From: Candidatus Accumulibacter cognatus
Lineage (GTDB): Bacteria; Pseudomonadota; Gammaproteobacteria; Burkholderiales; Rhodocyclaceae
Direction: 5' to 3'
DNA: 64,000 bases
Assembly: GCA_013414765.1 (NCBI GenBank)
Contig: CP058708.1
Coordinates: 4,630,748 to 4,694,747 of the forward strand
In this document: positions 1 through 64,000 of the stretch, piece by piece
Position numbering within the stretch: the first letter of the stretch is position 1
Layout: every line of letters starts with the position of its first letter
Notes under the pieces: generated by a model
The model's input: the letters and a program-made list of their open reading frames with translations, nothing else
What the model was told of the DNA's origin: nothing
Database searches by the model: none
Position numbers and translations under genes: made by a program

Positions 1-370
1 CCCAAGGGTATGGCTGTTCGCCATTTAAAGTGGTACGTGAGCTGGGTTTAAAACGTCGTGAGACAGTTTGGTCCCTATCTGCCGTGGGCGCTGGAAATTT
101 GAAGGGGGCTGCTCCTAGTACGAGAGGACCGGAGTGGACGAACCTCTGGTGTACCGGTTATGACGCCAGTCGTATTGCCGGGTAGCTAAGTTCGGAAGAG
201 ATAAACGCTGAAAGCATCTAAGCGTGAAACTCGCCTTAAGATGAGATTTCCCCGGGGACTTGATCCCCCTGAAGGGTCGTGGTAGACCACCACGTTGATA
301 GGCTGGATGTGGAAGCGCAGCAATGCGTTAAGCTAACCAGTACTAATTGCCCGTGCGGCTTGATCCTATA
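1..370 (+). rRNA. rrl: 23S rRNA, 3'-terminal portion (partial)
   Basis: Strong similarity to the conserved 23S 3' domain, e.g. GACAGTTTGGTCCCTATCTGCCGTGGGCG and the terminal ...AGCTAACCAGTACTAATTGCCCGTGCGGCTTGATCCT. Confidence 0.85.
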
Positions 371-476
371 ACCTTGAGCAGCAACTCGAACTCCCGTTCG
401 AGTCAATCACAACCCCGGAATGTGTTCCGGAACCCCTTCTTCCAGCGCACCCGCCTTGGCGGCGTGCGATCCTCTT

Positions 477-593
477 ACGCTTGGCGGCCATAGCCCTTTG
501 GACCCACCCCTTCCCATCCCGAACAGGACCGTGAAACGAAGGTACGCCGATGATAGTGCATACTTCATGTGTGAAAGTAGGTCACCGCCAGGC
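477..593 (+). rRNA. rrf: 5S rRNA
   Basis: CTTGGCGGCCATAGCC...CCCGAACAGGACCGTGAAAC...GCCGATGATAGTG...GAAAGTAGGTCACCGCCAGGC matches the beta-/gammaproteobacterial 5S consensus. Confidence 0.85.
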
Positions 594-606
594 TCCCCCC
601 TTTACC

Positions 607-641
607 AAAACCCTCCCGCATACTTGCGGCGAGGGTTTTTG
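607..641 (+). terminator. Rho-independent terminator of the rRNA operon
   Basis: GC-rich hairpin AAAACCCTCCCGCA-TAC-TTGCGGCGAGGG followed by TTTTT immediately after the 5S rRNA. Confidence 0.6.
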
Positions 642-919
642 GCTTTGCAACCATGAAAACGCTGTTACCCATTTAACCAAACATCCGTTTTCTGGAGACC
701 GAATATCCCGGAATTGAAATTCAAGGGCTCTTGATGATATCATCAGAAAATTTTGCTGATCCCGTCAGCAAAATATAGAGACGCATTTTCGTGATGCGTC
801 AGGCGTACTGACGAGGTACGTCCAACTACGCACATTCGCCTGTTCAAGGGTGCCCGCCAGAATGGCGGGCTGTAGGTGGGCGGATGGTGGTCAAACCCTG
901 ATATTGAAAGTAGGAACGT

Positions 920-1657
920 ATGTCTACAACAATGCGACAGATGCTTGAGGCTGGTGTTCATTTCGGCCATCAGACGAGATTCTGGAATCCCAAGATGGCG
1001 CCCTATATCTTTGGCGCCCGCAGCAAGATTCACATCGTCAACCTCGAAAAGACGCTGGCCAAGTATAACGAGGCCATGAATTTTGTTCGCCGGCTATCGG
1101 CCAACAAGGGCACCATCCTGTTTGTCGGAACCAAGCGCCAGGCGCGCGAAATCATGGCCGAGGAAGCGTCACGTTGTGCCTCCCCGTACGTCGATCAGCG
1201 CTGGCTGGGCGGCATGCTGACCAACTTCAAGACCATCAAGCAGTCGATCAAGCGTCTCAAGGAGATGGAAACCATGTGTGAAGATGGTTCCCTTGATCGG
1301 CTCGGCAAGAAAGAGGCACTGATGCTCACGCGCGAACTCGACAAAATGCACAAGTCGATCGGCGGCATCAAGAACATGGGATCGTTACCTGATGCCCTGT
1401 TTGTGGTTGACGTTGGTTACCACAAGATTGCCATCACCGAAGCAAACAAGCTGGGTATTCCGATTGTTGCGGTGGTCGATACCAATCATTCACCCGAGGG
1501 CATCGATTACATCATTCCTGGTAACGACGATTCCTCTCGCGCCATCCGTCTTTATGCTCGCGGCGTTGCTGATGCCGTTCTCGAGGGACGCAGCCAGTTC
1601 GTCGACGAAATCCTCGATGTTGTATCGGGCGACGAGTTTATTGAAGAAGAAGACTGA
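920..1657 (+). CDS. rpsB: 30S ribosomal protein S2
   Basis: 245-aa ORF; [19 protein letters not shown]... is a canonical S2 N-terminus; followed by tsf as in the conserved rpsB-tsf operon. Confidence 0.95.
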
Positions 1658-1785
1658 GCGACCGAGCGTCGGCTTTACCCCGCTGGCCGTGCGACTGGAC
1701 CTGTTCGCGGCCGGTTTGTTTTTCCTGAACGTATCGAATGAGCTACGGCCGGCGATTCTGGCCGGGACAGCAAGTGGAGACTGAA

Positions 1786-2682
1786 ATGGCGGAAATTACC
1801 GCAAGTATGGTGAAAGAGCTACGCGAAAGAACCGATGCGCCGATGATGGAGTGCAAACGGGCACTGACGGAGGCCGCCGGCGACCTCGCCAAAGCTGAAG
1901 AGATTCTGCGCGTCAAACTCGGTTCCAAGGCCAGCAAGGCGGCCAGTCGGATTACCGCCGAGGGTGTCGTGGCGATCCACAGATCGAATGACCACAAGCT
2001 TGGTGCAATGATCGAAATCAACTGCGAAACAGACTTTGTCGGCAAGAATGACGAATTTCTGAAATTGGCCAGAGATTGCGCGGTACTGGTCGCCGAGCAT
2101 GACCCGGCGGACGTGGCTGCTTTGTCGGCGTTGCCGATGGGCGAGGGCAGCGTCGAATCGACTCGTACTGCGCTGGTTGGCAAGATCGGCGAGAACATGT
2201 CGATCCGCCGTTTTGCGCGCATCACTGCCAAGGGCAGGCTTGCTGCCTATGTCCATGGCGGAGCCAAGATCGGTGTCCTCGTCGATTATCTTGGCGGTGA
2301 CGATCAGCTAGGCAAGGACCTGGCCATGCACATTGCCGCGACTAAACCGAAAGCGCTGGACTCATCGGGTGTAGCCGTTGATCTGATCGAGAGCGAACGG
2401 CGAATTGCCATCGAGAAAGCGCGCGAAGCCGGCAAGCCGGAAGCGTTGATCGAAAAGATTGCCGAAGGCTCGATTCAAAAGTTCCTGAATGAAGTGACAC
2501 TGCTTGGCCAAGTATTTGTCAAGGCCGAAGATGGCAAGCAAACTATCGCCCAATTGCTCAAGGCTAAGGGCGCTTCAGTTGCCGGATTCACGTTGTTCGT
2601 TGTCGGTGAGGGCATTGCCAAGCGGACCAACGACTTCGCTGCCGAGGTGGCCGCACAGGCTGCCGCTGCCGCGCAGAAGTAA
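1786..2682 (+). CDS. tsf: elongation factor Ts
   Basis: [27 protein letters not shown]... is the typical EF-Ts N-terminus; ATG at 1786 preferred over the longer 6-frame ORF. Confidence 0.95.
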
Positions 2683-2724
2683 AGCACATACCTTCGATCG
2701 ACCAGACCTGCAGGAGCCACGCCG

Positions 2725-3447
2725 ATGTCCGAGACCTCGCCAAGCTATAAACGCATCCTTCTCAAGCTCTCGGGCGAGGCATTGATGGGTGGTGATGCTT
2801 ACGGCATCAACCGGCAGACGATCTGGGCCATCGTTGCAGAGATCAAGGGGGTTGTCGATCTGGGTGTGCAGGTCGGCGTGGTCATTGGCGGTGGCAACAT
2901 TTTTCGCGGTGTGGCGCCTGCCGCCCGAGGAATGGACCGTGCCCAGGCGGACTACATGGGCATGCTGGCGACGGTCATGAACGGCCTCGCGTTGCACGAT
3001 GCCATGCGGGCTGCCGGCATGGTCTCGCGGGTACAGTCGGCGCTGAACATTGAACAGGTGGTGGAGCCCTACATTCGTGCCAAGGCAATTCGATACCTGG
3101 AGCAAGGGCGGACAGTGATCTTTTCCGGGGGAACCGGTAATCCGTTCTTTACTACTGACACGGCTGCGGCCTTGCGCGGCGCAGAGATCGGTGCCGAAAT
3201 CGTGCTCAAGGCCACCAAGGTCGATGGCATCTACTCCGCCGATCCCAACAAGGATCCGCAGGCGACCCGTTATGATCGGATCAGCTTCGATGACGCGATC
3301 GCGCAAAATCTCGCGGTGATGGATGCCACCGCGTTTGCGCTGTGCCGCGATCAGAAGCTACCGATCAACGTCTTCTCGATATTCAAGCAGGGTGCACTGA
3401 AGCGGGTAGCGATGGGCGAAAAAGAGGGTACCCTGGTCTATTGCTGA
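2725..3447 (+). CDS. pyrH: UMP kinase
   Basis: [14 protein letters not shown]...GGGNIFRG motifs of PyrH. Confidence 0.95.
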
Positions 3448-3458
3448 GGGAGATTGAG

Positions 3459-4019
3459 ATGTCCATAGCTGAAGTAAAGAGAACCGCTGAACACAAGATG
3501 CAGAGATCACTTGAGACACTCAGGGTCGATCTGGCGAAAGTACGGACGGGGCGTGCCCATATCGGCCTGCTCGATCATGTGCAGGTCGAGTACTACGGGT
3601 CGCATGTGCCAATCAACACGGTCGCCAACGTGACTGTGCTCGACGCCCGTACGCTTGGTGTCCAGGCCTGGGAAAAAGGGATGGCGGCAAAGGTCGAGAA
3701 AGCCATTCGTGACAGTGATTTGGGTCTAAATCCAGCAGCTCAGGGAGATCTGATCCGCGTACCGATGCCGGCTTTGACCGAGGAGAGGCGCCGTGATCTG
3801 ATCAAGGTGGTGAAGGGCGAGTGTGAAGGTGCCAAAGTTGCAGTGCGTAATTTGCGACGTGATGCCATCGCGACGCTCAAGGAAATGCTCAAGAACAAGG
3901 AATGCTCAGAGGATGAGGAGCATCGTGCCCAGGATGAAATCCAGAAGCTCACGGATCGCTATGTGGCGGAAATCGATAAGCAACTCAGCCACAAGGAAAC
4001 CGATTTGATGGCCATCTAG
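3459..4019 (+). CDS. frr: ribosome recycling factor
   Basis: [21 protein letters not shown]... is a typical RRF; conserved position after pyrH. Confidence 0.95.
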
Positions 4020-4041
4020 CGACTACCGACGAGTGATCAGA

Positions 4042-4830
4042 ATGGGGTGCTTTGCCAGTTCAACCCGAGACGTTCCGACTGCATCGGTAGTCCCCCGCCA
4101 TGTCGCGATCATCATGGATGGCAATGGCCGTTGGGCCAAGAAACGCCTGTTGCCGCGCGTCGCCGGCCATCATCGTGGCGTTGAAACGGTGCGTACCATG
4201 GTCAGGGCCTGTCTTGAGCGCGGCATCGAATATCTGACGCTGTTTGCTTTCAGTTCAGAAAACTGGCGCCGTCCGCAGGAGGAAGTTTCACTGCTGATGC
4301 AGCTCTTCGTCCGCGCTCTCAAGGAAGAGGTCAAGAAGCTCGATCGTAACGGCGTTCGCCTGCGGGTGATCGGTGACCTCGAACGTTTTGATCCTGACCT
4401 GCAGGCACTGATCAAGGCATCGGAGAACCGTACGGCAGGCAACAGCCGCCTAACTCTGACGATCGCCGCGAATTATGGTGGACGCTGGGACATCCTGCAG
4501 GCGATCAACCGCATGTTGAGCAGTGACCCAGAGAAAGGCGCCGAATGGCAGGAAGCTGACCTGACGCCACATCTGGCGATGAGCTATGCGCCGGAACCGG
4601 ATCTGTTCATCCGTACCGGTGGAGAGCAGCGGATCAGCAACTTTCTGCTCTGGCAACTCGCGTATTCCGAGTTGTACTTTACCGAGGTGCTCTGGCCCGA
4701 GTTCGATTCGACTGCCTTTGACGCAGCCCTGGTCTCTTATCAGCAGCGCGAACGCCGGTTCGGGCGCACCAGCGAACAGTTGAGCGGTGCTTCTGCGGCA
4801 TCACCGACCGGATCGCGTATCGATGCTTAG
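4042..4830 (+). CDS. uppS: ditrans,polycis-undecaprenyl-diphosphate synthase
   Basis: [16 protein letters not shown] motif; ATG at 4042 chosen (the ORF track starts at a GTG at 4033). Confidence 0.9.
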
Positions 4831-5659
4831 GACGCGGGTGATCACCGCGATTGTCCTGTTTGCTGCCTTCTTTGGCGCGCTTTTTTACCTGCCACCGCTG
4901 GGTTGGCTGCTCTTCGTCACAGCGGTAGCCAGTATCGCTGCCTGGGAGTGGGGGGCGCTGATGCGCCTCAGTGCAGCGGGACAGGTTTCGCTGGGAGTCC
5001 TGTTGGCCGTCCTGTGTGCAATCGTGGCAGTTCTCCAACCAGGGGCGGTCGGTCTGGGTGCCGGCTTCGACGCTACCGCCTGGCGTCTCGGGGCCTATTT
5101 CTATTTGCCGGCTGCGGTTTTCTGGCTATTGCTGGTGCCAGTCTGGCTGCAACGGCGCTGGCCTCTTGCCAACCCTGTTCTCGCTCTGGCGACCGGCATG
5201 GTACTGCTCCTGCCAGTGTGGCTGGCGCTGATACAATTGCGACAAGCGGGGCCGCTAGCCCTGCTGGCGATCATGGCCATCGTCTGGCTGGCCGATATTG
5301 GCGCCTATTTTGCTGGTCGGAGCCTGGGGAAACACAAGCTGGCGCCCGGCATCAGTCCTGGCAAAACCTGGGAAGGTGCGATTGGTGGTGCGGTCGCAGT
5401 GCTCGCCTACGGATTGCTGATGTCATCGAGGATGCCCACCGGCCTGGCCGGTAACCTGCCGCTGTTGCTGCTGGTTCTGATGGTGTTGACGGCAATCAGC
5501 ATTCTGGGAGACCTGTTCGAGTCACTGCTCAAGCGCCAAGCGGGGCTCAAGGATAGCAGCAGCATCCTGCCCGGTCACGGAGGCGTACTTGACCGCATTG
5601 ACAGTCTTACTTCGACCCTGCCGCTGGTCGCCCTGGTCTGGTTGGTGACGCGGCTTTGA
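4823..5659 (+). CDS. cdsA: phosphatidate cytidylyltransferase
   Basis: Multi-TM protein with CdsA C-terminal signature (SxxKRxxGxKDSSxxxPGHGGxLDRxDS); start at ATG 4823 overlapping the uppS stop. Confidence 0.9.
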
Positions 5660-6861
5660 TGGCTTCCGGAACGGCCGTGCAGCAGCTCACGATTCTCGGA
5701 TCGACGGGGTCGATCGGGGTCAGTACGCTTGATGTACTGCGCCGCCACCGGCAACGTTATCGTGTCGTCGCTCTTTGCGCACACCGCCAAGCGGATCGTC
5801 TCTTCGAACAGTGTCTCGAGTTTCAGCCGCGCCATGCCGTTCTTGGCGAGCCTGCCCTGGCCGCCGACCTCGGTGCGCGGCTGGCGGCCGCAGGCTGTCC
5901 GACCAGGGTCGCGCATGGGCCCGAGGCGCTGATACGGATGGCACAGCTTCCCGAGGTCGATACGGTGATGGCTGCCATCGTTGGCGCAGCGGGCTTGCCG
6001 CCCACCCTGGCAGCAGCCGTCGCCGGCAAGAAAATTCTCCTGGCCAACAAGGAAGCCCTGGTCATGGCCGGATCGGTATTCATGCGGGCCGTGCGAGAAA
6101 ACGGTGCGACCCTGTTGCCGATTGACAGCGAACACAACGCCATCTTCCAATCTCTGCCAGCCAACTATCCCGGTGATCTGGCGGCCAGTGGCGTACTGGG
6201 ACTGTACCTCACCGCATCGGGGGGGCCATTTCTCGGGATGGCGACTGCCGACCTCGATGCCGTTAGCCCTGACGAGGCCTGCGCCCATCCGAACTGGGTC
6301 ATGGGACGAAAGATCTCGGTCGATTGCGCGACGATGATGAACAAGGGCCTGGAGGTCATCGAGGCCCACTGGTTGTTCAACGTCCCTGCCGAACGGATTC
6401 AGGTGGTCATCCATCCACAAAGCGTGATTCATTCGCTGGTTCAATACGTCGACGGCTCGGTGATCGCCGAACTGGGAAACCCGGACATGCGCACACCGAT
6501 TGCACATGCCCTGGCCTATCCACAGCGCATCGCCGCCGGTGTTGAGCCGCTGGACCTCTCCCAGGTCGCCTCACTGCATTTCGAGAGACCCGATCTGGCG
6601 CGCTTCCCGTGTCTGGCCCTCGCTTATCGTGCGCTCAGCGAGGGGGGTAGTGCGTCGACGACGCTGAATGCCGCCAATGAAGTGGCAGTACAAGCCTTTC
6701 TCGAACGGAAGATTGCCTTCACGGCAATTGCCCGCGTGATCGCAACGGTCATGGACCAGTTGCCGGCAGGAGTAGCTCTTGGCTCGCTGGATGAGGTGCT
6801 GACAGCCGATCGGGTAGCGCGTGCAGCCGCTGAGCAATTGATCGCGAGGAGTTCCGGATGA
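5659..6861 (+). CDS. dxr: 1-deoxy-D-xylulose 5-phosphate reductoisomerase
   Basis: [23 protein letters not shown]-binding N-terminus; start overlaps the cdsA stop (TGATG). Confidence 0.95.
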
Positions 6862-8228
6862 GTGGTTTTTTTTACTACCTGGCTGCTTTTGCGCTGGTGC
6901 TGGGAATCCTGGTCGTCGTTCACGAGTTTGGGCACTATCTCGCCGCGCGCTGGGCCGGGGTCAAGGTCCTGCGCTTTTCGGTCGGTTTTGGCCGAACGCT
7001 CTGGTCGAGGCGCTGGGGTCAGGACGGGACCGAGTGGGCTATCGCCGCATTCCCGCTCGGCGGCTATGTCAAAATGCTCGACGAGCGTGAAGGGGAGGTG
7101 GCTGCCGAAGAACTGCACCGCAGCTTCAATCGGCAGCCTGTGTGCTGGCGGATGGTGATCGTCGCCGCCGGACCAGCGGCCAACTTTGCGCTGGCCGTTC
7201 TGATCTACTGGGGACTTTTCTGGCACGGAACTGAAGAATTCAAGCCGATTCTCGGCAGTCCGGCAATCGCCAGTCCTGCGGCCGCGGCTGGTCTGCAAGA
7301 CGGTGAACAGGTTCTGCGGGTGAGCGGCGAAAAGGTTCAGACCTGGCAGGAGATGCGGTGGCTCCTGCTGCAACGGGCTGCCGAGCATGACCAGATCGAC
7401 CTCGAGGTGATCAATGCGGCCAACGAAATTGTCATCCGCCGGGTGGATGTCTCGTCAGTGCGCCGCTCGGGCTGGCAAGGAGACGCGCTCGAACAACTGG
7501 GTTTTGCTCTTTACCGCCCGCGCTTACCACCGGTACTCGGCAAGATCAATGTGAACAGTGCTGCGGAAGCTGCCGGACTGCGTTCGGGAGATGAAATTCT
7601 GAGTATTGGCGAGCAGGTCATCGATAGTTGGGCGGAGGTCGTGCGTGAGGTTCGCCAGTCGCCGGAAAAAACGCTGCGGGTCGAGGTGCTGAGGGATGGC
7701 GCGCGCATCGAGATGTCGGTGACGCCGGTTGCCGTAGACGAGCGGGGGAGCACCATCGGTCGCATTGGCGCGGCGGTCAGCGACTACAGCCAGGCACGTA
7801 CGGCCTTGATGATCACCGTCAGTTACGGGCCTTGGTCGGCGTTTCGCAAGGCGGTCGGCGAGACCTGGGAAAAATCGGTGTTTACCCTGCTGATGATCGG
7901 CAAAATGGTGACCGGGGAGGTGTCTTGGCGAAATATCAGCGGGCCGGTCACCATTGCCGACTACGCTGGCCAGTCGGCAAGACTGGGAATCGACTACTAC
8001 CTGAAATTTCTCGCTTTGGTCAGCATCAGCCTCGGCGTCCTCAATCTGCTGCCGATCCCGATTCTGGATGGCGGGCATTTGCTGTATTATCTCGTCGAAA
8101 TCATCAAGCGTGGGCCAGTTTCCGAACGTGCCATGGAAATTGGTCAGCAAATCGGTCTGACTTTCCTGATCATGCTTATGGCGTTTGCCTTCTACAACGA
8201 CATCAATCGACTACTGTTCTCCGGCTGA
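6858..8228 (+). CDS. rseP: RIP site-2 zinc metalloprotease RseP
   Basis: HEFGHY zinc motif, PDZ region, C-terminal LDGG motif; ATGA overlap with dxr. Confidence 0.95.
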
Positions 8229-8232
8229 GCTT

Positions 8233-10515
8233 ATGAAGAAAAACCTGCGCGCAGGTCTGTTGGCTACCCTTGTTGTCTCTGGCGCAGCGGCGGTGGAACC
8301 GTTCACGGTCAAGGATATCCGCCTTGAAGGCATTCAAAGGGTGGAGGCCGGTACGGTTTTCAGCTACCTGCCGGTCAAGGTCGGCGACACAATGACTGAC
8401 GAAAAGGCTGCGCAGGCCATCAAGACCTTGTTCGCCACAGGATTCTTCAAGGACGTCCGGATTGAAACCGATGGTCCGGTGCTGATCGTCGTGCTTGAGG
8501 AGCGGCCGGCCATCGCACAGATCGATTTTGTCGGTTTGAAGGAGTTCGAGAAGGATCAGCTGATCAAGGGTCTGAAGGAAGTGGGTGTCGCGGTGTCGCG
8601 GACCTTCGACCGAGCCACGCTCGAAAAGGCCGAACAGGAATTGAAACGCCAATACCTGTCACGTGGTCGCTACGCGGCGACGATCACCACCACGATTACA
8701 CCGCTGGATCGAAACCGCGTGGCGATCAATTTCAATATCGATGAAGGCGAGACTGCCAGGATCAAGCAGATCAACATCGTCGGCGCGCAGGCCTTCCGGG
8801 AAAAAGAACTCCTTTCCGTGCTGCAGCAGCAGACCCCTACCTGGATCAGTTGGTACACCAAGAGTGACCAGTATTCAAAGCAGAAACTGTCGGCCGATCT
8901 CGAAACCTTGCGCTCGTATTACCTTGATCGCGGCTACCTGGAGTTCAGTATCGAGTCGACGCAGGTCTCGATTACTCCAGACAAAAAGGAAATCTACATC
9001 ACGATCAGTATCAACGAGGGCGATCGCTACTTCGTTTCATCGGTCAAATTGGCGGGCGATCTGACGCTCTCCGAGGAAGAGTTCAAGAAGGCAGTCAAGA
9101 TCAAGCCAGGAGACGTCTTTTCCCGCGAGAAAGTGAACGAGAGCACCAAAGCCATTGCCGACAAACTGGGTGCTCAAGGTTATGCGTTTGCCAATATCAA
9201 TGCAGCACCGGAGCTCGATAAGCAAAAGCATCAGGTCGCGTTTACGATCTTCGTCGATCCGGGAAAGCGGACCTACGTGCGCAGGATCAATGTCACAGGC
9301 AACACCAAGACGCGTGACGAAGTCATTCGTCAGGAAATGCGTCAGATGGAAGGGGGCTGGTACGACGCTGAGCGGGTGGCCGCGTCACGCGAGCGAATCG
9401 ACCGAACCGGTTATTTTGGCGAGGTCAATGTGGAAACCCCACCGGTTCCCGGAACCATTGACCTGGTTGATGTGAATGTCAATGTGACCGAAAAATCGAC
9501 GGGCAACATCTCGATCGGTGCTGGCTATTCGAGTGCAGAAAAGGTCATTCTCTCCGGATCGATCTCGCAATCGAACATCTTTGGCAGCGGCAAGTTCCTG
9601 TCGCTGCAGGTGAACACCGGCAAACTCAACCGCACACTGGCGATCAACTACACCAATCCTTATTTCACGGTTGATGGCATCAGCCAGGGCTTCGACCTTT
9701 ACGACCGGCGAGTCAACCCGACCTCGCTGGGCTATGCCTTCCAGTCCGAATCCATTGGTGGCGGCATCCGCTTCGGCTACCCGATCAGTGAGAAGGAGAC
9801 ACTCAGCTTCGGCTTGGCGATCGATCAGACGACGATCGACATTACTCCCGTCACGGCCGCCACACCGCCCCAGTACATCAAGTTCAGGGCTGAACATGGT
9901 GACTCGAATGTCACGGTACCGGCGACCGTGACGTGGACCAGCGATACCCGGAACAGCTCGATTTATCCGACCTCCGGTGGCATCCAGCGTGCCGCTGTCG
10001 AGGTCGCCATCCCGGGCGTGGACCTGTCGTTCTATCGATTGACCTACAAGAACGAACGCTACTTTTCCTTGACCAAGGATTTGGTTCTGGCGCTGATGGG
10101 TGAAGTTGGATATGCGAACGGTCTGAGCGGACAGAGCTTGCCGTTCTACAAGAATTTCTACGCTGGCGGTATCGGATCGGTACGCGGCTATCAGACTGCC
10201 AGCCTCGGTCCGGTGGATCCGCTTTATCCCGACACCTATCTTGGCGGTACCAGCAAGGCGGTGTTCAATGTCGAGCTGCTAATGCCGCTGCCGGGTTTCG
10301 ACAAATCCGTCCGCTTCGGTCCATTCTTTGACGCAGGGAACGTGTTTACCAATCACTATTCCTACTCGAAGGAAGGCCTGGCGATGTCGGCCGGACTGAC
10401 TGCGGCCTGGATCTCGCCACTGGGACCCTTGAAATTCAGCTATGGTCAGCCGATCAACGAAGTCAGTACTGCTAAACTACAGAAGTTCCAGTTCCAGATG
10501 GGAACAACCTTTTAA
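8233..10515 (+). CDS. bamA: outer membrane protein assembly factor BamA
   Basis: Signal peptide, five POTRA-like repeats, C-terminal beta-barrel ending in an aromatic residue (MGTTF). Confidence 0.95.
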
Positions 10516-10530
10516 TCTAGGAGAATTAGC

Positions 10531-11049
10531 TTGAAGAAGACGATTGCCAGGCTGCTGGTTGCGTTGATGGGCTCGCTGCCGGTGACTTACGCGTCGGCGG
10601 TAGACCAGTTGAAGATCGGTTACGTCAATACCCAGCGTCTTTTCCGAGATGCACCCGCAGCCGTCAAGGCAGCCAAGAAGATCGAGCAGGAATTCTCCAA
10701 GCGAGACCAGGATTTGCAGCGCCTGGCCAAACAGGTCCAAGGCCTGCAGGAAGTGCTCGAAAAAGGCGGACTGACGATGTCGGAATCGGATCGCCGCAGC
10801 AAGGAAAAGGATCTCGGTGAATTGTCGAGAGAGTTTCAGCGCAAGCAGCGCGAGTTCCGCGAGGATCTGAACCTGCGCCAGAATGAAGAGAATGCGGCGA
10901 TCATTGAAAAGGCCAACAAGGCGATCAAGCAGCTCGCCGATAACGAGAAGTACGACTTGATCGTTCAGGATGTGGTCTGGGTGAGTCCGAAACTCGATAT
11001 CACCGATAAAGTCATCAAGGCCTTGTCCGATCCCCAGTCAGCTAAGTAA
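10531..11049 (+). CDS. skp: periplasmic chaperone Skp (OmpH)
   Basis: 172 aa, signal peptide, charged coiled-coil-rich; conserved bamA-skp-lpxD order; apparent TTG start with an AGGAG RBS upstream. Confidence 0.85.
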   Translation: MKKTIARLLVALMGSLPVTYASAVDQLKIGYVNTQRLFRDAPAAVKAAKKIEQEFSKRDQDLQRLAKQVQGLQEVLEKGGLTMSESDRRSKEKDLGELSREFQRKQREFREDLNLRQNEENAAIIEKANKAIKQLADNEKYDLIVQDVVWVSPKLDITDKVIKALSDPQSAK

Positions 11050-11082
11050 GCGTTGCCAATTGTTCAGTTCGACGGAGTGCAT

Positions 11083-12114
11083 GTGTCAGGAGGTCTGCGC
11101 CTAGACGAAATCGTCGCCCGTCTGGGAGGGATGTTGCAAGGTGACGGATCGTTGGTCGTTTCGCAAGTCGGTTCGCTGCTCTCGGCTGGGGCAGGTGAAA
11201 TCGCGTTTATCGCCAGCCCGAAATACCGCGCGCAATTGAAGAGGACGAAGGCCGCGGCAGTGATCGTTCCGCCGCAGTTTGCCAACGACACGACGCTGCC
11301 CCACATCATTCATCAGAACCCCTATGCCTACTACGCGCGGGTCGTGGGGCTGCTCAATCCGGCTTTGCCAGGCCGCTCCGGCGTACATCCCGGCGCAGTG
11401 GTCAACTCGCCCCTGCCGGCATCGGTAAGCGTCGGGGCAAACGCGGTGATCGGTGACGGCGTGCGCATTGGCGAAAACGTGACGATATATCCGGGATGTG
11501 TGCTTGGTGACGGGGTAGCTATTGGCGATGATTCGGTCCTCCACGCAAATGTGGTCGTATATGACCACTGCGTGATCGGCCGGCGCGCCGTCATCCACGC
11601 CGGCGCAGTCATCGGTGCAGATGGCTTCGGCTTTGCCAAGGATGGGCAGCACTGGGTCAAAATTCCGCAAATCGGCCGCGTGGTGATCGGTGACGACGTC
11701 GAGATCGGCGCCAATACCTCGATCGATCGCGGTGCCCTCGACGATACCGTGATCGGCAACGGCGTCAAGCTCGACAACCAGATTCAGGTTGCGCACAACG
11801 TCAGCATTGGCGACCATACCGCGATGGCCGGCTGTGTCGGCATTGCCGGCAGCGCCAGGATCGGTCGTCGATGTACCGTCGGGGGTGCGGCAATGATCAG
11901 TGGCCACCTGGAAATTGCCGACGATGTGCATGTTTCGGCCGGTACCCTGGTTGCCAAGAGCCTCAGCCAACCCGGCGCCTATACCGGCATTTTTCCACTC
12001 GCAACACACCACGAGTGGTTACACAACGCGGCACAGATCAAGCGTCTGGTAAAACTTGCCGAGCGCGTTGCCGAACTCGAGAAGACAATCCAACTGATGG
12101 GGAAAACGTCTTGA
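11083..12114 (+). CDS. lpxD: UDP-3-O-acylglucosamine N-acyltransferase
   Basis: Left-handed beta-helix hexapeptide repeats and an LpxD-like N-terminus; probable GTG start at 11083 with a GGAG RBS (the ORF track extends to a TTG at 11053). Confidence 0.9.
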
Positions 12115-12119
12115 ACGCA

Positions 12120-12569
12120 ATGGACATTCACGAGATCATCGGGCAATTGCCACACCGCTACCCCTTCCTGCTGGTCGACCGGGTGCTCAAGTGTGAGCCC
12201 GGTAAATCCATCCACGCCTACAAGAACGTGAGCATCAACGAACCGTTTTTTACGGGTCACTTCCCGCATTATCCAGTGATGCCCGGCGTTCTGATCATGG
12301 AAGCACTGGCGCAGGCGGCTGGTATCCTGTCGTTCAAGACGCTCGGCGAAAAGCCCGACATGACCTCGCTGTTCTACTTCGTCGGCATCGACAAGGCGCG
12401 CTTCAAGAAGACCGTCGCTGCCGGCGACCAGTTGCATCTGCACGTGGATATCCAGCGTCAGTTTCGCAACATCTGGAAGTTCAGGGCAGAGGCGCGTGTG
12501 GACGGCGAGGTCGTGGCAGACGCCGAGTTGATGTGCGCTAAAAGTAACCTGGTCAAGACCACGGGATGA
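12120..12569 (+). CDS. fabZ: 3-hydroxyacyl-ACP dehydratase FabZ
   Basis: [14 protein letters not shown]...[10 protein letters not shown] hot-dog dehydratase motifs. Confidence 0.9.
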
Positions 12570-13348
12570 GCACGGCCATGATCCATCCCAGTGCCATCAT
12601 CGAGGCTGGCGCGCAACTCGGTGCCAATGTTTCTGTCGGTGCCTTTTCGATCATCGGCGAGCATGTCGAGATCGGTGACAATACCGTGATCGGCCCGCAT
12701 GTGGTCATTTCGGGTCGGACACGCATCGGCTGTGACAACCATATCTATCAATTCTCCTCGCTGGGCGGACCGCCTCAGGACAAGAAGCACGCTGGTGAGC
12801 CGACGCGTCTGGAGATCGGAGACCGCAACACGATTCGCGAGTTCTGCACCTTCAATCTGGGCACCGCCCTGGATGCGGGTGTCACCCGCATGGGCGATGA
12901 CAACTGGATCATGGCCTATGTACACATTGCGCATGATTGCCAGGTTGGCAACCGTACCGTGTTTGCCAACAATGCGCAGCTGGCTGGCCATGTGCACATT
13001 GGCGACTGGGTGATTCTCGGTGGTTTTTCCGGCGTCCACCAGTTTTGCCGCATCGGCGCGCATGCCATGACCGCTGCCGGAACGGTGGCCGTGCAGGACA
13101 TCCCACCCTTCGTGATGGCTGCCGGCAATACCGCCAGCCCTTTCGGCATCAACGCCGAGGGCCTGAAGCGAAGGGGTTTTTCTCCAGAGGCGATGCTGGC
13201 CCTGAAACGTGCCTACCGCACGCTCTACAAGTCCGGACTGATGCTCGAAGAAGCGCGCGCCAAGCTCATCGAAGAAGTCGTAGCACATCCTGAAATCCAG
13301 CCGTTGATCGACTTCCTCGCAGTATCGAAGCGCGGCATTATCAGATGA
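12566..13348 (+). CDS. lpxA: acyl-ACP--UDP-GlcNAc O-acyltransferase
   Basis: Hexapeptide-repeat protein with the LpxA C-terminal helical domain; ATGA overlap with fabZ. Confidence 0.95.
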
Positions 13349-14526
13349 CCGCAGGTGTGCTGCGGATTGCCATGGTGGCTGGCGAAGCCTCCGGCGATCT
13401 GCTCGCCAGCCAGCTCATTGAGGCCTTGCAGGCCCGGCTGCCGAACGCTGTGTTCTATGGCGTTGGCGGCCCGAAAATGCTCGGGCGGGGTTTCGACGCC
13501 TGGCATCCACTCGAGAAACTGGCGGTGCGCGGCTATGTCGAGGTACTCAGGCACTATCGTGAAATTGCCGGTATTCGCGCGGACCTCAAACGACGCCTGC
13601 TGGCTGATCCGCCCGATGTGTTCATCGGCGTTGATGCACCGGATTTCAATCTGGGACTGGAAAAGACACTCAAACAGCGCGGCATTGCGACCATTCACTA
13701 CGTCAGTCCGTCAATCTGGGCCTGGCGCGGCGGGCGCATCCACAAGATTGGCGCGGCGGTTGCGCGGGTGCTGGCGCTATTTCCCTTTGAACCGGAGATT
13801 TATCAGAAGCAAGGAATTCCAGTCAGCTACGTTGGCCATCCACTGGCCGACATGCTGCCGGTCGAAGATGGCCGCGAAAGTGCGCGCACTCTGCTTGGTC
13901 TGCCCTTGCTGGCTGCCGTTTTTGCGCTCCTGCCGGGCAGCCGGCAATCCGAGTTGCAGTACATGGCTGATACTTTCATCGAAACCGCACTCCGGATCCA
14001 CGCCGAGATCCCGGATGCGCTGTTTCTCGTGCCGCTAGCGACTCGCGAGACGCGCCTGCTCTTCGAAGCCGCGCTACATCGCTGCCAGGCCCAGGAACGA
14101 CCGATTCGCCTGCTGTTCGGACATGCGCATCAGGCGATGATGGCCGCAGACGTCGTTCTGGTCGCGAGCGGCACCGCCACCCTCGAGGCGGCACTGCTCA
14201 AGCGACCGATGGTCATTGCCTACAAGATGGCACCGCTGTCCTGGTGGCTGATGCAGCGCATTGGCGGTTATCTGCCCTATTGTGGTTTGCCGAATGTGCT
14301 GGCCGGTCGCTTCATCGTTCCCGAATTCATCCAGGACGATGCAACACCCGACAATCTCGCGCAGGCGCTGCTCAACCTCTACGCCGACAAGACGGTGTGT
14401 GATGGGCTCAAGGCGCAGTTTCGAGCGCTGCATCTGCAATTGCGCCAGAATGCTGCCGAAAAGGCCGCACTGGCGGTGATCGGCTGCCTGCCGCCATTAT
14501 TGAGCAAGCATGCTGCTGCAAGTTGA
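13345..14526 (+). CDS. lpxB: lipid-A-disaccharide synthase
   Basis: [12 protein letters not shown]-terminus typical of LpxB. Confidence 0.95.
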
Positions 14527-15103
14527 AGGCCTGGTCTGCGGAGTCGACGAGTCCGGCCGTGGTCCGATCGCCGGGCCGGTGCTGGCCGCCGCAGTGATCC
14601 TCGACCCGGCGCAGCCGATTGCCGGCCTCAATGACTCGAAAAAGCTTTCCGCCCGGCAACGCGCGGCACTGGCCGAAGAAATTAGCGCCAAAGCGCTGGC
14701 CTGGGCAGTTGCTGCCGCGAACGTCGAGGAAATCGACCGCATCAACATCCTTCAGGCCAGTCTGCTGGCCATGCAACGCGCCGTCAGCGCACTCGCCGCA
14801 CGGCACCAGCTCGCGCCGGTCCGGGTGATGGTCGACGGCAATCATTGCCCCCGGTTGCAGTACCCCGTTGAGGCCATCGTCGGTGGCGACGGCAAGATCG
14901 CGGCCATTGCCGCGGCATCGATTCTGGCCAAGACCGTACGCGATGCCGGCATGCGCGAGCTGCACGCAGTGTATCCACAGTACGGATTTGATCGGCACAT
15001 GGGTTATCCCACCGCCCTGCATCTGGCGGCACTGCGTGAATACGGTGCGAGCCCCGAACATCGCCGCAGCTTCGGGCCAGTAGCGCGCCTCGGAACGCCG
15101 TGA
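14510..15103 (+). CDS. rnhB: ribonuclease HII
   Basis: [14 protein letters not shown] active-site motif. Confidence 0.9.
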
Positions 15104-15894
15104 GACGCATCGTCGCTCGGAGCAATCCGCATTACCAGGCACTCAAGAAACTCTGCGAGAGTGGCCGTGGACGACGCAAGAGTGGTCGGGTGCTGCTTGA
15201 CGGCATGCATCTGATCGAAACCTATGGCTGCCACCGTGGCATTCCGGAAGAAATTCTGGTCAGCGACAGCGGCACCGTTCGGCCGGAGATTGCCAGATAC
15301 CTAGAACGAGGCCGCTCTGCGCAGACAGTTACCCTGCTTTCCGACGCGCTGTTCGGCGAACTCGCGACGGTCGACACCCCGAGCGGCATCATGGCCGTCG
15401 TTCCGCTACCTGTGGCGGCGCGCAAGCTGGACCATGCTGCTGATACGGTTTTGCTCGATGGCGTTCAGGATCCCGGTAATGTCGGTTCGATCCTGCGCAG
15501 CGCCGCCGCCGCGGGTTTTCGCCAGATCCTGCTGTCGATCGATTGTGCACAGGCCTGGTCGCCGAAGACGCTGCGTGCCGCGATGGGCGCACATTTTCAG
15601 CTCGACATTCACGAAGACAGCGACCTTCCCGAGTTCCTTGCTGCCTATCGCGGGCAATCCGTTGCCACCACGCTCGCTGCGTCGGTCAGTTTGTATTCGG
15701 CCAATCTGCAGGGATCGCTGGCCTGGGTCTTTGGCAGCGAGGGTCTTGGCATCCGGCCTGCCGTGCTGGCTGCGACTGACCAGCGATTGCATATCCCGAT
15801 GCCTGGCGCCACCGAGTCACTGAACGTCGCCGCCGCCGCCGCCATCTGCCTGTTCGAGACGCTGCGCTGTCGTAGGGTGGAAACCTTCCGATGA
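15100..15894 (+). CDS. SpoU/TrmH-family RNA 2'-O-methyltransferase
   Basis: SPOUT-fold motifs ([19 protein letters not shown]...VFGSEGLGI...[11 protein letters not shown]); ATGA overlap with rnhB. Confidence 0.8.
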
Positions 15895-16769
15895 GGCGTT
15901 CCGCCTTCTCGAAGTTGCCTTCCGCATAGATGCGGGACAGACGTTGCCCCCCTGGATCTTCCCGCCAAGGATGAAACGGCGTCCAGCAGCGCCGCCGTGC
16001 TCTCGTCGAGATGAGAGCCAAGTCATCCCGGCAGCTTCCGGAATCCGTAGCAACTCCATGCGAAGGACGTCCTCGGAAACGACTCTGCTCCTCTCCAGCA
16101 AGCCCGGATTTACCCCATCGCCGCGGAGGGTCGAGACGTGCGAATAGCGCCGGTGTCCTGACAGAATGGACAGCATCCACGTGCCCAGAACACGCGATCG
16201 ACGGCGCGTATAGGCTGCCATACGTTATAGCGGACAGCCTGCCAGCCAGCCACAGCGACCACAGCCCTGGCAGATGCAGAAACGGGATGAAGTCGTCCAA
16301 CTGACCTATCGGTGTCACTGCACTTTCCATCTCCCAAGGCACCTGATTACAACCACATACAACCACAAGCGCCTGCACTCGACCTCGGTTTTCGGTCACC
16401 GGCCCAGTTTCTGGAACATAGGCGTTCAGGAGGCGGAATATACTGATAACATGAGACCCCGCCCTTTGGTAGACGATAATCCGAGGGAAGCGTATTGCGG
16501 AAGCTAAGGCGATTTCTCGGAATCAAGATACCGCAAGGCTTGTATTGCTGGCCATGAGTCCAGCCTACCATCATGACTATTGGTATGGCGTTTTGCGGAA
16601 ATCACCTAAAGGATCAGGTAGGAACGCCTGGATGAGAACGAGGCTTGTTGCGGTTGTGATGGTCGCTTTGCTTCAGGCGGGGATGGTCTATTGGGTTGCC
16701 GGCGGCATCGGAGGGTTGGCGATGGCCATTGCCGGTGGCAGCGCTCTTCTGACTGCCGCTTTGTCGTAA

Positions 16770-17870
16770 GCGCTCAGCAAAAAGTCATCCGATAATCGGA
16801 GCCGAAGCCGCCCAGAATTTTGTCGACGTTGGCCTCAAGTGTCGGAGCGTTCCTGGCTTTGAAGGCCATCCACTCGTACTTCATCTTGTACTTCATCTTG
16901 TACTTCATCTTGTACTTCATCTTGTGCCAGAGCTTCTCAACGCGGTTCAGTTCTGGGCTGTCAGGGGGCAAGAAGTAAAGCGTGAGTCCCTTCTGCTTCA
17001 GGAGAGCCAGCAGGGGCTGGATGGCCTTGGCCTGGTGGATGGACGCATTGTCCAGAATGAACGTCAAGGGTCTGCCGACGCTTTCCAGAAGGAGACCCAG
17101 GAAACCTCCAAGGAGCGCCGCGGTCGTGGTCTCCCAGAACTTGGCCGTGAACAACTCCCCCCTCGAGATCAACGCGGCCAGCACATTCAGGCGCTTCCCG
17201 CGCTCGGCCGTAATGCGGTGAACCTCTCCTGTTTCGGTCCATGCGCTCCGATTGGGCTGCGCCTGCGCAAAGCCCGCTTCATCCAGGTAGGTCAGCCCCA
17301 TTTCACCACGCTTTGATTTTTCAAGCAATTCTTCTATTTCTGCCTGGGCTCCCCGAAATTTGGCTTCGTCTCGTTTTTTAGGCTGTGCCGGGTCCTTTTC
17401 CAGACATAGCCCTGCTCTTTCAAGGCGCTTTGCACCAGCTACACCGACACCTGTACACCCTGTTCCTCTGACAGGCGGCTTCTCAACTGAGGGGCCGTAC
17501 AGGCTTCATCCTGTGCCCAGGCGCAGAGCACCTGCCGAAGGGTTTCCGATAGCTTGCGCGGGGCGCCACTGCGCGGCAGGTCCCGTAGTCCGGCAAAGCC
17601 TCGAACCAGCCAAGCATCCCTGTGGCAGGCCACGGTCTCCTTGCAATCTTTTGCTGGGTCACGACGGCATCGATCGACAGTCCCTGATCGAGGAGAAGGA
17701 TGGTCCGCGCTCGCCGACGTTCGCGCCAGTCGCTGCCCCGCTCGTCTATCTGCTTGAGTTGGCCGCGTTCCTCATCGGTGAGCGTCAGTGTTTTGGCTTT
17801 GCGGGACAGGGCGAGGCTTTCGGGAGGTGGGAGGAAAGTATAACGCGCATAAGTCGGAGGACTTATCCGG
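16770..17870 (-). mobile_element. IS630-family insertion sequence (degraded copy)
   Basis: Minus-strand ORFs encode an IS630/Tc1-type N-terminal HTH (KAKTLTLTDEERGQLKQI...) and a DDE domain (LDNASIHQAK...LYFLPPDSPELNRVEKLW), split over three reading frames. Confidence 0.6.
16774..17850 (-). pseudogene. IS630-family transposase, disrupted
   Basis: Interrupted by frameshifts and a 12-bp tandem repeat (CATCTTGTACTT x4) inside the DDE coding region. Confidence 0.55.
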
Positions 17871-18124
17871 AAGCGCTTAGCGTCATCGTGGATGAGGCGA
17901 CCGGCGAGTACAGCGTTGCCGTCGCGGACGCCTACGCTGGTCAGGGAATCGGCTCGGAAATCATGCGGCAATTGCTCGACGCCGCGCATGGACACCACTT
18001 GAAGCGCATCGTCAGGCAAGTGTTGAGTGAGAACGATGGAATGGTCGTAACCATGGATGTACTAGGTTTCAGCGTGTCGATGACCGACGATCCGGAAATC
18101 ATGGATCTCAGTCTGCGTCTCTGA
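17862..18124 (+). pseudogene. GNAT-family N-acetyltransferase fragment (C-terminal part only)
   Basis: YAGQGIGSEIMRQLLDAA...RIVRQVLSEN resembles the acetyl-CoA-binding motif A region of GNATs; no N-terminal half is present; abuts the IS630 remnant. Confidence 0.4.
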
Positions 18125-18308
18125 CGCAGGGGTGATTTCGCGGTTGCCCCTGTCCGCCGCAGCTCTTATGCTTCCCCTGGGTGTCTTCATTCGGTGACGC
18201 CGCATTGCCCGACTGCTGCAATGCCCGGAGTCAGCCGGATGGGAGGGAATCTTGTCAAGCGTCGAACCCGCTGCCTCCCTGGTAGCAGTCGTGCTTCTAA
18301 GCTTCTAA

Positions 18309-19891
18309 CTGAAGTTTAGACACTCGCAATCGCCAGCGGATGCCGAAGACATTCCGGCGCCGCAAAAATTTTTCGAAGAAATACAAAAAAGACTTGACAT
18401 GACGTGGGAATCGTGAGGTCGCCGCGCGCTGCTTGCGCAGGGTTCTCGCGCAAGCAGCGCGCGGCGACCAATGAGGGATCGTTTTCGATCCTGGACTTTC
18501 CCTCATGTCTCTCGCTGCCAACGTCTGCTTGCTACTCTCGGAATGGATTTCCTTTCTCCTGGTGGCGGTGCCACCGCGTTCTCGCCGGACCTTCGTCGAA
18601 CTGCTGATCGGTTGCCTGCTCAACCCGGAAGGCTGGGTCACGCGGGCCATCGGGGCCATTCGCCGGGAGGCACACTGGACCACCTATTACAAGCTCATCG
18701 AGCGAGCACAGGTGCCGGTCACGGAATTGTCGCTGCGTTTGTTACAGCTGGTGCTGACGGTGTGCCCCACCGAACTGGTCACCCTGATCCTCGACGATAC
18801 GCTGGTTCTGCGCGGCGCGAAGTCCGGGCCGGGGATCAGTATCAAGCACGATCACAGCCACAAGGCCAATCGGCCGACCTTTCTGAACAGCCAGTGCTGG
18901 GTCACGCTGGCCCTGGTCGTGCGCGTCCGCCTGGGTTCGGCGCTGACGGTGCCGATTCGCTCGTGGCTGCTCGAAGAATCGGGTCAGCGCGGCAAGCTCT
19001 GGGGGGCACGCCAACTGATGGACTCGGTCCGGGGGCACGTCCAGGGGGGGCGCTTGCTGATCGATGCCTGGTTCATGCGCCGCACCCTGATTCTTCCGTT
19101 GCTCGAACAACCGGTCCGCATCATCGGACAGGTGCGCCGCGATACGGCCTTGTTTCTGCCGCCGGAACCGGAGCCGAAACGCCGAGGCCGCCAGCGCAAG
19201 TACGGCCAGCGGATCGATGCGGCGAGGCTCGAAACCTTGCCGGTGCAGGAGATGGAGCTGATGCTGTACGGCAAGGTGCAGCGGGTTCGGGTGCGTTCGG
19301 TCATCGCTGTGGCGCGATTCCTGAAGGGGCTCCCGGTACGCGCGGTGTGGTGCGAGATGCTCCTGCCCGATCACACCTGGTCGCGCCCACGCCTGATTCT
19401 GGCCACCGAGACCGACCTGTCGGCCCAACAGGTCGTCGCGATCTACGCCGAGCGCTGGGCGATCGAGCCCTTGTTTCACCACCTGAAGCGCTGGTGGGGC
19501 GTGGCCAATCTGTGGCAGCAGTCGAAGGCCGCGCTGGAACTGTGGATGCAGATTCGCTCCACGGCCTACGCGTTGACGCAACTGCTCGCCCTGCAGTTGT
19601 GGCCGTCCTTTCCGCTGATGGCCATCGCCCCCTGGAGAAAGGGTGCCATGATCACTGCGGGCCTTTTCGCCCAGGGGCTGCGCATGCAATTTATCGGACT
19701 TCCCGTGCGCGACGCCTACGACTCGAAGTCCGGTCAATTCGTGATGCCTCTCCCCGGTCAGGATCAGCGTTTGCAGTGTTGAGACGTCTCGCCCAGCGTC
19801 GATCGGCGCTGGGGAATGCCATTGTCTTGAAAGCCATCGCTCGCCTCCGCGAAAACCCGGCGAGCGGAGCACGCGTGTGTCTAAACTTCAG
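18309..19891 (+). mobile_element. IS701-like (IS4 superfamily) insertion sequence, apparently intact
   Basis: Perfect 15-bp terminal inverted repeats CTGAAGTTTAGACAC (18309-18323) and GTGTCTAAACTTCAG (19877-19891); flanking 8-bp direct repeat GCTTCTAA (18301-18308 and 19892-19899); single 425-aa DDE transposase ORF. Confidence 0.75.
18505..19782 (+). CDS. IS701-family DDE transposase
   Basis: 425 aa; ...AIYAERWAIEPLFHHLKRWWG... C-terminal motif typical of IS4/IS701 DDE transposases. Confidence 0.8.
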   Translation: MSLAANVCLLLSEWISFLLVAVPPRSRRTFVELLIGCLLNPEGWVTRAIGAIRREAHWTTYYKLIERAQVPVTELSLRLLQLVLTVCPTELVTLILDDTLVLRGAKSGPGISIKHDHSHKANRPTFLNSQCWVTLALVVRVRLGSALTVPIRSWLLEESGQRGKLWGARQLMDSVRGHVQGGRLLIDAWFMRRTLILPLLEQPVRIIGQVRRDTALFLPPEPEPKRRGRQRKYGQRIDAARLETLPVQEMELMLYGKVQRVRVRSVIAVARFLKGLPVRAVWCEMLLPDHTWSRPRLILATETDLSAQQVVAIYAERWAIEPLFHHLKRWWGVANLWQQSKAALELWMQIRSTAYALTQLLALQLWPSFPLMAIAPWRKGAMITAGLFAQGLRMQFIGLPVRDAYDSKSGQFVMPLPGQDQRLQC

Positions 19892-20251
19892 GCTTCTAAG
19901 AAAGCTCGCCCATATGTGAAAGAACCTTGCGGTCGGATGAACTCTCGGTGAGGAAGGAGATGATCCGGATCTCGCCGCCTCACTTCAGACGGAACTGCGG
20001 GAAGTTCTCATAAATCCGGGCAAGCAGCAGGGCCCACGCGGTTCGCTCTACCTGGCGATGGATCGGCTCTTCTGTAGCTTGTATCTGAACTGCTGCGCTC
20101 GGTGCGGTGGGGAGCGGAACGTTACAGACCTCCGTTGGTGTTTGCGCTGCCGGCGTTTCGGGTGGACACGGGTCTGCAGGCCTCGAAATCCTTTTCGATC
20201 ACGGGAGTGCTTTTGAATCGACGGGTCCACGGGCCAGATCGGTGACCTGGG

Positions 20252-21550
20252 CTACGGCCCCTGTATCGCCGACACGCCGCGTTTCTTCAGGAATTTTCCA
20301 AGTTTTCGGTCGCTGGAATGGATGTGCTGCACCAGCCAGGCATGCAGCGATATCACCAACTGTCGCAGGTCGATCTGCGGGTTGGCCTTCAGTTGCAGGT
20401 CGTAGCTCGACAGTACGTCGGCCAGTTGCAGGTGCTGCGCCTGGTGCTCCCCTCTGTCCGGATAAGCGTGTTCGTGCATGAGGTCCTCCTCGAATGAAAA
20501 GTGGCTGCGCACATACTCGATCAGCGCCTTCATCACCTTTCTCGTTTCGCTCTTCTTGTCGCCCGAATGCGTGCTGGCGTCAAATCGGTTGAGGATGCGG
20601 ATCAGTTCCTGGTGCTGAGCATCGATCGAGGTGTCCCCCGTCTCGTAGGTGAATGACCACGCCAGCAAGGGGTTGCTGGCCTCCGCGAGCGGTTTCTTGA
20701 TGCGTGGCTTCGATGCGACTTCGTAAGGCGGGTTTTCCGCAAAGTCGGTCAAGGCCGCCAGCGGTAGCGGACGCGAGAAATGGTAGCCCTGGATGACATC
20801 ACAACCGTTGGCTTCGAGGAAGGCCATCTGTTCCAGGGTTTCCACCCCCTCGGCAACGGTCATGATGTCAAGCTTGTTGGCCATCTCGATGATCGCCAGC
20901 ACGATGGGAATGTTGTTTTGATCCCGGATGAACGACTGGTCGATCTTCAGGTAATCGAAAGGCAGTTGGTACAGGTAGGACAGGGACGAGTAGCCGGTGC
21001 CGAAATCGTCCAGGGCGAGATTGACACCGATCTTCTTCAGGGCCATGAGCGTGGCCTTGGTCGCCGCAAAGTCGTTGATGAAGGCGCTTTCCGTGATTTC
21101 CAGGGTCAGGCGGTAACCGGCCATGCCGTCAAGCGCTTCGGTCACCTTCGCCACGATGTCGCTCTGGGTGAGTTGCAACGGCGACAGGTTGACGGACATG
21201 TTGATGCCGGTACTGCGCATGACGCGACAGGCTTCCTGCAGGACCCACTCGCCGAGCGTGCAGATCAGGCCAGCCTCTTCGGCGATGGGAATGAAGCGCG
21301 CCGGACTGATGATTCCCAGTTCCGGGTGCGCCCATCGCACCAGCGCCTCGGCGCCGTGTACGCTCCGGCTGACCAGGCAGAGCTGCGGCTGATAATGCAG
21401 CAACAGATCACCGGGGATGGCCTGGCGCAGAGCGTTTTCGACCATCATTTTTTCCAGTGCCTGCGCGTTGATCCGTTCCGTGAAGAACTGGAAATTGTTC
21501 CGTCCCTGAGTCTTGGCATGATACATGGCGACATCGGCGTGCTTGAGCAA
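20252..21550 (-). CDS. EAL phosphodiesterase with C-terminal bacteriohemerythrin domain (downstream segment of the same gene)
   Basis: Begins inside the GGDEF C-terminus (HADVAMYHAK), then EAL motifs (EALVRW...DDFGTGYSSL...QGY) and a hemerythrin HHE cation-binding domain (IDAQHQELIRILN...H...H...H...D). Confidence 0.8.
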   Translation of the reverse strand: MLKHADVAMYHAKTQGRNNFQFFTERINAQALEKMMVENALRQAIPGDLLLHYQPQLCLVSRSVHGAEALVRWAHPELGIISPARFIPIAEEAGLICTLGEWVLQEACRVMRSTGINMSVNLSPLQLTQSDIVAKVTEALDGMAGYRLTLEITESAFINDFAATKATLMALKKIGVNLALDDFGTGYSSLSYLYQLPFDYLKIDQSFIRDQNNIPIVLAIIEMANKLDIMTVAEGVETLEQMAFLEANGCDVIQGYHFSRPLPLAALTDFAENPPYEVASKPRIKKPLAEASNPLLAWSFTYETGDTSIDAQHQELIRILNRFDASTHSGDKKSETRKVMKALIEYVRSHFSFEEDLMHEHAYPDRGEHQAQHLQLADVLSSYDLQLKANPQIDLRQLVISLHAWLVQHIHSSDRKLGKFLKKRGVSAIQGP

Positions 21551-21685
21551 ATCCGCGACGGACTCGCCGTCGGTCGGGTAGATGGCGATGCCTATCGAGG
21601 AAGTGGTGGTGACGGTATGCCTGTCGATCCGGCAGGGCTTGCCAATCGCGGCCAGAAGCTTTTGGGCAGCGTGCGTGATATCGGC

Positions 21686-22753
21686 CTAGTCGTTGAAATC
21701 CTCGAGCAGCAGCACGAACTCGTCGCCGCCCTGCCGCGAGACGGTGTCCGTGGCGCGCAGGCAGTTCTGGATGCGACGCGCCACTTCCTGCAGGAGCAGG
21801 TCTCCCACCTCGTGGCCGAGGGTGTCGTTAACCCCCTTGAACTTGTCGAGGTCGATGAACATCACCGCGAGCCTGGAGCGGTTCCGCTCCGCGCGCCCGA
21901 TCGCCTGTCTGATCCGGTCTTCCACCAGGCTGCGGTTGGGCAACCCGGTCAGGAAGTCGTGATGCGCCATGTGTTCGATTCTTGCCATCGTCCGGCTGGC
22001 TTCGGTGATGTCGTTCATCAGGCCGATGTAGTTGGTCACCGATTCGCCCGTCCGGACGATACTGATGTTGGCGTGGACCAGATACTCTTCGCCGGTCTTC
22101 TTCCTGTTCCATATGTCGCCCTGCCAATGGCCGATTTCGTGCAGGGTTTGCCACATCTTCTGAAAGAAGCTGCGCGGATGGCACTGGGAAGCAAACAGCC
22201 TGGGATTCCTGCCGAGCATTTCATCGGTGCGAAAGCCTGTCAGCCCTTCCAGCGCCCTGTTGGCAGAGATGATGAGGTTGTCCTGACTGGTGATCACGAT
22301 CCCTTCCGAGGCGTTCTCGAAAACACTGGCGGACAGTTTCAATTGCTCCTCGGCCTCCTTGTGACGGGTGATGTCCTGGAGTACCTCGATCGCACCAATG
22401 ATCTTGTCGCCGCTGAACAGCGGTTTTGCCTCGAAGGTCAGGTAACGTCGCTTGCCCTTGAGGTCGTCGAACCAGCCTTCCGCCTTGTAGCCATCACTGG
22501 CAAATTCCGTTCTCTCATGCAGACTGTAGAAGCGCGAAGCGTCCGCCAGCAGGTTGTCCAGTACCAGGTCGGCCAGGCAGGGTCTGGGCTCATCGTAGAA
22601 GCCCTTCCAGTGATCGTTGGTGCCCAGGACATCGGCGGCGGCGATGCCGGTCAACAACTCGCACGGACCATTCCAGGCCACCACCACATGCCGGGTGTCG
22701 ACCATGAATGCGGGCAGACTCAGGGCATTCAGTATGCTGCTATTCATTGCCAT
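21686..22753 (-). CDS. PAS-PAS-GGDEF sensor diguanylate cyclase, N-terminal segment ending at an in-frame TAG
   Basis: Two PAS domains then GGDEF-domain motifs (HDFLTGLPNR...RQGGDEFVLLL); the reading frame continues in frame across the TAG at 21686-21688 into the next ORF. Confidence 0.8.
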   Translation of the reverse strand: MAMNSSILNALSLPAFMVDTRHVVVAWNGPCELLTGIAAADVLGTNDHWKGFYDEPRPCLADLVLDNLLADASRFYSLHERTEFASDGYKAEGWFDDLKGKRRYLTFEAKPLFSGDKIIGAIEVLQDITRHKEAEEQLKLSASVFENASEGIVITSQDNLIISANRALEGLTGFRTDEMLGRNPRLFASQCHPRSFFQKMWQTLHEIGHWQGDIWNRKKTGEEYLVHANISIVRTGESVTNYIGLMNDITEASRTMARIEHMAHHDFLTGLPNRSLVEDRIRQAIGRAERNRSRLAVMFIDLDKFKGVNDTLGHEVGDLLLQEVARRIQNCLRATDTVSRQGGDEFVLLLEDFND

Positions 22754-23218
22754 GTTCTCTCAATTAATTCGGAGGCACGCTGCCCGCGGTGTGCAGGCTT
22801 GCCGTGCCATCTTCCCTGGGGATGACCGAGTCCTACGCAGAAGATTTTTCGTCCACAACCGACCATACTAGCCAGGGTGGGTGAGCGTGGGCAGGACTTA
22901 TTTCGCATCCATTGGATAGGCGCGCCCGGCCGGCGCGCGGACCCGCTGCCCCAACGGCATGCAGCCGTCCGTGCGTCAGCGCACAGAGCAGCGGCGGAGC
23001 AATCGGTATCATTCTCAAACGCCCCGTAGCTGCCCCTTCCGGTTCAGAGGGTGTGGGTCGTGCTCCTGCTCATCCAAGGCGGTACCGACCTCCGAAGGAT
23101 TTGTGCAGGCCCTACAAGAGAAGTCAGTCATGCCCGAAAAGGAAAACAACTCCATGCCTGCCGGCAGAGCGTCACCACCCGGACGAATCTTCCTCCAGCC
23201 AATCAGCGAAATTATGCA

Positions 23219-23975
23219 TTAAGCATATGTTCTAGTAAAAAAATATCCAATTCCGTGAAATCGGCGCCTGCCTACGCGGCGTAGCTTGTCGGCTTTTTCC
23301 TTGAGCGGGAAGAACAGGCCGATGAACTCGAGGATTTGGGCCTGTTGATCTTCCGGGTGTGGCGAATGCGGGTGACGCTGACCGTTACGGCCGGTGCTGA
23401 AGAGATAGGTCAATCGTCCGAGCGCCACCAAGGCGTCGTCCGGAGTGATGGCGGCGGGGTCGTCTTCGGTGCTGCCGAAGGTCCGGTGTAGATCGGTTTC
23501 AAACCGCCGCGTGATCTTCATGGCGAGCATTGCCACGAAGGCATGCGCCTTGGTCCGCTCGGCCTTGCACGGGAAGGAAGATCGGGTGAGTTTTCAGGAA
23601 GGTGGTTTTCAGGGTACGGAAGTTGCGCTCGACTATTACAGGTTGAGCTTGCTTTCCACAGTGCTGCCCAGCACCCGCATGGTGCCCGCTTCGTCGCCAA
23701 CTGCTTAACCGTTGGCGATGAGGCTGCGCACTCGGGCAGGCAATCGCTCCCCTGGCGCGCATATCCGTTAAATAAAGGCACATTCCGAATGGAAGCGCTC
23801 GCCGCCTTTTGATGTCCGGGCGCCGGGTTTCGACATCGTGTGCGCGCAGCAGGTCTATGAACTGGCCGTCTGATGGCATGCGGCAAGCGCCCGGGGGCCT
23901 GGCCCGCTGGTGCCCGCGGGCGCATGGTTCAAAGCAGCGAGATTCTGTGCGCGCCTGCCGTTTCGGTGAGCACAA
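23219..23975 (-). pseudogene. IS5-family (IS427/IS1031-type) transposase remnant
   Basis: Frameshifted fragments PVIVERNFRTLKTTF / AHAFVAMLAMKITRR resemble the C-terminal VVERtFaWL...RRL region of IS5-group transposases; no intact ORF. Confidence 0.4.
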
Positions 23976-24954
23976 ACTCGACAGGCAGGAACTTGCCGAT
24001 CACTTCCACATTGGTCTGCAGATGCGAAGACACCCTCACCGTGGTGAAGGACCCGGCACCGGCGAGTGCCAGCGGCAGGACCAGCTGATCTGCCAGATGC
24101 TCGCCCACCACTGCAGTGCTGTCATGAAAATGCCGGGCGAGCTTCGCCACACGGTTGGCCACCACTTCAGCCGGCAAACCCTTTTCGCCAAAGGCAGTGA
24201 ACAGTTCGGTGATTTCTCTGTATTGCAGCTCAACCAGTAAAGCATTTCCTGGCCCCTCGCGCGAAGGCAGGGCACGCAGTTCCTGCTGCAATTCCCCCAG
24301 CACCCCGCCGAGCTGCAAGTCCAGTTCCGCCAGCTCGCGTTTGGCCACCTCAACGGGCACCCCCGCGACGATGGCCGTCGCCCGCGCTGCGCGCAGCTCG
24401 CCACGCTCCAGCAACTCGAAGGACTGCAGGGCCGAGACCGGACATACCCTGGCGTACAGCTCACCGCCGCCTGCCGGATAAAAGCCGTGGCGTAGCAGCT
24501 CGATGGCCATCTCCACACCCATGCGCAGGAGCAGCGGCAGCCAGCTACGGCTCAGAAAATCGAGTGGCGGTGCCGCTGGATTGTGGGTTCCGCCGCTGAT
24601 CCGCAGCGTGCTCGGTGCATCGGCGAACCACAGCGCCGGCAACAAGGTCTGCAGTACCAAGGTGCAGCTACCGGCCGTGCCAATGGCAAAGCGGTAGTCG
24701 TCACCGCGAATCTTGCCAGGGACAAAGCTCAGGGCTTGTGAACCCGGTGCCGCCCCCTGTACCTGTGCGCCGCAGATCTGCGCGGCGGCATTCACCGCCG
24801 TCAGATGCTGCCGCAACAAGCCAGGCTTGCTGCGCCTTGCACGAATTCGCTCGATGCGAAACGGTATTCCGGTAATCATCGACAAGGTCAGTGCGGTACG
24901 CAGAATTTGCCCGCCGCCTTCTCCGTGCGATCCGTCGAGTTCAATCATCTTCAT
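23929..24954 (-). CDS. rtcA: RNA 3'-terminal phosphate cyclase
   Basis: MIELDGSHGEGGGQILRTALTLSMITGIPFRIERIRARRSKPGL is the canonical RtcA N-terminus. Confidence 0.9.
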   Translation of the reverse strand: MKMIELDGSHGEGGGQILRTALTLSMITGIPFRIERIRARRSKPGLLRQHLTAVNAAAQICGAQVQGAAPGSQALSFVPGKIRGDDYRFAIGTAGSCTLVLQTLLPALWFADAPSTLRISGGTHNPAAPPLDFLSRSWLPLLLRMGVEMAIELLRHGFYPAGGGELYARVCPVSALQSFELLERGELRAARATAIVAGVPVEVAKRELAELDLQLGGVLGELQQELRALPSREGPGNALLVELQYREITELFTAFGEKGLPAEVVANRVAKLARHFHDSTAVVGEHLADQLVLPLALAGAGSFTTVRVSSHLQTNVEVIGKFLPVEFVLTETAGAHRISLL

Positions 24955-24982
24955 TCTTTCTTCTTGTTCCAGAAAGTAACTC

Positions 24983-26202
24983 TCAACCCTTGACGCACAC
25001 CACCTGGCGCAGAGTATGTACCACCTCCACGAGTTCGCGCTGCGCGTGCATCACCGCATCGATATCCTTGTAGGCCATCGGGATTTCATCGATCACATCG
25101 GCATCCTTCCGGCACTCGACGTGGGCGGTGGCGCGCTCCTGGTCGGCAACGGTGAAGCGGCGTCGGGCTTCGTTCCGGCTCATTGTTCGTCCGGCGCCGT
25201 GACTGCAGGAGCAAAACGATTCCTTGTTGCCCAGGCCGCGCACGATGAAACTCTTGGCGCCCATCGAACCCGGAATGATGCCGAGTTCGCCTTTCTGTGC
25301 CGAGACCGCCCCCTTGCGGGTGACCAATACTTCCGCACCAAAGTGAGTCTCGCGCTGGACGTAGTTGTGGTGGCAGTTTACGGCCTCGACGCTGGCGCCA
25401 AACGGTTTGGCAATCACGCCACGCGTAGCCGCAATGACGTTCTGCATCATCAGCAGACGATTTCGCCGCGCAAAATCCTGCGCCCAGCCGACAGCTTCGA
25501 CGTATTCGTTGAAGTGCTGGCTTCCCTCCTCAAAATAGGCGAGGTCACGATTCGGCAGATGGGAGATGTGCTGCTGCATATCCTTCTGTGCCAGTTTGAT
25601 GAAGTGGCTACCGATGGCATTACCGACGCCGCGCGAACCGGAATGCAGCATGAACCAGACGCGATCCGCTTCGTCGAGACAGACTTCGATGAAGTGGTTG
25701 CCGGTACCAAGCGTGCCGAGGTGCTTGTGGTTGTTGGTGTTCTTGAGACAAGGATGCCGGTCGGTGATGCGTGTAAAGCCTTCGATCAAACCAGCCCACA
25801 TGGCATCGACACTTGCCGGTGGCGTATCCCATGACCCTTCGTCGCGCCGGCCCCGGCCCATCGTTCGCCCGTGCGGCACGGCGCGCTCAATGGCCGTACG
25901 CAGCGCCAGCAGATTGTCCGGCAAATCGGTCGCCAGCAGCGTCGTGCACGCGGCCATCATGCCGCAGCCGATATCGACACCGACGGCAGCCGGGATGATC
26001 GCACCCTGCGTCGGGATGACGCTGCCGATCGTCGAACCCTTGCCCAGGTGTACATCTGGCATCACCGCCAGGTGCCGATAGATGAAGGGCATTCTGGCGG
26101 TGTCGATCAACTGCTTGCGGGCTTCGTCCTCAACCGGAACGTCTTGCGTCCACATCTTGATCGGTTTGCCGTTTTCGACTTCGAGGAGTTGATAGTCCAT
26201 TT
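24983..26202 (-). CDS. rtcB: RNA-splicing ligase RtcB
   Basis: RtcB signatures (NCHHNYV, GSMGAKS, SHGAGR); start at MDYQLLEV. Confidence 0.9.
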
Positions 26203-26213
26203 CCGTAATTCTT

Positions 26214-26615
26214 TCACTGATCGTCGGCGGCCTGCTTCTTCTGCAGGCCTTCCTGTTGCATACGGCGGGCCTGTGACTTGCGTTCGCGTTCCTTGATACG
26301 ACAAGGCCTGCATCGTACCGCGGTCGTTTCAACATTGCCCTGGGCAACTTCGTACCACCACTTTTGCTGCGTTGCGGTCCAGACGCACTCGACGCCGCAA
26401 TCCCTGCACCGGAAAGCAATGTCCACGTAATAACCGCGTTCGATGAACGCAGGCGCCCCGTAGCTGATGCGGCGAGCCAGGCGGGTCGTATCACACCACA
26501 CGATGCCCGAAGAGTAGACGTCAACCGACAGTGGCGAGGGGCTGCTCTGAATGCGCGTCGTACGCCGTAACCGGGCACTCTTGATTTCCAGCTTGCGCTG
26601 TTTTCCACTTTTCAT
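26214..26615 (-). CDS. C4 zinc-ribbon protein with lysine/arginine-rich tails (Rtc-operon associated)
   Basis: 133 aa; CRDCGVEC...x21...CRPC zinc-ribbon spacing; basic N- and C-termini suggest nucleic-acid binding; 11 nt upstream of rtcB. Confidence 0.55.
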   Translation of the reverse strand: MKSGKQRKLEIKSARLRRTTRIQSSPSPLSVDVYSSGIVWCDTTRLARRISYGAPAFIERGYYVDIAFRCRDCGVECVWTATQQKWWYEVAQGNVETTAVRCRPCRIKERERKSQARRMQQEGLQKKQAADDQ

Positions 26616-26699
26616 GATTTCACCTACACTTTCTGATTACCGCATTTTCAGGTTTTCACCGCTCGCTCTCTCCCTACATCGCACGAGAGGGTAAGCGAC

Positions 26700-27845
26700 T
26701 CACGCGCCCTTGATGTTCACCAGTCCGCTCAACACCTGATCCAGGCCACCAAACACCGAAATGCGGTCGATTCGTTCCGCCACACGTTCCAGGGTTTCCA
26801 GCTCCTTCAGACGCAGCGCGACCGGGTTTCCTTCCATCACTTTCGCGGTATTGAGCAGCGAACGTGTTGCCGCGGTTTCCTCACGGCGACGAATGACGTT
26901 CGCCTCAGCCAGCTTTCCGGCTTCGACCACCTTGGCAAGAATGGTCTTCATTTCGCCGGGCAGAACGATGTCCTTGACGCCGATGCTGCTCACCTCGATC
27001 CCGAAGCCGTTCAGCTTGCGCGCCACGTGCGCGCTGACTGCTTCGTCGATGATCTGCTTGTTTTCCAGCAGCTCGTCGAGCGATCGTGTTCCCACCGCGG
27101 CCCGCAAGCCGAACTGCAGTTCTCGATACAGGTGTTCGACTGGCTTTGCCAGCTTTTCGTGCGCCAGCAGCACGTCGGTATAGCGCCAGGTAGCCGCAAG
27201 GTTGAGGCGCAGGCCGACCTTGTCGCTGCTCAGAATTTCCTGGCCCGACACTTCCATGTTCTGCAGACGCATATCGACGAGTTCAACCAGCACTTCGCGG
27301 TTGAAGCGCCAGAATACCTCGACGCCGGGTGACATCAATCGCTGCACCTTGCCGTCGACGCGCAGAATGCCGACGTGGTAGGCAGGCACCTGCGCGATTA
27401 GCAGGCCGGCCAGGCCGCTCACCGCGTGCGCCCGCAGGCTCGGCTGCAGGAAGTGCGCTGCCAGTTGCGGTCCGACTTCATAGCCTTGCTGCAGATCGAC
27501 TTTTTCCAGTCTATGCTCGGCCAGGCCCTTCCAGAAAATGCGTCGTGACCCAGGCGCCAGCACTTCGACCAGGATCTTGTTCTCATAGCGCAATCCTGCC
27601 TCGTCCTCACCCAGTTCCATGCAGACGAAATGTTCCGCAACGGTCTGCGGCTGATGCTGAAGCAGGTAGTCGACCAGCGTGATGTCGCGCATGGGAGCGT
27701 CGAGCTTCCAGCTCTGGACCGAGAGCCGGTTCACAGGGTCGAAGAAGTAGTAACGGCCAGCGCTGAGAATGCGTTCGAAATCACCTTCCTTGAACAAGGC
27801 AGCCCGTTCACTCTTCAACACGACGAAACGCTTCAACATGTTCAT
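26700..27845 (-). CDS. SPFH/band-7 (slipin-like) domain protein
   Basis: 381 aa; band-7 core (IAQVPAYHVGILRVDGKV...NMEVSGQEILSSDKVGLRLNL...) plus C-terminal coiled-coil; first ORF downstream of the sigma54 promoter. Confidence 0.85.
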   Translation of the reverse strand: MNMLKRFVVLKSERAALFKEGDFERILSAGRYYFFDPVNRLSVQSWKLDAPMRDITLVDYLLQHQPQTVAEHFVCMELGEDEAGLRYENKILVEVLAPGSRRIFWKGLAEHRLEKVDLQQGYEVGPQLAAHFLQPSLRAHAVSGLAGLLIAQVPAYHVGILRVDGKVQRLMSPGVEVFWRFNREVLVELVDMRLQNMEVSGQEILSSDKVGLRLNLAATWRYTDVLLAHEKLAKPVEHLYRELQFGLRAAVGTRSLDELLENKQIIDEAVSAHVARKLNGFGIEVSSIGVKDIVLPGEMKTILAKVVEAGKLAEANVIRRREETAATRSLLNTAKVMEGNPVALRLKELETLERVAERIDRISVFGGLDQVLSGLVNIKGA

Positions 27846-28106
27846 TCTCCTTTGCTGTTGTTCTGTTGCCGGTCAATGCCGGTCCGCTGGGCCGATTGCC
27901 CGGCACTCGCGGGGAAGCGAGTGGCTGCCTGCCGGAGTCAGCGCTTCTCCCTTGGTGCCGAGGCACGCGGGGGAGGGCTGACATTCCTGCTTCGTCGCCT
28001 GCTCACCGTGCCGCCAGTGCGGGACAGTCGCCGACCGGACCGGCAGCGGGAGCTTGCGCATCCCGCGACCGACGGGTACTGCTAGCTTACGCTGTCGTGG
28101 AAAGAC

Positions 28107-28180
28107 AGTTTGGAGCGGGAATCGAACCCGCGACACACTGAGGATGAGTCAGTTGCTCTAACCGATTGAGCTATCCAATG
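28107..28180 (-). ncRNA. tRNA-like element (tRNA-Met CAU-like D-, anticodon- and T-arms, imperfect acceptor stem)
   Basis: Minus strand reads CATTGGA-TA-GCTCAATCGGTTAGAGC-A-ACTGA-CTCATCC-TCAGT-GTGTC-GCGGGTTCGATTCCCGC-TCCAAAC-T. The D-arm is near-identical to tRNA-Met; the anticodon loop carries CAT but pyrimidines at 37 and 38; two mismatches (1-72, 2-71) in the acceptor stem. Confidence 0.5.
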
Positions 28181-28181
28181 G

Positions 28182-28227
28182 GGGCGACCCGGGAATCGAA
28201 CCCGACGAGCTCCCGACGAGATCGCCC
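28182..28227 (-). ncRNA. Mini tRNA-like hairpin (acceptor-like stem enclosing a T-arm)
   Basis: GGGCGAT...TCGGGTTCGATTCCCGG-GTCGCCC-CCA: a 7-bp stem (GGGCGAT/GTCGCCC) closing a canonical T-stem-loop (TTCGATT), immediately 5' of the tRNA-like element on the same strand. Confidence 0.35.
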
Positions 28228-28351
28228 GTTATCGCCTTCCCGCTGTGGCGGCATGCACAGAAACGACAGACCGGAATCCGGTCTCTGCGCACCGGCGGGG
28301 TTTTGATCCCCTGCCCGTGGGCGTGCAGCGATGTTGCGACAGCTCTTCCAC

Positions 28352-28368
28352 AGCGAAATTCGTGCCAA
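28352..28368 (-). promoter_or_regulatory. sigma54 (-24/-12) promoter driving the tRNA-like elements, SPFH gene, zinc-ribbon gene, rtcB and rtcA
   Basis: Minus strand TGGCAC-GAATT-TCGCT against the consensus TGGCAC-N5-TTGCW; GG-N10-GC spacing is correct; divergent from rtcR, which encodes the cognate sigma54 activator. Confidence 0.55.
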
Positions 28369-28506
28369 CCTCTCGGAGAACCGCGGCATTGCATTCAAGC
28401 CATTGATCTGGCGAGATCTCCAGGATATTTGCGGCTTCCGTGAAAACAGGAGTGGGCGGCTTTTATTAGAATATAGAATCGATATTTATCTTTAAGGATA
28501 GTCAAC

Positions 28507-30096
28507 ATGAAGAGGAGCGTCGTCATCGGTTTTCTCGGTACGCAACTCGATTACGGTGGCAAGGGTAGCGCACGATGGGAGAAGTGGCGGCCGACGGTCG
28601 CCCTCTGCCAGCAGGAGGAGCTGATCGTTCATCGTCTGGAGTTGCTGCATGATGCACGCAGCCGCGGGCTGGCCGAGAGTGTGCAGGCGGACATCCAGTC
28701 GATATCGCCCGAAACCGAAGTCTGCCGCGTCGAGATCGAGCTGCGCGACCCCTGGGATTTCGAGGAAGTCTACACGACGCTGCACGACTTCGCGCGCGCT
28801 TACCCGTTCGACCCCGAGAACGAGGATTACCTGCTGCACATCACGACAGGAACCCATGTCGCACAGATCTGCTGGTTCCTGCTGGCCGAAGCGCGCTATT
28901 TGCCGGCCCGACTCCTGCAGACCTCACCGGCACGCAAGAAGGAGGTGGCGAATACTGCCGGAAGCTACGAGATCATCGATCTGGACCTGTCGCGCTACAA
29001 CAAGATTGCGCAGCGCTTTCAGCGCGAGCGCGCCGACACGGTGAGCTTCCTGAAATCCGGGATTGCCACGCGCAACGCCAGTTTCAACCGCATGATCGAG
29101 CAGATCGAACGGGTAGCGGGGCGCTCGAAGTCGCCAATGCTGCTGATCGGCCCCACCGGTGCGGGCAAATCGTTTCTCGCCCGCCGGGTGTACGAACTCA
29201 AGCGACAGAAGCAGCGTCTGGCCGGACGTTTCATCGAGGTGAACTGCGCGACCTTGCGCGGCGATTCGGCCATGTCCAGCCTTTTCGGCCACGTCAAGGG
29301 AGCCTTCACGGGGGCGCAAAATGAACGCCCCGGGCTCCTTCGAGCGGCCGATGGCGGATTGCTGTTTCTAGACGAAATCGGCGAACTCGGACTGGACGAG
29401 CAGGCAATGCTACTCAAGGCGATCGAGGAAAAGCGCTTCTTCCCCTTCGGTGGCGACCAGGAAGTAACGAGCGACTTCCAGCTCATCGCCGGCACCCATC
29501 GCGACCTGCGCCATTGGGTTGCCGAGGGGCATTTCCGCGAAGACCTGTATGCGCGCATCAACCTGTGGACCTTCGACCTGCCCGGCCTGGCTCAACGGCC
29601 CGAGGACATCGAGCCCAATCTCGATTACGAGCTGGAACGTTATGCGCGTGACCATGATCAGCTCGTGCGCTTCAACGTCGAAGCCCGCCGCCGCTATCTG
29701 GCCTTTGCCAGCTCGGCGGACGCTGTCTGGAGCGGCAATTTCCGTGAACTCTCGGCATCGGTCACGCGCATGGCGACTCTGGCCGAAGCGGGACGGATCA
29801 CCGAGGCGCTGGTTATCGAGGAGATCGAGCGGCTTGGCCACAGCTGGGTCAGCCGCCGGCCGGCCGATGCGGTCGCTGCTATCCTGGGCGAACAGGCCGA
29901 GCAACTCGACCTCTTCGATCGCTGCCAGCTTAACGCGGTGATCGCTGTTTGCCGGCAAGCGGCAAGCCTTTCGGATGCCGGTCGACAGCTTTTCGCCGTA
30001 TCCCGCTTGGACAAGAAAACGGCCAACGACGCTGACCGGCTGCGCAAATACCTGTCACGCTTCGGCCTCGACTGGACGGCCGTAAATCACCAATGA
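28507..30096 (+). CDS. rtcR: sigma54-dependent transcriptional regulator RtcR (CARF domain + AAA+ + HTH)
   Basis: 529 aa; N-terminal CARF-like domain, central sigma54-interaction AAA+ (LLIGPTGAGKS...GAFTGA...GGLLFLDEIGEL), C-terminal HTH; divergent from the rtcBA operon. Confidence 0.9.
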   Translation: MKRSVVIGFLGTQLDYGGKGSARWEKWRPTVALCQQEELIVHRLELLHDARSRGLAESVQADIQSISPETEVCRVEIELRDPWDFEEVYTTLHDFARAYPFDPENEDYLLHITTGTHVAQICWFLLAEARYLPARLLQTSPARKKEVANTAGSYEIIDLDLSRYNKIAQRFQRERADTVSFLKSGIATRNASFNRMIEQIERVAGRSKSPMLLIGPTGAGKSFLARRVYELKRQKQRLAGRFIEVNCATLRGDSAMSSLFGHVKGAFTGAQNERPGLLRAADGGLLFLDEIGELGLDEQAMLLKAIEEKRFFPFGGDQEVTSDFQLIAGTHRDLRHWVAEGHFREDLYARINLWTFDLPGLAQRPEDIEPNLDYELERYARDHDQLVRFNVEARRRYLAFASSADAVWSGNFRELSASVTRMATLAEAGRITEALVIEEIERLGHSWVSRRPADAVAAILGEQAEQLDLFDRCQLNAVIAVCRQAASLSDAGRQLFAVSRLDKKTANDADRLRKYLSRFGLDWTAVNHQ

Positions 30097-30111
30097 TCTC
30101 GGCGGACTCTT

Positions 30112-32040
30112 TCACGCCTGGCGCTGACCATTGGTGCAGGCGGTGCAGAGAGACTTGCCGTTGGCGAACAGGCAAACCCGGTCCCGACCGGCTTTCTTGG
30201 CGGCGTAGAGGGCTTTGTCTGCAGCCCGGAGCAGGTCATCCTCATTGTCCATGCCGTTCTCCCGGTTGGCTACGCCGATGCTCACCGAGATCTTGATCTC
30301 CGTACCAGCGATGTGGATCTGCATCGCCTTGACCATCCGCCGTAGACGCTCGGCAGCCAGCAGGGCCGCTCGGGGGTCGGCATCGTGACAGACCACCAGG
30401 AACTCCTCCCCGCCGATCCGGCTGACACTATCGTCCTTGCGGGCTGCAGACTGGATGGCCTTGGCCACCTCCCGCAAGACCCGATCACCCATCGCGTGAC
30501 CATATCGGTCATTGATGGACTTGAAGAAATCAACATCGATCATGAGGGCTGCCACCGGTTGGCCCGTGCGCTGGGAGGCACTCCAGAAGCGGCTCAGCAA
30601 CTCCATGCCGGCCCTTCGATTGGGTAGCTCGGTCAGCGGGTCGGTCATCGCGGCATGTTCCAGCCGCCGGTTACTGATCGCCAGCTCTGCCGTAAACTGC
30701 TTGAGCTGTGTCCGATCCTTCTCCCAGGCCTCGAGCAGCTTCACGTAATGCAGGGCCGCCCTCATTCGGGCGCTCAAGGCTCGGACATGCACCGGTTTGG
30801 TCACGTAATCGTCGACCCCCGCTTCGAAAGCCTCGATGATCTTGCTTTCGTTCTCTTCGCCGGTCAGCATGATCACATACATGGACTGTCCCCATTCGGT
30901 GGCACGCAGGGCGCGGCAGAACTCGACCCCGTCCATGACCGGCATGTGCCAGTCGGTGATGACGATCTGGGGCATGACTTCCAGAGCCAGGGCCAGACCA
31001 TCCTCGCCATTTTCGGCGGTGTGGACCCGGCAACCGAGAAGGTGGCTCAGCAAACCCTCCGTCATCATCAGGGTCGTGGGGTCGTCCTCTACCAGCAAGA
31101 CCCGCTTACGGCTGTGCTCCGTCTTTGATTCCTGCTCCGGGCGGGGAACCGGAGCATTGGCCATGGCGCTAAACGCAGGGAGCTGGGCGGTAGGCACCTT
31201 CAGCAGATCGGTCCATGCTTGCCACTGGTGAACCACACGGTCGAATACTTCGCCCATGGCCGTCACATCCAGACCGGCCTTGCCACCCAGCAGCATCAGC
31301 TCGACAATGTTGCCATGGCGCTCCGACTCGGGTGAGCGACCGAGGTCCGCCATTCGTCGTGCCTGGAAGAACAGATGGGTCAACTGATCAGGCCGGGAAC
31401 CCTCGGAAAAGCCGGAGGTCTGCGGAAACTCGTGGTAATAGACAGGCTCGGCAAGGGCTTTAGGAATGCCGCAATCAGCGAGGATGGCGGTAGTGAATTC
31501 GGTGTGATCTGCTCCAAGACGCCTGCGCTCCAGTTCCAGGAGTACTGCACCATGGCTCTGCTCGGCCAGTACCGTCGCATAGTCGGCGGGGTAGAGGGTG
31601 GCCAGCGCCAGACGGCCGATCTGCGCCAACAGACCACAGGCAAACAGTTCGTCAGGTGAAGCAAGCCGTACCATCCGGCCCAACTCCTGGCTGGCCACCG
31701 CCATGAACAGGGAGTGGGACCAGAAAGCCGGATAATCAAAGGCGGCGCACTGTCCCTGCAGATACTGGTCGACCAGAGAAAAGCCCATGGCCAGTTGGCG
31801 GACGGTCGTCATGCCCAGGCGCATCACGGTTTCCCTGACCGAGACCAAGGGCCGAGTACCAGCCGATGAAGCATTGGCGAGACGCAACAGGCGGCTGGAG
31901 AGCGCAGGGTCGCCCTGAACTACCCGGGCCACCTCGTCAATAGTCGCATCCTCGCGCCTACAGATCTCCATGATCGCCAACGCCACCCCTTTCGGGCTGG
32001 GAAGTTGGCCGCTGATCCGCAATTGTTCGATCTTGCTCAT
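30112..32040 (-). CDS. HDOD-REC-GGDEF response regulator/diguanylate cyclase
   Basis: N-terminal HDOD domain, receiver domain (RVLLVEDDP...ITDWHMP), GGDEF domain with a GGEEF active site and RxxD I-site; start taken at MSKIEQL rather than the extended 6-frame ORF. Confidence 0.85.
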   Translation of the reverse strand: MSKIEQLRISGQLPSPKGVALAIMEICRREDATIDEVARVVQGDPALSSRLLRLANASSAGTRPLVSVRETVMRLGMTTVRQLAMGFSLVDQYLQGQCAAFDYPAFWSHSLFMAVASQELGRMVRLASPDELFACGLLAQIGRLALATLYPADYATVLAEQSHGAVLLELERRRLGADHTEFTTAILADCGIPKALAEPVYYHEFPQTSGFSEGSRPDQLTHLFFQARRMADLGRSPESERHGNIVELMLLGGKAGLDVTAMGEVFDRVVHQWQAWTDLLKVPTAQLPAFSAMANAPVPRPEQESKTEHSRKRVLLVEDDPTTLMMTEGLLSHLLGCRVHTAENGEDGLALALEVMPQIVITDWHMPVMDGVEFCRALRATEWGQSMYVIMLTGEENESKIIEAFEAGVDDYVTKPVHVRALSARMRAALHYVKLLEAWEKDRTQLKQFTAELAISNRRLEHAAMTDPLTELPNRRAGMELLSRFWSASQRTGQPVAALMIDVDFFKSINDRYGHAMGDRVLREVAKAIQSAARKDDSVSRIGGEEFLVVCHDADPRAALLAAERLRRMVKAMQIHIAGTEIKISVSIGVANRENGMDNEDDLLRAADKALYAAKKAGRDRVCLFANGKSLCTACTNGQRQA

Positions 32041-32153
32041 GTGTTCCTGCTGATGGTGGCTGGTTTCTCGTTCCCGAGCAGCATGTAGTCTATCAGCCTT
32101 GCCGTGCAAGGAATCGATTTCAGGCAGCGAATGGCCTGTGCATGGGTTCCGGG

Positions 32154-32522
32154 TCATGCGGGGAGATAGGCATCTTCTTCCCGGATGCTGGTCGGATCGC
32201 TTGCTCCCTGAAGGTCTGCCGCGAGCAGGCCAGGGGGTTGCGCGGGCCCGCTTGCGGTCGGGTCGGTGTCGGCGGCCGTGTCGAGGAAGCTTCTGATGGC
32301 CTCTGCAAGTCGCCACCGGTGCAAGGCCAGCGAGGCCCCGACCTGGCGACGGGCTGCAACGCGGTCGCCGATGGCGAGCGAACAGAGCGCCTGTTCGAGC
32401 AGGCGCGCCGCTTGCCCGATCGCCTGCCGGACGAGCGAAAAATCGCAGCCGCAACGCGGACAGACGGCCGCTTCGGCCAGGCGCGCCCGACACGCCGGAC
32501 AGCGATCGAGCAGTTCAGACAT
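32154..32522 (-). CDS. C4 zinc-ribbon protein, translationally coupled to the upstream Hsp70
   Basis: CPACRARLAEAAVCPRCGC (CxxC-x9-CxxC) followed by a ~100-aa Ala/Arg-rich tail; ATGTCTGA start/stop overlap with the Hsp70 gene. Confidence 0.55.
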   Translation of the reverse strand: MSELLDRCPACRARLAEAAVCPRCGCDFSLVRQAIGQAARLLEQALCSLAIGDRVAARRQVGASLALHRWRLAEAIRSFLDTAADTDPTASGPAQPPGLLAADLQGASDPTSIREEDAYLPA

Positions 32523-34284
32523 CGAGGTAATACAGGAGGTCGGCAAGCGCATCCATCGCCACTTTCAGGTCGGCGTCCGATCCCTCGGTTTGGTTTTTGA
32601 CAACTTCTATGCCATTCACCAGATCCTCGGCATCTTCCGTACCCGCCCTGGCCAGCAGTCGCTCGGCCTTTTCGATCAGGGTGCCGGCTTCGACGCGCAG
32701 GCGCCTGCGGTCGTCTGAAGGTGAAGCCTCGGTGGTAGTCGCGACGGGCTGCCTGTCGGCGCCTTCCTGCTCGCCAAACAGGCCATCGATGCGTTCCCGT
32801 GCTTCCGCCAGCTTGTCGCCGGTGAAGCGGCTGATGGCATTGTCGATGGTAATCGAATGCACCAGGCCGGTTTCCTTCTCGCGTGAAGTCACCTCCAGGA
32901 TACCGTTGACATCGAGCGAAAAGGTGGTGACCAGCGGGTTGCCGGCCGGCGCATCGCGCAAGCCATCGATGGTGAATCGCCCGATCTCGATGTTGTTCAG
33001 CGCGTCCGGGTCCTCGCCCTGGTAGACGTGGATGTCGACCTTGCTCTGACCGTCGAAAATGGTGCAGAAGCCCTCGCTCCTTGAGACCGGAATCGGTGTG
33101 TTCTTGCGAATCAGCGGCACGAAGCAGAAGGGGTACATTTGACCATTGAAATACTCGAGAGCGCTGGTACCGAAGGTGTAGGGCGTGACATCGATGAGCA
33201 CCGTCGGGGCCTGGCCGCCGGCGATCACGGCTGCCTGGATGGCGGCGCCCATTGCGACACAGAGATCGGGATCGACCTCGGCGCGCGGCTGCATCCCGAG
33301 TTCCTGCTCAAGGCGGCGCTGGACGAGCGGTGTCCGCGTGGCCCCACCGACGAGCAGGATTTCGTTGATGTCGGCGACCGTCAGTCCGGCGCCACTCAAG
33401 GCGATATGCACGGCGTCGAGGGTCTCGGCGATATACGGCTCGATCATCTCCTCGTATTCGTTGCGCGAAACTTCGACCGACAGGTGGATCGGCACGCCAT
33501 CCTTCTCGAGCAGGTACTCTTCCGAGAGCGTGGCGTAAGGTTCGCTGGAAAGGATGATCTTGGCCGCTTCCGCAGCGTGCTGCAGGCGAGCCATGGCCAG
33601 CGGATGCTGTCCGACATCGATGTCGTGCCGCTCGCGCAGATGATCGGTCGCGAAGCTGATCAGTTTCTGGTCGAAATCGTCGCCACCCAGATGATTGTTG
33701 CCGTGACTGGACAGCACTTCAACGACATCGCTCTCCAGGTTGACGACCGAGACATCGAAGGTGCCACCGCCGAGGTCATAGACCAGCGCCTTGCGGGCGC
33801 CGCTGTGGCAGCTTTCATAGGCCAGCGCCGCTGCTGTCGGCTCGTTGATGATGCGTACCACCTCCAGACCGGCGATTTCGCCGGCTTCGCGCGTCGCCTG
33901 ACGTTGGGCATCGGAGAAATAGGCGGGCACGGTAATTACCGCCTTGCCCACGGGCTCACCCAGGTGCGCCTCGGCGATGTCCCGCAGTCGGCGCAGGATC
34001 ATCGCCGAGATTTCCTGCGGGCTGTAATCCTTGCCGGCCATCTGCACCGAGGCGAACTCACCCATTCGACGCTTGATCGAACGTACGCTGCGCTCGGGGT
34101 GCAGCGCATACTGATTGCGCGCCGCCTCGCCGACCAGCAGGCTGCCGTCGTCGGCAACCCCCACCAGCGAGGGCAGAATGCGTACACCGGGTACCACCGG
34201 AATGACCTCGACACGTCCTTCACGGACGATTGCCACTTCTGAATTGGTCGTACCGAGATCGATACCGACAATGATTTCCGTCAT
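32515..34284 (-). CDS. Hsp70-family ATPase, short non-canonical HscC-like paralog (589 aa)
   Basis: IGIDLGTTNS, DLGGGTFD, ILLVGGATRTP actin-fold motifs plus a substrate-binding domain; shorter than DnaK and not in a dnaK-dnaJ context. Confidence 0.9.
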   Translation of the reverse strand: MTEIIVGIDLGTTNSEVAIVREGRVEVIPVVPGVRILPSLVGVADDGSLLVGEAARNQYALHPERSVRSIKRRMGEFASVQMAGKDYSPQEISAMILRRLRDIAEAHLGEPVGKAVITVPAYFSDAQRQATREAGEIAGLEVVRIINEPTAAALAYESCHSGARKALVYDLGGGTFDVSVVNLESDVVEVLSSHGNNHLGGDDFDQKLISFATDHLRERHDIDVGQHPLAMARLQHAAEAAKIILSSEPYATLSEEYLLEKDGVPIHLSVEVSRNEYEEMIEPYIAETLDAVHIALSGAGLTVADINEILLVGGATRTPLVQRRLEQELGMQPRAEVDPDLCVAMGAAIQAAVIAGGQAPTVLIDVTPYTFGTSALEYFNGQMYPFCFVPLIRKNTPIPVSRSEGFCTIFDGQSKVDIHVYQGEDPDALNNIEIGRFTIDGLRDAPAGNPLVTTFSLDVNGILEVTSREKETGLVHSITIDNAISRFTGDKLAEARERIDGLFGEQEGADRQPVATTTEASPSDDRRRLRVEAGTLIEKAERLLARAGTEDAEDLVNGIEVVKNQTEGSDADLKVAMDALADLLYYLDV

Positions 34285-35003
34285 GGGTTGGTTGCTTTCT
34301 TGCTGACAATGACTTCGGCGACACGCAACAGCTCGCCATTATGGAGAAACCCGCGCCTGACCTCGCGCAGGATGGTGCCATCCGGCACGCTTGACGAACT
34401 GCTAGCGGCCTCGACGCCGACCACCCGCATTCGTTGCGGATCGAGGATCTCGCCGAGCACTGGCAGCGGCCGCACCCGATGGCTGGCGAGCAGGTCGTCG
34501 AGGCGCTGCAGGGTCAGCCGCTGGCCCTCCGCCAGGCTCGCCGCGAAACGCGTCGGTCCGGGCACCAGACGCGTCAGAAACGACGACGGTGGCTTTCCGG
34601 CGGCGTCGACACCGCTTTGCAGGCGATCGCGCAGGTCCAGCAGGGCCAGCAGAAATTGCCGCTCGGTCTGCCCCTGGATCGATGCTGCCTGCTCCCGCGC
34701 TCGTTCGAGATCACGCTGCAGGCGCTCGCCGTGTTGACGCAGGTCGTTGCCAAAACCTCTTAATTCATCAAGGGTATTCTTGAACTGGCGAGATTGCAGC
34801 CGCAATTCGCTCTTCAGAACGGCCATCTCGCTGAGCAGGGTGGCCAGGTCAACCGAGGTCTCTGTATCGCCGGCGGCCTGGTCATCCGGCTCACCCGCCG
34901 GTTCGCACTCGCACTGCCTGGCCGCACGCTCGAGAGCGGCGCGGAAATCGTCTACCAGACGCGCTCTTTCCTCGGGGTCGAGGACGATCACCGGCGAGTT
35001 CAT
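34281..35003 (-). CDS. GrpE-like nucleotide-exchange-factor homolog
   Basis: Coiled-coil N-region; C-terminal ...FDP-like PLPVLGEILDPQRMRVVG...GTILREVRRGFLHNGELLRVAEVIVSK matches the GrpE beta-domain pattern (V..GY..NG.LLRPA.V.V); 4-nt overlaps on both sides. Confidence 0.65.
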   Translation of the reverse strand: MNSPVIVLDPEERARLVDDFRAALERAARQCECEPAGEPDDQAAGDTETSVDLATLLSEMAVLKSELRLQSRQFKNTLDELRGFGNDLRQHGERLQRDLERAREQAASIQGQTERQFLLALLDLRDRLQSGVDAAGKPPSSFLTRLVPGPTRFAASLAEGQRLTLQRLDDLLASHRVRPLPVLGEILDPQRMRVVGVEAASSSSSVPDGTILREVRRGFLHNGELLRVAEVIVSKKATNP

Positions 35004-35290
35004 TTCGCTCCCAGTAACCGCAGCAGCCGCCGTTCGGTGGGTGGCTGCGGGACAAAATCGCTGCTGACGGCGCTCAACAAATCATCGATGGTTGGCAGGG
35101 AACAGTCGAACAGCGCGTGCGCCAGCCGCCGATGATGGTTGCAGATCGCCTCATAGGCCGTGCGTACGCTCTCGAAGCGCTCGCGGTCACGTTCCGGGGG
35201 CGATTCGCGAATCGCCGCCAGGTAAGCGGCACGAATCGTCTCGTCAGCCGCCGTCAGGTCGACGCCAAGAATGCGGTAGGGGTCAATCAT
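35000..35290 (-). CDS. J-like domain protein lacking the HPD motif
   Basis: MIDPYRILGVDLTAADETIRAAYLAAIRESPPERDRERFESVRTAYEAI has the J-domain helix I-III pattern, but SPPERD replaces HPD; ATGATTGA overlap with the upstream TPR-like gene. Confidence 0.65.
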   Translation of the reverse strand: MIDPYRILGVDLTAADETIRAAYLAAIRESPPERDRERFESVRTAYEAICNHHRRLAHALFDCSLPTIDDLLSAVSSDFVPQPPTERRLLRLLGAK

Positions 35291-37817
35291 CGAACAGCCC
35301 TTTCTGTCGATCGTCCTGAACGGGTTGTTTTGGCGCGGTCGAGCGAGACCTCGGCTTCGGCTCCGGCAGCCCGCCCGACGGGGAAGCGGTGAAAGAAGGC
35401 AGATCGAGGTTTGCAAGGCTTTCGGCCAGCAGTTCGATCAACATTTCGGCCAGCTTTTTCCGGTTGCCGCCGGCAGCATGCTCGAGCGGACGAAACTTGC
35501 TGTCGGGGAGGATCTCGCGGGCCATGCGGATCACTTCGTTGGGTCCCCCCATCGACATCAAAAGATTGAACACCTCCCGTGGATTCGCAGGCAAATCGTC
35601 AACTAAATCGCCGAAGTCATCGTCGTCGTCGAAGTCATCCGAATCCTCGCCACTGAAATAGCCTGGCGGCCCCATCAGATCGCGGATCCGCAGCACCGTC
35701 CGTTGGTCGCCGTCCTCCAGGGCCTTCTTCAGCGCACCTTCCAGGGCCTGTCGCTCGCGCTCCGACATCGCGAAAAAAGCACCTTGGCCGTGTTTGGCAA
35801 AGGTCGCCAGATAGACAAAAAGCGGCCGCTCGGGCCAGCGCCGCAAACCGGCATCGGCGTAGGCCTGCAGAAGTGCCCGCTCTTCCCGTCTCAACAGCGT
35901 CTCGCAGATCGAGATCCGTTCGGATTCACTGAACTCGCCAGCAGCCGCGCGTTTCAGCGGCGCCCGCAGGGTGTCGAGAACGGTCCGCAGTGCCTTCGAC
36001 TCGTTGTCGCCCAGTGCGTTGATGGCGTGCATGACGGTCAGCACTTCTCGAGGCATGGGCATTCCCGACAGGTCAGGCGCTGCCCGGCGCAGTTCTCCGG
36101 CCGGCTGGCTGCCGACCCGGATGCTTTCGAGCAGAACGTGCCAGGCAGCGAGCAGCCTGCCTCCCAGTTCGCCGACGGCTTCACGCAACAGCACGGTCGC
36201 TCGCGCATCGTCGGCGCTCAGCCCGCGCAACAGCTTGCTAACGCTGCGTTCATTTGCGGTAGCGAGCCATACGTCGGCGAGGTCGAGTTCCTTGCCGGCC
36301 GCTTCCGGTCGGTGCAGCCGAATCTGTTTTCGGGCATGCGACAGGTGCGCTCGACCGATCAGCGCCCGCACCTTCGAATTGATCGGATCGAGATCGAGCA
36401 GACGTTTGGCGAGTGTCACCGCTTTCTTGAAGGCATTGCCGGCCAGTGCCGTTTCGACGGCTTCGAGCAATACTGCCGGGTCGTTGGCAAAGCGCGCCAG
36501 CGCCGTCTCGACAGACGCACGCGCTGCTTTCATATTCCGTCCCTGGCGGTGCAGGCGGATCAGCTTCAGGTGCGTGGCGCGGTCGTCCGGGTCGAGTTCC
36601 AGGCTGCGTTCGAGCCAGGAGGTGCACTCGTCATCATAGTCCGAAGCATCCTTGTCGCCGACGATCAGATCAAAGAGATGGCGAAGGATCAAGGCCGCCT
36701 GCAGCGGCGCTTCCTCCGTCGAAAACAGGCGGACAGCGTGCAACCAGTGCGATTCGCTGTGATTGATTGCACCCCGGCATTGGGCGGCGAGAGCCAGGAT
36801 GCGCTCGCTCTCTGCTTCGCCCAGTGGACCGAAAGCATTCCGGTACTCAGCAAGACGTTTTTCCGCGTAAGGCAGCAGGCGGCGACAAAGCCTGGCTGCC
36901 GTTGCCGGTAGGCCGCGGCTGCGGCGCAGCAGTAGGTCGACGACCCCGGTCGGCGTCGGAGGTACGCCATTCCTGGCCAGTGCGGCCACTTCGAGCAACA
37001 GCGGGCGCCGATTCTCCGGGCAACCCTTGATTTCCAGCAACAAGTACCGGCCCTCCTCGTCGAGATCGAGCAGAGCCAACAGCCAGCCCTTGCCCGGCAG
37101 GACGCCGGCACGAACGACCGCGGCCAGTTTCTCGAAGGGGCCGTCGACAGTCACTCGGGCGATCAGGCCGGCCGCCTGGGCAGCGTCATTGCCGACCAGT
37201 AGCAGTGCCTTGAGGATGAAGCGCAGATCACGATATGGAGAGCGAAAGGGAATACAGCGCAATTGCTCGTCCAGGTCGGCCAGATCACCCCGGCAGCAGG
37301 CGGCAATGGCTGCCTGTGCTGCCGCACGATGACGGCGCAGCGGACTGTCGGCGGCGAGCTGAGCGAGGGCGCTGTCGGGCGCGGTCAGCGCCACCGCCGC
37401 CAGACGGGTTTCCAGGTCGGCGTCGACGGTTGCCACGGCATCGCCTGTCGGCGTCAGCAGACGCAGTGCCGCGTCATGTGCGCCGGTACGCAGTAACCAG
37501 TCGAGGTAGGGGCCCTCGACCAGCGATTTGCCACACAGCGTGGAGCGGTTGCGCCAGATCACCAGCGCCTCCTGCAGCATGCTCTTGCTTGCCAGCTCCT
37601 TGGCCCGACCGGCGTAGCTCGCCGCCAAGCCGTCAAGCCATTCGGATCGACGTTCTTGCTTGAGCAGGTTCTTGTAGAGTTCGATCGCCTCACGATAGCG
37701 GCCCGCGTCGAGAACCTGTCTGGCATGTGCTTCGGGGGATACGGGAGTGCCCGCTGGCGCAGGACGCGACAGCGCTGGTCGATGCTTGCGCGACATGATC
37801 GAGAGACTTACCCGCAA
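35283..37817 (-). CDS. Large (844 aa) alpha-helical TPR-like repeat protein with an acidic DSDDFDDDDDFGD tract; first gene of the Hsp70 operon
   Basis: Repeated Leu/Ala-rich helical hairpins (TPR/Sel1-like by eye); no P-loop; coding bias consistent across the whole ORF. Confidence 0.75.
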   Translation of the reverse strand: MRVSLSIMSRKHRPALSRPAPAGTPVSPEAHARQVLDAGRYREAIELYKNLLKQERRSEWLDGLAASYAGRAKELASKSMLQEALVIWRNRSTLCGKSLVEGPYLDWLLRTGAHDAALRLLTPTGDAVATVDADLETRLAAVALTAPDSALAQLAADSPLRRHRAAAQAAIAACCRGDLADLDEQLRCIPFRSPYRDLRFILKALLLVGNDAAQAAGLIARVTVDGPFEKLAAVVRAGVLPGKGWLLALLDLDEEGRYLLLEIKGCPENRRPLLLEVAALARNGVPPTPTGVVDLLLRRSRGLPATAARLCRRLLPYAEKRLAEYRNAFGPLGEAESERILALAAQCRGAINHSESHWLHAVRLFSTEEAPLQAALILRHLFDLIVGDKDASDYDDECTSWLERSLELDPDDRATHLKLIRLHRQGRNMKAARASVETALARFANDPAVLLEAVETALAGNAFKKAVTLAKRLLDLDPINSKVRALIGRAHLSHARKQIRLHRPEAAGKELDLADVWLATANERSVSKLLRGLSADDARATVLLREAVGELGGRLLAAWHVLLESIRVGSQPAGELRRAAPDLSGMPMPREVLTVMHAINALGDNESKALRTVLDTLRAPLKRAAAGEFSESERISICETLLRREERALLQAYADAGLRRWPERPLFVYLATFAKHGQGAFFAMSERERQALEGALKKALEDGDQRTVLRIRDLMGPPGYFSGEDSDDFDDDDDFGDLVDDLPANPREVFNLLMSMGGPNEVIRMAREILPDSKFRPLEHAAGGNRKKLAEMLIELLAESLANLDLPSFTASPSGGLPEPKPRSRSTAPKQPVQDDRQKGLFDD

Positions 37818-38192
37818 TAAATCAAACTTAGATTCTACATGAAATAATCCGCTTCCCTGTCGGTAAGAATTCGTCAGCAGCCATTCTCATATTGGCCAAC
37901 CAGACCTTCTGCTTCCCCAGCGAGCGCATGGAAATCGGCAACAATTGCGAGACTTGATTTCTGAGTTTCCACCACTATTCTGTTATGGAGACATCAAAAA
38001 GCGAAGCAGGATGCTTGCTCGCTGCAAGAATGCCGCGTTTCCAGGGGGGCAACCCGTGAGTTGCGCAGTTCTTGCGATGTTGAAGGTCGTTTTTCGTCGT
38101 TTGACTCACAGCTTGCCGGGTAGACCAGCCGATAAGCGTGCGGTTTGTTCCCGTCGGCGAGCGATGGGGCAGTGTGCACAAAGGAGATTGTC

Positions 38193-38720
38193 ATGACCGA
38201 GAAGGAAAACAAATCGGAAGTGAAAGAAGAGAAGGGCGGAAAGGCTGTGGCAGTTCAGCGGGGCGCTCTCGCTCCTTTCAAGAGTTTCGAAGATCGCTTT
38301 GAGCAGATGGAACGTTTCATGGATCGCATGATGGGAGGTCTTTTCCCAGGCCGCTGGATGCGATCCTTCGAACGCGAATGGCCTGAATTTGCCGAGCTGC
38401 GGGCACCAGCGGTCGATCTGATTGATCGCGCCAATGAAATTCTGGTGCGTGCGGAATTGCCGGGCGTCAAGAAGGAGGACATTTCGATCTCGCTCACCGC
38501 GGATTCGATCACCATTCAGGCCCAGAGCAATAAGGAAGCAGAGGAAGAAAAAGGCGATTACAAGCGACGCGAGATCAGTTCGAGCGCTTTCTCCCGCTCG
38601 ATATGGTTACCCGCCGAAGTCGACTCGGATGCGGCCAAAGCGGCGTTCAAGGACGGCGTCCTCGAAGTCACGCTTCCGAAGACCGCTGGAGCCAAAGGGA
38701 AAAGCGTTCCGATCGACTAG
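38193..38720 (+). CDS. small heat-shock protein, Hsp20/alpha-crystallin family
   Basis: Alpha-crystallin domain (AVDLIDRANEILVRAELPGVKKEDISISL...GVLEVTLPK); divergent from the Hsp70 operon. Confidence 0.9.
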   Translation: MTEKENKSEVKEEKGGKAVAVQRGALAPFKSFEDRFEQMERFMDRMMGGLFPGRWMRSFEREWPEFAELRAPAVDLIDRANEILVRAELPGVKKEDISISLTADSITIQAQSNKEAEEEKGDYKRREISSSAFSRSIWLPAEVDSDAAKAAFKDGVLEVTLPKTAGAKGKSVPID

Positions 38721-38850
38721 CGGAACAGGGAGCACAGGCGTTCAAGGTCGGCGTCCTGCAAACTCAACCAGCGCAGGGGCTGATGGCGGCTCTTCTTGGA
38801 CAGCGCATTGAGAGCCCCCGTCAGTGTTGAATGATCAGGGGCGCTCAGTT

Positions 38851-39324
38851 TCAGTGATTGCGTTCGCTGGCTGGCGGCGTGCTTGCAGTCAGGTCGCGCA
38901 CTTCGGCCCTGACGTCGACGGCCTCGACTTTCTTGTCCCGGCTTTCGACCTGCAGTGTCAGCGGCACCATATCGCCCTTCTTGAGAGGCTGTTTCAGGTC
39001 GATGAGCATGACGTGGTAGCCGCCGGGTCCGAGCTGCACTGGTTTGCCAGCCGGTAGCTCAAGGCGCGGGATGGCACGCATTTTCATGACGCCGCCATCC
39101 ATCTTCATTTCATGGATTTCGGTGCTGCCGGCCGCCGGGCTGGCAGCACCGACCAGCACGGCTCCTGACTTGCTGGTGATGGCCATGAAGGCGCCGGTCG
39201 CCTGCTGGCCGCTGACCGTTCCGCGAACCCATGGATCCTTGATATCGACATCAGCGGCGAGCGCGGCCAGCGACGAGCAGTTGAGCAGCATCGCCAGCGT
39301 CACGACAGTAGGTGTAGTTTTCAT
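38851..39324 (-). CDS. copper chaperone PCu(A)C (DUF461)
   Basis: Signal peptide; H(x)M...M-rich motifs (IHEMKMDGGVMKMR) typical of PCuAC. Confidence 0.85.
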   Translation of the reverse strand: MKTTPTVVTLAMLLNCSSLAALAADVDIKDPWVRGTVSGQQATGAFMAITSKSGAVLVGAASPAAGSTEIHEMKMDGGVMKMRAIPRLELPAGKPVQLGPGGYHVMLIDLKQPLKKGDMVPLTLQVESRDKKVEAVDVRAEVRDLTASTPPASERNH

Positions 39325-39429
39325 GCCGGATTCCTTGATCGTTGAGGGAGGACGATTATAAATTCGTACCTGTGCATCTCGCTGCGACAAGATGCCGCAG
39401 TTGACCGGGTCGCTTGGCGAGAGGCGACG

Positions 39430-39852
39430 TCAAGGTTTGATGCTCCACCGTCCTTGCGCATCCTCGATCCACCAGCCGGAGTGGAACTGCTCCTTCCAGC
39501 GCCTGACCTGCGCCGCGCGGACGGCGGGCTCGTAGGCCTGGCCACCGTGCCCTTCGGCGATGGCGTAGATCAGCGAATTGCGGTCCGGGTTCTCGTTGTC
39601 GATGAGTTTCTCGGCGATCTGCCGTTGCGCCAGCGTCAGACGGCTGCCATCACGCATCTTGACCATGCCATCGTTAGCCAGCCCGATGATTCCTGCATCG
39701 TAGAAGCGGACCAGCCGCGATGCCCGCTGTGCGAGGCTGTGCTTGACGATGACCACCGGCGGGGTGCCGATGTCGAGGTTGATCGCTTCGCCGGGAGTGG
39801 CGGCAGCAGCCTGAAAGGAAAACAGTGCGAGGAGCAGGAGAAAGCGTGGCAT
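39430..39852 (-). CDS. YdbL-like periplasmic protein (DUF1318)
   Basis: Signal peptide; LTLAQRQIAEKLIDNENPDRNSLIYAIAE... is a DUF1318/YdbL signature. Confidence 0.75.
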   Translation of the reverse strand: MPRFLLLLALFSFQAAAATPGEAINLDIGTPPVVIVKHSLAQRASRLVRFYDAGIIGLANDGMVKMRDGSRLTLAQRQIAEKLIDNENPDRNSLIYAIAEGHGGQAYEPAVRAAQVRRWKEQFHSGWWIEDAQGRWSIKP

Positions 39853-39870
39853 GTCATGTTTCCTGGAAGA

Positions 39871-40452
39871 TCATTTGCCGGCCAGCAACAGCTTCAGATC
39901 GGCAGCAACGTTGGCGGACGTTTCGCCGTGGCTGACGAGAAGCCGCAGCCGCCCCTGGGGATCAAAGACATAGCTGCCCGTGGAGTGGTCGATGCTGTAG
40001 CTGCCGGGTGAACTGCCTGCATGCCTGGCGTAGAAAACCTTGAAATCCCTGGCGACTGCCGCGATGGCCGTCTCGTCGCCACGCAGGCCAATGAAACTCG
40101 GATGAAACGCGCGGGCGTATTCGGCCAATACCTGCGCCGTGTCACGTGCCGGGTCGAGGGTGACGAAGATCACCTGGACGCGGCCGGCATTGTCGCCGAG
40201 ACGGCCCAGCACCTCGCGCATCGATGAAAGCGTCGTCGGACAGACATCAGGGCACTGCGTGTAACCAAAGAAGACGATGACCACCTTGCCCTCGAAATCG
40301 GCCAGACGACGTGTCTGACCCTGCGGGTCGGTCAAGGTGAAGCCCTTGCCCCAGTCGGCGCCGGAAATGTCGGTCGATTTGAAGTTCGGCGGTTGCGAGC
40401 AGCCGGAAAACAGCAGGGTGATGCAGAGGATCAAGGTCGAGAGTATTTTCAT
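39871..40452 (-). CDS. SCO1/SenC-family copper chaperone (thioredoxin fold)
   Basis: Lipoprotein signal (LFSGCS); CPDVCP metal-binding motif; conserved His downstream. Confidence 0.85.
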   Translation of the reverse strand: MKILSTLILCITLLFSGCSQPPNFKSTDISGADWGKGFTLTDPQGQTRRLADFEGKVVIVFFGYTQCPDVCPTTLSSMREVLGRLGDNAGRVQVIFVTLDPARDTAQVLAEYARAFHPSFIGLRGDETAIAAVARDFKVFYARHAGSSPGSYSIDHSTGSYVFDPQGRLRLLVSHGETSANVAADLKLLLAGK

Positions 40453-40783
40453 GGTGGTCGCGAGCAACCTGGATGCAGGTTGGTCATTGTCGCTCATTCC
40501 GGGCTCGCTGCGGCAGACAGGCAAGATTTGCCGGCTAATTCTATTCCTTTCGGCCCCCAAGAGATGTGGCCACTGGCGCGGACTGCTGCATAATCGCTGG
40601 CAGTCGCCGTCTTCGTGAAGTATAGTCCGTAGGCTGGTTTGGCCAACAGGGCGCAACCCGACAGCCCGAGGCAAAGAATGCCGGGTTACGCAGCGCTGAC
40701 CTGACCTGACGAGGATTGGCGGTAGTAAAAACAAGGGCTGAGAGGCACTTGTCGCGACCCGTCCCGGAATCAATTTTTGGAGG

Positions 40784-41423
40784 CGAGAGACCTATGCAGC
40801 AGGCTGACTGGTATTTCGATTTCATCTCGCCCTACGCCTATCTCGGGCTGATCCGTCTCGGTGAACTGCCGCCGGATCTCGAGATTGCCTACCGGCCGGT
40901 GCTCTTCGCCGGTTTGCTGAATCACTGGGAGCAGAAGGGACCCGCCGAGATCCCGCCCAAACGCTCGTGGACCTATCGCTCCTGTAACTGGTGGGCGGCC
41001 AGGCTTGGCATTCCGTTTTGCTTTCCGGCCGCGCATCCCTTCAATTCGCTTCCCTACCTTCGCCTGGCGATTGCTGCCGGAGGCACCGCACACGCCGTGC
41101 GCAAGATCTTCGAGGCCTTGTGGACCACCGGCGCCGATCCTTCAGACGCAGAGCAGGTCGCTGCACTGGCGCGTTCGCTGGCAGTCGATCCGGAGGAACT
41201 GTCGCGGCAGGAAATCAAGGATGCCCTGAAGATGGCAACCGAACATGCCATTGGCCGCGGCGTCTTTGGCGTGCCCACGCTGGATGTCGGTGGCGAGCTG
41301 TTTTGGGGTGCTGACGCCACCGATTTCGTGAAGGCCTTTCTTGCCGACCCCGGCATCCTGAGCACCGCCGAGATGCAGCGCCTGGCGGCCCTGCCGGTAG
41401 GCGCTGCGCGCATACCGCTCTGA
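40784..41423 (+). CDS. 2-hydroxychromene-2-carboxylate isomerase / DsbA-like thioredoxin-fold protein
   Basis: ADWYFDFISPYAYLG N-terminus and GVFGVPTLDVGGELFWGAD C-region typical of the HCCA-isomerase family. Confidence 0.8.
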
Positions 41424-41452
41424 TTCGATCCGGGCGATTTTCAGAAACCACC

Positions 41453-41647
41453 ATGGCCTCCTGGGGCTGCCCCCACGAAATCGATGGCAAGTGCGCCAGG
41501 CTCAATGAGCTGGTCTGCAACCCTGGAATGAAAGGCTGTGTACTCGCCGGACGCTACTTCTTTCTGAGCAGCGACGACAAGAACCGGCGTTTGCGGGAGA
41601 AGCAGGAACGGACGGGCAAGGAGGAGGGCGGCGAGCCGACGGACTGA
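41453..41647 (+). CDS. small Cys-containing hypothetical protein (64 aa)
   Basis: ORF with 4 Cys (C6, C14, C22, C29) and a charged tail; no recognisable family; coding status uncertain. Confidence 0.3.
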   Translation: MASWGCPHEIDGKCARLNELVCNPGMKGCVLAGRYFFLSSDDKNRRLREKQERTGKEEGGEPTD

Positions 41648-41705
41648 CTTGTCCGGAAGAGCCGGCTCCTTTCTGTGCCTCGTTCGAAGCCTGCCCTCCG
41701 GGAGA

Positions 41706-42293
41706 TCAGTCGATCCGGCAGGCTTCCTCGAAACTCAGACGAGGGCCGCGCGGATGCACGGCGGCGGGATCGCCGATGCCGAGGTTGCAAAGGAAATTGG
41801 CCTGGCAGCGTCCGTCAGGAAAGAACGCGGCATTGAGCTTGCCGGCGTCGAAGCCGGACATCGGGCCGCAATCCAGACCCAGTGCACGCGCGGCGATCAT
41901 CAGGTAGGCGCCCTGCAGCGTACCGTTGCGGAAAGCGGTGCTGGCGGCGAGTTCGGCATTGCGCTCGAACATCGGCTTGGCGTCGTATGCCGGGAACATC
42001 GTCGGCAGATGTTCGTAAAAACGGCTGTCGGTGGCGATGATCACCGTCGCCGGCGCCGCCAGGGTCTTGTCTAGGTTACCGGGAGAAAGTGCCGGCGCGA
42101 GCCTGGCCTTGCCTTCCGGGCTGGTGACGAAAACCAGCCGCGCCGGCTGGCAGTTCATCGAGGTCGGTCCCCACTTCATCAGGTCGTATAGGCGGCGCAG
42201 GGTCGCTTCCGGGATCGGATCGGGCGCGAACGCATTGTGCGTGCGTGCGTGGACGAATAGTTGGGCTAGGGCTTCGGCGGTTAGGGCTGGCAT
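41706..42293 (-). CDS. nitroreductase-family NAD(P)H oxidoreductase
   Basis: Nitroreductase-fold motifs ([24 protein letters not shown]...); start taken at MPALTAEAL. Confidence 0.85.
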
Positions 42294-42375
42294 TGCGTTT
42301 CCTCCGGGGATAGAGAGCTGCTCATTGTGTCGAGAGGCTACCCTTGTGCGGGGTTGGGTTCCACTCTGGATCAAC

Positions 42376-42945
42376 CTACTGCTTCAGCGCTTCGACAGCG
42401 ATGCTTAGGGTGACCTCGTCGCTGACGTTGGGTGCGTACTTGCCGGCGTTGAACTCGGAGCGCTTGATCCTGGCGCTGGCGTTGGCGCCGAGCGCGTCCT
42501 TCTTGAGGATCGGGTGGGGCATCGTCTGGAAGGAACTCAGGGTCAGCGTCACCGGCCTGGTGATCCCCTTGATGGTGAGGTTCCCTTCGACGGCCACGGG
42601 CTTGTCGCCGTCGAATCTGACGGCGGTGGACTGGTAGGTGATGGTCGGGTATCTGGCGGTGTCGAAGAAGTCTTCACCCTGGAGATGCTCGTTGAACAGC
42701 GCATAACCGGTGTCGACCGACCGGGCATCGATGGCGACGTTTACCGAACCGGTCCTGGCAACGCGGTCGAAGACGATGGTCCCGGAAGTCTTGTTGAAGC
42801 GCTGGATCTGGTTCGAGTAGCCGAAATGGTTGTATTCGAATCGCGGGTAGGTGTGATTCGGGTCGACCAGATAGGTCTCCGGGGCGGCGAAGGTCGGTGC
42901 GGCAAAGAAGCTGGCGAGGGCGACGAGGCTGATCTGTTTTTTCAT
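42376..42945 (-). CDS. YceI-family periplasmic polyisoprenoid-binding protein
   Basis: Signal peptide plus YceI-like beta-barrel pattern ([20 protein letters not shown]...[12 protein letters not shown]). Confidence 0.85.
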
Positions 42946-42970
42946 GGGATGACTCCTTCAGGGGGTGGAC

Positions 42971-43543
42971 TTACTTGCGAACCGCTGACGGGGCAGCGAC
43001 GATGTGAAACTTGATCTGGACTTCGTTGGCGACGGTACTGACATCTGACCAGACGCCATCGCCCACCGCAAAGTCGAGGCGTTTGAGGACAAAGGCACCG
43101 TCGAAGACGCCGTTGACGCCGTCCTGGCGAAAAGTGAAGGGTGCGGTGAGGTCCTGGCTCTTGCCCTTGATGGTCAGCTTGCCGGCGAGTTCATATTTGT
43201 CGCCGCCGAGCGGGCGGACCGCAGAGGAAACGAAAGTGGCGGTGGGAAACACTTTCACATGAAACCAGGATTTGCCGACGACCTCGTCATTGGCGTCTTG
43301 CGAACCAGCGTCGATGCTCGCCAGGTCGAGATCCAGTCGGGCGCTGGCGGCAGTCGGCCGGGCCGGGTCGAAAGCGACGCTGACGGCGAACTTCCTGAAG
43401 CGGCCGTCGATGGGAACGCCCATCTGTTTCGACACGAAGGTCAGCGAACTTTTGTCGGCCTGAAACTGGCCATATTCGGCCGCGCCGGCATTACCGGCGA
43501 GGGCCACGGCCAGCGTGCCGAGGAGGATGCTAAAGGAAGTCAT
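42971..43543 (-). CDS. YceI-family protein (second paralog)
   Basis: Signal peptide plus ...AGKLTIKGKSQDLTAPFTF... YceI pattern; start at MTSFSILL rather than the extended ORF. Confidence 0.8.
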   Translation of the reverse strand: MTSFSILLGTLAVALAGNAGAAEYGQFQADKSSLTFVSKQMGVPIDGRFRKFAVSVAFDPARPTAASARLDLDLASIDAGSQDANDEVVGKSWFHVKVFPTATFVSSAVRPLGGDKYELAGKLTIKGKSQDLTAPFTFRQDGVNGVFDGAFVLKRLDFAVGDGVWSDVSTVANEVQIKFHIVAAPSAVRK

Positions 43544-43563
43544 GAGTTGTCCATTCAAGATTT

Positions 43564-44109
43564 TCAACGATTTCTGGTGAGCAAGGGCAGCATCCGCGCG
43601 AGTACATCGTCGCGGTCGAGCAGATGATGTTTGAGAGCAGCAGCAATGTGCGCGACGACCAGTCCGGCAAGGGTGAAGTTGAGGCTGCTGTGTACCAGCT
43701 CCAGCAGTTCGCCGAGTTCCTTGTTTTTCTGCAGCAGGTCGGGCAGGGGAATGATCCCGAAATAGACCGTCTGGAAGCCCTTGGCCGAACTCATCAGCCA
43801 GCCGGAAAGTGGAATGGCGATCATCAGCAGGTAGAGCAGGTGGTGCAGTCCTTGGGCGGCGGTTTTCTGCCAGCCCGGCATGGCTGCCGGCAAGTCTGGG
43901 GGCCGGTGGCCGATACGCCAGGCAAGTCGCAGCAGGACCAGCAGGAAAGCGCTGACGCCGGCCCATTTGTGCCAGGAGTAGAGCTTCAGCTTCTGCGGCG
44001 ACACCGGCAGGTCGCTCATGTAGAGGCCGAGGCTGAACAGAACGATCAGCAGCAGGGCCATCAGCCAGTGCAGGGCGATGGCGGTGTGGGTGTAGCGGGT
44101 CTCGGGCAT
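43564..44109 (-). CDS. cytochrome b561 (CybB family)
   Basis: 4-TM protein with conserved His ligands (IALHWLMA...HKWAG...HHLLY...AHIAAAL). Confidence 0.85.
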   Translation of the reverse strand: MPETRYTHTAIALHWLMALLLIVLFSLGLYMSDLPVSPQKLKLYSWHKWAGVSAFLLVLLRLAWRIGHRPPDLPAAMPGWQKTAAQGLHHLLYLLMIAIPLSGWLMSSAKGFQTVYFGIIPLPDLLQKNKELGELLELVHSSLNFTLAGLVVAHIAAALKHHLLDRDDVLARMLPLLTRNR

Positions 44110-44167
44110 GGCATTCTCCTTATTGGGGGCTCACAGGGGTGCGCATGGGCATCGTATTTTGTGCTGA

Positions 44168-45034
44168 TCAGTGATGGCTGAAGAGTTCCTGCGCCAGGCA
44201 GGCGAGGGGACGCGGCGGATGCCCGACGAGCAGGGCAAAGTCATTGCTGATGCGGTCGAACTTGCCCGCCGCCACTGCAGCGTACATCCTCGTCAGTGCG
44301 TCGGCAAACCAGGGCGGCAATCCCTGCGCTACGAGTGCCTGCGCGTAGGTGTCCGTGTCGACCGGCTGGTAGCGTACGGGTTTGCCGGTAGCCCTGGCGA
44401 CCGCCGCGGCCAGCTCATGGTAGTCGTGTGTTGCCTGGCCGGTCAATTCATACACGCTTCTCGCCAATGCCGGTGCCAGCGCAGCGGCGGCCGTAGCTTC
44501 CGCGAGTTCGGTACGGCTGACGAAACTGGCGCGGCCGCTTCCTGCCGGTAGCTCGAAGACACCGTTGATGAACGCGGCGGCTACGTTCATTGGCAGAAAA
44601 TCGGCATACAGCGGGTTGCGCAGCGCAGTGAATTGAACACCACTGGCGGCAAGCTCGGCCTCGGTCGTCCGATGGACCACGGCGAACTCGGCCGGCGAGT
44701 CGGCGGCCACATCAATGAAACTGGTATAGAGGATGTGCCTGACGCCGGCGGCGCGGGCTGCATCGATGGCATTGCGGTGCCGGCGGATGCGGAGATCACT
44801 GGGGCCATCGGTGGAAACCAGGATCAATTTGTCGACGCCGGCGAATGCGCTGACCAGCGTTGCCGGCTGATCGAAGTCGCCGTGACGGATCTCGATGCCC
44901 CGTTGGCCGAGGTCTGCCGCCCTTGCCGGATCGCGCACACTGATGGCGATGCCGGTGGCGCTGCCGTGCCGGGCGAGCAGTTGATCGACAATGCGACGAC
45001 CGAGTTGGCCGGTGGCACCGGTGACGAGGAGCAT
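44168..45034 (-). CDS. NmrA-like/SDR-family NAD(P)-binding oxidoreductase
   Basis: MLLVTGATGQLGRRIV Rossmann N-terminus. Confidence 0.8.
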   Translation of the reverse strand: MLLVTGATGQLGRRIVDQLLARHGSATGIAISVRDPARAADLGQRGIEIRHGDFDQPATLVSAFAGVDKLILVSTDGPSDLRIRRHRNAIDAARAAGVRHILYTSFIDVAADSPAEFAVVHRTTEAELAASGVQFTALRNPLYADFLPMNVAAAFINGVFELPAGSGRASFVSRTELAEATAAAALAPALARSVYELTGQATHDYHELAAAVARATGKPVRYQPVDTDTYAQALVAQGLPPWFADALTRMYAAVAAGKFDRISNDFALLVGHPPRPLACLAQELFSHH

Positions 45035-45155
45035 GTGTTTCTCCAGAACGGTTGCGATGGCCGAACTGTAGAACAGTCATTGAGGATGAAATAGGGGACA
45101 ATCTGCAATTGTTTGTTGCGATGATCGCAACAACATGACACCGTCTGGAGAGACC

Positions 45156-46058
45156 ATGGACCGATTCGACAGCATGCGAATTTTCCTGCGGGTCGCAGAG
45201 ATCGGCAGTTTTGCCGCAGTGGCGCGGCAGATGGACGTCGCCCGCTCGGTGGTCACGCGCCAGGTGGCGGCATTGGAAGCCCACCTCGGGGTGAAACTGA
45301 TCGCCCGCAGCACTCGCAGCCTGACCCTGACCTCGGCTGGCAGCGCTTATCTGGAGTCTTGCCGAGAAATCCTCGACCTCGTCGAAGCCGCCGAGAGCGG
45401 TCTGGCCGGAGAACGCCAGGAACCGCGCGGCCTGATTCGCCTCAGCGTGCCGCTGAGTTTCGGTCTGCGTCACCTGTCACCGCTGTTGATGGATTTCAGC
45501 GTCACCTACCCCGAGGTGATCACCGAAATCGACTTCACCGACCGTCGCGTCAAGCTCGTCGAGGAAGGGCTGGATCTCGCGATCCGCATCACCCAGCGCC
45601 TCGAACCGCTCGATGTCGCCCGGCGGATCGGCAGCAGCCACCTGGTGGTGGTTGCCTCGCCGGAGTATCTGCGTCGCCACGGTGAACCCGGACATCCTCG
45701 CGAGCTGGTGAAGCACGAATGCCTGATCTATCTGCCTGCCCAGCAGGAGGGCTGGCCCTTCCTGGTGGACGGGGTGACGGAAGTCTTTCCGGTACGCGGC
45801 CGCATGCGCGCCAACAACGGCGATGCCCTGCTCGACGCCGCGATCCGTGGTCTTGGCATCACCGCGCAGCCCAGCTTCCTGACCGCCGCAGTCATCGAGA
45901 CCGGGTGGGTACAACCGATTCTGCGAGACTACCCGATGCCCGAGCTTGGCATCTACGCCTTGCTCGCTGGCAATCGGTACGTGCCACAGCGGGTACGGGT
46001 GCTGATTGACTACCTGGCCGAGCGGATCGGTGTCCGACCCTATTGGGAAAGCGGGTAG
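45156..46058 (+). CDS. LysR-family transcriptional regulator
   Basis: N-terminal wHTH (MDRFDSMRIFLRVAEIGSFAAVARQMDVARSVVTRQVAALE) plus an LysR substrate-binding domain. Confidence 0.85.
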   Translation: MDRFDSMRIFLRVAEIGSFAAVARQMDVARSVVTRQVAALEAHLGVKLIARSTRSLTLTSAGSAYLESCREILDLVEAAESGLAGERQEPRGLIRLSVPLSFGLRHLSPLLMDFSVTYPEVITEIDFTDRRVKLVEEGLDLAIRITQRLEPLDVARRIGSSHLVVVASPEYLRRHGEPGHPRELVKHECLIYLPAQQEGWPFLVDGVTEVFPVRGRMRANNGDALLDAAIRGLGITAQPSFLTAAVIETGWVQPILRDYPMPELGIYALLAGNRYVPQRVRVLIDYLAERIGVRPYWESG

Positions 46059-46067
46059 CACATCTGA

Positions 46068-46964
46068 CTAGAAGGCGGTGACCCATTTGAAGAAGAACTT
46101 GTTGCCCTGAAAGCGGTTTTCGACACGGGTTTCGTGATTCCAGCTAGCGACGAAGCTCATCCCCTTGTAGTCGTACTTGACTGCCGGGCCGTAGGCGAAG
46201 ACCTTGCCGCGGTTGCCGTCCGGTTGGACAGTCCGGCCATTCCGCTCGTCGTCGCTGGTCTGCGTCAGATAGTAGCCGGCCAGGCCGACGGCCCACGGCC
46301 CGAAGTGCTGAGCAAGCAGGTAGTCCATGTGAAAATCGTTACCTGACTGGTAGTGGGTATCGAGGTTCCTGGTCTTGAGGTTGTACATCAGCTTGGCAGA
46401 GGCTTCGAAACCGCCCTGATTGAGGTAGGTAAAGGCGAGGATGGGCTCGAAGCTGTAGTAGTTGGCGCCGATGCTATCGGTGGGGTTGTTCTTGCTGTAC
46501 TTGCCGGTGGGCAGATAGATGTCGACGCCGACGGTCAGATGCCAGTCCGGCGGGAAATGCCAGCCGATGATCAGGGGGTCGATGACGATGTCGCCAAGGC
46601 CGAAGGCACTGCCGTTGCCGATGCCCGGAATCGGGGTGTGCAGTCGCTGGTCAACCAGCGGCACGATCGCATGCACCGCCCAGTCGCCCCCGAGAATCTT
46701 CTGCTGGGTGACATGGATGAAACGCAGGGCGTCGAAAGTGGCGCTGACCTTGAGCCCCGGCACCTTTTGACCGTTGTTGGCGCGATAGTCGCCCTGGTAG
46801 TAACCGAGATAGTTGATGAAATAATTGCCTGCTGGCGGCAGGGCGCCGACCATGAAGTTCTCGGAGCCGTTCGGGTATTGGTCGGGACCCTCCTTGGCCA
46901 GACTCAACGGGCTGGCCAGCAGGGCCGGCAGGGCCAGGAGCAGAAGTCTTTTCGCGGTATTCAT
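46068..46964 (-). CDS. outer-membrane beta-barrel channel (MetA/phenol-degradation pathway-type transporter family)
   Basis: Signal peptide; alternating amphipathic beta-strand pattern; C-terminal ...KWVTAF aromatic end. Confidence 0.7.
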   Translation of the reverse strand: MNTAKRLLLLALPALLASPLSLAKEGPDQYPNGSENFMVGALPPAGNYFINYLGYYQGDYRANNGQKVPGLKVSATFDALRFIHVTQQKILGGDWAVHAIVPLVDQRLHTPIPGIGNGSAFGLGDIVIDPLIIGWHFPPDWHLTVGVDIYLPTGKYSKNNPTDSIGANYYSFEPILAFTYLNQGGFEASAKLMYNLKTRNLDTHYQSGNDFHMDYLLAQHFGPWAVGLAGYYLTQTSDDERNGRTVQPDGNRGKVFAYGPAVKYDYKGMSFVASWNHETRVENRFQGNKFFFKWVTAF

Positions 46965-47069
46965 CTCTGGTGTTCCCCCCTTATGGTTGTGCTCCGCGCT
47001 GGAGTGTGGCGACCAGTGACGGGTCTGGCGAAGCGAAATGCAATCATCCATTCCGGCAATGCCGGGCTC

Positions 47070-48680
47070 TCAAGCCTTGCCGGAGCGCGGCAGCGGCACC
47101 ATGATCGCCTGCCCCGGTGGCGAACAGCCGGCGTCGCAACAGCGTCCGGGTTGACGGTTACGCGTGATCGCACGCTCTGGATCATGCAATACGCCACGGT
47201 CCAGTAGCCTTTCGACCAGCTCAACCTTGCTGCCAAGCGGGTAGTTGCGCCAGATCTCCTGTTTCATGGCGGCTGGCGAGCCTCCCCCGTGCAGGCTGAT
47301 CACCGAATACCAGCCGCCCTGATACGATGCGGTCAGATCCTCGATGAAGCGGGCGACTGCGATGCGCTTGTCGTAGGGCACGTCGGGATGGGCGCGCAGC
47401 ACCTCGGCGAGGGTCGCAGCGGTTGCCGGGTTGTGGTCTTCGTCGGGACCGGGCAGCGCGACGATCAGGCCGCCCGACACCTCGTGCGCCAGGCGATGCA
47501 TGTCGTAGATCTGGGTGGCCAGCAGCAGCTTGCCGATGTTGGCAAACACCGCTTCGGGCATGAAGCTGCCGCTGTAGGGGTCTGGTGTCCCGTAGACGCT
47601 GGCGGCGACGCCGCAGGCGAAAAAGCCCTCGGTGATCTTGATCAGTTCGACCATCGGTTCGCGCAAGCTCGCCTGGCGACCCGGATCGAAGCCGTTGGCT
47701 TCGCACATCAGGGCGCCGGCGCCGATCAGGAGGTCGCCGAAACCGGCACGCGCGGCGATGCAGCTATGGCGGTGGTGGGTCGCGTAGTGGTAGGTCAGCG
47801 ACCCGGAATGCTCCCACTCGCCGGCAAAGAAGACCCGCTCCCAGGGGACGAAGACGCGATCGAAAACGAGCACCGCGGTCGATTGCCCATAGCGCCGTGA
47901 AAACAGTGCCGCGCCGTGTTCCAGCTTCTCGCCGGGTCGTCCGGCCGGTCGGGCGACGATGGTCAGCCCCGGTGCATCGACCGGCAGCGCGCAGCAAACA
48001 GCGAAATCGGCATCGGCCGGACCCATGTTGCGGCTGGGCATGACCAGGAACTGGTGCATGTACGGTGCTCCGGTGACGATTGCCTTGGTGCCGGAGATGA
48101 CGATCCCCCGCGGGTTGCGCTCGACGATGTGTACGTAGGTGTCCGGGTTTGCCTGTTGGTGCGGCCGCTTCGAGCGGTCGCCCTTGGCGTCGGTCATGGC
48201 GATTCCCAGTGACCAGTCGCTCGCCTGCACCTCTTCGAGATAGGCCTCGAAGCGCGCCCGATGCTCGCTGCCGCCGCGTGCGTCATCGATTCTGGCGCTG
48301 ACCTGATGGATCGCGTTGAGTGCATCGTGGGCCAGATAGCGTTGTGCGCAACCGGTCTCCTGACAGAGGAGGCGCACCGCTTCGAGCTTGTTCAACAGGT
48401 CGCCCGCGGATTCGTTGATATGCAGCATGCGATTGACGGTCGCGCCGCTGCCGGTCTGTACGGCGGTCATCAGTGGGATTTTCTCCGGATCGAGCGCGAA
48501 ATCGTAGCTGACGGCAAGCGCGTTGATTCCCGGCTGCAGTGTCGGTGCGTCGGCAACCGAAGCGATCGGTTCGCCATCGACGTAGACCTTCGGTGTGTAG
48601 CGGCGCAGCGAGTCGCGGTACTCGGCGCCGCTGATCAGTCGGCTGGATGTGAGCAGCATGCGATCTCTAGTCATTGTCAT
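47070..48680 (-). CDS. HpaB-family flavin-dependent monooxygenase (4-hydroxyphenylacetate 3-hydroxylase / 4-hydroxybutyryl-CoA dehydratase superfamily)
   Basis: Acyl-CoA-dehydrogenase-like fold with HpaB family motifs across ~480 aa; the C-terminal ~40 aa look non-conserved. Confidence 0.8.
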   Translation of the reverse strand: MTMTRDRMLLTSSRLISGAEYRDSLRRYTPKVYVDGEPIASVADAPTLQPGINALAVSYDFALDPEKIPLMTAVQTGSGATVNRMLHINESAGDLLNKLEAVRLLCQETGCAQRYLAHDALNAIHQVSARIDDARGGSEHRARFEAYLEEVQASDWSLGIAMTDAKGDRSKRPHQQANPDTYVHIVERNPRGIVISGTKAIVTGAPYMHQFLVMPSRNMGPADADFAVCCALPVDAPGLTIVARPAGRPGEKLEHGAALFSRRYGQSTAVLVFDRVFVPWERVFFAGEWEHSGSLTYHYATHHRHSCIAARAGFGDLLIGAGALMCEANGFDPGRQASLREPMVELIKITEGFFACGVAASVYGTPDPYSGSFMPEAVFANIGKLLLATQIYDMHRLAHEVSGGLIVALPGPDEDHNPATAATLAEVLRAHPDVPYDKRIAVARFIEDLTASYQGGWYSVISLHGGGSPAAMKQEIWRNYPLGSKVELVERLLDRGVLHDPERAITRNRQPGRCCDAGCSPPGQAIMVPLPRSGKA

Positions 48681-48854
48681 TTCTCCCTAAGTTCGGGAAG
48701 GCTGCTGTCCCGCCAGATCATGCGCCAGAATCCGCTACCAGAAATACCAGGAAGCGCACATTTCTGTTGACAATTTGCCCTCCACAGGAATAGTAAAATT
48801 GAAGAGAAGGATACTGGATTTGTATGTCGACGACCATAGAAAGAGGCATAGGAA

Positions 48855-50786
48855 ATGAAGGTGTCGTTTAGAAGAAGAATATTGTTTACCTTGGTGGGGA
48901 GCTTCGTTGCCATGCTGAGCACGGCAGCAGCGCTGATCTATGTTACGCAGATCGGACAGCTGAGAACCTCACTGGATGCCCAGATGCGTGGCGATGAACG
49001 GGTCTTCCTGACCCAGATTGCCAGCGATGCCGAGGGGTTGGAGCGCGCCTTGACCGCCACCACCCGCATAGACACCCTTCTGGATACCTTTGAAGCGCGC
49101 AATCGCGAGCAACTCCTGCAAAGGGCAAAGCCACTGTTCGAGGAACTAAAGGCGCAATTCAGGATTACCCACTTCTATTTCTTCGAGCCCGACGGCACCA
49201 CCTTCCTGCGCGTCCACAAACCCGAACAGCACGACGACAAGAATAGCCGCAACAGTTTCAGGATGGCAGTAGCTACGGACAAGTCGGCGACAAGCCTGGA
49301 TATGGGCAAGAATTTCTTTTCTCTTCGAGCGGTCCGTCCGGTCGTCCGCGACGGCAGAAAAATCGGTTACTGGGAACTCGCGCAGGAAATCGACCACGTT
49401 CTTCCGGCTACCAGAACGATCACTGGCGACGACGTCGCCGTACTGCTTGCGGATGACTATATCCAGAAAAAAGGGACCGCAATCAATGGGGAACGGCTCC
49501 CAGGTCTGACCCTTCTCGAGGCGACCAATAAGGCGCTGCTGCTTGACGTCGCTCGCCAGTTCTCTCTGTCATCCGAGGCCGCAGAGGGGACCCTGCACCT
49601 GAACGCCAGCCATGCCTTGATGGGCTTCCCATTCAAGGATGGCGCCGGTGAAACCGCCGGCATCCTGGTTTTCATTCGCGATATTCAGGCGGTGCGTAGC
49701 CAAGTACAGACGGCAATACTGCGCAATCTTCTGTTCATCACGGCCATTCTGCTGCTTGGAGGTGCGATGGTTGTACTCATCGTCCGGCACGCCGTGGCCC
49801 AGTTGGGAGGCGATCCGGCCTACGCCGTGGCGGTAACTCAGGAAATTGCAGCGGGTAATTTGTGTGTTGAGGTACACACCGACGACCAGCGCCAGGACAC
49901 CCTGCTAGCCGCTGTAAACGCCATGCAGACCAGTCTGCGCGAAATAGTGGGCGAGATTCAGCACAGCGCAACCGCTCTCGCAAGGGATGCAGTGATACTC
50001 GCGGACCTGGTTCGCGACACCTCGAGAGCACTGGCCAGTGAAGCCGGATCGGCAAGATCGATCGCGGTGGCGGTCGATGAAGTGACAAACAGCATCAGCA
50101 GGGTCAATGCCAGTGCTGGCGAAGCGCTGGCGACGGCTTTGCAGTCCGGTCAACTGTCACGGGAGGGTACTCAGGTGATCAACCGCTCGGTGGCCGAGGT
50201 GTCACGAATTGCGGTAACCGTCCAGCGCTCGTCGGTGATGATTGAAGAACTGGTGCGCCAGTCCGATCGCATCTCGGCGGTGACCGCAGTGATCAAGGAG
50301 ATTGCTGATCAGACCAATCTGCTGGCCCTCAATGCAGCCATCGAGGCGGCGCGTGCAGGCGAAGCGGGACGCGGATTCGCAGTGGTTGCTGACGAGGTGC
50401 GCAAGCTCGCCGAGCGTACCGGCAAGTCGACGCAAGAGATCACTAGCATCATCATGCTCGTCCAGCAAAGTACGCACGCGGCGCTAGAAACGATGCACAG
50501 CGAAGTGAAGCAGGTTGCGCAGGGGGTTGAACTGGCGAATGAAGCAAGCGCCTCGATCCGGCAGATTGAAGCCGGTACGGCGCGCGTTGCCAATGCCATT
50601 GCCGGAATTTCCGACCTCCTGGGCAAGCAAGCCACGGCCAGCGAACAAATGGCTGCTGGCGTGCAGCAGATAGTGGGAATGACCGAAAGGAACGGCGTGT
50701 CCCTGCAGAGCGTCAAGGAATCCGCCAGCCAACTCGAGGATCTCGCCGGACGCTTGCAGAATGCTGTGAAGCAGTTCCGGATCTGA
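48855..50786 (+). CDS. methyl-accepting chemotaxis protein with periplasmic Cache-like sensor and HAMP domain
   Basis: Two TM segments flanking a ~270-aa periplasmic domain; C-terminal MCP signalling hairpin ([38 protein letters not shown]). Confidence 0.9.
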
Positions 50787-50825
50787 GGTCAGTCGCGATG
50801 GTAACCCGGTGAGGCCAAATAATCC

Positions 50826-52664
50826 CTATTCGCGTGCAGCCCGGCGGCGCTCGTTATCGGTGAGCAAGCGCTTGCGGATGCGGATGCTCTTCGGCGTGAT
50901 TTCGACCAGTTCATCGTCGTCGATGAACTCGACCGCCGACTCCAGGGTCAGTGCGACCGGCGGCACCAGGCGAACCGCCTCGTCGTTTCCCGAAGCACGT
51001 ATGTTGGTCAGTTGCTTACCCTTGATCGGGTTGACGACCAGGTCGTTTTCACGGCTGTGGATGCCGATCACCATGCCTTCATAGAGCTTGTCACCGGGAA
51101 TGGTGAACATTCGTCCGCGCTCCTGAAGTTTCCAAAGCGCATAGGCGACGGCTTCGCCTTTCTCGGCGGAGATCAGAACGCCATTGCGGCGGCCCGGAAT
51201 TTCTCCCTTGACTACCGCATATTCGTCGAAGACATGGCTCATCAGGCCGGTACCGCGGGTCAGGTTGAGGAACTCACCCTGGAAACCGATCAGTCCGCGC
51301 GCCGGGATGCGATATTCGAGACGGACACGGCCCCGTCCATCCGAAGACATGTCCTGCAGTTCGCCACGGCGATAGCCAAGCGCCTCCATGACGCCTCCCT
51401 GGTGCACTTCCTCGACGTCGAGGGTGAGCAGTTCGTAGGGTTCGCAAGCCTCTCCACCGATCTCCTTGATGATTACTTTAGGACGCCCGACCGCGAGTTC
51501 GTAACCCTCGCGACGCATGGTTTCAAGGAGGATCGTCAGATGCAACTCGCCCCGGCCAGAGACCAGGAAGCTGTCGGTGTCGGCGGTTTCCTCGACGCGT
51601 AGCGCCATGTTGGTCAGCAGTTCCTTGCGCAGGCGTTCGCCGATCTGGCGACTGGTGACGAATTTGCCCTCGGTGCCGGCGTAAGGCGAGTTGTTGACCA
51701 TGAAGGTCATGTTCAGCGTCGGCTCGTCGATGCGCAGCATGGGCAGTGCTTCGGGCTTCTCGGTATCAGTGATCGTGCAGCCGATCGAGAGATCGTCGAT
51801 TCCCGTCACCAATACGATGTCGCCAGCAATCGCTTCATCGAGCGGCACCCGTTCGAGACCGCGGAAACCGAATACCTGGCCGACCTTGGCAGTCTTTGGC
51901 GGGCCATGTTCGAACCTGCCCTGGTCGTCAGGCTGTCCATACATCACGATGACCTGCTGCGCCGGTTTCAGACGCCCACGTTGCAGGCGGCCAATCCCGA
52001 TGCGTCCTACATAGCTCGAGTAATCGAGGGCGGAAATCTGAAGTTGCAGTGGCCCGTCGATCTCGTCGGCATGAGGCGGCGAAACATGCTTGAGAATGGT
52101 TTCGAACATCGGCCGCATGTCAGGCGATGGCTTCGACAGATCCAGTGTCGCGTAGCCATTGAGGGCGGACGCGTAGATCACCGGGAAATCGAGCTGATCG
52201 TCGTTGGCGCCGAGTTTGTCGAAAAGGTCGAAGGTGTGGTCAATCACCCAGTCAGGCCGCGCACCATCGCGGTCGATCTTGTTGACCACCACGATCGGTT
52301 TCAAACCGAGGGCCAATGCTTTTTTGGTGACGAATCGGGTCTGCGGCATTGGTCCTTCGACGGCATCGACCAGCAGCAGGACACCATCGACCATCGACAG
52401 AACCCGTTCAACCTCGCCGCCAAAGTCGGCGTGTCCCGGCGTATCGATAATGTTGATATGTACGCCCGCATAGTCGACCGCCAGATTCTTGGCCAGGATA
52501 GTAATGCCCCGTTCCTTTTCGAGGTCGTTCGAGTCCATCATCCTCTCGGTGATCTGCTGATGGGCCGAGAAGCTGCCGGCCTGAACCAGCAGCTTGTCCA
52601 CCAGGGTGGTCTTGCCATGGTCTACGTGGGCGATGATGGCGATATTGCGGACGGCGCGGGACAT
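50826..52664 (-). CDS. typA: ribosome-associated translational GTPase TypA/BipA
   Basis: [22 protein letters not shown]1 motif and EF-G-like domain order; start at MSRAVRN. Confidence 0.9.
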
Positions 52665-53100
52665 GAGGTTAAGCCTTTGAAGAAGGGGCGCTATTCTAGC
52701 ACGGGCGGGCGCTGCCTGTTGCGCCGCGGGAACAGCGGAACAGCCAGCAATTCTCATTTTGGCAATGGTGGCCTTCTGTTCTCCTACCGAGCACCTGCAA
52801 TAGAGCCAGATTCAGGTATTGGACTCCACTCATGGCCGGCAGAAAGGCACTTACCGGCGAACTCGCTCCATTGCTTGAGTCAGAATGAGAATTGCTGGAA
52901 ACGGCGGCAGCAGCGCCATCAGCTTGCCGCCTGGGCCGATTTGCATGCGCATGCAATCGGTGGTGCTAACGGTCATGACTTTTCCAGGAACCCCCGATCA
53001 TCAAGGTCATGACCGTTGCCTTCCCTTGCAGCCGAAATCGCTTGATGAGGCACTGGTGGCTTGGCGGCCTGAGCAGTCATGCTGCGACGCAACAAATAGC

Positions 53101-53128
53101 TTGACAAGTGCTCATTAACAGTTAGAAT
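53101..53128 (+). promoter_or_regulatory. sigma70-type promoter upstream of the phasin gene
   Basis: TTGACA-N16-TAGAAT, about 80 nt upstream of the 53212 ATG. Confidence 0.45.
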
Positions 53129-53211
53129 CCAGTCTTCGCTGCGCTGCAGCAATTGACCTCAGGTGATGCGAACCCGCCGGGGCAATATTTCGCAACCTCA
53201 AGGAGCATGGT

Positions 53212-53721
53212 ATGTACAATCCGATAGAGAAATTCACCAGCGCCACCACTTTTGATGCGCTCATGACAGTGGTCAATACCGCACTGGACTGCGTCGGCCA
53301 GTTGGCCGCATTGAATCTGCAGACGGCACGGGCTGTCGCCGAGCGCGGTCACGAAAACCTCAACACCCTCAGCTCGGTCAGGGATCTGTCGGGCCTGCTG
53401 GCCCTGCGGCAACCAATGGCCATGGCCGCCGTCGAGCAGTCGATAGCCTACTCGCGGCGTGTATACGAAATCTGCAACGAGTCGTCGAATGTCTTTGCCA
53501 ATGTCTACGAAGGCCAGGTCGGTGGCCTCGGCCGCGGTCTGGTGGAGACGCTCGCCAAGAGTCGCCAGAATCTTTCACCGGTTGTCGACTTCGCGGTCGG
53601 GACTGCGAAATCGCTGCTCTCGAAGGCAGGCCAGAACGATGGCAGATACGTCAAATTGCTGACGCAGGACTCGGCAGCCATTGGTCAGGCGGCAGCAGTC
53701 AAACTGATCAAATCCTGCTGA
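53212..53721 (+). CDS. phasin-family (PHA-granule-associated) protein
   Basis: 169 aa, Ala-rich amphipathic helices, phasin_2-like pattern; call is by composition and pattern, not close homology. Confidence 0.6.
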   Translation: MYNPIEKFTSATTFDALMTVVNTALDCVGQLAALNLQTARAVAERGHENLNTLSSVRDLSGLLALRQPMAMAAVEQSIAYSRRVYEICNESSNVFANVYEGQVGGLGRGLVETLAKSRQNLSPVVDFAVGTAKSLLSKAGQNDGRYVKLLTQDSAAIGQAAAVKLIKSC

Positions 53722-53979
53722 TCCAGTCATCAGCATCATTCCACGTGTGCCGCTTCCGTAAAACCCGGTGCAGGGCACCGGGTTTTTTTCGCAGCACGAC
53801 GACTTTCTCAGGGATCGTCGAGTCCGTGGGCGGGCACAAGACGACAGCGAAGCGCTTGTCAGCAAGATTGCTATGCTGTAAAAACGGGCAGAACACTGGA
53901 AGGAATTGCCAGAACTGAATCTGCGGCGCAAACTGCCATACCTTTCCAGTTCGCGAAGGCATTTTTTGGGGATAGTCAG

Positions 53980-54255
53980 ATGACTGAAACGATTGTTGCT
54001 TACCTGAGAGCCAATGCGGAGCAACTTGATGTGGATATGGCCGAGGCGCTCAATATCCCGATCGTCGAGTTACGCGAGCAGATTGCCCGGCTCGCTGCAT
54101 CGGGAGACGTAATCTGTTGCAGGGTAACTCGCTTCATCGATGGCCGGAAGATCGAGGGTATCAGTTGTCGCCTCTCGTGCGATCCGCCGACGCCGGCGCG
54201 CGGGCGCAAACCGGGCGTAAAAAAGGACGACGATTCGGAGGTAAACCTGTTTTAA
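53980..54255 (+). CDS. small winged-helix-like hypothetical protein (FeoC-like fold?)
   Basis: 91 aa; MTETIVAYLRANAEQLDVDMAEALNIPIVELREQIARLAASGDV resembles small wHTH proteins; Cys-containing C-terminus. Confidence 0.35.
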   Translation: MTETIVAYLRANAEQLDVDMAEALNIPIVELREQIARLAASGDVICCRVTRFIDGRKIEGISCRLSCDPPTPARGRKPGVKKDDDSEVNLF

Positions 54256-54308
54256 GCGGGCGCACGCGGCCGTCCACGTGCTGTTGTGCCATGCTATACC
54301 GTGCGCGG

Positions 54309-54866
54309 TCACGATTGAATCTTCTGGAAGGTTTGGAAGTTCAGGGTCAATAGGGACTGTAGCGCCTTGGCGTGGATGGTGTGGGTATCTTGCAAGCAGC
54401 GTTCGATGGCCGTCGTGAAGGAATGGAAGTCGGGGTAGTACTTGGCGTAGAGGCACTGCTTTTTGACGAACTTCCACAAACGCTCGATGAGGTTCAAATT
54501 TGGGGAGTAGGTGGGTAAAAAGAGCAACTCGATCTTCAGTTTCTCGGCGCAGGTTTTCACCAACGCACAACGCTGATAGCGGGCGTTGTCCAGGACGACC
54601 GTCATAGGCAGCGTGGGCCGTAGGGTAACCAGTTTCTCCAGCAAAGCACAGACGCTGAGCGAATTGATGTAGGTGGAATTGACGACGGTGACGACCTCTT
54701 TGGTGACGGCGTCGAGCGCACCCAGTACGTTGAAGCGCTGCCGGCCCGAGGGCGCCTTGATCCAGACCCGAGCAAGGCACCACACCACCGACAGGAAGGC
54801 GCCCAAGACAAAGTGTGCCGCGTCTACGAAGAACACGGCACGTTGGCCCGCTTGGGCTTCTGCCAA
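54309..54866 (-). CDS. IS630-family transposase orfB (DDE domain)
   Basis: VVLDNARYQR...LLFLPTYSPNLNLIERLWKFVK DDE region; presumably expressed as an orfAB fusion by -1 frameshift. Confidence 0.75.
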   Translation of the reverse strand: MAEAQAGQRAVFFVDAAHFVLGAFLSVVWCLARVWIKAPSGRQRFNVLGALDAVTKEVVTVVNSTYINSLSVCALLEKLVTLRPTLPMTVVLDNARYQRCALVKTCAEKLKIELLFLPTYSPNLNLIERLWKFVKKQCLYAKYYPDFHSFTTAIERCLQDTHTIHAKALQSLLTLNFQTFQKIQS

Positions 54867-55370
54867 ACGCGGTTCAAGTTCTTTTTTTTAAAGGCTTCCT
54901 GGACCTCGGGATCCGCCTTGGCCGGCAGGGTGCCGGTCTTCAGGCGTCTCATCCCGCACTTCTCTCGCAGGAAAAGCCGCACCTGAGTCGGCGAGCGGCT
55001 CAAACCCGTGAGCTTTCTGATCGCATCCACGGCCTCATGGATCGAAGCCGGCGGATGGGTGAGAAAATAAGCCCCGATCGTCTCCTGATGCGCCACCAGT
55101 TCGCTCTGCGGCCGACGGAAATGCAGTTCCTTCAGCCCGGCGACGCCGCCCTCCACATACTGCTGGAGGTAGGTGCGAAGCGTCTTGCCGCTCACGCCCG
55201 CGAGCCGCGCGATATCTTGATGCGCAAGCCCCTGGCTTTTCAGCCACAGCGCTTCCATCTTGCGTCGCACGTGGGGATGCGGATGGTGAAATCGCTCGTG
55301 CTCTAAGGCGTCCGCCTCCGCCGGGGTAAAGGTCAGTCTCAGCATCGCAGCCTGTCCCTACAGAAAGCAA
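54340..55370 (-). mobile_element. IS630-family insertion sequence with two overlapping transposase ORFs
   Basis: orfA (HTH) and orfB (DDE) overlap around an A8 slippery run; imperfect terminal inverted repeats containing TAGGGAC at ~54344-54360 and ~55353-55369. Confidence 0.7.
54824..55345 (-). CDS. IS630-family transposase orfA (HTH domain)
   Basis: MLRLTFTPAEADALEHERFHHPHPHVRRKMEALWLKSQGLAHQDIARLAGVS is a typical IS630/Tc1 N-terminal paired HTH. Confidence 0.75.
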   Translation of the reverse strand: MLRLTFTPAEADALEHERFHHPHPHVRRKMEALWLKSQGLAHQDIARLAGVSGKTLRTYLQQYVEGGVAGLKELHFRRPQSELVAHQETIGAYFLTHPPASIHEAVDAIRKLTGLSRSPTQVRLFLREKCGMRRLKTGTLPAKADPEVQEAFKKKNLNRVWQKPKRANVPCSS

Positions 55371-55500
55371 TGCTCGAATTCTACAGCCCATTACACCAGA
55401 CAGTTAAAGTCGTTTGTTACCTATTTCAGTATATATCCACCACCTTCGGTCAGGCGAGAGTTCACGCGACGCCCGTACCCGGCATGACGCTGCCGCCGGG

Positions 55501-56940
55501 TCATCTGAGCAGATGCAGCTTGAAATGGCCCTTTATGAACTCCTGGAATTTTACGACGCCTTTCAAGGCGATTTGCAGCCTGCCGAACTCCATCATGTTC
55601 AACCGCTCGAGCTGAATGTAGTTGTCGGGCGTGCGCCCTTCGCTCAGAGCTTCCACCTGCCCGCGCAGGCGCATCAAGACCAGAAAGTCGAAGCTCTCGG
55701 CAATGGTGGCCACCATTTTCTTGTTGACCACCTTGTCCCTGAGCAGTGCTTCCAGGCGTTGATGGGTGCTGCCCTCCAGCTTGCCGGCCTGAATCGCGAG
55801 CGCCTTGACGCCCTCGGACAGCGCAAAGATGCCGGCTTTCTTGATCTCCAGCATGCCCGAGTGCTCCCCGTCCTTCTCACCCTTGATCTTGCCAAACCAG
55901 CCGATCGGGGGGGCAAAGCGCAGTGTGTTCTCGACCATGCGCATCAGGAACAATTCGTTTCGCTGCACGTGCTTGTAGACCTGCGCCTTGAGTTGCTCCT
56001 CAAAGGAGGGGTCGCCGTAGATGGTGCGAATGTCGACAAAAGTGCCACAACTGAGGACGTGGTTCGGAGTGGGCGCCTGTAACCAGCGGTCGAGTTGATC
56101 GCTCCACTTGCCGAGGCTGCGTCGCCACTCCTTGTTGTTGGCCATGATCCCGCCCGTGCAGGGGGGAATGCCGATAGCAATCAGCGAATCGATCAGTACC
56201 TGCGAGAAATCTTCAATCTTCCGGATCTCGCCAGGCCCGAGTTCATCACCATAGATGATGGCATTGTCCTGATCGGTGAGTAAGGTCTGTTCACCGCGCC
56301 CCTCACTACCGAGCACGACAAAGGCAAAACGTTCCGGCAGGTCGGAGAAGCGATCCTGGCGAATGAGGGCAATCAGGCGCAGGAGAATCTGGTCGTTAAG
56401 ATGGGCAATCATGCGCACCACGTCGCGCGTCTTGGTGCCGCTGCCGCTGAGATGAAGGACCAGGTCCTGGATTCTCGTGTAAACCGTTTTCAGTTCTTCG
56501 AGGTCTCGGGCATTCTCGATGTCGAGTACCAGTTGATGCGGGGAGTGCGATTGCAGGCGGATGATGTCACTGTCGGTGATGATCCCCGAGAGCTTGCCCT
56601 GGCCGTCGACGACCACCAGACGATGGATCCGCTCGCGTGACATCCGATACAGGGCTTCGTAGAGCAGATCGTTCTCGCCAATCACCGACAATGGGCGGTT
56701 CATGATCGCCCGGACGGCCAGCGTAGACGGATCGGTGCCCGCAGCGACAACCTTGTTGCGCAGGTCACGGTCGGTCATGATGCCGCTTGGCAGATGGTTT
56801 TCACAGACCACGACGCTGGAGATGTTCTTCTCCCGCATGGTTCCGACCACATCGACCAGTGCATCATCCGGTTCGCAGGTGACCACGATGCGCTGGCAGA
56901 AATCCTTTACCGGGCGAAAATACTGACCTTCTTCAGCCAT
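55501..56940 (-). CDS. CBS-pair plus DUF294 putative nucleotidyltransferase signalling protein
   Basis: Two N-terminal CBS domains, then a DUF294 nucleotidyltransferase-like domain (FAFVVLGSEGRGEQTLLTDQDNAIIY) and DUF294_C. Confidence 0.8.
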   Translation of the reverse strand: MAEEGQYFRPVKDFCQRIVVTCEPDDALVDVVGTMREKNISSVVVCENHLPSGIMTDRDLRNKVVAAGTDPSTLAVRAIMNRPLSVIGENDLLYEALYRMSRERIHRLVVVDGQGKLSGIITDSDIIRLQSHSPHQLVLDIENARDLEELKTVYTRIQDLVLHLSGSGTKTRDVVRMIAHLNDQILLRLIALIRQDRFSDLPERFAFVVLGSEGRGEQTLLTDQDNAIIYGDELGPGEIRKIEDFSQVLIDSLIAIGIPPCTGGIMANNKEWRRSLGKWSDQLDRWLQAPTPNHVLSCGTFVDIRTIYGDPSFEEQLKAQVYKHVQRNELFLMRMVENTLRFAPPIGWFGKIKGEKDGEHSGMLEIKKAGIFALSEGVKALAIQAGKLEGSTHQRLEALLRDKVVNKKMVATIAESFDFLVLMRLRGQVEALSEGRTPDNYIQLERLNMMEFGRLQIALKGVVKFQEFIKGHFKLHLLR

Positions 56941-57091
56941 CGGTCGCTGCTCCTTGTGTCTTCTGGTTCATCTGGCGCACACGTCGGGATGGTTGTCGCA
57001 AACCGGCCAAGCGACCAAAATTCTGTAATTCTAGCATTCGCGGGCAGGGTGAGCGATGCCTGGCGCGATATCGCCTCAGGAGCCGGGTGGT

Positions 57092-58111
57092 CTACTCGCG
57101 GATCGGCCCGAACTCGATCGGCACCCAGGCGTAGCCTTTCCTTTCGCTGCGGACGTGGCCAATGCCGGGGAAGGGCAGGTGCATGCCGGCGACCAGCACC
57201 TTTTCCTTGGCCGTTCGAGCGAACATTGCCTTGCGCGTGGCGATTGCCTGTTTCTTGTTGACATCGAACTCGATGACGACTTCGGGACGCGAGAACTGTA
57301 CCGAGTGACTATGTACAAGGTCGCCCCAGATCAGCAGTTGCTGACCGTTCGAGGCAACCAGGTAGGCGCTGTGCCCGGGAGTATGGCCGGGAGCGGCGAC
57401 ACTTCTGATGCCGGGAACAATCTCGCCATCGGCGGCGAAGACTTTCCATTTGCCCATTTGCTGGTAGGGTGCGGCGGCGTCCTGTGCCATCTTGAAGAAG
57501 GGCTGTGCATCCTGTGGTGCCTTGGCGGCAACCTCGCTGCTCAACCAGAAGTCATTGTCGGCCTTGGCCGACCAGATCTCGGCGTTGGCGAAGGCCGGTT
57601 TGCCCTCGGGAGTGACGAGTCCATTGACGTGGTCGCCGTGCAGGTGGGTGATCAGCACCGCATCGACCTGTGCCGGATCGTAGCCGGCGGCCTTGAGGTT
57701 ATCGATAAGGTAGCCGAGTGAGGGGCCAAACTTCTTGGCAGCACCGGTATCGACGAGCACGAGCTGCTGGCCGGTGTTGATCAGGTAGGCGTTGACCGCG
57801 GTCTGCATCTGCGGGCCCTTGACGAAGAGGCGTGCCAACAGGCTCCGGATCTCCTGTTCGCTGGCGTTCTTCAGCAGCTTGCTGTCGAGATCTATGTATC
57901 CATCATACAGCGCGGTGATCTCGAAAGCGCCGACCATCGCCCGGTAGTAGCCAGGCACCTGGGTCTTCTGCAGCGCTGACGCCGCGCCTGCAAGGTTGGA
58001 GCTGAAGAGCAGCAGGGCGGCGATGAGCGCGGCAAGAAGCGAGGCGAAACCGGCGCGCTGACTGCCGTGGCCCGGCACGAGACAAACTGGAACTGACATC
58101 GAATTCTCCAT
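57092..58111 (-). CDS. MBL-fold metallo-hydrolase (secreted), lactonase/beta-lactamase-like
   Basis: Signal peptide; HLHGDHVNG zinc-binding motif plus downstream H and D ligands. Confidence 0.8.
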   Translation of the reverse strand: MENSMSVPVCLVPGHGSQRAGFASLLAALIAALLLFSSNLAGAASALQKTQVPGYYRAMVGAFEITALYDGYIDLDSKLLKNASEQEIRSLLARLFVKGPQMQTAVNAYLINTGQQLVLVDTGAAKKFGPSLGYLIDNLKAAGYDPAQVDAVLITHLHGDHVNGLVTPEGKPAFANAEIWSAKADNDFWLSSEVAAKAPQDAQPFFKMAQDAAAPYQQMGKWKVFAADGEIVPGIRSVAAPGHTPGHSAYLVASNGQQLLIWGDLVHSHSVQFSRPEVVIEFDVNKKQAIATRKAMFARTAKEKVLVAGMHLPFPGIGHVRSERKGYAWVPIEFGPIRE

Positions 58112-58245
58112 GGATGACGAAGGTATGGCCCAATAGCCATCGCGTTGCGCCCAAGGGTGCGGGCACCCCTGGAGACCGGGTACCGGTCCGCTCGCGCCCT
58201 TGGGCGCCGTGGGTTTCCCCGGCGCCGTCTGGTGCTTCCTGACCT

Positions 58246-59892
58246 TTATCCCTGTCTGACCTCCAGCAGGCTTTCATCCCACTTGGCGTGCTTCTCGAAG
58301 CCGAGCAGGTGGGTGATCGTCGCGGCGATGTTCGACAGACCAGCGCCGGGCAACGGCCTGAGACCCAGTTTGCCGCCAGTGACTGCGTCATAGAGGATCA
58401 ACGGCACCGGATTGAGGGTGTGTGAGGTCTTGGCCTTGAAGGATCCGTCCGGGTTCTGTGCCGGTTGTCTGGTCTTCTTGTCGATTTCGTACATTTCGTC
58501 GGCGTTTCCGTGGTCAGCGGTAATCAGCGCCACACCACCGAGCGCCTTGACGACCGGCAGGATGCGCGCCAGTTGCAGATCCACGGCCTCGATGGCCATG
58601 GTTGCTGCACGGAAACTGCCCGTGTGGCCGACCATGTCGCCATTCGCAAAATTGCAGCGCAAGGTCCGGTACTGGCCGCTCTGCAGGGCTTCGATCATTG
58701 CGTCGGCAATCTCCGCAGCCTTCATCCACGGTCTCTGTTCGAAGGGCACCACGTCGCTGGACACTTCCTGGTAGGTCTCGCCGTCAAATTTATTTGAGCG
58801 GTTGCCATTCCAGAAATAGGTCACGTGCCCGAATTTTTGTGTTTCGGAACAGGCAAACTGGGTAATGCCGGATTTGGCAAACCACTCGCCCATGGTATCG
58901 AGGATGGCCGGCGGATCGACCAGGAAGCGCTTGGGAAGCTTGAGGTCGCCATCGTATTGCAGCATTCCGGCATAGGTCACACGGGGCATGCGGACACGAT
59001 CGAACTTGTCGAAACCCGCTTCTTCGAAAGCACGCGTGATCTCGATCGAGCGATCGCCACGGAAGTTGAAAAAGACTACTGAATCGCCATCCTCGATGGT
59101 CCCTACGGGTCGGCCATCACTGGCGATGACGAATGCCGGCAGATCCTGGTCAATCGTTCCCGGGAACTTGACGCGCAGTGCCTGCACTGCTGCCGACGCG
59201 CTCTCGTACTGCTCGCCTTTGCCAAGAACGTGCGTCTGCCAACCTTTGTCGACCATGCTCCAGTTCGCTTCGTAGCGGTCCATGGTGATGTTCATGCGGC
59301 CACCGCCCGAGGCAATGCGGGCATCGAAGCCATCGCGGCTGACTTCGGCGAGGAAGGCCTCGAAAGGCAACACATATTCGAGCGCGCTGGTCTCGGGAAC
59401 GTCACGCCCATCGATCAGAATGTGAATCCGCACGACCGGCACGCCTTCCTCGTTGGCGCGCAGGATCATCGCTCGTAAGTGATCGATGTGGCTGTGCACA
59501 TTGCCGTCGGAAAACAGGCCGATGAAGTGGATTACCCCACGTCCGGCCTTGGCCCCGGCAATGATCTGCTGCCAGGCAGCGCCTTGCCATATCGAGCCGG
59601 AGGCAATGGCCTCAGCGACCAGCGAAGCGCCCTGGCTGTAAACCTGGCCTGCACCGATGGCATTGTGACCGACCTCGGAATTGCCCATGTCTTCGTCGGA
59701 AGGCATGCCGACAGCGGTGCCATGGGCGCGCAAGGTGATGTTCGGGTGGTTGGCGAAAAGATGATCGAGGGTCGGCTTTCTGGCAGCCGCAATCGCGCTG
59801 CCGACATCGGATTTGGCAATGCCGTAGCCATCCATGACGATCGTCACGATCGGGCCCTGAATACCAGGGAAAAAGGCAGACTTCTGCAACAT
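58246..59892 (-). CDS. gpmI: 2,3-bisphosphoglycerate-independent phosphoglycerate mutase
   Basis: iPGM N-terminus (IVMDGYG...NSEVGHNA) and C-terminal metalloenzyme domain (TADHGNADEM); start at MLQKSAFF. Confidence 0.9.
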   Translation of the reverse strand: MLQKSAFFPGIQGPIVTIVMDGYGIAKSDVGSAIAAARKPTLDHLFANHPNITLRAHGTAVGMPSDEDMGNSEVGHNAIGAGQVYSQGASLVAEAIASGSIWQGAAWQQIIAGAKAGRGVIHFIGLFSDGNVHSHIDHLRAMILRANEEGVPVVRIHILIDGRDVPETSALEYVLPFEAFLAEVSRDGFDARIASGGGRMNITMDRYEANWSMVDKGWQTHVLGKGEQYESASAAVQALRVKFPGTIDQDLPAFVIASDGRPVGTIEDGDSVVFFNFRGDRSIEITRAFEEAGFDKFDRVRMPRVTYAGMLQYDGDLKLPKRFLVDPPAILDTMGEWFAKSGITQFACSETQKFGHVTYFWNGNRSNKFDGETYQEVSSDVVPFEQRPWMKAAEIADAMIEALQSGQYRTLRCNFANGDMVGHTGSFRAATMAIEAVDLQLARILPVVKALGGVALITADHGNADEMYEIDKKTRQPAQNPDGSFKAKTSHTLNPVPLILYDAVTGGKLGLRPLPGAGLSNIAATITHLLGFEKHAKWDESLLEVRQG

Positions 59893-60073
59893 GATGGAGT
59901 CCTGGGAAAGTAAGGGGGTGTGAGCACAGGCCGCGGATCGGAAAGCCGCGACAACGACCCCAGTATACTGCAAGCCATGCTCCCCGAATTGACAAACAAT
60001 CCCATTCGAAACGGATGCTTGCAAAGCATCTGCGGGGACGCCAAGGCGCCTGGTGGCCTTCTTGCAACGGTGG

Positions 60074-61054
60074 TTAATTCTGCGGGATGCTGGCGCTCGA
60101 TGGCGAACTCCTGAGTCGGATGCGCTTGCGGATGCGCTGCTCCTTCACCTGCGGGCTAGCTTTAGAGCGTCTCCGGTATGTTCGCTTTCTGCCTCGTCGG
60201 CGGGCAATCTCCAGTGCGACCTTGCCGGCCACCATGAAAAAGAGAATCACCCAGAGCAAAGGGTAACTGAGGATTTCCTTGACCAACTCGATCAGTTCAT
60301 GGACGCCTTCAAGGTCCTTCGACGCCGGGTGAGCACTATGAGTGGACGCACGCTGGTGGTCAGATTGGCCGACATTGCGCTCGATGATGGACAGCGAAGT
60401 CTCGCCGTATCCAAAAGTCAGTTCACCGCCCTGCAAGGAATAGTGAAACCCCTCGACACCGGCCAGCGAGAAGGTCATCCGCCCTTGCGGGCCTTTGTTG
60501 AGATCGATTGCGGTCGCAATCACTTCCCTGGCCGATTCCTGCAACTCGTTGAATACCCGTATGGTTTCTTCTTCAGATTGAACGACCGCGGGATGGGCAA
60601 GGGATGCCGCGCCCCCAGGAGGCGCGGCGGCCAACGGTGGATGAGAACTGCCGCTGAGCACGGTCCGCGGCACCGCCAATAAGGGAACTGTTTCCATCTG
60701 GCCGGCTGGGTCTGAAGCGGTATCGGCACCGTGCCGCAACGGTTCGAACGGCGCTTCTGGCGATTTCGTCCCGCTTGCTGACCAGGAAGCCGGTGTGAGA
60801 ATGTGTTTTTCGATCGCCGGCAAAGAAGAGGGCAGGGGAGCGGGCGTATTATGCCCGGCAGGGACACCCATGCCCATCAGCACCGCAGGGGGAAGCAAAC
60901 CTTGGTGACTGCTGCTGGTGGCAACCGACAGGCCACCCGTATCGTTTCCCATGGGGTGTGCCAGCGCGCCAGCCGCGGTCCAGAACGACAGCACCATCAC
61001 CTGAAGCAAGCTGCATCCTGTCCGACGCGAAATCATTTCACAGATCTGGCTCAT
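60074..61054 (-). CDS. hypothetical Pro/Ser/Ala-rich protein with C-terminal TM helix and Arg/Lys tail
   Basis: ORF only; low-complexity N-region, single C-terminal TM (LLWVILFFMVAGKVALEI) then RRRGRKRTYRRR; coding status uncertain. Confidence 0.3.
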   Translation of the reverse strand: MSQICEMISRRTGCSLLQVMVLSFWTAAGALAHPMGNDTGGLSVATSSSHQGLLPPAVLMGMGVPAGHNTPAPLPSSLPAIEKHILTPASWSASGTKSPEAPFEPLRHGADTASDPAGQMETVPLLAVPRTVLSGSSHPPLAAAPPGGAASLAHPAVVQSEEETIRVFNELQESAREVIATAIDLNKGPQGRMTFSLAGVEGFHYSLQGGELTFGYGETSLSIIERNVGQSDHQRASTHSAHPASKDLEGVHELIELVKEILSYPLLWVILFFMVAGKVALEIARRRGRKRTYRRRSKASPQVKEQRIRKRIRLRSSPSSASIPQN

Positions 61055-61295
61055 TGGGTAATATAAGCAAGAATCGATCCGGGTTTGATGAGAGTTTTAT
61101 ATCAATTGACTATTGGGTGAATGATGCCCAGCAAGATGGTAAATGTAAAATATTTCGACACCGTGGATCTGCTTGACCCGTACTTCCGACAAGCCGTCTC
61201 TCTGACGCGGGTAATCGTCCGCATCCAAATAGGGCGTACTTTCAACGCCAGTTTTCAGGATAATCACGAGAACTCGAGGGAACTGGAAAGGCACG

Positions 61296-64000
61296 ATGAC
61301 GAACAAGAAATTGCAGCCAGGCAGTGACTCGAGGCAGTCGGTATTCGACCGAGTTTGCCAATGCATGCAGGTCAGCGGTCCTTGTCTTCGGGTTCTGGAT
61401 GGTTCGGGTAGCAAGCTGAGCGATCGACCCGGCGAAACGATTTCCTGGCATGGCCTTCCTGCCGACGAAGCGGCGACCCGCTTGGCTGCCAGTTTCGCGG
61501 AAGGGCTTGCTGAAACCGAAGTCGCCAGCCGACGTGCGGCACATGGTGAAAACCGGATTACGGCGAAGCCGGGCAGGGGGCCATTGCTGCGCTTTGCCCT
61601 GCAGTTCGTGCAGCCGCTGGTCCTGGTGCTGCTGCTGGCGGGCGTGGTGACCGCCATTCTCGGCGAATGGGTCGATTCCGGAGTGATCTTTGGCGTCACG
61701 CTGATCAACGCGGTGATCGGCTTCGTTCAGGAAGGCCATGCCGAGAATGCCCTGGCGGCACTGGCGCGTTCGCTAGCCAGCGAGGTGACTGTCCTACGTG
61801 GCGGTTGTAAACAACGTCTCGCCTCGACGATGCTGGTACCCGGCGACATCGTTCTCCTGGCGGCCGGAGACAAGGTTCCGGCCGACCTGCGTCTGTTCCG
61901 CGCGAAGGACCTGCAGGCCATCGAATCAGCACTGACCGGCGAATCGGCCGCGGTCGCCAAACACGAAGAGACACTTCCGGAAGATACGCTGCTCGCCGAG
62001 CGCTGCAACATGGCTTACGCGGGCACCGTGATGATCAGCGGACAAGGAGCCGGGGTCGTGGTGGCCACCGGTGATCACACCGAGACCGGACGCATTTCGC
62101 GGCTGATTGCCGAGGCGCCGGACTTGACCACGCCACTGACGCGCAAGATGACGGTCTTCAGCAACTGGCTGCTGATCGCCATCGGCTTGCTGGCGATGCT
62201 GACCTTCGCCGTCGGCATGGGGCGTGGCGAATCGGCGTTCTCCATGTTCATGGCAGCAGTCGCGCTGGCTGTCGGCGCGATTCCCGAGGGACTGCCGGCA
62301 GCGATGACCATCACACTGGCCATCGGCGTTTCGCGCATGGCCAAACGACGGGCCATCATCCGCAAGCTGCCGGCGGTTGAAACCCTGGGCAGCGCAACCG
62401 TCATTTGTTCGGACAAGACCGGCACGCTGACCGAGAACCAAATGACGGTGCGCGAAATCTATGCCGGTGGCGTGCGAACGACCGTCAGCGGTAGTGGCTA
62501 TGCGCCAAACGGCAAGATCGGGGAGGGCCAACAGATCGACGGCGCCTTGCGGGAATGCTTGCTGGCCGGCGTGCTCTGCAACGACGCCGAACTCTGCAAG
62601 AACAACCGGCACTGGGAAGTGGTCGGCGACCCTACCGAAGGTGCCCTGTTGGTGGTTGCCCGCAAGGCCGGGCTCGACGAGCGGACCTTGCAGAAGCTGT
62701 TTCCACGCATCGATGAAATCCCGTTCGATTCTGCACGCCAATACATGGCGACCCGTCATGAGATCCAGGGCGTGCACTTTGCTTATTTCAAGGGTGCGCT
62801 CGAACGCTTGCTGCCACGCTCGGTCAGTATGCTCGATTGCGAGGGCCTGACGATACCACTGCGCAACGACGAGATCGAACTGGCGGCCAGCAGCATGGCC
62901 GCGGAGGGCTTGCGGGTACTCGCCGTGGCGCGCCTCGTCATTGGCGCGGCGTGCTCGCTCGATGCCGCCAGTGCCGGTACCGGGCTGCAATTCATCGGCC
63001 TTCTGGGAATGGTCGATCCACCCCGCCCGAAGGCGATCACCGCTGTCAAAGCCTGTCACCGAGCCGGTATTGTGGTCAAGATGATCACCGGCGACCATGC
63101 CGGCACGGCACTCTCGATTGCCCGGCAAGTGGGGATTGCCAAGGCCGGCGAGCGTGCCCTCACGGGTCGCGAGTTGGCGGCGCTCGACGACGAAGCACTG
63201 CGCGGCGTACTGCGGACGGTGAACGTTTATGCGCGCGTCGAACCCGAGCAGAAGCTGCGCCTGGTACGTGCGCTGCAGGCCAACGGCGAAATCGTGGCGA
63301 TGACCGGTGACGGGGTCAACGACGCGCCGGCCCTCAAGCAGGCCAACATCGGCATTGCCATGGGATTGGCAGGTACCGAGGTCGCCAAGGATGCAGCCGA
63401 TATGGTGCTCACCGACGACGATTTTGCTGCCATCGAAGCGGCGGTCGAGGAAGGTCGCGGGGTCTACGACAATCTGGTGAAGTTCATCACCTGGACGCTA
63501 CCCACCAATTTCGGCGAAGGCCTGGTGATCATGGCCGCGATCGTCGCCGGCGCGACCTTGCCGATCACGCCTTTGCAGATTCTCTGGATCAACATGACGA
63601 CGGCGGTCTTTCTCGGCCTGATGCTGGCCTTCGAGCCGATCGAACACGCCGTTATGCACCGCCCACCGCGGCCGCCGGAAACCCCGATTCTCGATGCGGC
63701 GCTGGTCTGGCGGATTGTCCTGGTGAGTGTGCTGCTGCTGGCGGGTTCCTTTGGACTGTTCTTGCGCGAACTGGCACAGGGGCATTCGCTTGCCGAGGCA
63801 CGTACCGTCGCGGTCAACGTCTTCGTCGTCGTCGAGACGATGTACCTCTTCAACTGTCGTTCGCTGACGCGCTCTGCACGGCGTGTCGGCCTGTTCTCGA
63901 ATCGTGCGCTGTGGTATGGCGTGCTGATCATGGTCCTCCTGCAGATCTCATTGACTTACCTGCCGCTGATGAATCGCCTGTTCGCCACCGCAGCGATCGG
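61296..64000 (+). CDS. P-type cation-transporting ATPase (P2-type, Ca2+/Mg2+-like), 3' end beyond the window
   Basis: ICSDKTGTLT phosphorylation motif, TGES actuator motif, MITGD and GDGVNDAPAL motifs; about 10 TM helices begun. Confidence 0.85.
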   Translation, partial: MTNKKLQPGSDSRQSVFDRVCQCMQVSGPCLRVLDGSGSKLSDRPGETISWHGLPADEAATRLAASFAEGLAETEVASRRAAHGENRITAKPGRGPLLRFALQFVQPLVLVLLLAGVVTAILGEWVDSGVIFGVTLINAVIGFVQEGHAENALAALARSLASEVTVLRGGCKQRLASTMLVPGDIVLLAAGDKVPADLRLFRAKDLQAIESALTGESAAVAKHEETLPEDTLLAERCNMAYAGTVMISGQGAGVVVATGDHTETGRISRLIAEAPDLTTPLTRKMTVFSNWLLIAIGLLAMLTFAVGMGRGESAFSMFMAAVALAVGAIPEGLPAAMTITLAIGVSRMAKRRAIIRKLPAVETLGSATVICSDKTGTLTENQMTVREIYAGGVRTTVSGSGYAPNGKIGEGQQIDGALRECLLAGVLCNDAELCKNNRHWEVVGDPTEGALLVVARKAGLDERTLQKLFPRIDEIPFDSARQYMATRHEIQGVHFAYFKGALERLLPRSVSMLDCEGLTIPLRNDEIELAASSMAAEGLRVLAVARLVIGAACSLDAASAGTGLQFIGLLGMVDPPRPKAITAVKACHRAGIVVKMITGDHAGTALSIARQVGIAKAGERALTGRELAALDDEALRGVLRTVNVYARVEPEQKLRLVRALQANGEIVAMTGDGVNDAPALKQANIGIAMGLAGTEVAKDAADMVLTDDDFAAIEAAVEEGRGVYDNLVKFITWTLPTNFGEGLVIMAAIVAGATLPITPLQILWINMTTAVFLGLMLAFEPIEHAVMHRPPRPPETPILDAALVWRIVLVSVLLLAGSFGLFLRELAQGHSLAEARTVAVNVFVVVETMYLFNCRSLTRSARRVGLFSNRALWYGVLIMVLLQISLTYLPLMNRLFATAAI

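Follow-up and report, generated by a model that had tools for sequence, protein, structure and literature searches.

The five-gene cassette

The 64-kb window (the whole stretch of DNA analysed here, from Candidatus Accumulibacter cognatus) carries a cassette of five genes in the order TPR scaffold, J-like protein, GrpE, Hsp70 and zinc-ribbon protein, whose reading frames overlap by 4-8 nt. The genes and the parts of the J-like protein are as follows.

35283..37796, minus strand: large TPR/alpha-solenoid scaffold, 837 aa (identity to P0389, AlphaFold2, Pfam TPR_19)
35000..35290, minus strand: gene for the J-like mini co-chaperone, 96 aa and stop codon (ORF, Pfam, AlphaFold2, Foldseek, homologues)
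35290..35108, minus strand: four-helix J domain, residues 1-61 of the J-like protein (AlphaFold2 model)
35192..35200, minus strand: P31-P32-E33 loop between helices II and III, at the HPD position (codons CCC CCG GAA; HMMER alignments)
35107..35003, minus strand: C-terminal extension, residues 62-96 of the J-like protein, with two helices and a conserved R-P...L...L motif
34281..35003, minus strand: dedicated GrpE-family nucleotide exchange factor, 240 aa (Pfam GrpE, 66.3 bits)
32515..34284, minus strand: dedicated Hsp70, 589 aa (Pfam HSP70, 485 bits)
32154..32522, minus strand: small protein with a zinc ribbon (CxxC...CxxC) and a helical part, about 122 aa assuming a start at MSELLDRCPAC (ORF, overlap)

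The second gene (ORF 35290..35000) encodes a 96-aa protein of sequence MIDPYRILGV...RESPPERD...AYEAI, in which an earlier note on this DNA had recognised the J-domain signatures YRILGV... and ...AYEAI. Our analysis bears this out. The protein matches the Pfam DnaJ family (PF00226) over residues 3-56 with 30.3 bits (E 4.4e-7), which is above the curated cutoff of 27.8 bits, and its AlphaFold2 model (pLDDT 80.6) shows helices at residues 4-8, 16-29, 36-49 and 52-61. When this model was compared with the PDB using Foldseek, nearly all of the best 50 matches were J domains or J-domain proteins, the best of them with a TM to target of 0.77-0.82 and an RMSD of 1.3-2.1 Å. For example, the model superposes on CbpA (3ucs) with a TM of 0.82 and an RMSD of 1.8 Å, and on DnaJ in 5nro with an RMSD of 1.7 Å. 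The structure prediction and alignment that the earlier note had proposed as a check thus yield a four-helix J fold that can be aligned with DnaJ. There is also a faint match to the NCBIfam AtcJ model (E 0.04). The J-like family comprises at least 432 clusters at 50% identity, and the homologues begin at the same MxDPY as the 96-aa ORF of the window. The ORF is therefore a real gene, and it encodes a genuine J domain.

As the earlier note had also proposed, the J-like gene is encoded with a dedicated Hsp70, which is confirmed by the short gene overlaps and by synteny in 61 genomes; the operon extends further, to GrpE, the large TPR protein and the zinc-ribbon protein. The scaffold stop overlaps the J-like start (ATGATTGA), the GrpE start overlaps the J-like stop (ATGA), the Hsp70 start overlaps the GrpE stop (ATGA) and the likely zinc-ribbon start at MSELLDRCPAC overlaps the Hsp70 stop (ATGTCTGA). 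The genome scan, for which we used alignment A1 because the diverse alignment A2 was too variable, found the syntenic cassette in six bacterial lineages, the hosts named including Beta- and Gammaproteobacteria, Acidobacteria, Verrucomicrobiales and Myxococcales; strains of Paraburkholderia, Variovorax and Halomonas are among the carriers. The flanks are unrelated between genomes. Two more metagenome loci have the identical gene order. In 60 of the 61 loci GrpE comes after the J-like gene; the remaining locus, L058, stops within the J-like gene. The cassette GrpE scores under all NCBIfam cutoffs for housekeeping GrpE. The zinc-ribbon gene, the product of which gives weak matches to Pfam DZR_2, lies 3' of Hsp70 in most loci by tblastn, and CxxC proteins occupy this position in Verrucomicrobiales, Acidobacteria and an 'Enterobacteriaceae' MAG.

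The scaffold is 100% identical over 837 aa to P0389 of Ca. Accumulibacter cognatus, and its likely start is the ATG at 37796 rather than the TTG at 37817. It consists of a solenoid (residues 21-708), an acidic disordered linker, a four-helix domain (residues 739-795), a Pro-rich tail and a C-terminus that reads ...LFDD, with F835 and D836 invariant and conservation of at least 90% at L834 and D837 (alignment A3). The AlphaFold2 model has a pLDDT of 85. A Foldseek search with it returned only generic TPR superhelices with a TM below 0.27, and distant orthologues show at most one marginal Pfam TPR match. In nearly all loci the J-like gene is directly preceded by a gene of 785-960 aa (54 of 61 by tblastn, the other 7 by ORF inspection). 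One 743-aa product (P0195) joins the scaffold and the J-like protein and is a candidate fusion, which could be an indel artefact since the two genes overlap.

The J-like gene is the only J-domain match in the window, where queries with DnaJ and DjlC found no second J protein, and no second J-like match was seen across the 61 cassette loci. The flanks of these loci contain no recurrent family beyond generic response regulators and ABC ATPases, and promoter and terminator scans gave nothing exceeding the shuffled expectation. As part of our best joint explanation, the cassette may well be a self-contained, horizontally portable Hsp70 machine of five translationally coupled genes.

The loop between helices II and III

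HMMER alignments place 'ESPPER' of the J-like protein over 'KYHPDR' of E. coli DnaJ and 'EWHPDK' of mouse KIAA0962. Since these alignments set the register, the counterpart of HPD is P31-P32-E33, and S30 is the counterpart of the aromatic residue that precedes the HPD His. The earlier note, in which HPD was said to be replaced by SPP, was thus right about the absence of HPD but one residue off in register. As aligned here, only the His is changed non-conservatively; the Pro is kept, and Glu takes the place of Asp, a change that DjlB/DjlC also show in their HPE. A six-frame translation of 34900-35450, which also covers the longer 138-aa form of the ORF with a TTG start, is free of HP[DE], and this disposes of the alternative start or frame that might have restored the motif.

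HPD is likewise absent from J-like orthologues in the same operon context, which the earlier note had suggested examining. All 120 close homologues read [S/C/Y/H]PPERD, with no His at the position of the HPD His, and the best 148 of the at least 432 cluster representatives are all of [P/S]-P-[E/D] type, again with His at that position in none. Among 146 family representatives, position 31 is Pro in 130, Ser in 14 and Thr in 2 (Ser or Thr thus replacing Pro in about one cluster in nine), position 32 is Pro in 143 and Ala in 3, and position 33 is Glu in 97 and Asp in 47, so that it is acidic in 144 of 146. The per-position entropies of positions 31, 32 and 33 (0.56, 0.14 and 1.02 bits) rank near the bottom for the protein, on a level with the core residues of the fold. 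The strict conservation of the PPE variant in several bacterial phyla marks it as a product of selection and not of decay, and this pattern of substitutions indicates that the PP[E/D] loop of the family is under purifying selection. A narrow degenerate DNA pattern (Y-L-x3-R-x2-H-P-E-R-D-P), intended to pick up cassettes with HPE, gave four matches in metagenome contigs, all of them spurious. We found no description of a PPE-type J family in the literature searched.

Relationship to known chaperone systems

The closest relatives of the J-like domain are found among co-chaperones of HscC. Against the family profile, the first 48 residues of DjlB and DjlC align gaplessly (47.5 and 42.9 bits, respectively), whereas DnaJ requires a 6-residue gap. 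The alignment with DjlB/DjlC runs unbroken through helices I-III, with the same short II-III loop and a shared AYL...[H/P]PE.DP..F..R.AYE pattern; Glu stands for Asp, and in both groups K26 and R27 of helix II have given way to other residues. These sequence comparisons show the J domain to belong to the DjlB/DjlC (HPE-type) lineage, within which His has changed to Pro (or Ser/Thr in the minority of clusters mentioned above) to give a fixed [P/S]-P-[E/D] loop. However, DjlB/DjlC retain the His of HPE where the J-like protein has the Pro of PPE, and at 475-483 aa they are longer proteins. They have been described as tail-anchored, and DjlC was shown to insert into the plasma membrane (PMC8215388). 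This long (about 480 aa) architecture is not found in the J-like protein, which has 96 aa and only two short AlphaFold2 helices after the J domain.

The cassette Hsp70 combines a DnaK-like nucleotide-binding domain with an HscC-like substrate-binding beta domain. It scores under the NCBIfam cutoffs for DnaK and HscA (536.6 against a cutoff of 648 for the PRK00290-type DnaK model), and alignment with the E. coli proteins gives identities of 42% to DnaK, 37% to HscA and 36% to HscC. With HscC it shares, by the alignment with the E. coli proteins and by residue frequencies in 52 cassette Hsp70s, the deletion of DnaK 76-101, the L1,2 insertion in the substrate-binding beta domain, Y397, V-S-R at 420-422, Y441, S477 and N481; TPR-like (Sel1) genes at the E. 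coli hscC locus are a further likeness. In contrast, the cassette Hsp70 is nearer overall to DnaK than to HscC, and HscC, which is without a GrpE signature, is thought to be GrpE-independent (PMC8215388), while the cassette has its own GrpE. In a four-way alignment the cassette Hsp70 has residues across DnaK 285-300, the GrpE signature region, where HscA is deleted. The independence from GrpE that is assumed for HscC is thus not mirrored in the cassette, where a GrpE gene is translationally coupled to the Hsp70 in all 60 loci that run past the J-like gene.

Residues D8, K70, E171, D194, T199, D201, P143, R167, N170, T173, L391, D393 and P419 are invariant in all 52 cassette Hsp70s, while D148 and L484 are kept in 51 and Q378 in 48. 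In the Hsp70 of the window, the counterparts of DnaK R167 and Q378 are R144 and Q350. Set against the Glu or Asp at J position 33, position 378 is Leu or Met in three PPD loci (L056, L059 and L060, representing two independent events) and Gln in three others (L035, L068 and L070). With J-contact residues assigned as described for 5NRO (PMC8215388), all the catalytic, allosteric and J-contact residues that we checked are kept, and judging by these residues the cassette Hsp70 looks competent. The conservation of R167, Q378 and the like is no proof that the J-like domain uses them, since the same residues serve interdomain allostery. The clamp residues D326 and D481 are altered in most cassette members, to Gly and Asn, so that the allostery of the cassette Hsp70 may differ.

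Two other bacterial systems resemble the cassette in part. AtcJ of Shewanella oneidensis is an operon-encoded J protein of about 95 aa that consists of a J domain and a short C-terminal partner-binding extension (PMC6715715). Its J domain, however, is functional and canonical and works with housekeeping DnaK, with no dedicated Hsp70 or GrpE. GrpS-SglK of Myxococcus xanthus is likewise a dedicated, co-transcribed pair of GrpE and Hsp70 paralogue, which is not heat-inducible. SglK, unlike the low-scoring cassette Hsp70, is a canonical DnaK of the PRK00290 type, able to complement an E. coli dnaK mutant, which makes a SglK/GrpS identity of the cassette improbable.

Possible roles of the J-like protein

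The reading that we prefer, and to which we give roughly an even chance, is that the J-like protein is a dedicated, probably still activating and insulated J cofactor tethered to the TPR scaffold. As the dedicated J cofactor of the cassette Hsp70 machine, its domain would dock at the canonical J site of the cognate HscC-like Hsp70. Two of the three HPD contacts would be retained, from Glu33 to Hsp70 R167/Q378 and from Pro32 to P419, while the hydrogen bond of His33 to the carbonyl of L391 in the linker would be lost. Several electrostatic steering pairs are also altered, on the J side (K26 to Leu, R27 to Ala, K48 to Gln/Glu) and on the Hsp70 side (E206 to Asn/Arg, D477 to Ser/Ala), which would produce a co-adapted J/Hsp70 pair insulated from housekeeping DnaK/DnaJ. 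The J-like protein would still trigger ATP hydrolysis, perhaps at a tuned, lower rate, and GrpE would then reset the cycle. That a PP[E/D] J domain triggers hydrolysis in a co-adapted HscC-like Hsp70 is a part of this reading that we hold more tentatively, at somewhat below even, the counterpoint being that Pro cannot donate a hydrogen bond to the linker.

The 35-residue C-terminal extension might tether the J domain to the TPR scaffold, so that the two proteins would act together as a class C co-chaperone, a 'TPR-J' protein split in two, and pick the client. A targeting role through this extension and the TPR partner is plausible, and it would most likely be additional to activation and not a replacement for it. 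The earlier note had taken the missing HPD to suggest a non-canonical, possibly inhibitory or targeting, cofactor. As stated, this inference is unsupported because the motif was mis-registered; moreover, the acidic residue is nearly always kept, HPE is a tolerated and active variant in DjlC-HscC (PMC13254874, PMC8215388) and the J contacts of the Hsp70 are preserved.

A related possibility, which we regard as the less probable one though still a serious competitor, is that the protein is a pseudo-J (type IV) tether or brake, which would bind the cognate Hsp70, or only the TPR scaffold, without triggering hydrolysis. The Hsp70 would then be held at the scaffold or inhibited, with hydrolysis brought about by substrate alone or by housekeeping DnaJ. 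The His is indeed replaced non-conservatively, His mutants are inactive in all tested systems, and conserved J-like domains without stimulating activity are known, for instance Pam16 (DKE) and DNAJB13 (HPL). As in Pam16/Tim16, DNAJB13 and the Plasmodium type IV JDPs, a J fold is found here with a non-conservative, family-conserved change of HPD. However, the DKE/DKS of Pam16 keeps neither the Pro nor the acid in register, whereas the J-like family keeps both almost invariantly, and a mere tether would not need them. Pam16 also partners the HPD-bearing Pam18, while the cassette encodes its own Hsp70 and GrpE and an HPD-bearing partner in none of 61 cases; a pairing of this type was seen neither in the window nor in those loci. 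Much of the positive patch of helix II (K26, R27) is lost, together with K48, which would fit a tether or brake, but the same changes occur in DjlB/DjlC, and DjlC nevertheless stimulates HscC (PMC8215388). Finally, reliance on host DnaJ would be fragile because the cassette moves between phyla.

It is improbable, in our view, that the cassette is a conflict or anti-phage system akin to the GAP1-N2 systems, with the J-like protein acting as a regulatory switch and not as a proteostasis cofactor. The patchy, multi-phylum spread with unrelated flanks is what such a system might show, some loci adjoin toxin-antitoxin or transposase genes, and Hsp70, GrpE, DnaJ and TPR genes have a published precedent in conflict systems (Kaur et al. 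2020, PMC7159879), in which these modules are co-encoded outside the housekeeping dnaK operon as they are here. What defines the published systems, however, is a GAP1-N2 GTPase together with FNIII-repeat proteins, and they come mainly from Actinobacteria/Firmicutes (PMC7159879); neither component is seen at the cassette. None of the five cassette proteins is matched by PADLOC models, the flanks of the 61 loci have no recurrent GTPase, effector or other conserved neighbour, and no copies of the cassette were found in viral and plasmid collections, on which grounds we rejected a defence-system identity. A GTPase linkage was also discarded, since the GTPase by the Sulfuricella cassette (L002) adjoins no other cassette and is locus-specific. 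Least probable by far is a decaying or mis-annotated J-domain gene, with HPD lost by accident or through a start or frame artefact: the Pfam score is barely above its cutoff, but the conservation data rule this out, HP[DE] being in no frame, the loop being among the most conserved positions of so large a family and the frame being intact and translationally coupled in 61 genomes.

The J-like family bears on a standing question about J domains. According to a 2026 review, HPE is the sole tolerated replacement of HPD, and whether other deviations reflect accident or positive selection 'remains enigmatic' (PMC13254874), while the main dataset of a large 2023 census of J-domain proteins was confined to sequences with a complete HPD (PMC10410713). 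The family provides a clean counter-example, in which a non-HPD loop is fixed across at least 432 clusters and several phyla. Because the J-like gene lies beside a dedicated Hsp70 and GrpE, there is no need to guess at the cognate partner, and three or four small soluble proteins would suffice to test the requirement for His directly. The PPE J domain is thus a natural test of whether the 'essential' His is always needed. If it is inactive, no earlier Pam16-like regulator with a dedicated Hsp70 would be known from bacteria in the literature searched. If it is active, His would be needed only in some contexts and could be done without where the partner interface had evolved along with the J domain; the cassette would then be a naturally orthogonal set of J protein, Hsp70 and GrpE, insulated from DnaK-DnaJ.

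A J fold encoded in a conserved five-gene cassette

The J-like protein is the product of the second of five minus-strand cassette genes, the frames of which overlap by 4-8 nt (in order, ATGATTGA, ATGA, ATGA and ATGTCTGA).

35283..37796, minus: large TPR scaffold gene (first); 837 aa, same sequence as a Ca. Accumulibacter cognatus entry (100% identity)
35290..35000, minus: J-like gene (second); 96-aa product, MIDPYRILGVDLTAADETIRAAYLAAIRESPPERDRERFESVRTAYEAICNHHRRLAHALFDCSLPTIDDLLSAVSSDFVPQPPTERRLLRLLGAK
35200..35192, minus: P31-P32-E33 loop of the J-like protein, HPD equivalent (CCC CCG GAA; HMMER alignments)
minus: GrpE gene (third); Pfam 66 bits
minus: Hsp70 gene (fourth); Pfam 485 bits, under the NCBIfam DnaK and HscA cutoffs
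32154-32552 region, minus: zinc-ribbon gene (fifth); ~122 aa, CxxC...CxxC zinc ribbon plus a helical region

The zinc-ribbon gene most likely starts at 32522 (MSELLDRCPAC...) rather than at the upstream ATG at 32552, and equivalents lie 3' of Hsp70 in distant phyla.

As for the J-like protein, the J domain assigned to it in the earlier note is sound, since the Pfam score, the predicted helices and the structural matches all point to this fold. Residues 3-56 pass the curated Pfam DnaJ threshold (30.3 bits, cutoff 27.8), and in NCBIfam the sole matches of note are weak ones, in which DnaJ models are hit at their N-terminal J region. The AlphaFold2 model (28 homologues as input; mean pLDDT 80.6, ~90 across residues 1-50) has the four J-domain helices (4-8, 16-29, 36-49 and 52-61), followed by two more (68-78 and 86-92). 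Nearly all of its best 50 Foldseek matches in the PDB are J domains or J-domain proteins, including CbpA (3ucs; TM to target 0.82, rmsd 1.8 Å) and DnaJ bound to DnaK (5nro; rmsd 1.7 Å). Homologues share a start at MxDPY.

Scanning one genome per species yielded 61 loci in which the gene order is large protein, J-like protein, GrpE, Hsp70 and then usually the zinc-ribbon protein (one locus, L058, ends inside the J-like gene). These loci are betaproteobacterial (Accumulibacter, Paraburkholderia, Variovorax, Massilia, Gallionella, Thiobacillus), gammaproteobacterial (Halomonas, Thiococcus, Ectothiorhodospiraceae) or from Acidobacteria, Verrucomicrobiales and Myxococcales, and two more metagenome loci have the same order. 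The overlapping frames and the order kept across the 61 loci bear out the earlier proposal that a dedicated Hsp70 is encoded with the J-like gene, in a conserved and translationally coupled cassette. Flanking genes outside the cassette are unrelated from lineage to lineage, the window neighbours (HDOD-REC-GGDEF, rtcR and Hsp20) recurring only in the closest Accumulibacter genomes. No cassette copies were found in viral and plasmid collections, and no PADLOC defence model matched the cassette proteins. An 803-aa apparent GrpE-Hsp70 fusion in one betaproteobacterial MAG (P0329; L029, 7297-9693) may be an indel artefact of overlapping genes.

The neighbouring genes in the window are as follows.

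30112-32070, minus: HDOD-REC-GGDEF response regulator, same-strand neighbour immediately downstream of the cassette; among the loci, just the closest ones from Accumulibacter (L004, L007) keep the adjacency
38145-38720, plus: Hsp20/alpha-crystallin gene, divergent from the cassette (~350 bp intergenic); adjacency seen again only in locus L005
28507..30096, plus: rtcR (NCBIfam RtcR, 856 bits), divergent from the minus-strand SPFH/Band-7 gene, rtcB and rtcA
26700..27845, minus: SPFH/Band-7 gene
24983..26608, minus: rtcB
23929..24954, minus: rtcA

The genes of 23929-30096 form an RNA-repair operon that includes an additional SPFH gene, unrelated to the cassette save for its position in the closest Accumulibacter genomes.

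In the AlphaFold2 model of the scaffold (pLDDT 85), residues 21-708 form an alpha-solenoid, followed by a disordered linker of acidic character; residues 739-795 form a four-helix domain, after which comes a disordered Pro-rich tail. Foldseek matches the scaffold to generic TPR scaffolds only (e.g., Ctr9, Ski3, IFT-A and APC/C subunits). Across 39 homologues, its C terminus ...QKGLFDD (codons 35283-35300, minus strand) has invariant F835 and D836, with L834 and D837 at least 90% conserved. This LFDD end has the look of a short linear motif for docking, with the Hsp70 substrate pocket, the J-like protein and the zinc-ribbon protein as possible partners. Taken together, scaffold and J-like protein are akin to the common class C design of "J plus TPR" (PMC10410713), here as two separate polypeptides. 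One cluster representative (P0195, 743 aa) has both in a single product: either they are truly fused, or an indel has merged the two overlapping genes artefactually.

A fixed PP[E/D] loop in place of HPD

The earlier note had described HPD as replaced by SPP. HPD is indeed absent, but that register is off by one residue: in HMMER alignments with solved J domains, ESPPER is paired with KYHPDR in E. coli DnaJ and with EWHPDK in mouse KIAA0962, which makes P31-P32-E33 the HPD equivalent and places S30 in the slot of the aromatic residue preceding His. The correction matters because Pro is retained and the Asp to Glu change is conservative, His alone being lost. None of the six frames of 34900-35450 contains HP[DE], and the same holds for the 42 residues by which the longest ORF is extended at its N terminus, so no alternative start or frame restores the motif.

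The same type of loop is found throughout the family. All 120 J-like homologues listed (51-96% identity; source-named members from Accumulibacter, Sulfuricella, Nitrosomonadales and Variovorax) have xPPERD, and a profile search of 1.84 billion cluster representatives recovered at least 432 clusters at E ≤1e-10. In 146 aligned sequences, i.e., the query and the best cluster representatives of <200 residues, the HPD-equivalent positions are P130/S14/T2, P143/A3 and E97/D47. His never occupies the HPD position in these 146 sequences, and in 25 of them it stands one residue before the HPD-His position (HPPE). With entropies of 0.56, 0.14 and 1.02 bits, the loop is similar to the J-fold core residues L8, D16, Y23, F39, A45 and R55. 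The variant loop is thus under purifying selection, and gene decay as the origin of the HPD loss is excluded.

In contrast to DnaJ, which requires a six-residue gap in the II-III loop to align to the family profile, DjlB and DjlC align gapless over their first 48 residues (47.5 and 42.9 bits, respectively; family consensus in the region aligned to DjlC, aIraaYlaaVreyPPerDperFqriraAYea). DjlB and DjlC are the HPE-type J proteins of HscC, the ATPase of which is stimulated by DjlC and by neither DnaJ nor CbpA nor HscB (PMC8215388), and HPE has been termed "the only replacement tolerated" for HPD (PMC13254874). The simplest history would be an HPE-type J domain in which His was replaced by Pro. 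The Sel1 (TPR-like) genes of the E. coli hscC locus offer a loose parallel to the cassette scaffold: in K-12 (L065, 676000-690000), the Sel1-repeat genes ybeQ and ybeT and the DUF1266 genes ybeR and ybeU are interleaved with djlB and djlC, a mix reminiscent of the cassette's TPR-plus-J pairing.

The partner Hsp70 and its predicted J interface

The cassette Hsp70 shares 42% identity with E. coli DnaK, against 37% with HscA and 36% with HscC. With HscC it has in common several derived characters (deletion of DnaK 76-101, a shortened 208-213 loop, an L1,2 insertion in the substrate-binding domain, Y397, V-S-R at 420-422, Y441, S477 and N481), and most HscC-type characters are kept across the 52 cassette Hsp70s examined. 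Residues span the DnaK 285-300 region, where the GrpE signature lies, in contrast to HscA, and a GrpE encoded in the same cassette is in keeping with this. Catalytic D8, K70, E171, D194, T199 and D201 and allosteric or linker P143, R167, N170, T173, L391, D393 and P419 are invariant in all 52, D148 and L484 being kept in 51 and Q378 in 48. Judged by sequence, the catalytic and allosteric apparatus is intact, and the pair has affinities with DjlB/DjlC and HscC. The Hsp70 C terminus (window 32515-32545, minus strand) ends LADLLYYL[D/E]x, conserved in 120 homologues, with neither a disordered acidic tail nor an EEVD-like motif.

In the DnaK-J-domain crystal structure 5NRO, the bonding partner of DnaJ H33 is the L391 carbonyl, that of D35 is R167 together with Q378, and P34 packs against P419 (PMC8215388). 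For two of these three HPD contacts the receptors are kept, along with the acid and the Pro that would form them, because R167, Q378 and P419 are conserved and the loop is PP[E/D]. The electrostatic steering pairs differ on both sides, K26 being changed to L, R27 to A and K48 to Q/E relative to DnaJ, and E206 to N/R and D477 to S/A relative to DnaK. The Q378 equivalent is Leu/Met in three PPD-loop cassettes (L056, L059, L060) and Gln in three others (L035, L068, L070), a pattern that may reflect covariation with the E/D of the loop, six PPD loci being too few to judge. In a metagenomic cassette with the J loop HPPD (L070, 3501-6347), Lys replaces the otherwise invariant Hsp70 R167.

A proposed role for the J-like protein

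We propose that the J-like protein is the cassette's own activator, which would dock at the canonical site via E33-R167/Q378 and P32-P419. With the His contact and the steering charges gone, the pair would be insulated from DnaK-DnaJ; the J domain would be held at the scaffold by the C-terminal extension. We hold this reading, taken as one, with about even confidence. Its main rival, a Pam16-like non-stimulating tether or brake, draws on the universal inactivity of His mutants, but we find it rather doubtful since the cassette encodes no HPD-bearing partner and the Pro and the acid are near-invariant. This rival corresponds to the inhibitory or targeting cofactor suggested in the earlier note. 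A role in conflict, like that of the GAP1-N2 Hsp70-GrpE-DnaJ/TPR systems (PMC7159879), is disfavoured by the absence of their defining GTPase and FNIII components here.

Full-text searches turned up no account of either a PP[E/D] J-domain family or the cassette. A 2023 census kept sequences lacking the full HPD out of its main dataset and, of the variants, covered HPE only (PMC10410713), and in a 2026 review the status of deviations from HPD is termed "enigmatic" (PMC13254874). The moderate to good interest of the cassette lies in opening to direct test the question of whether J domains always require His.
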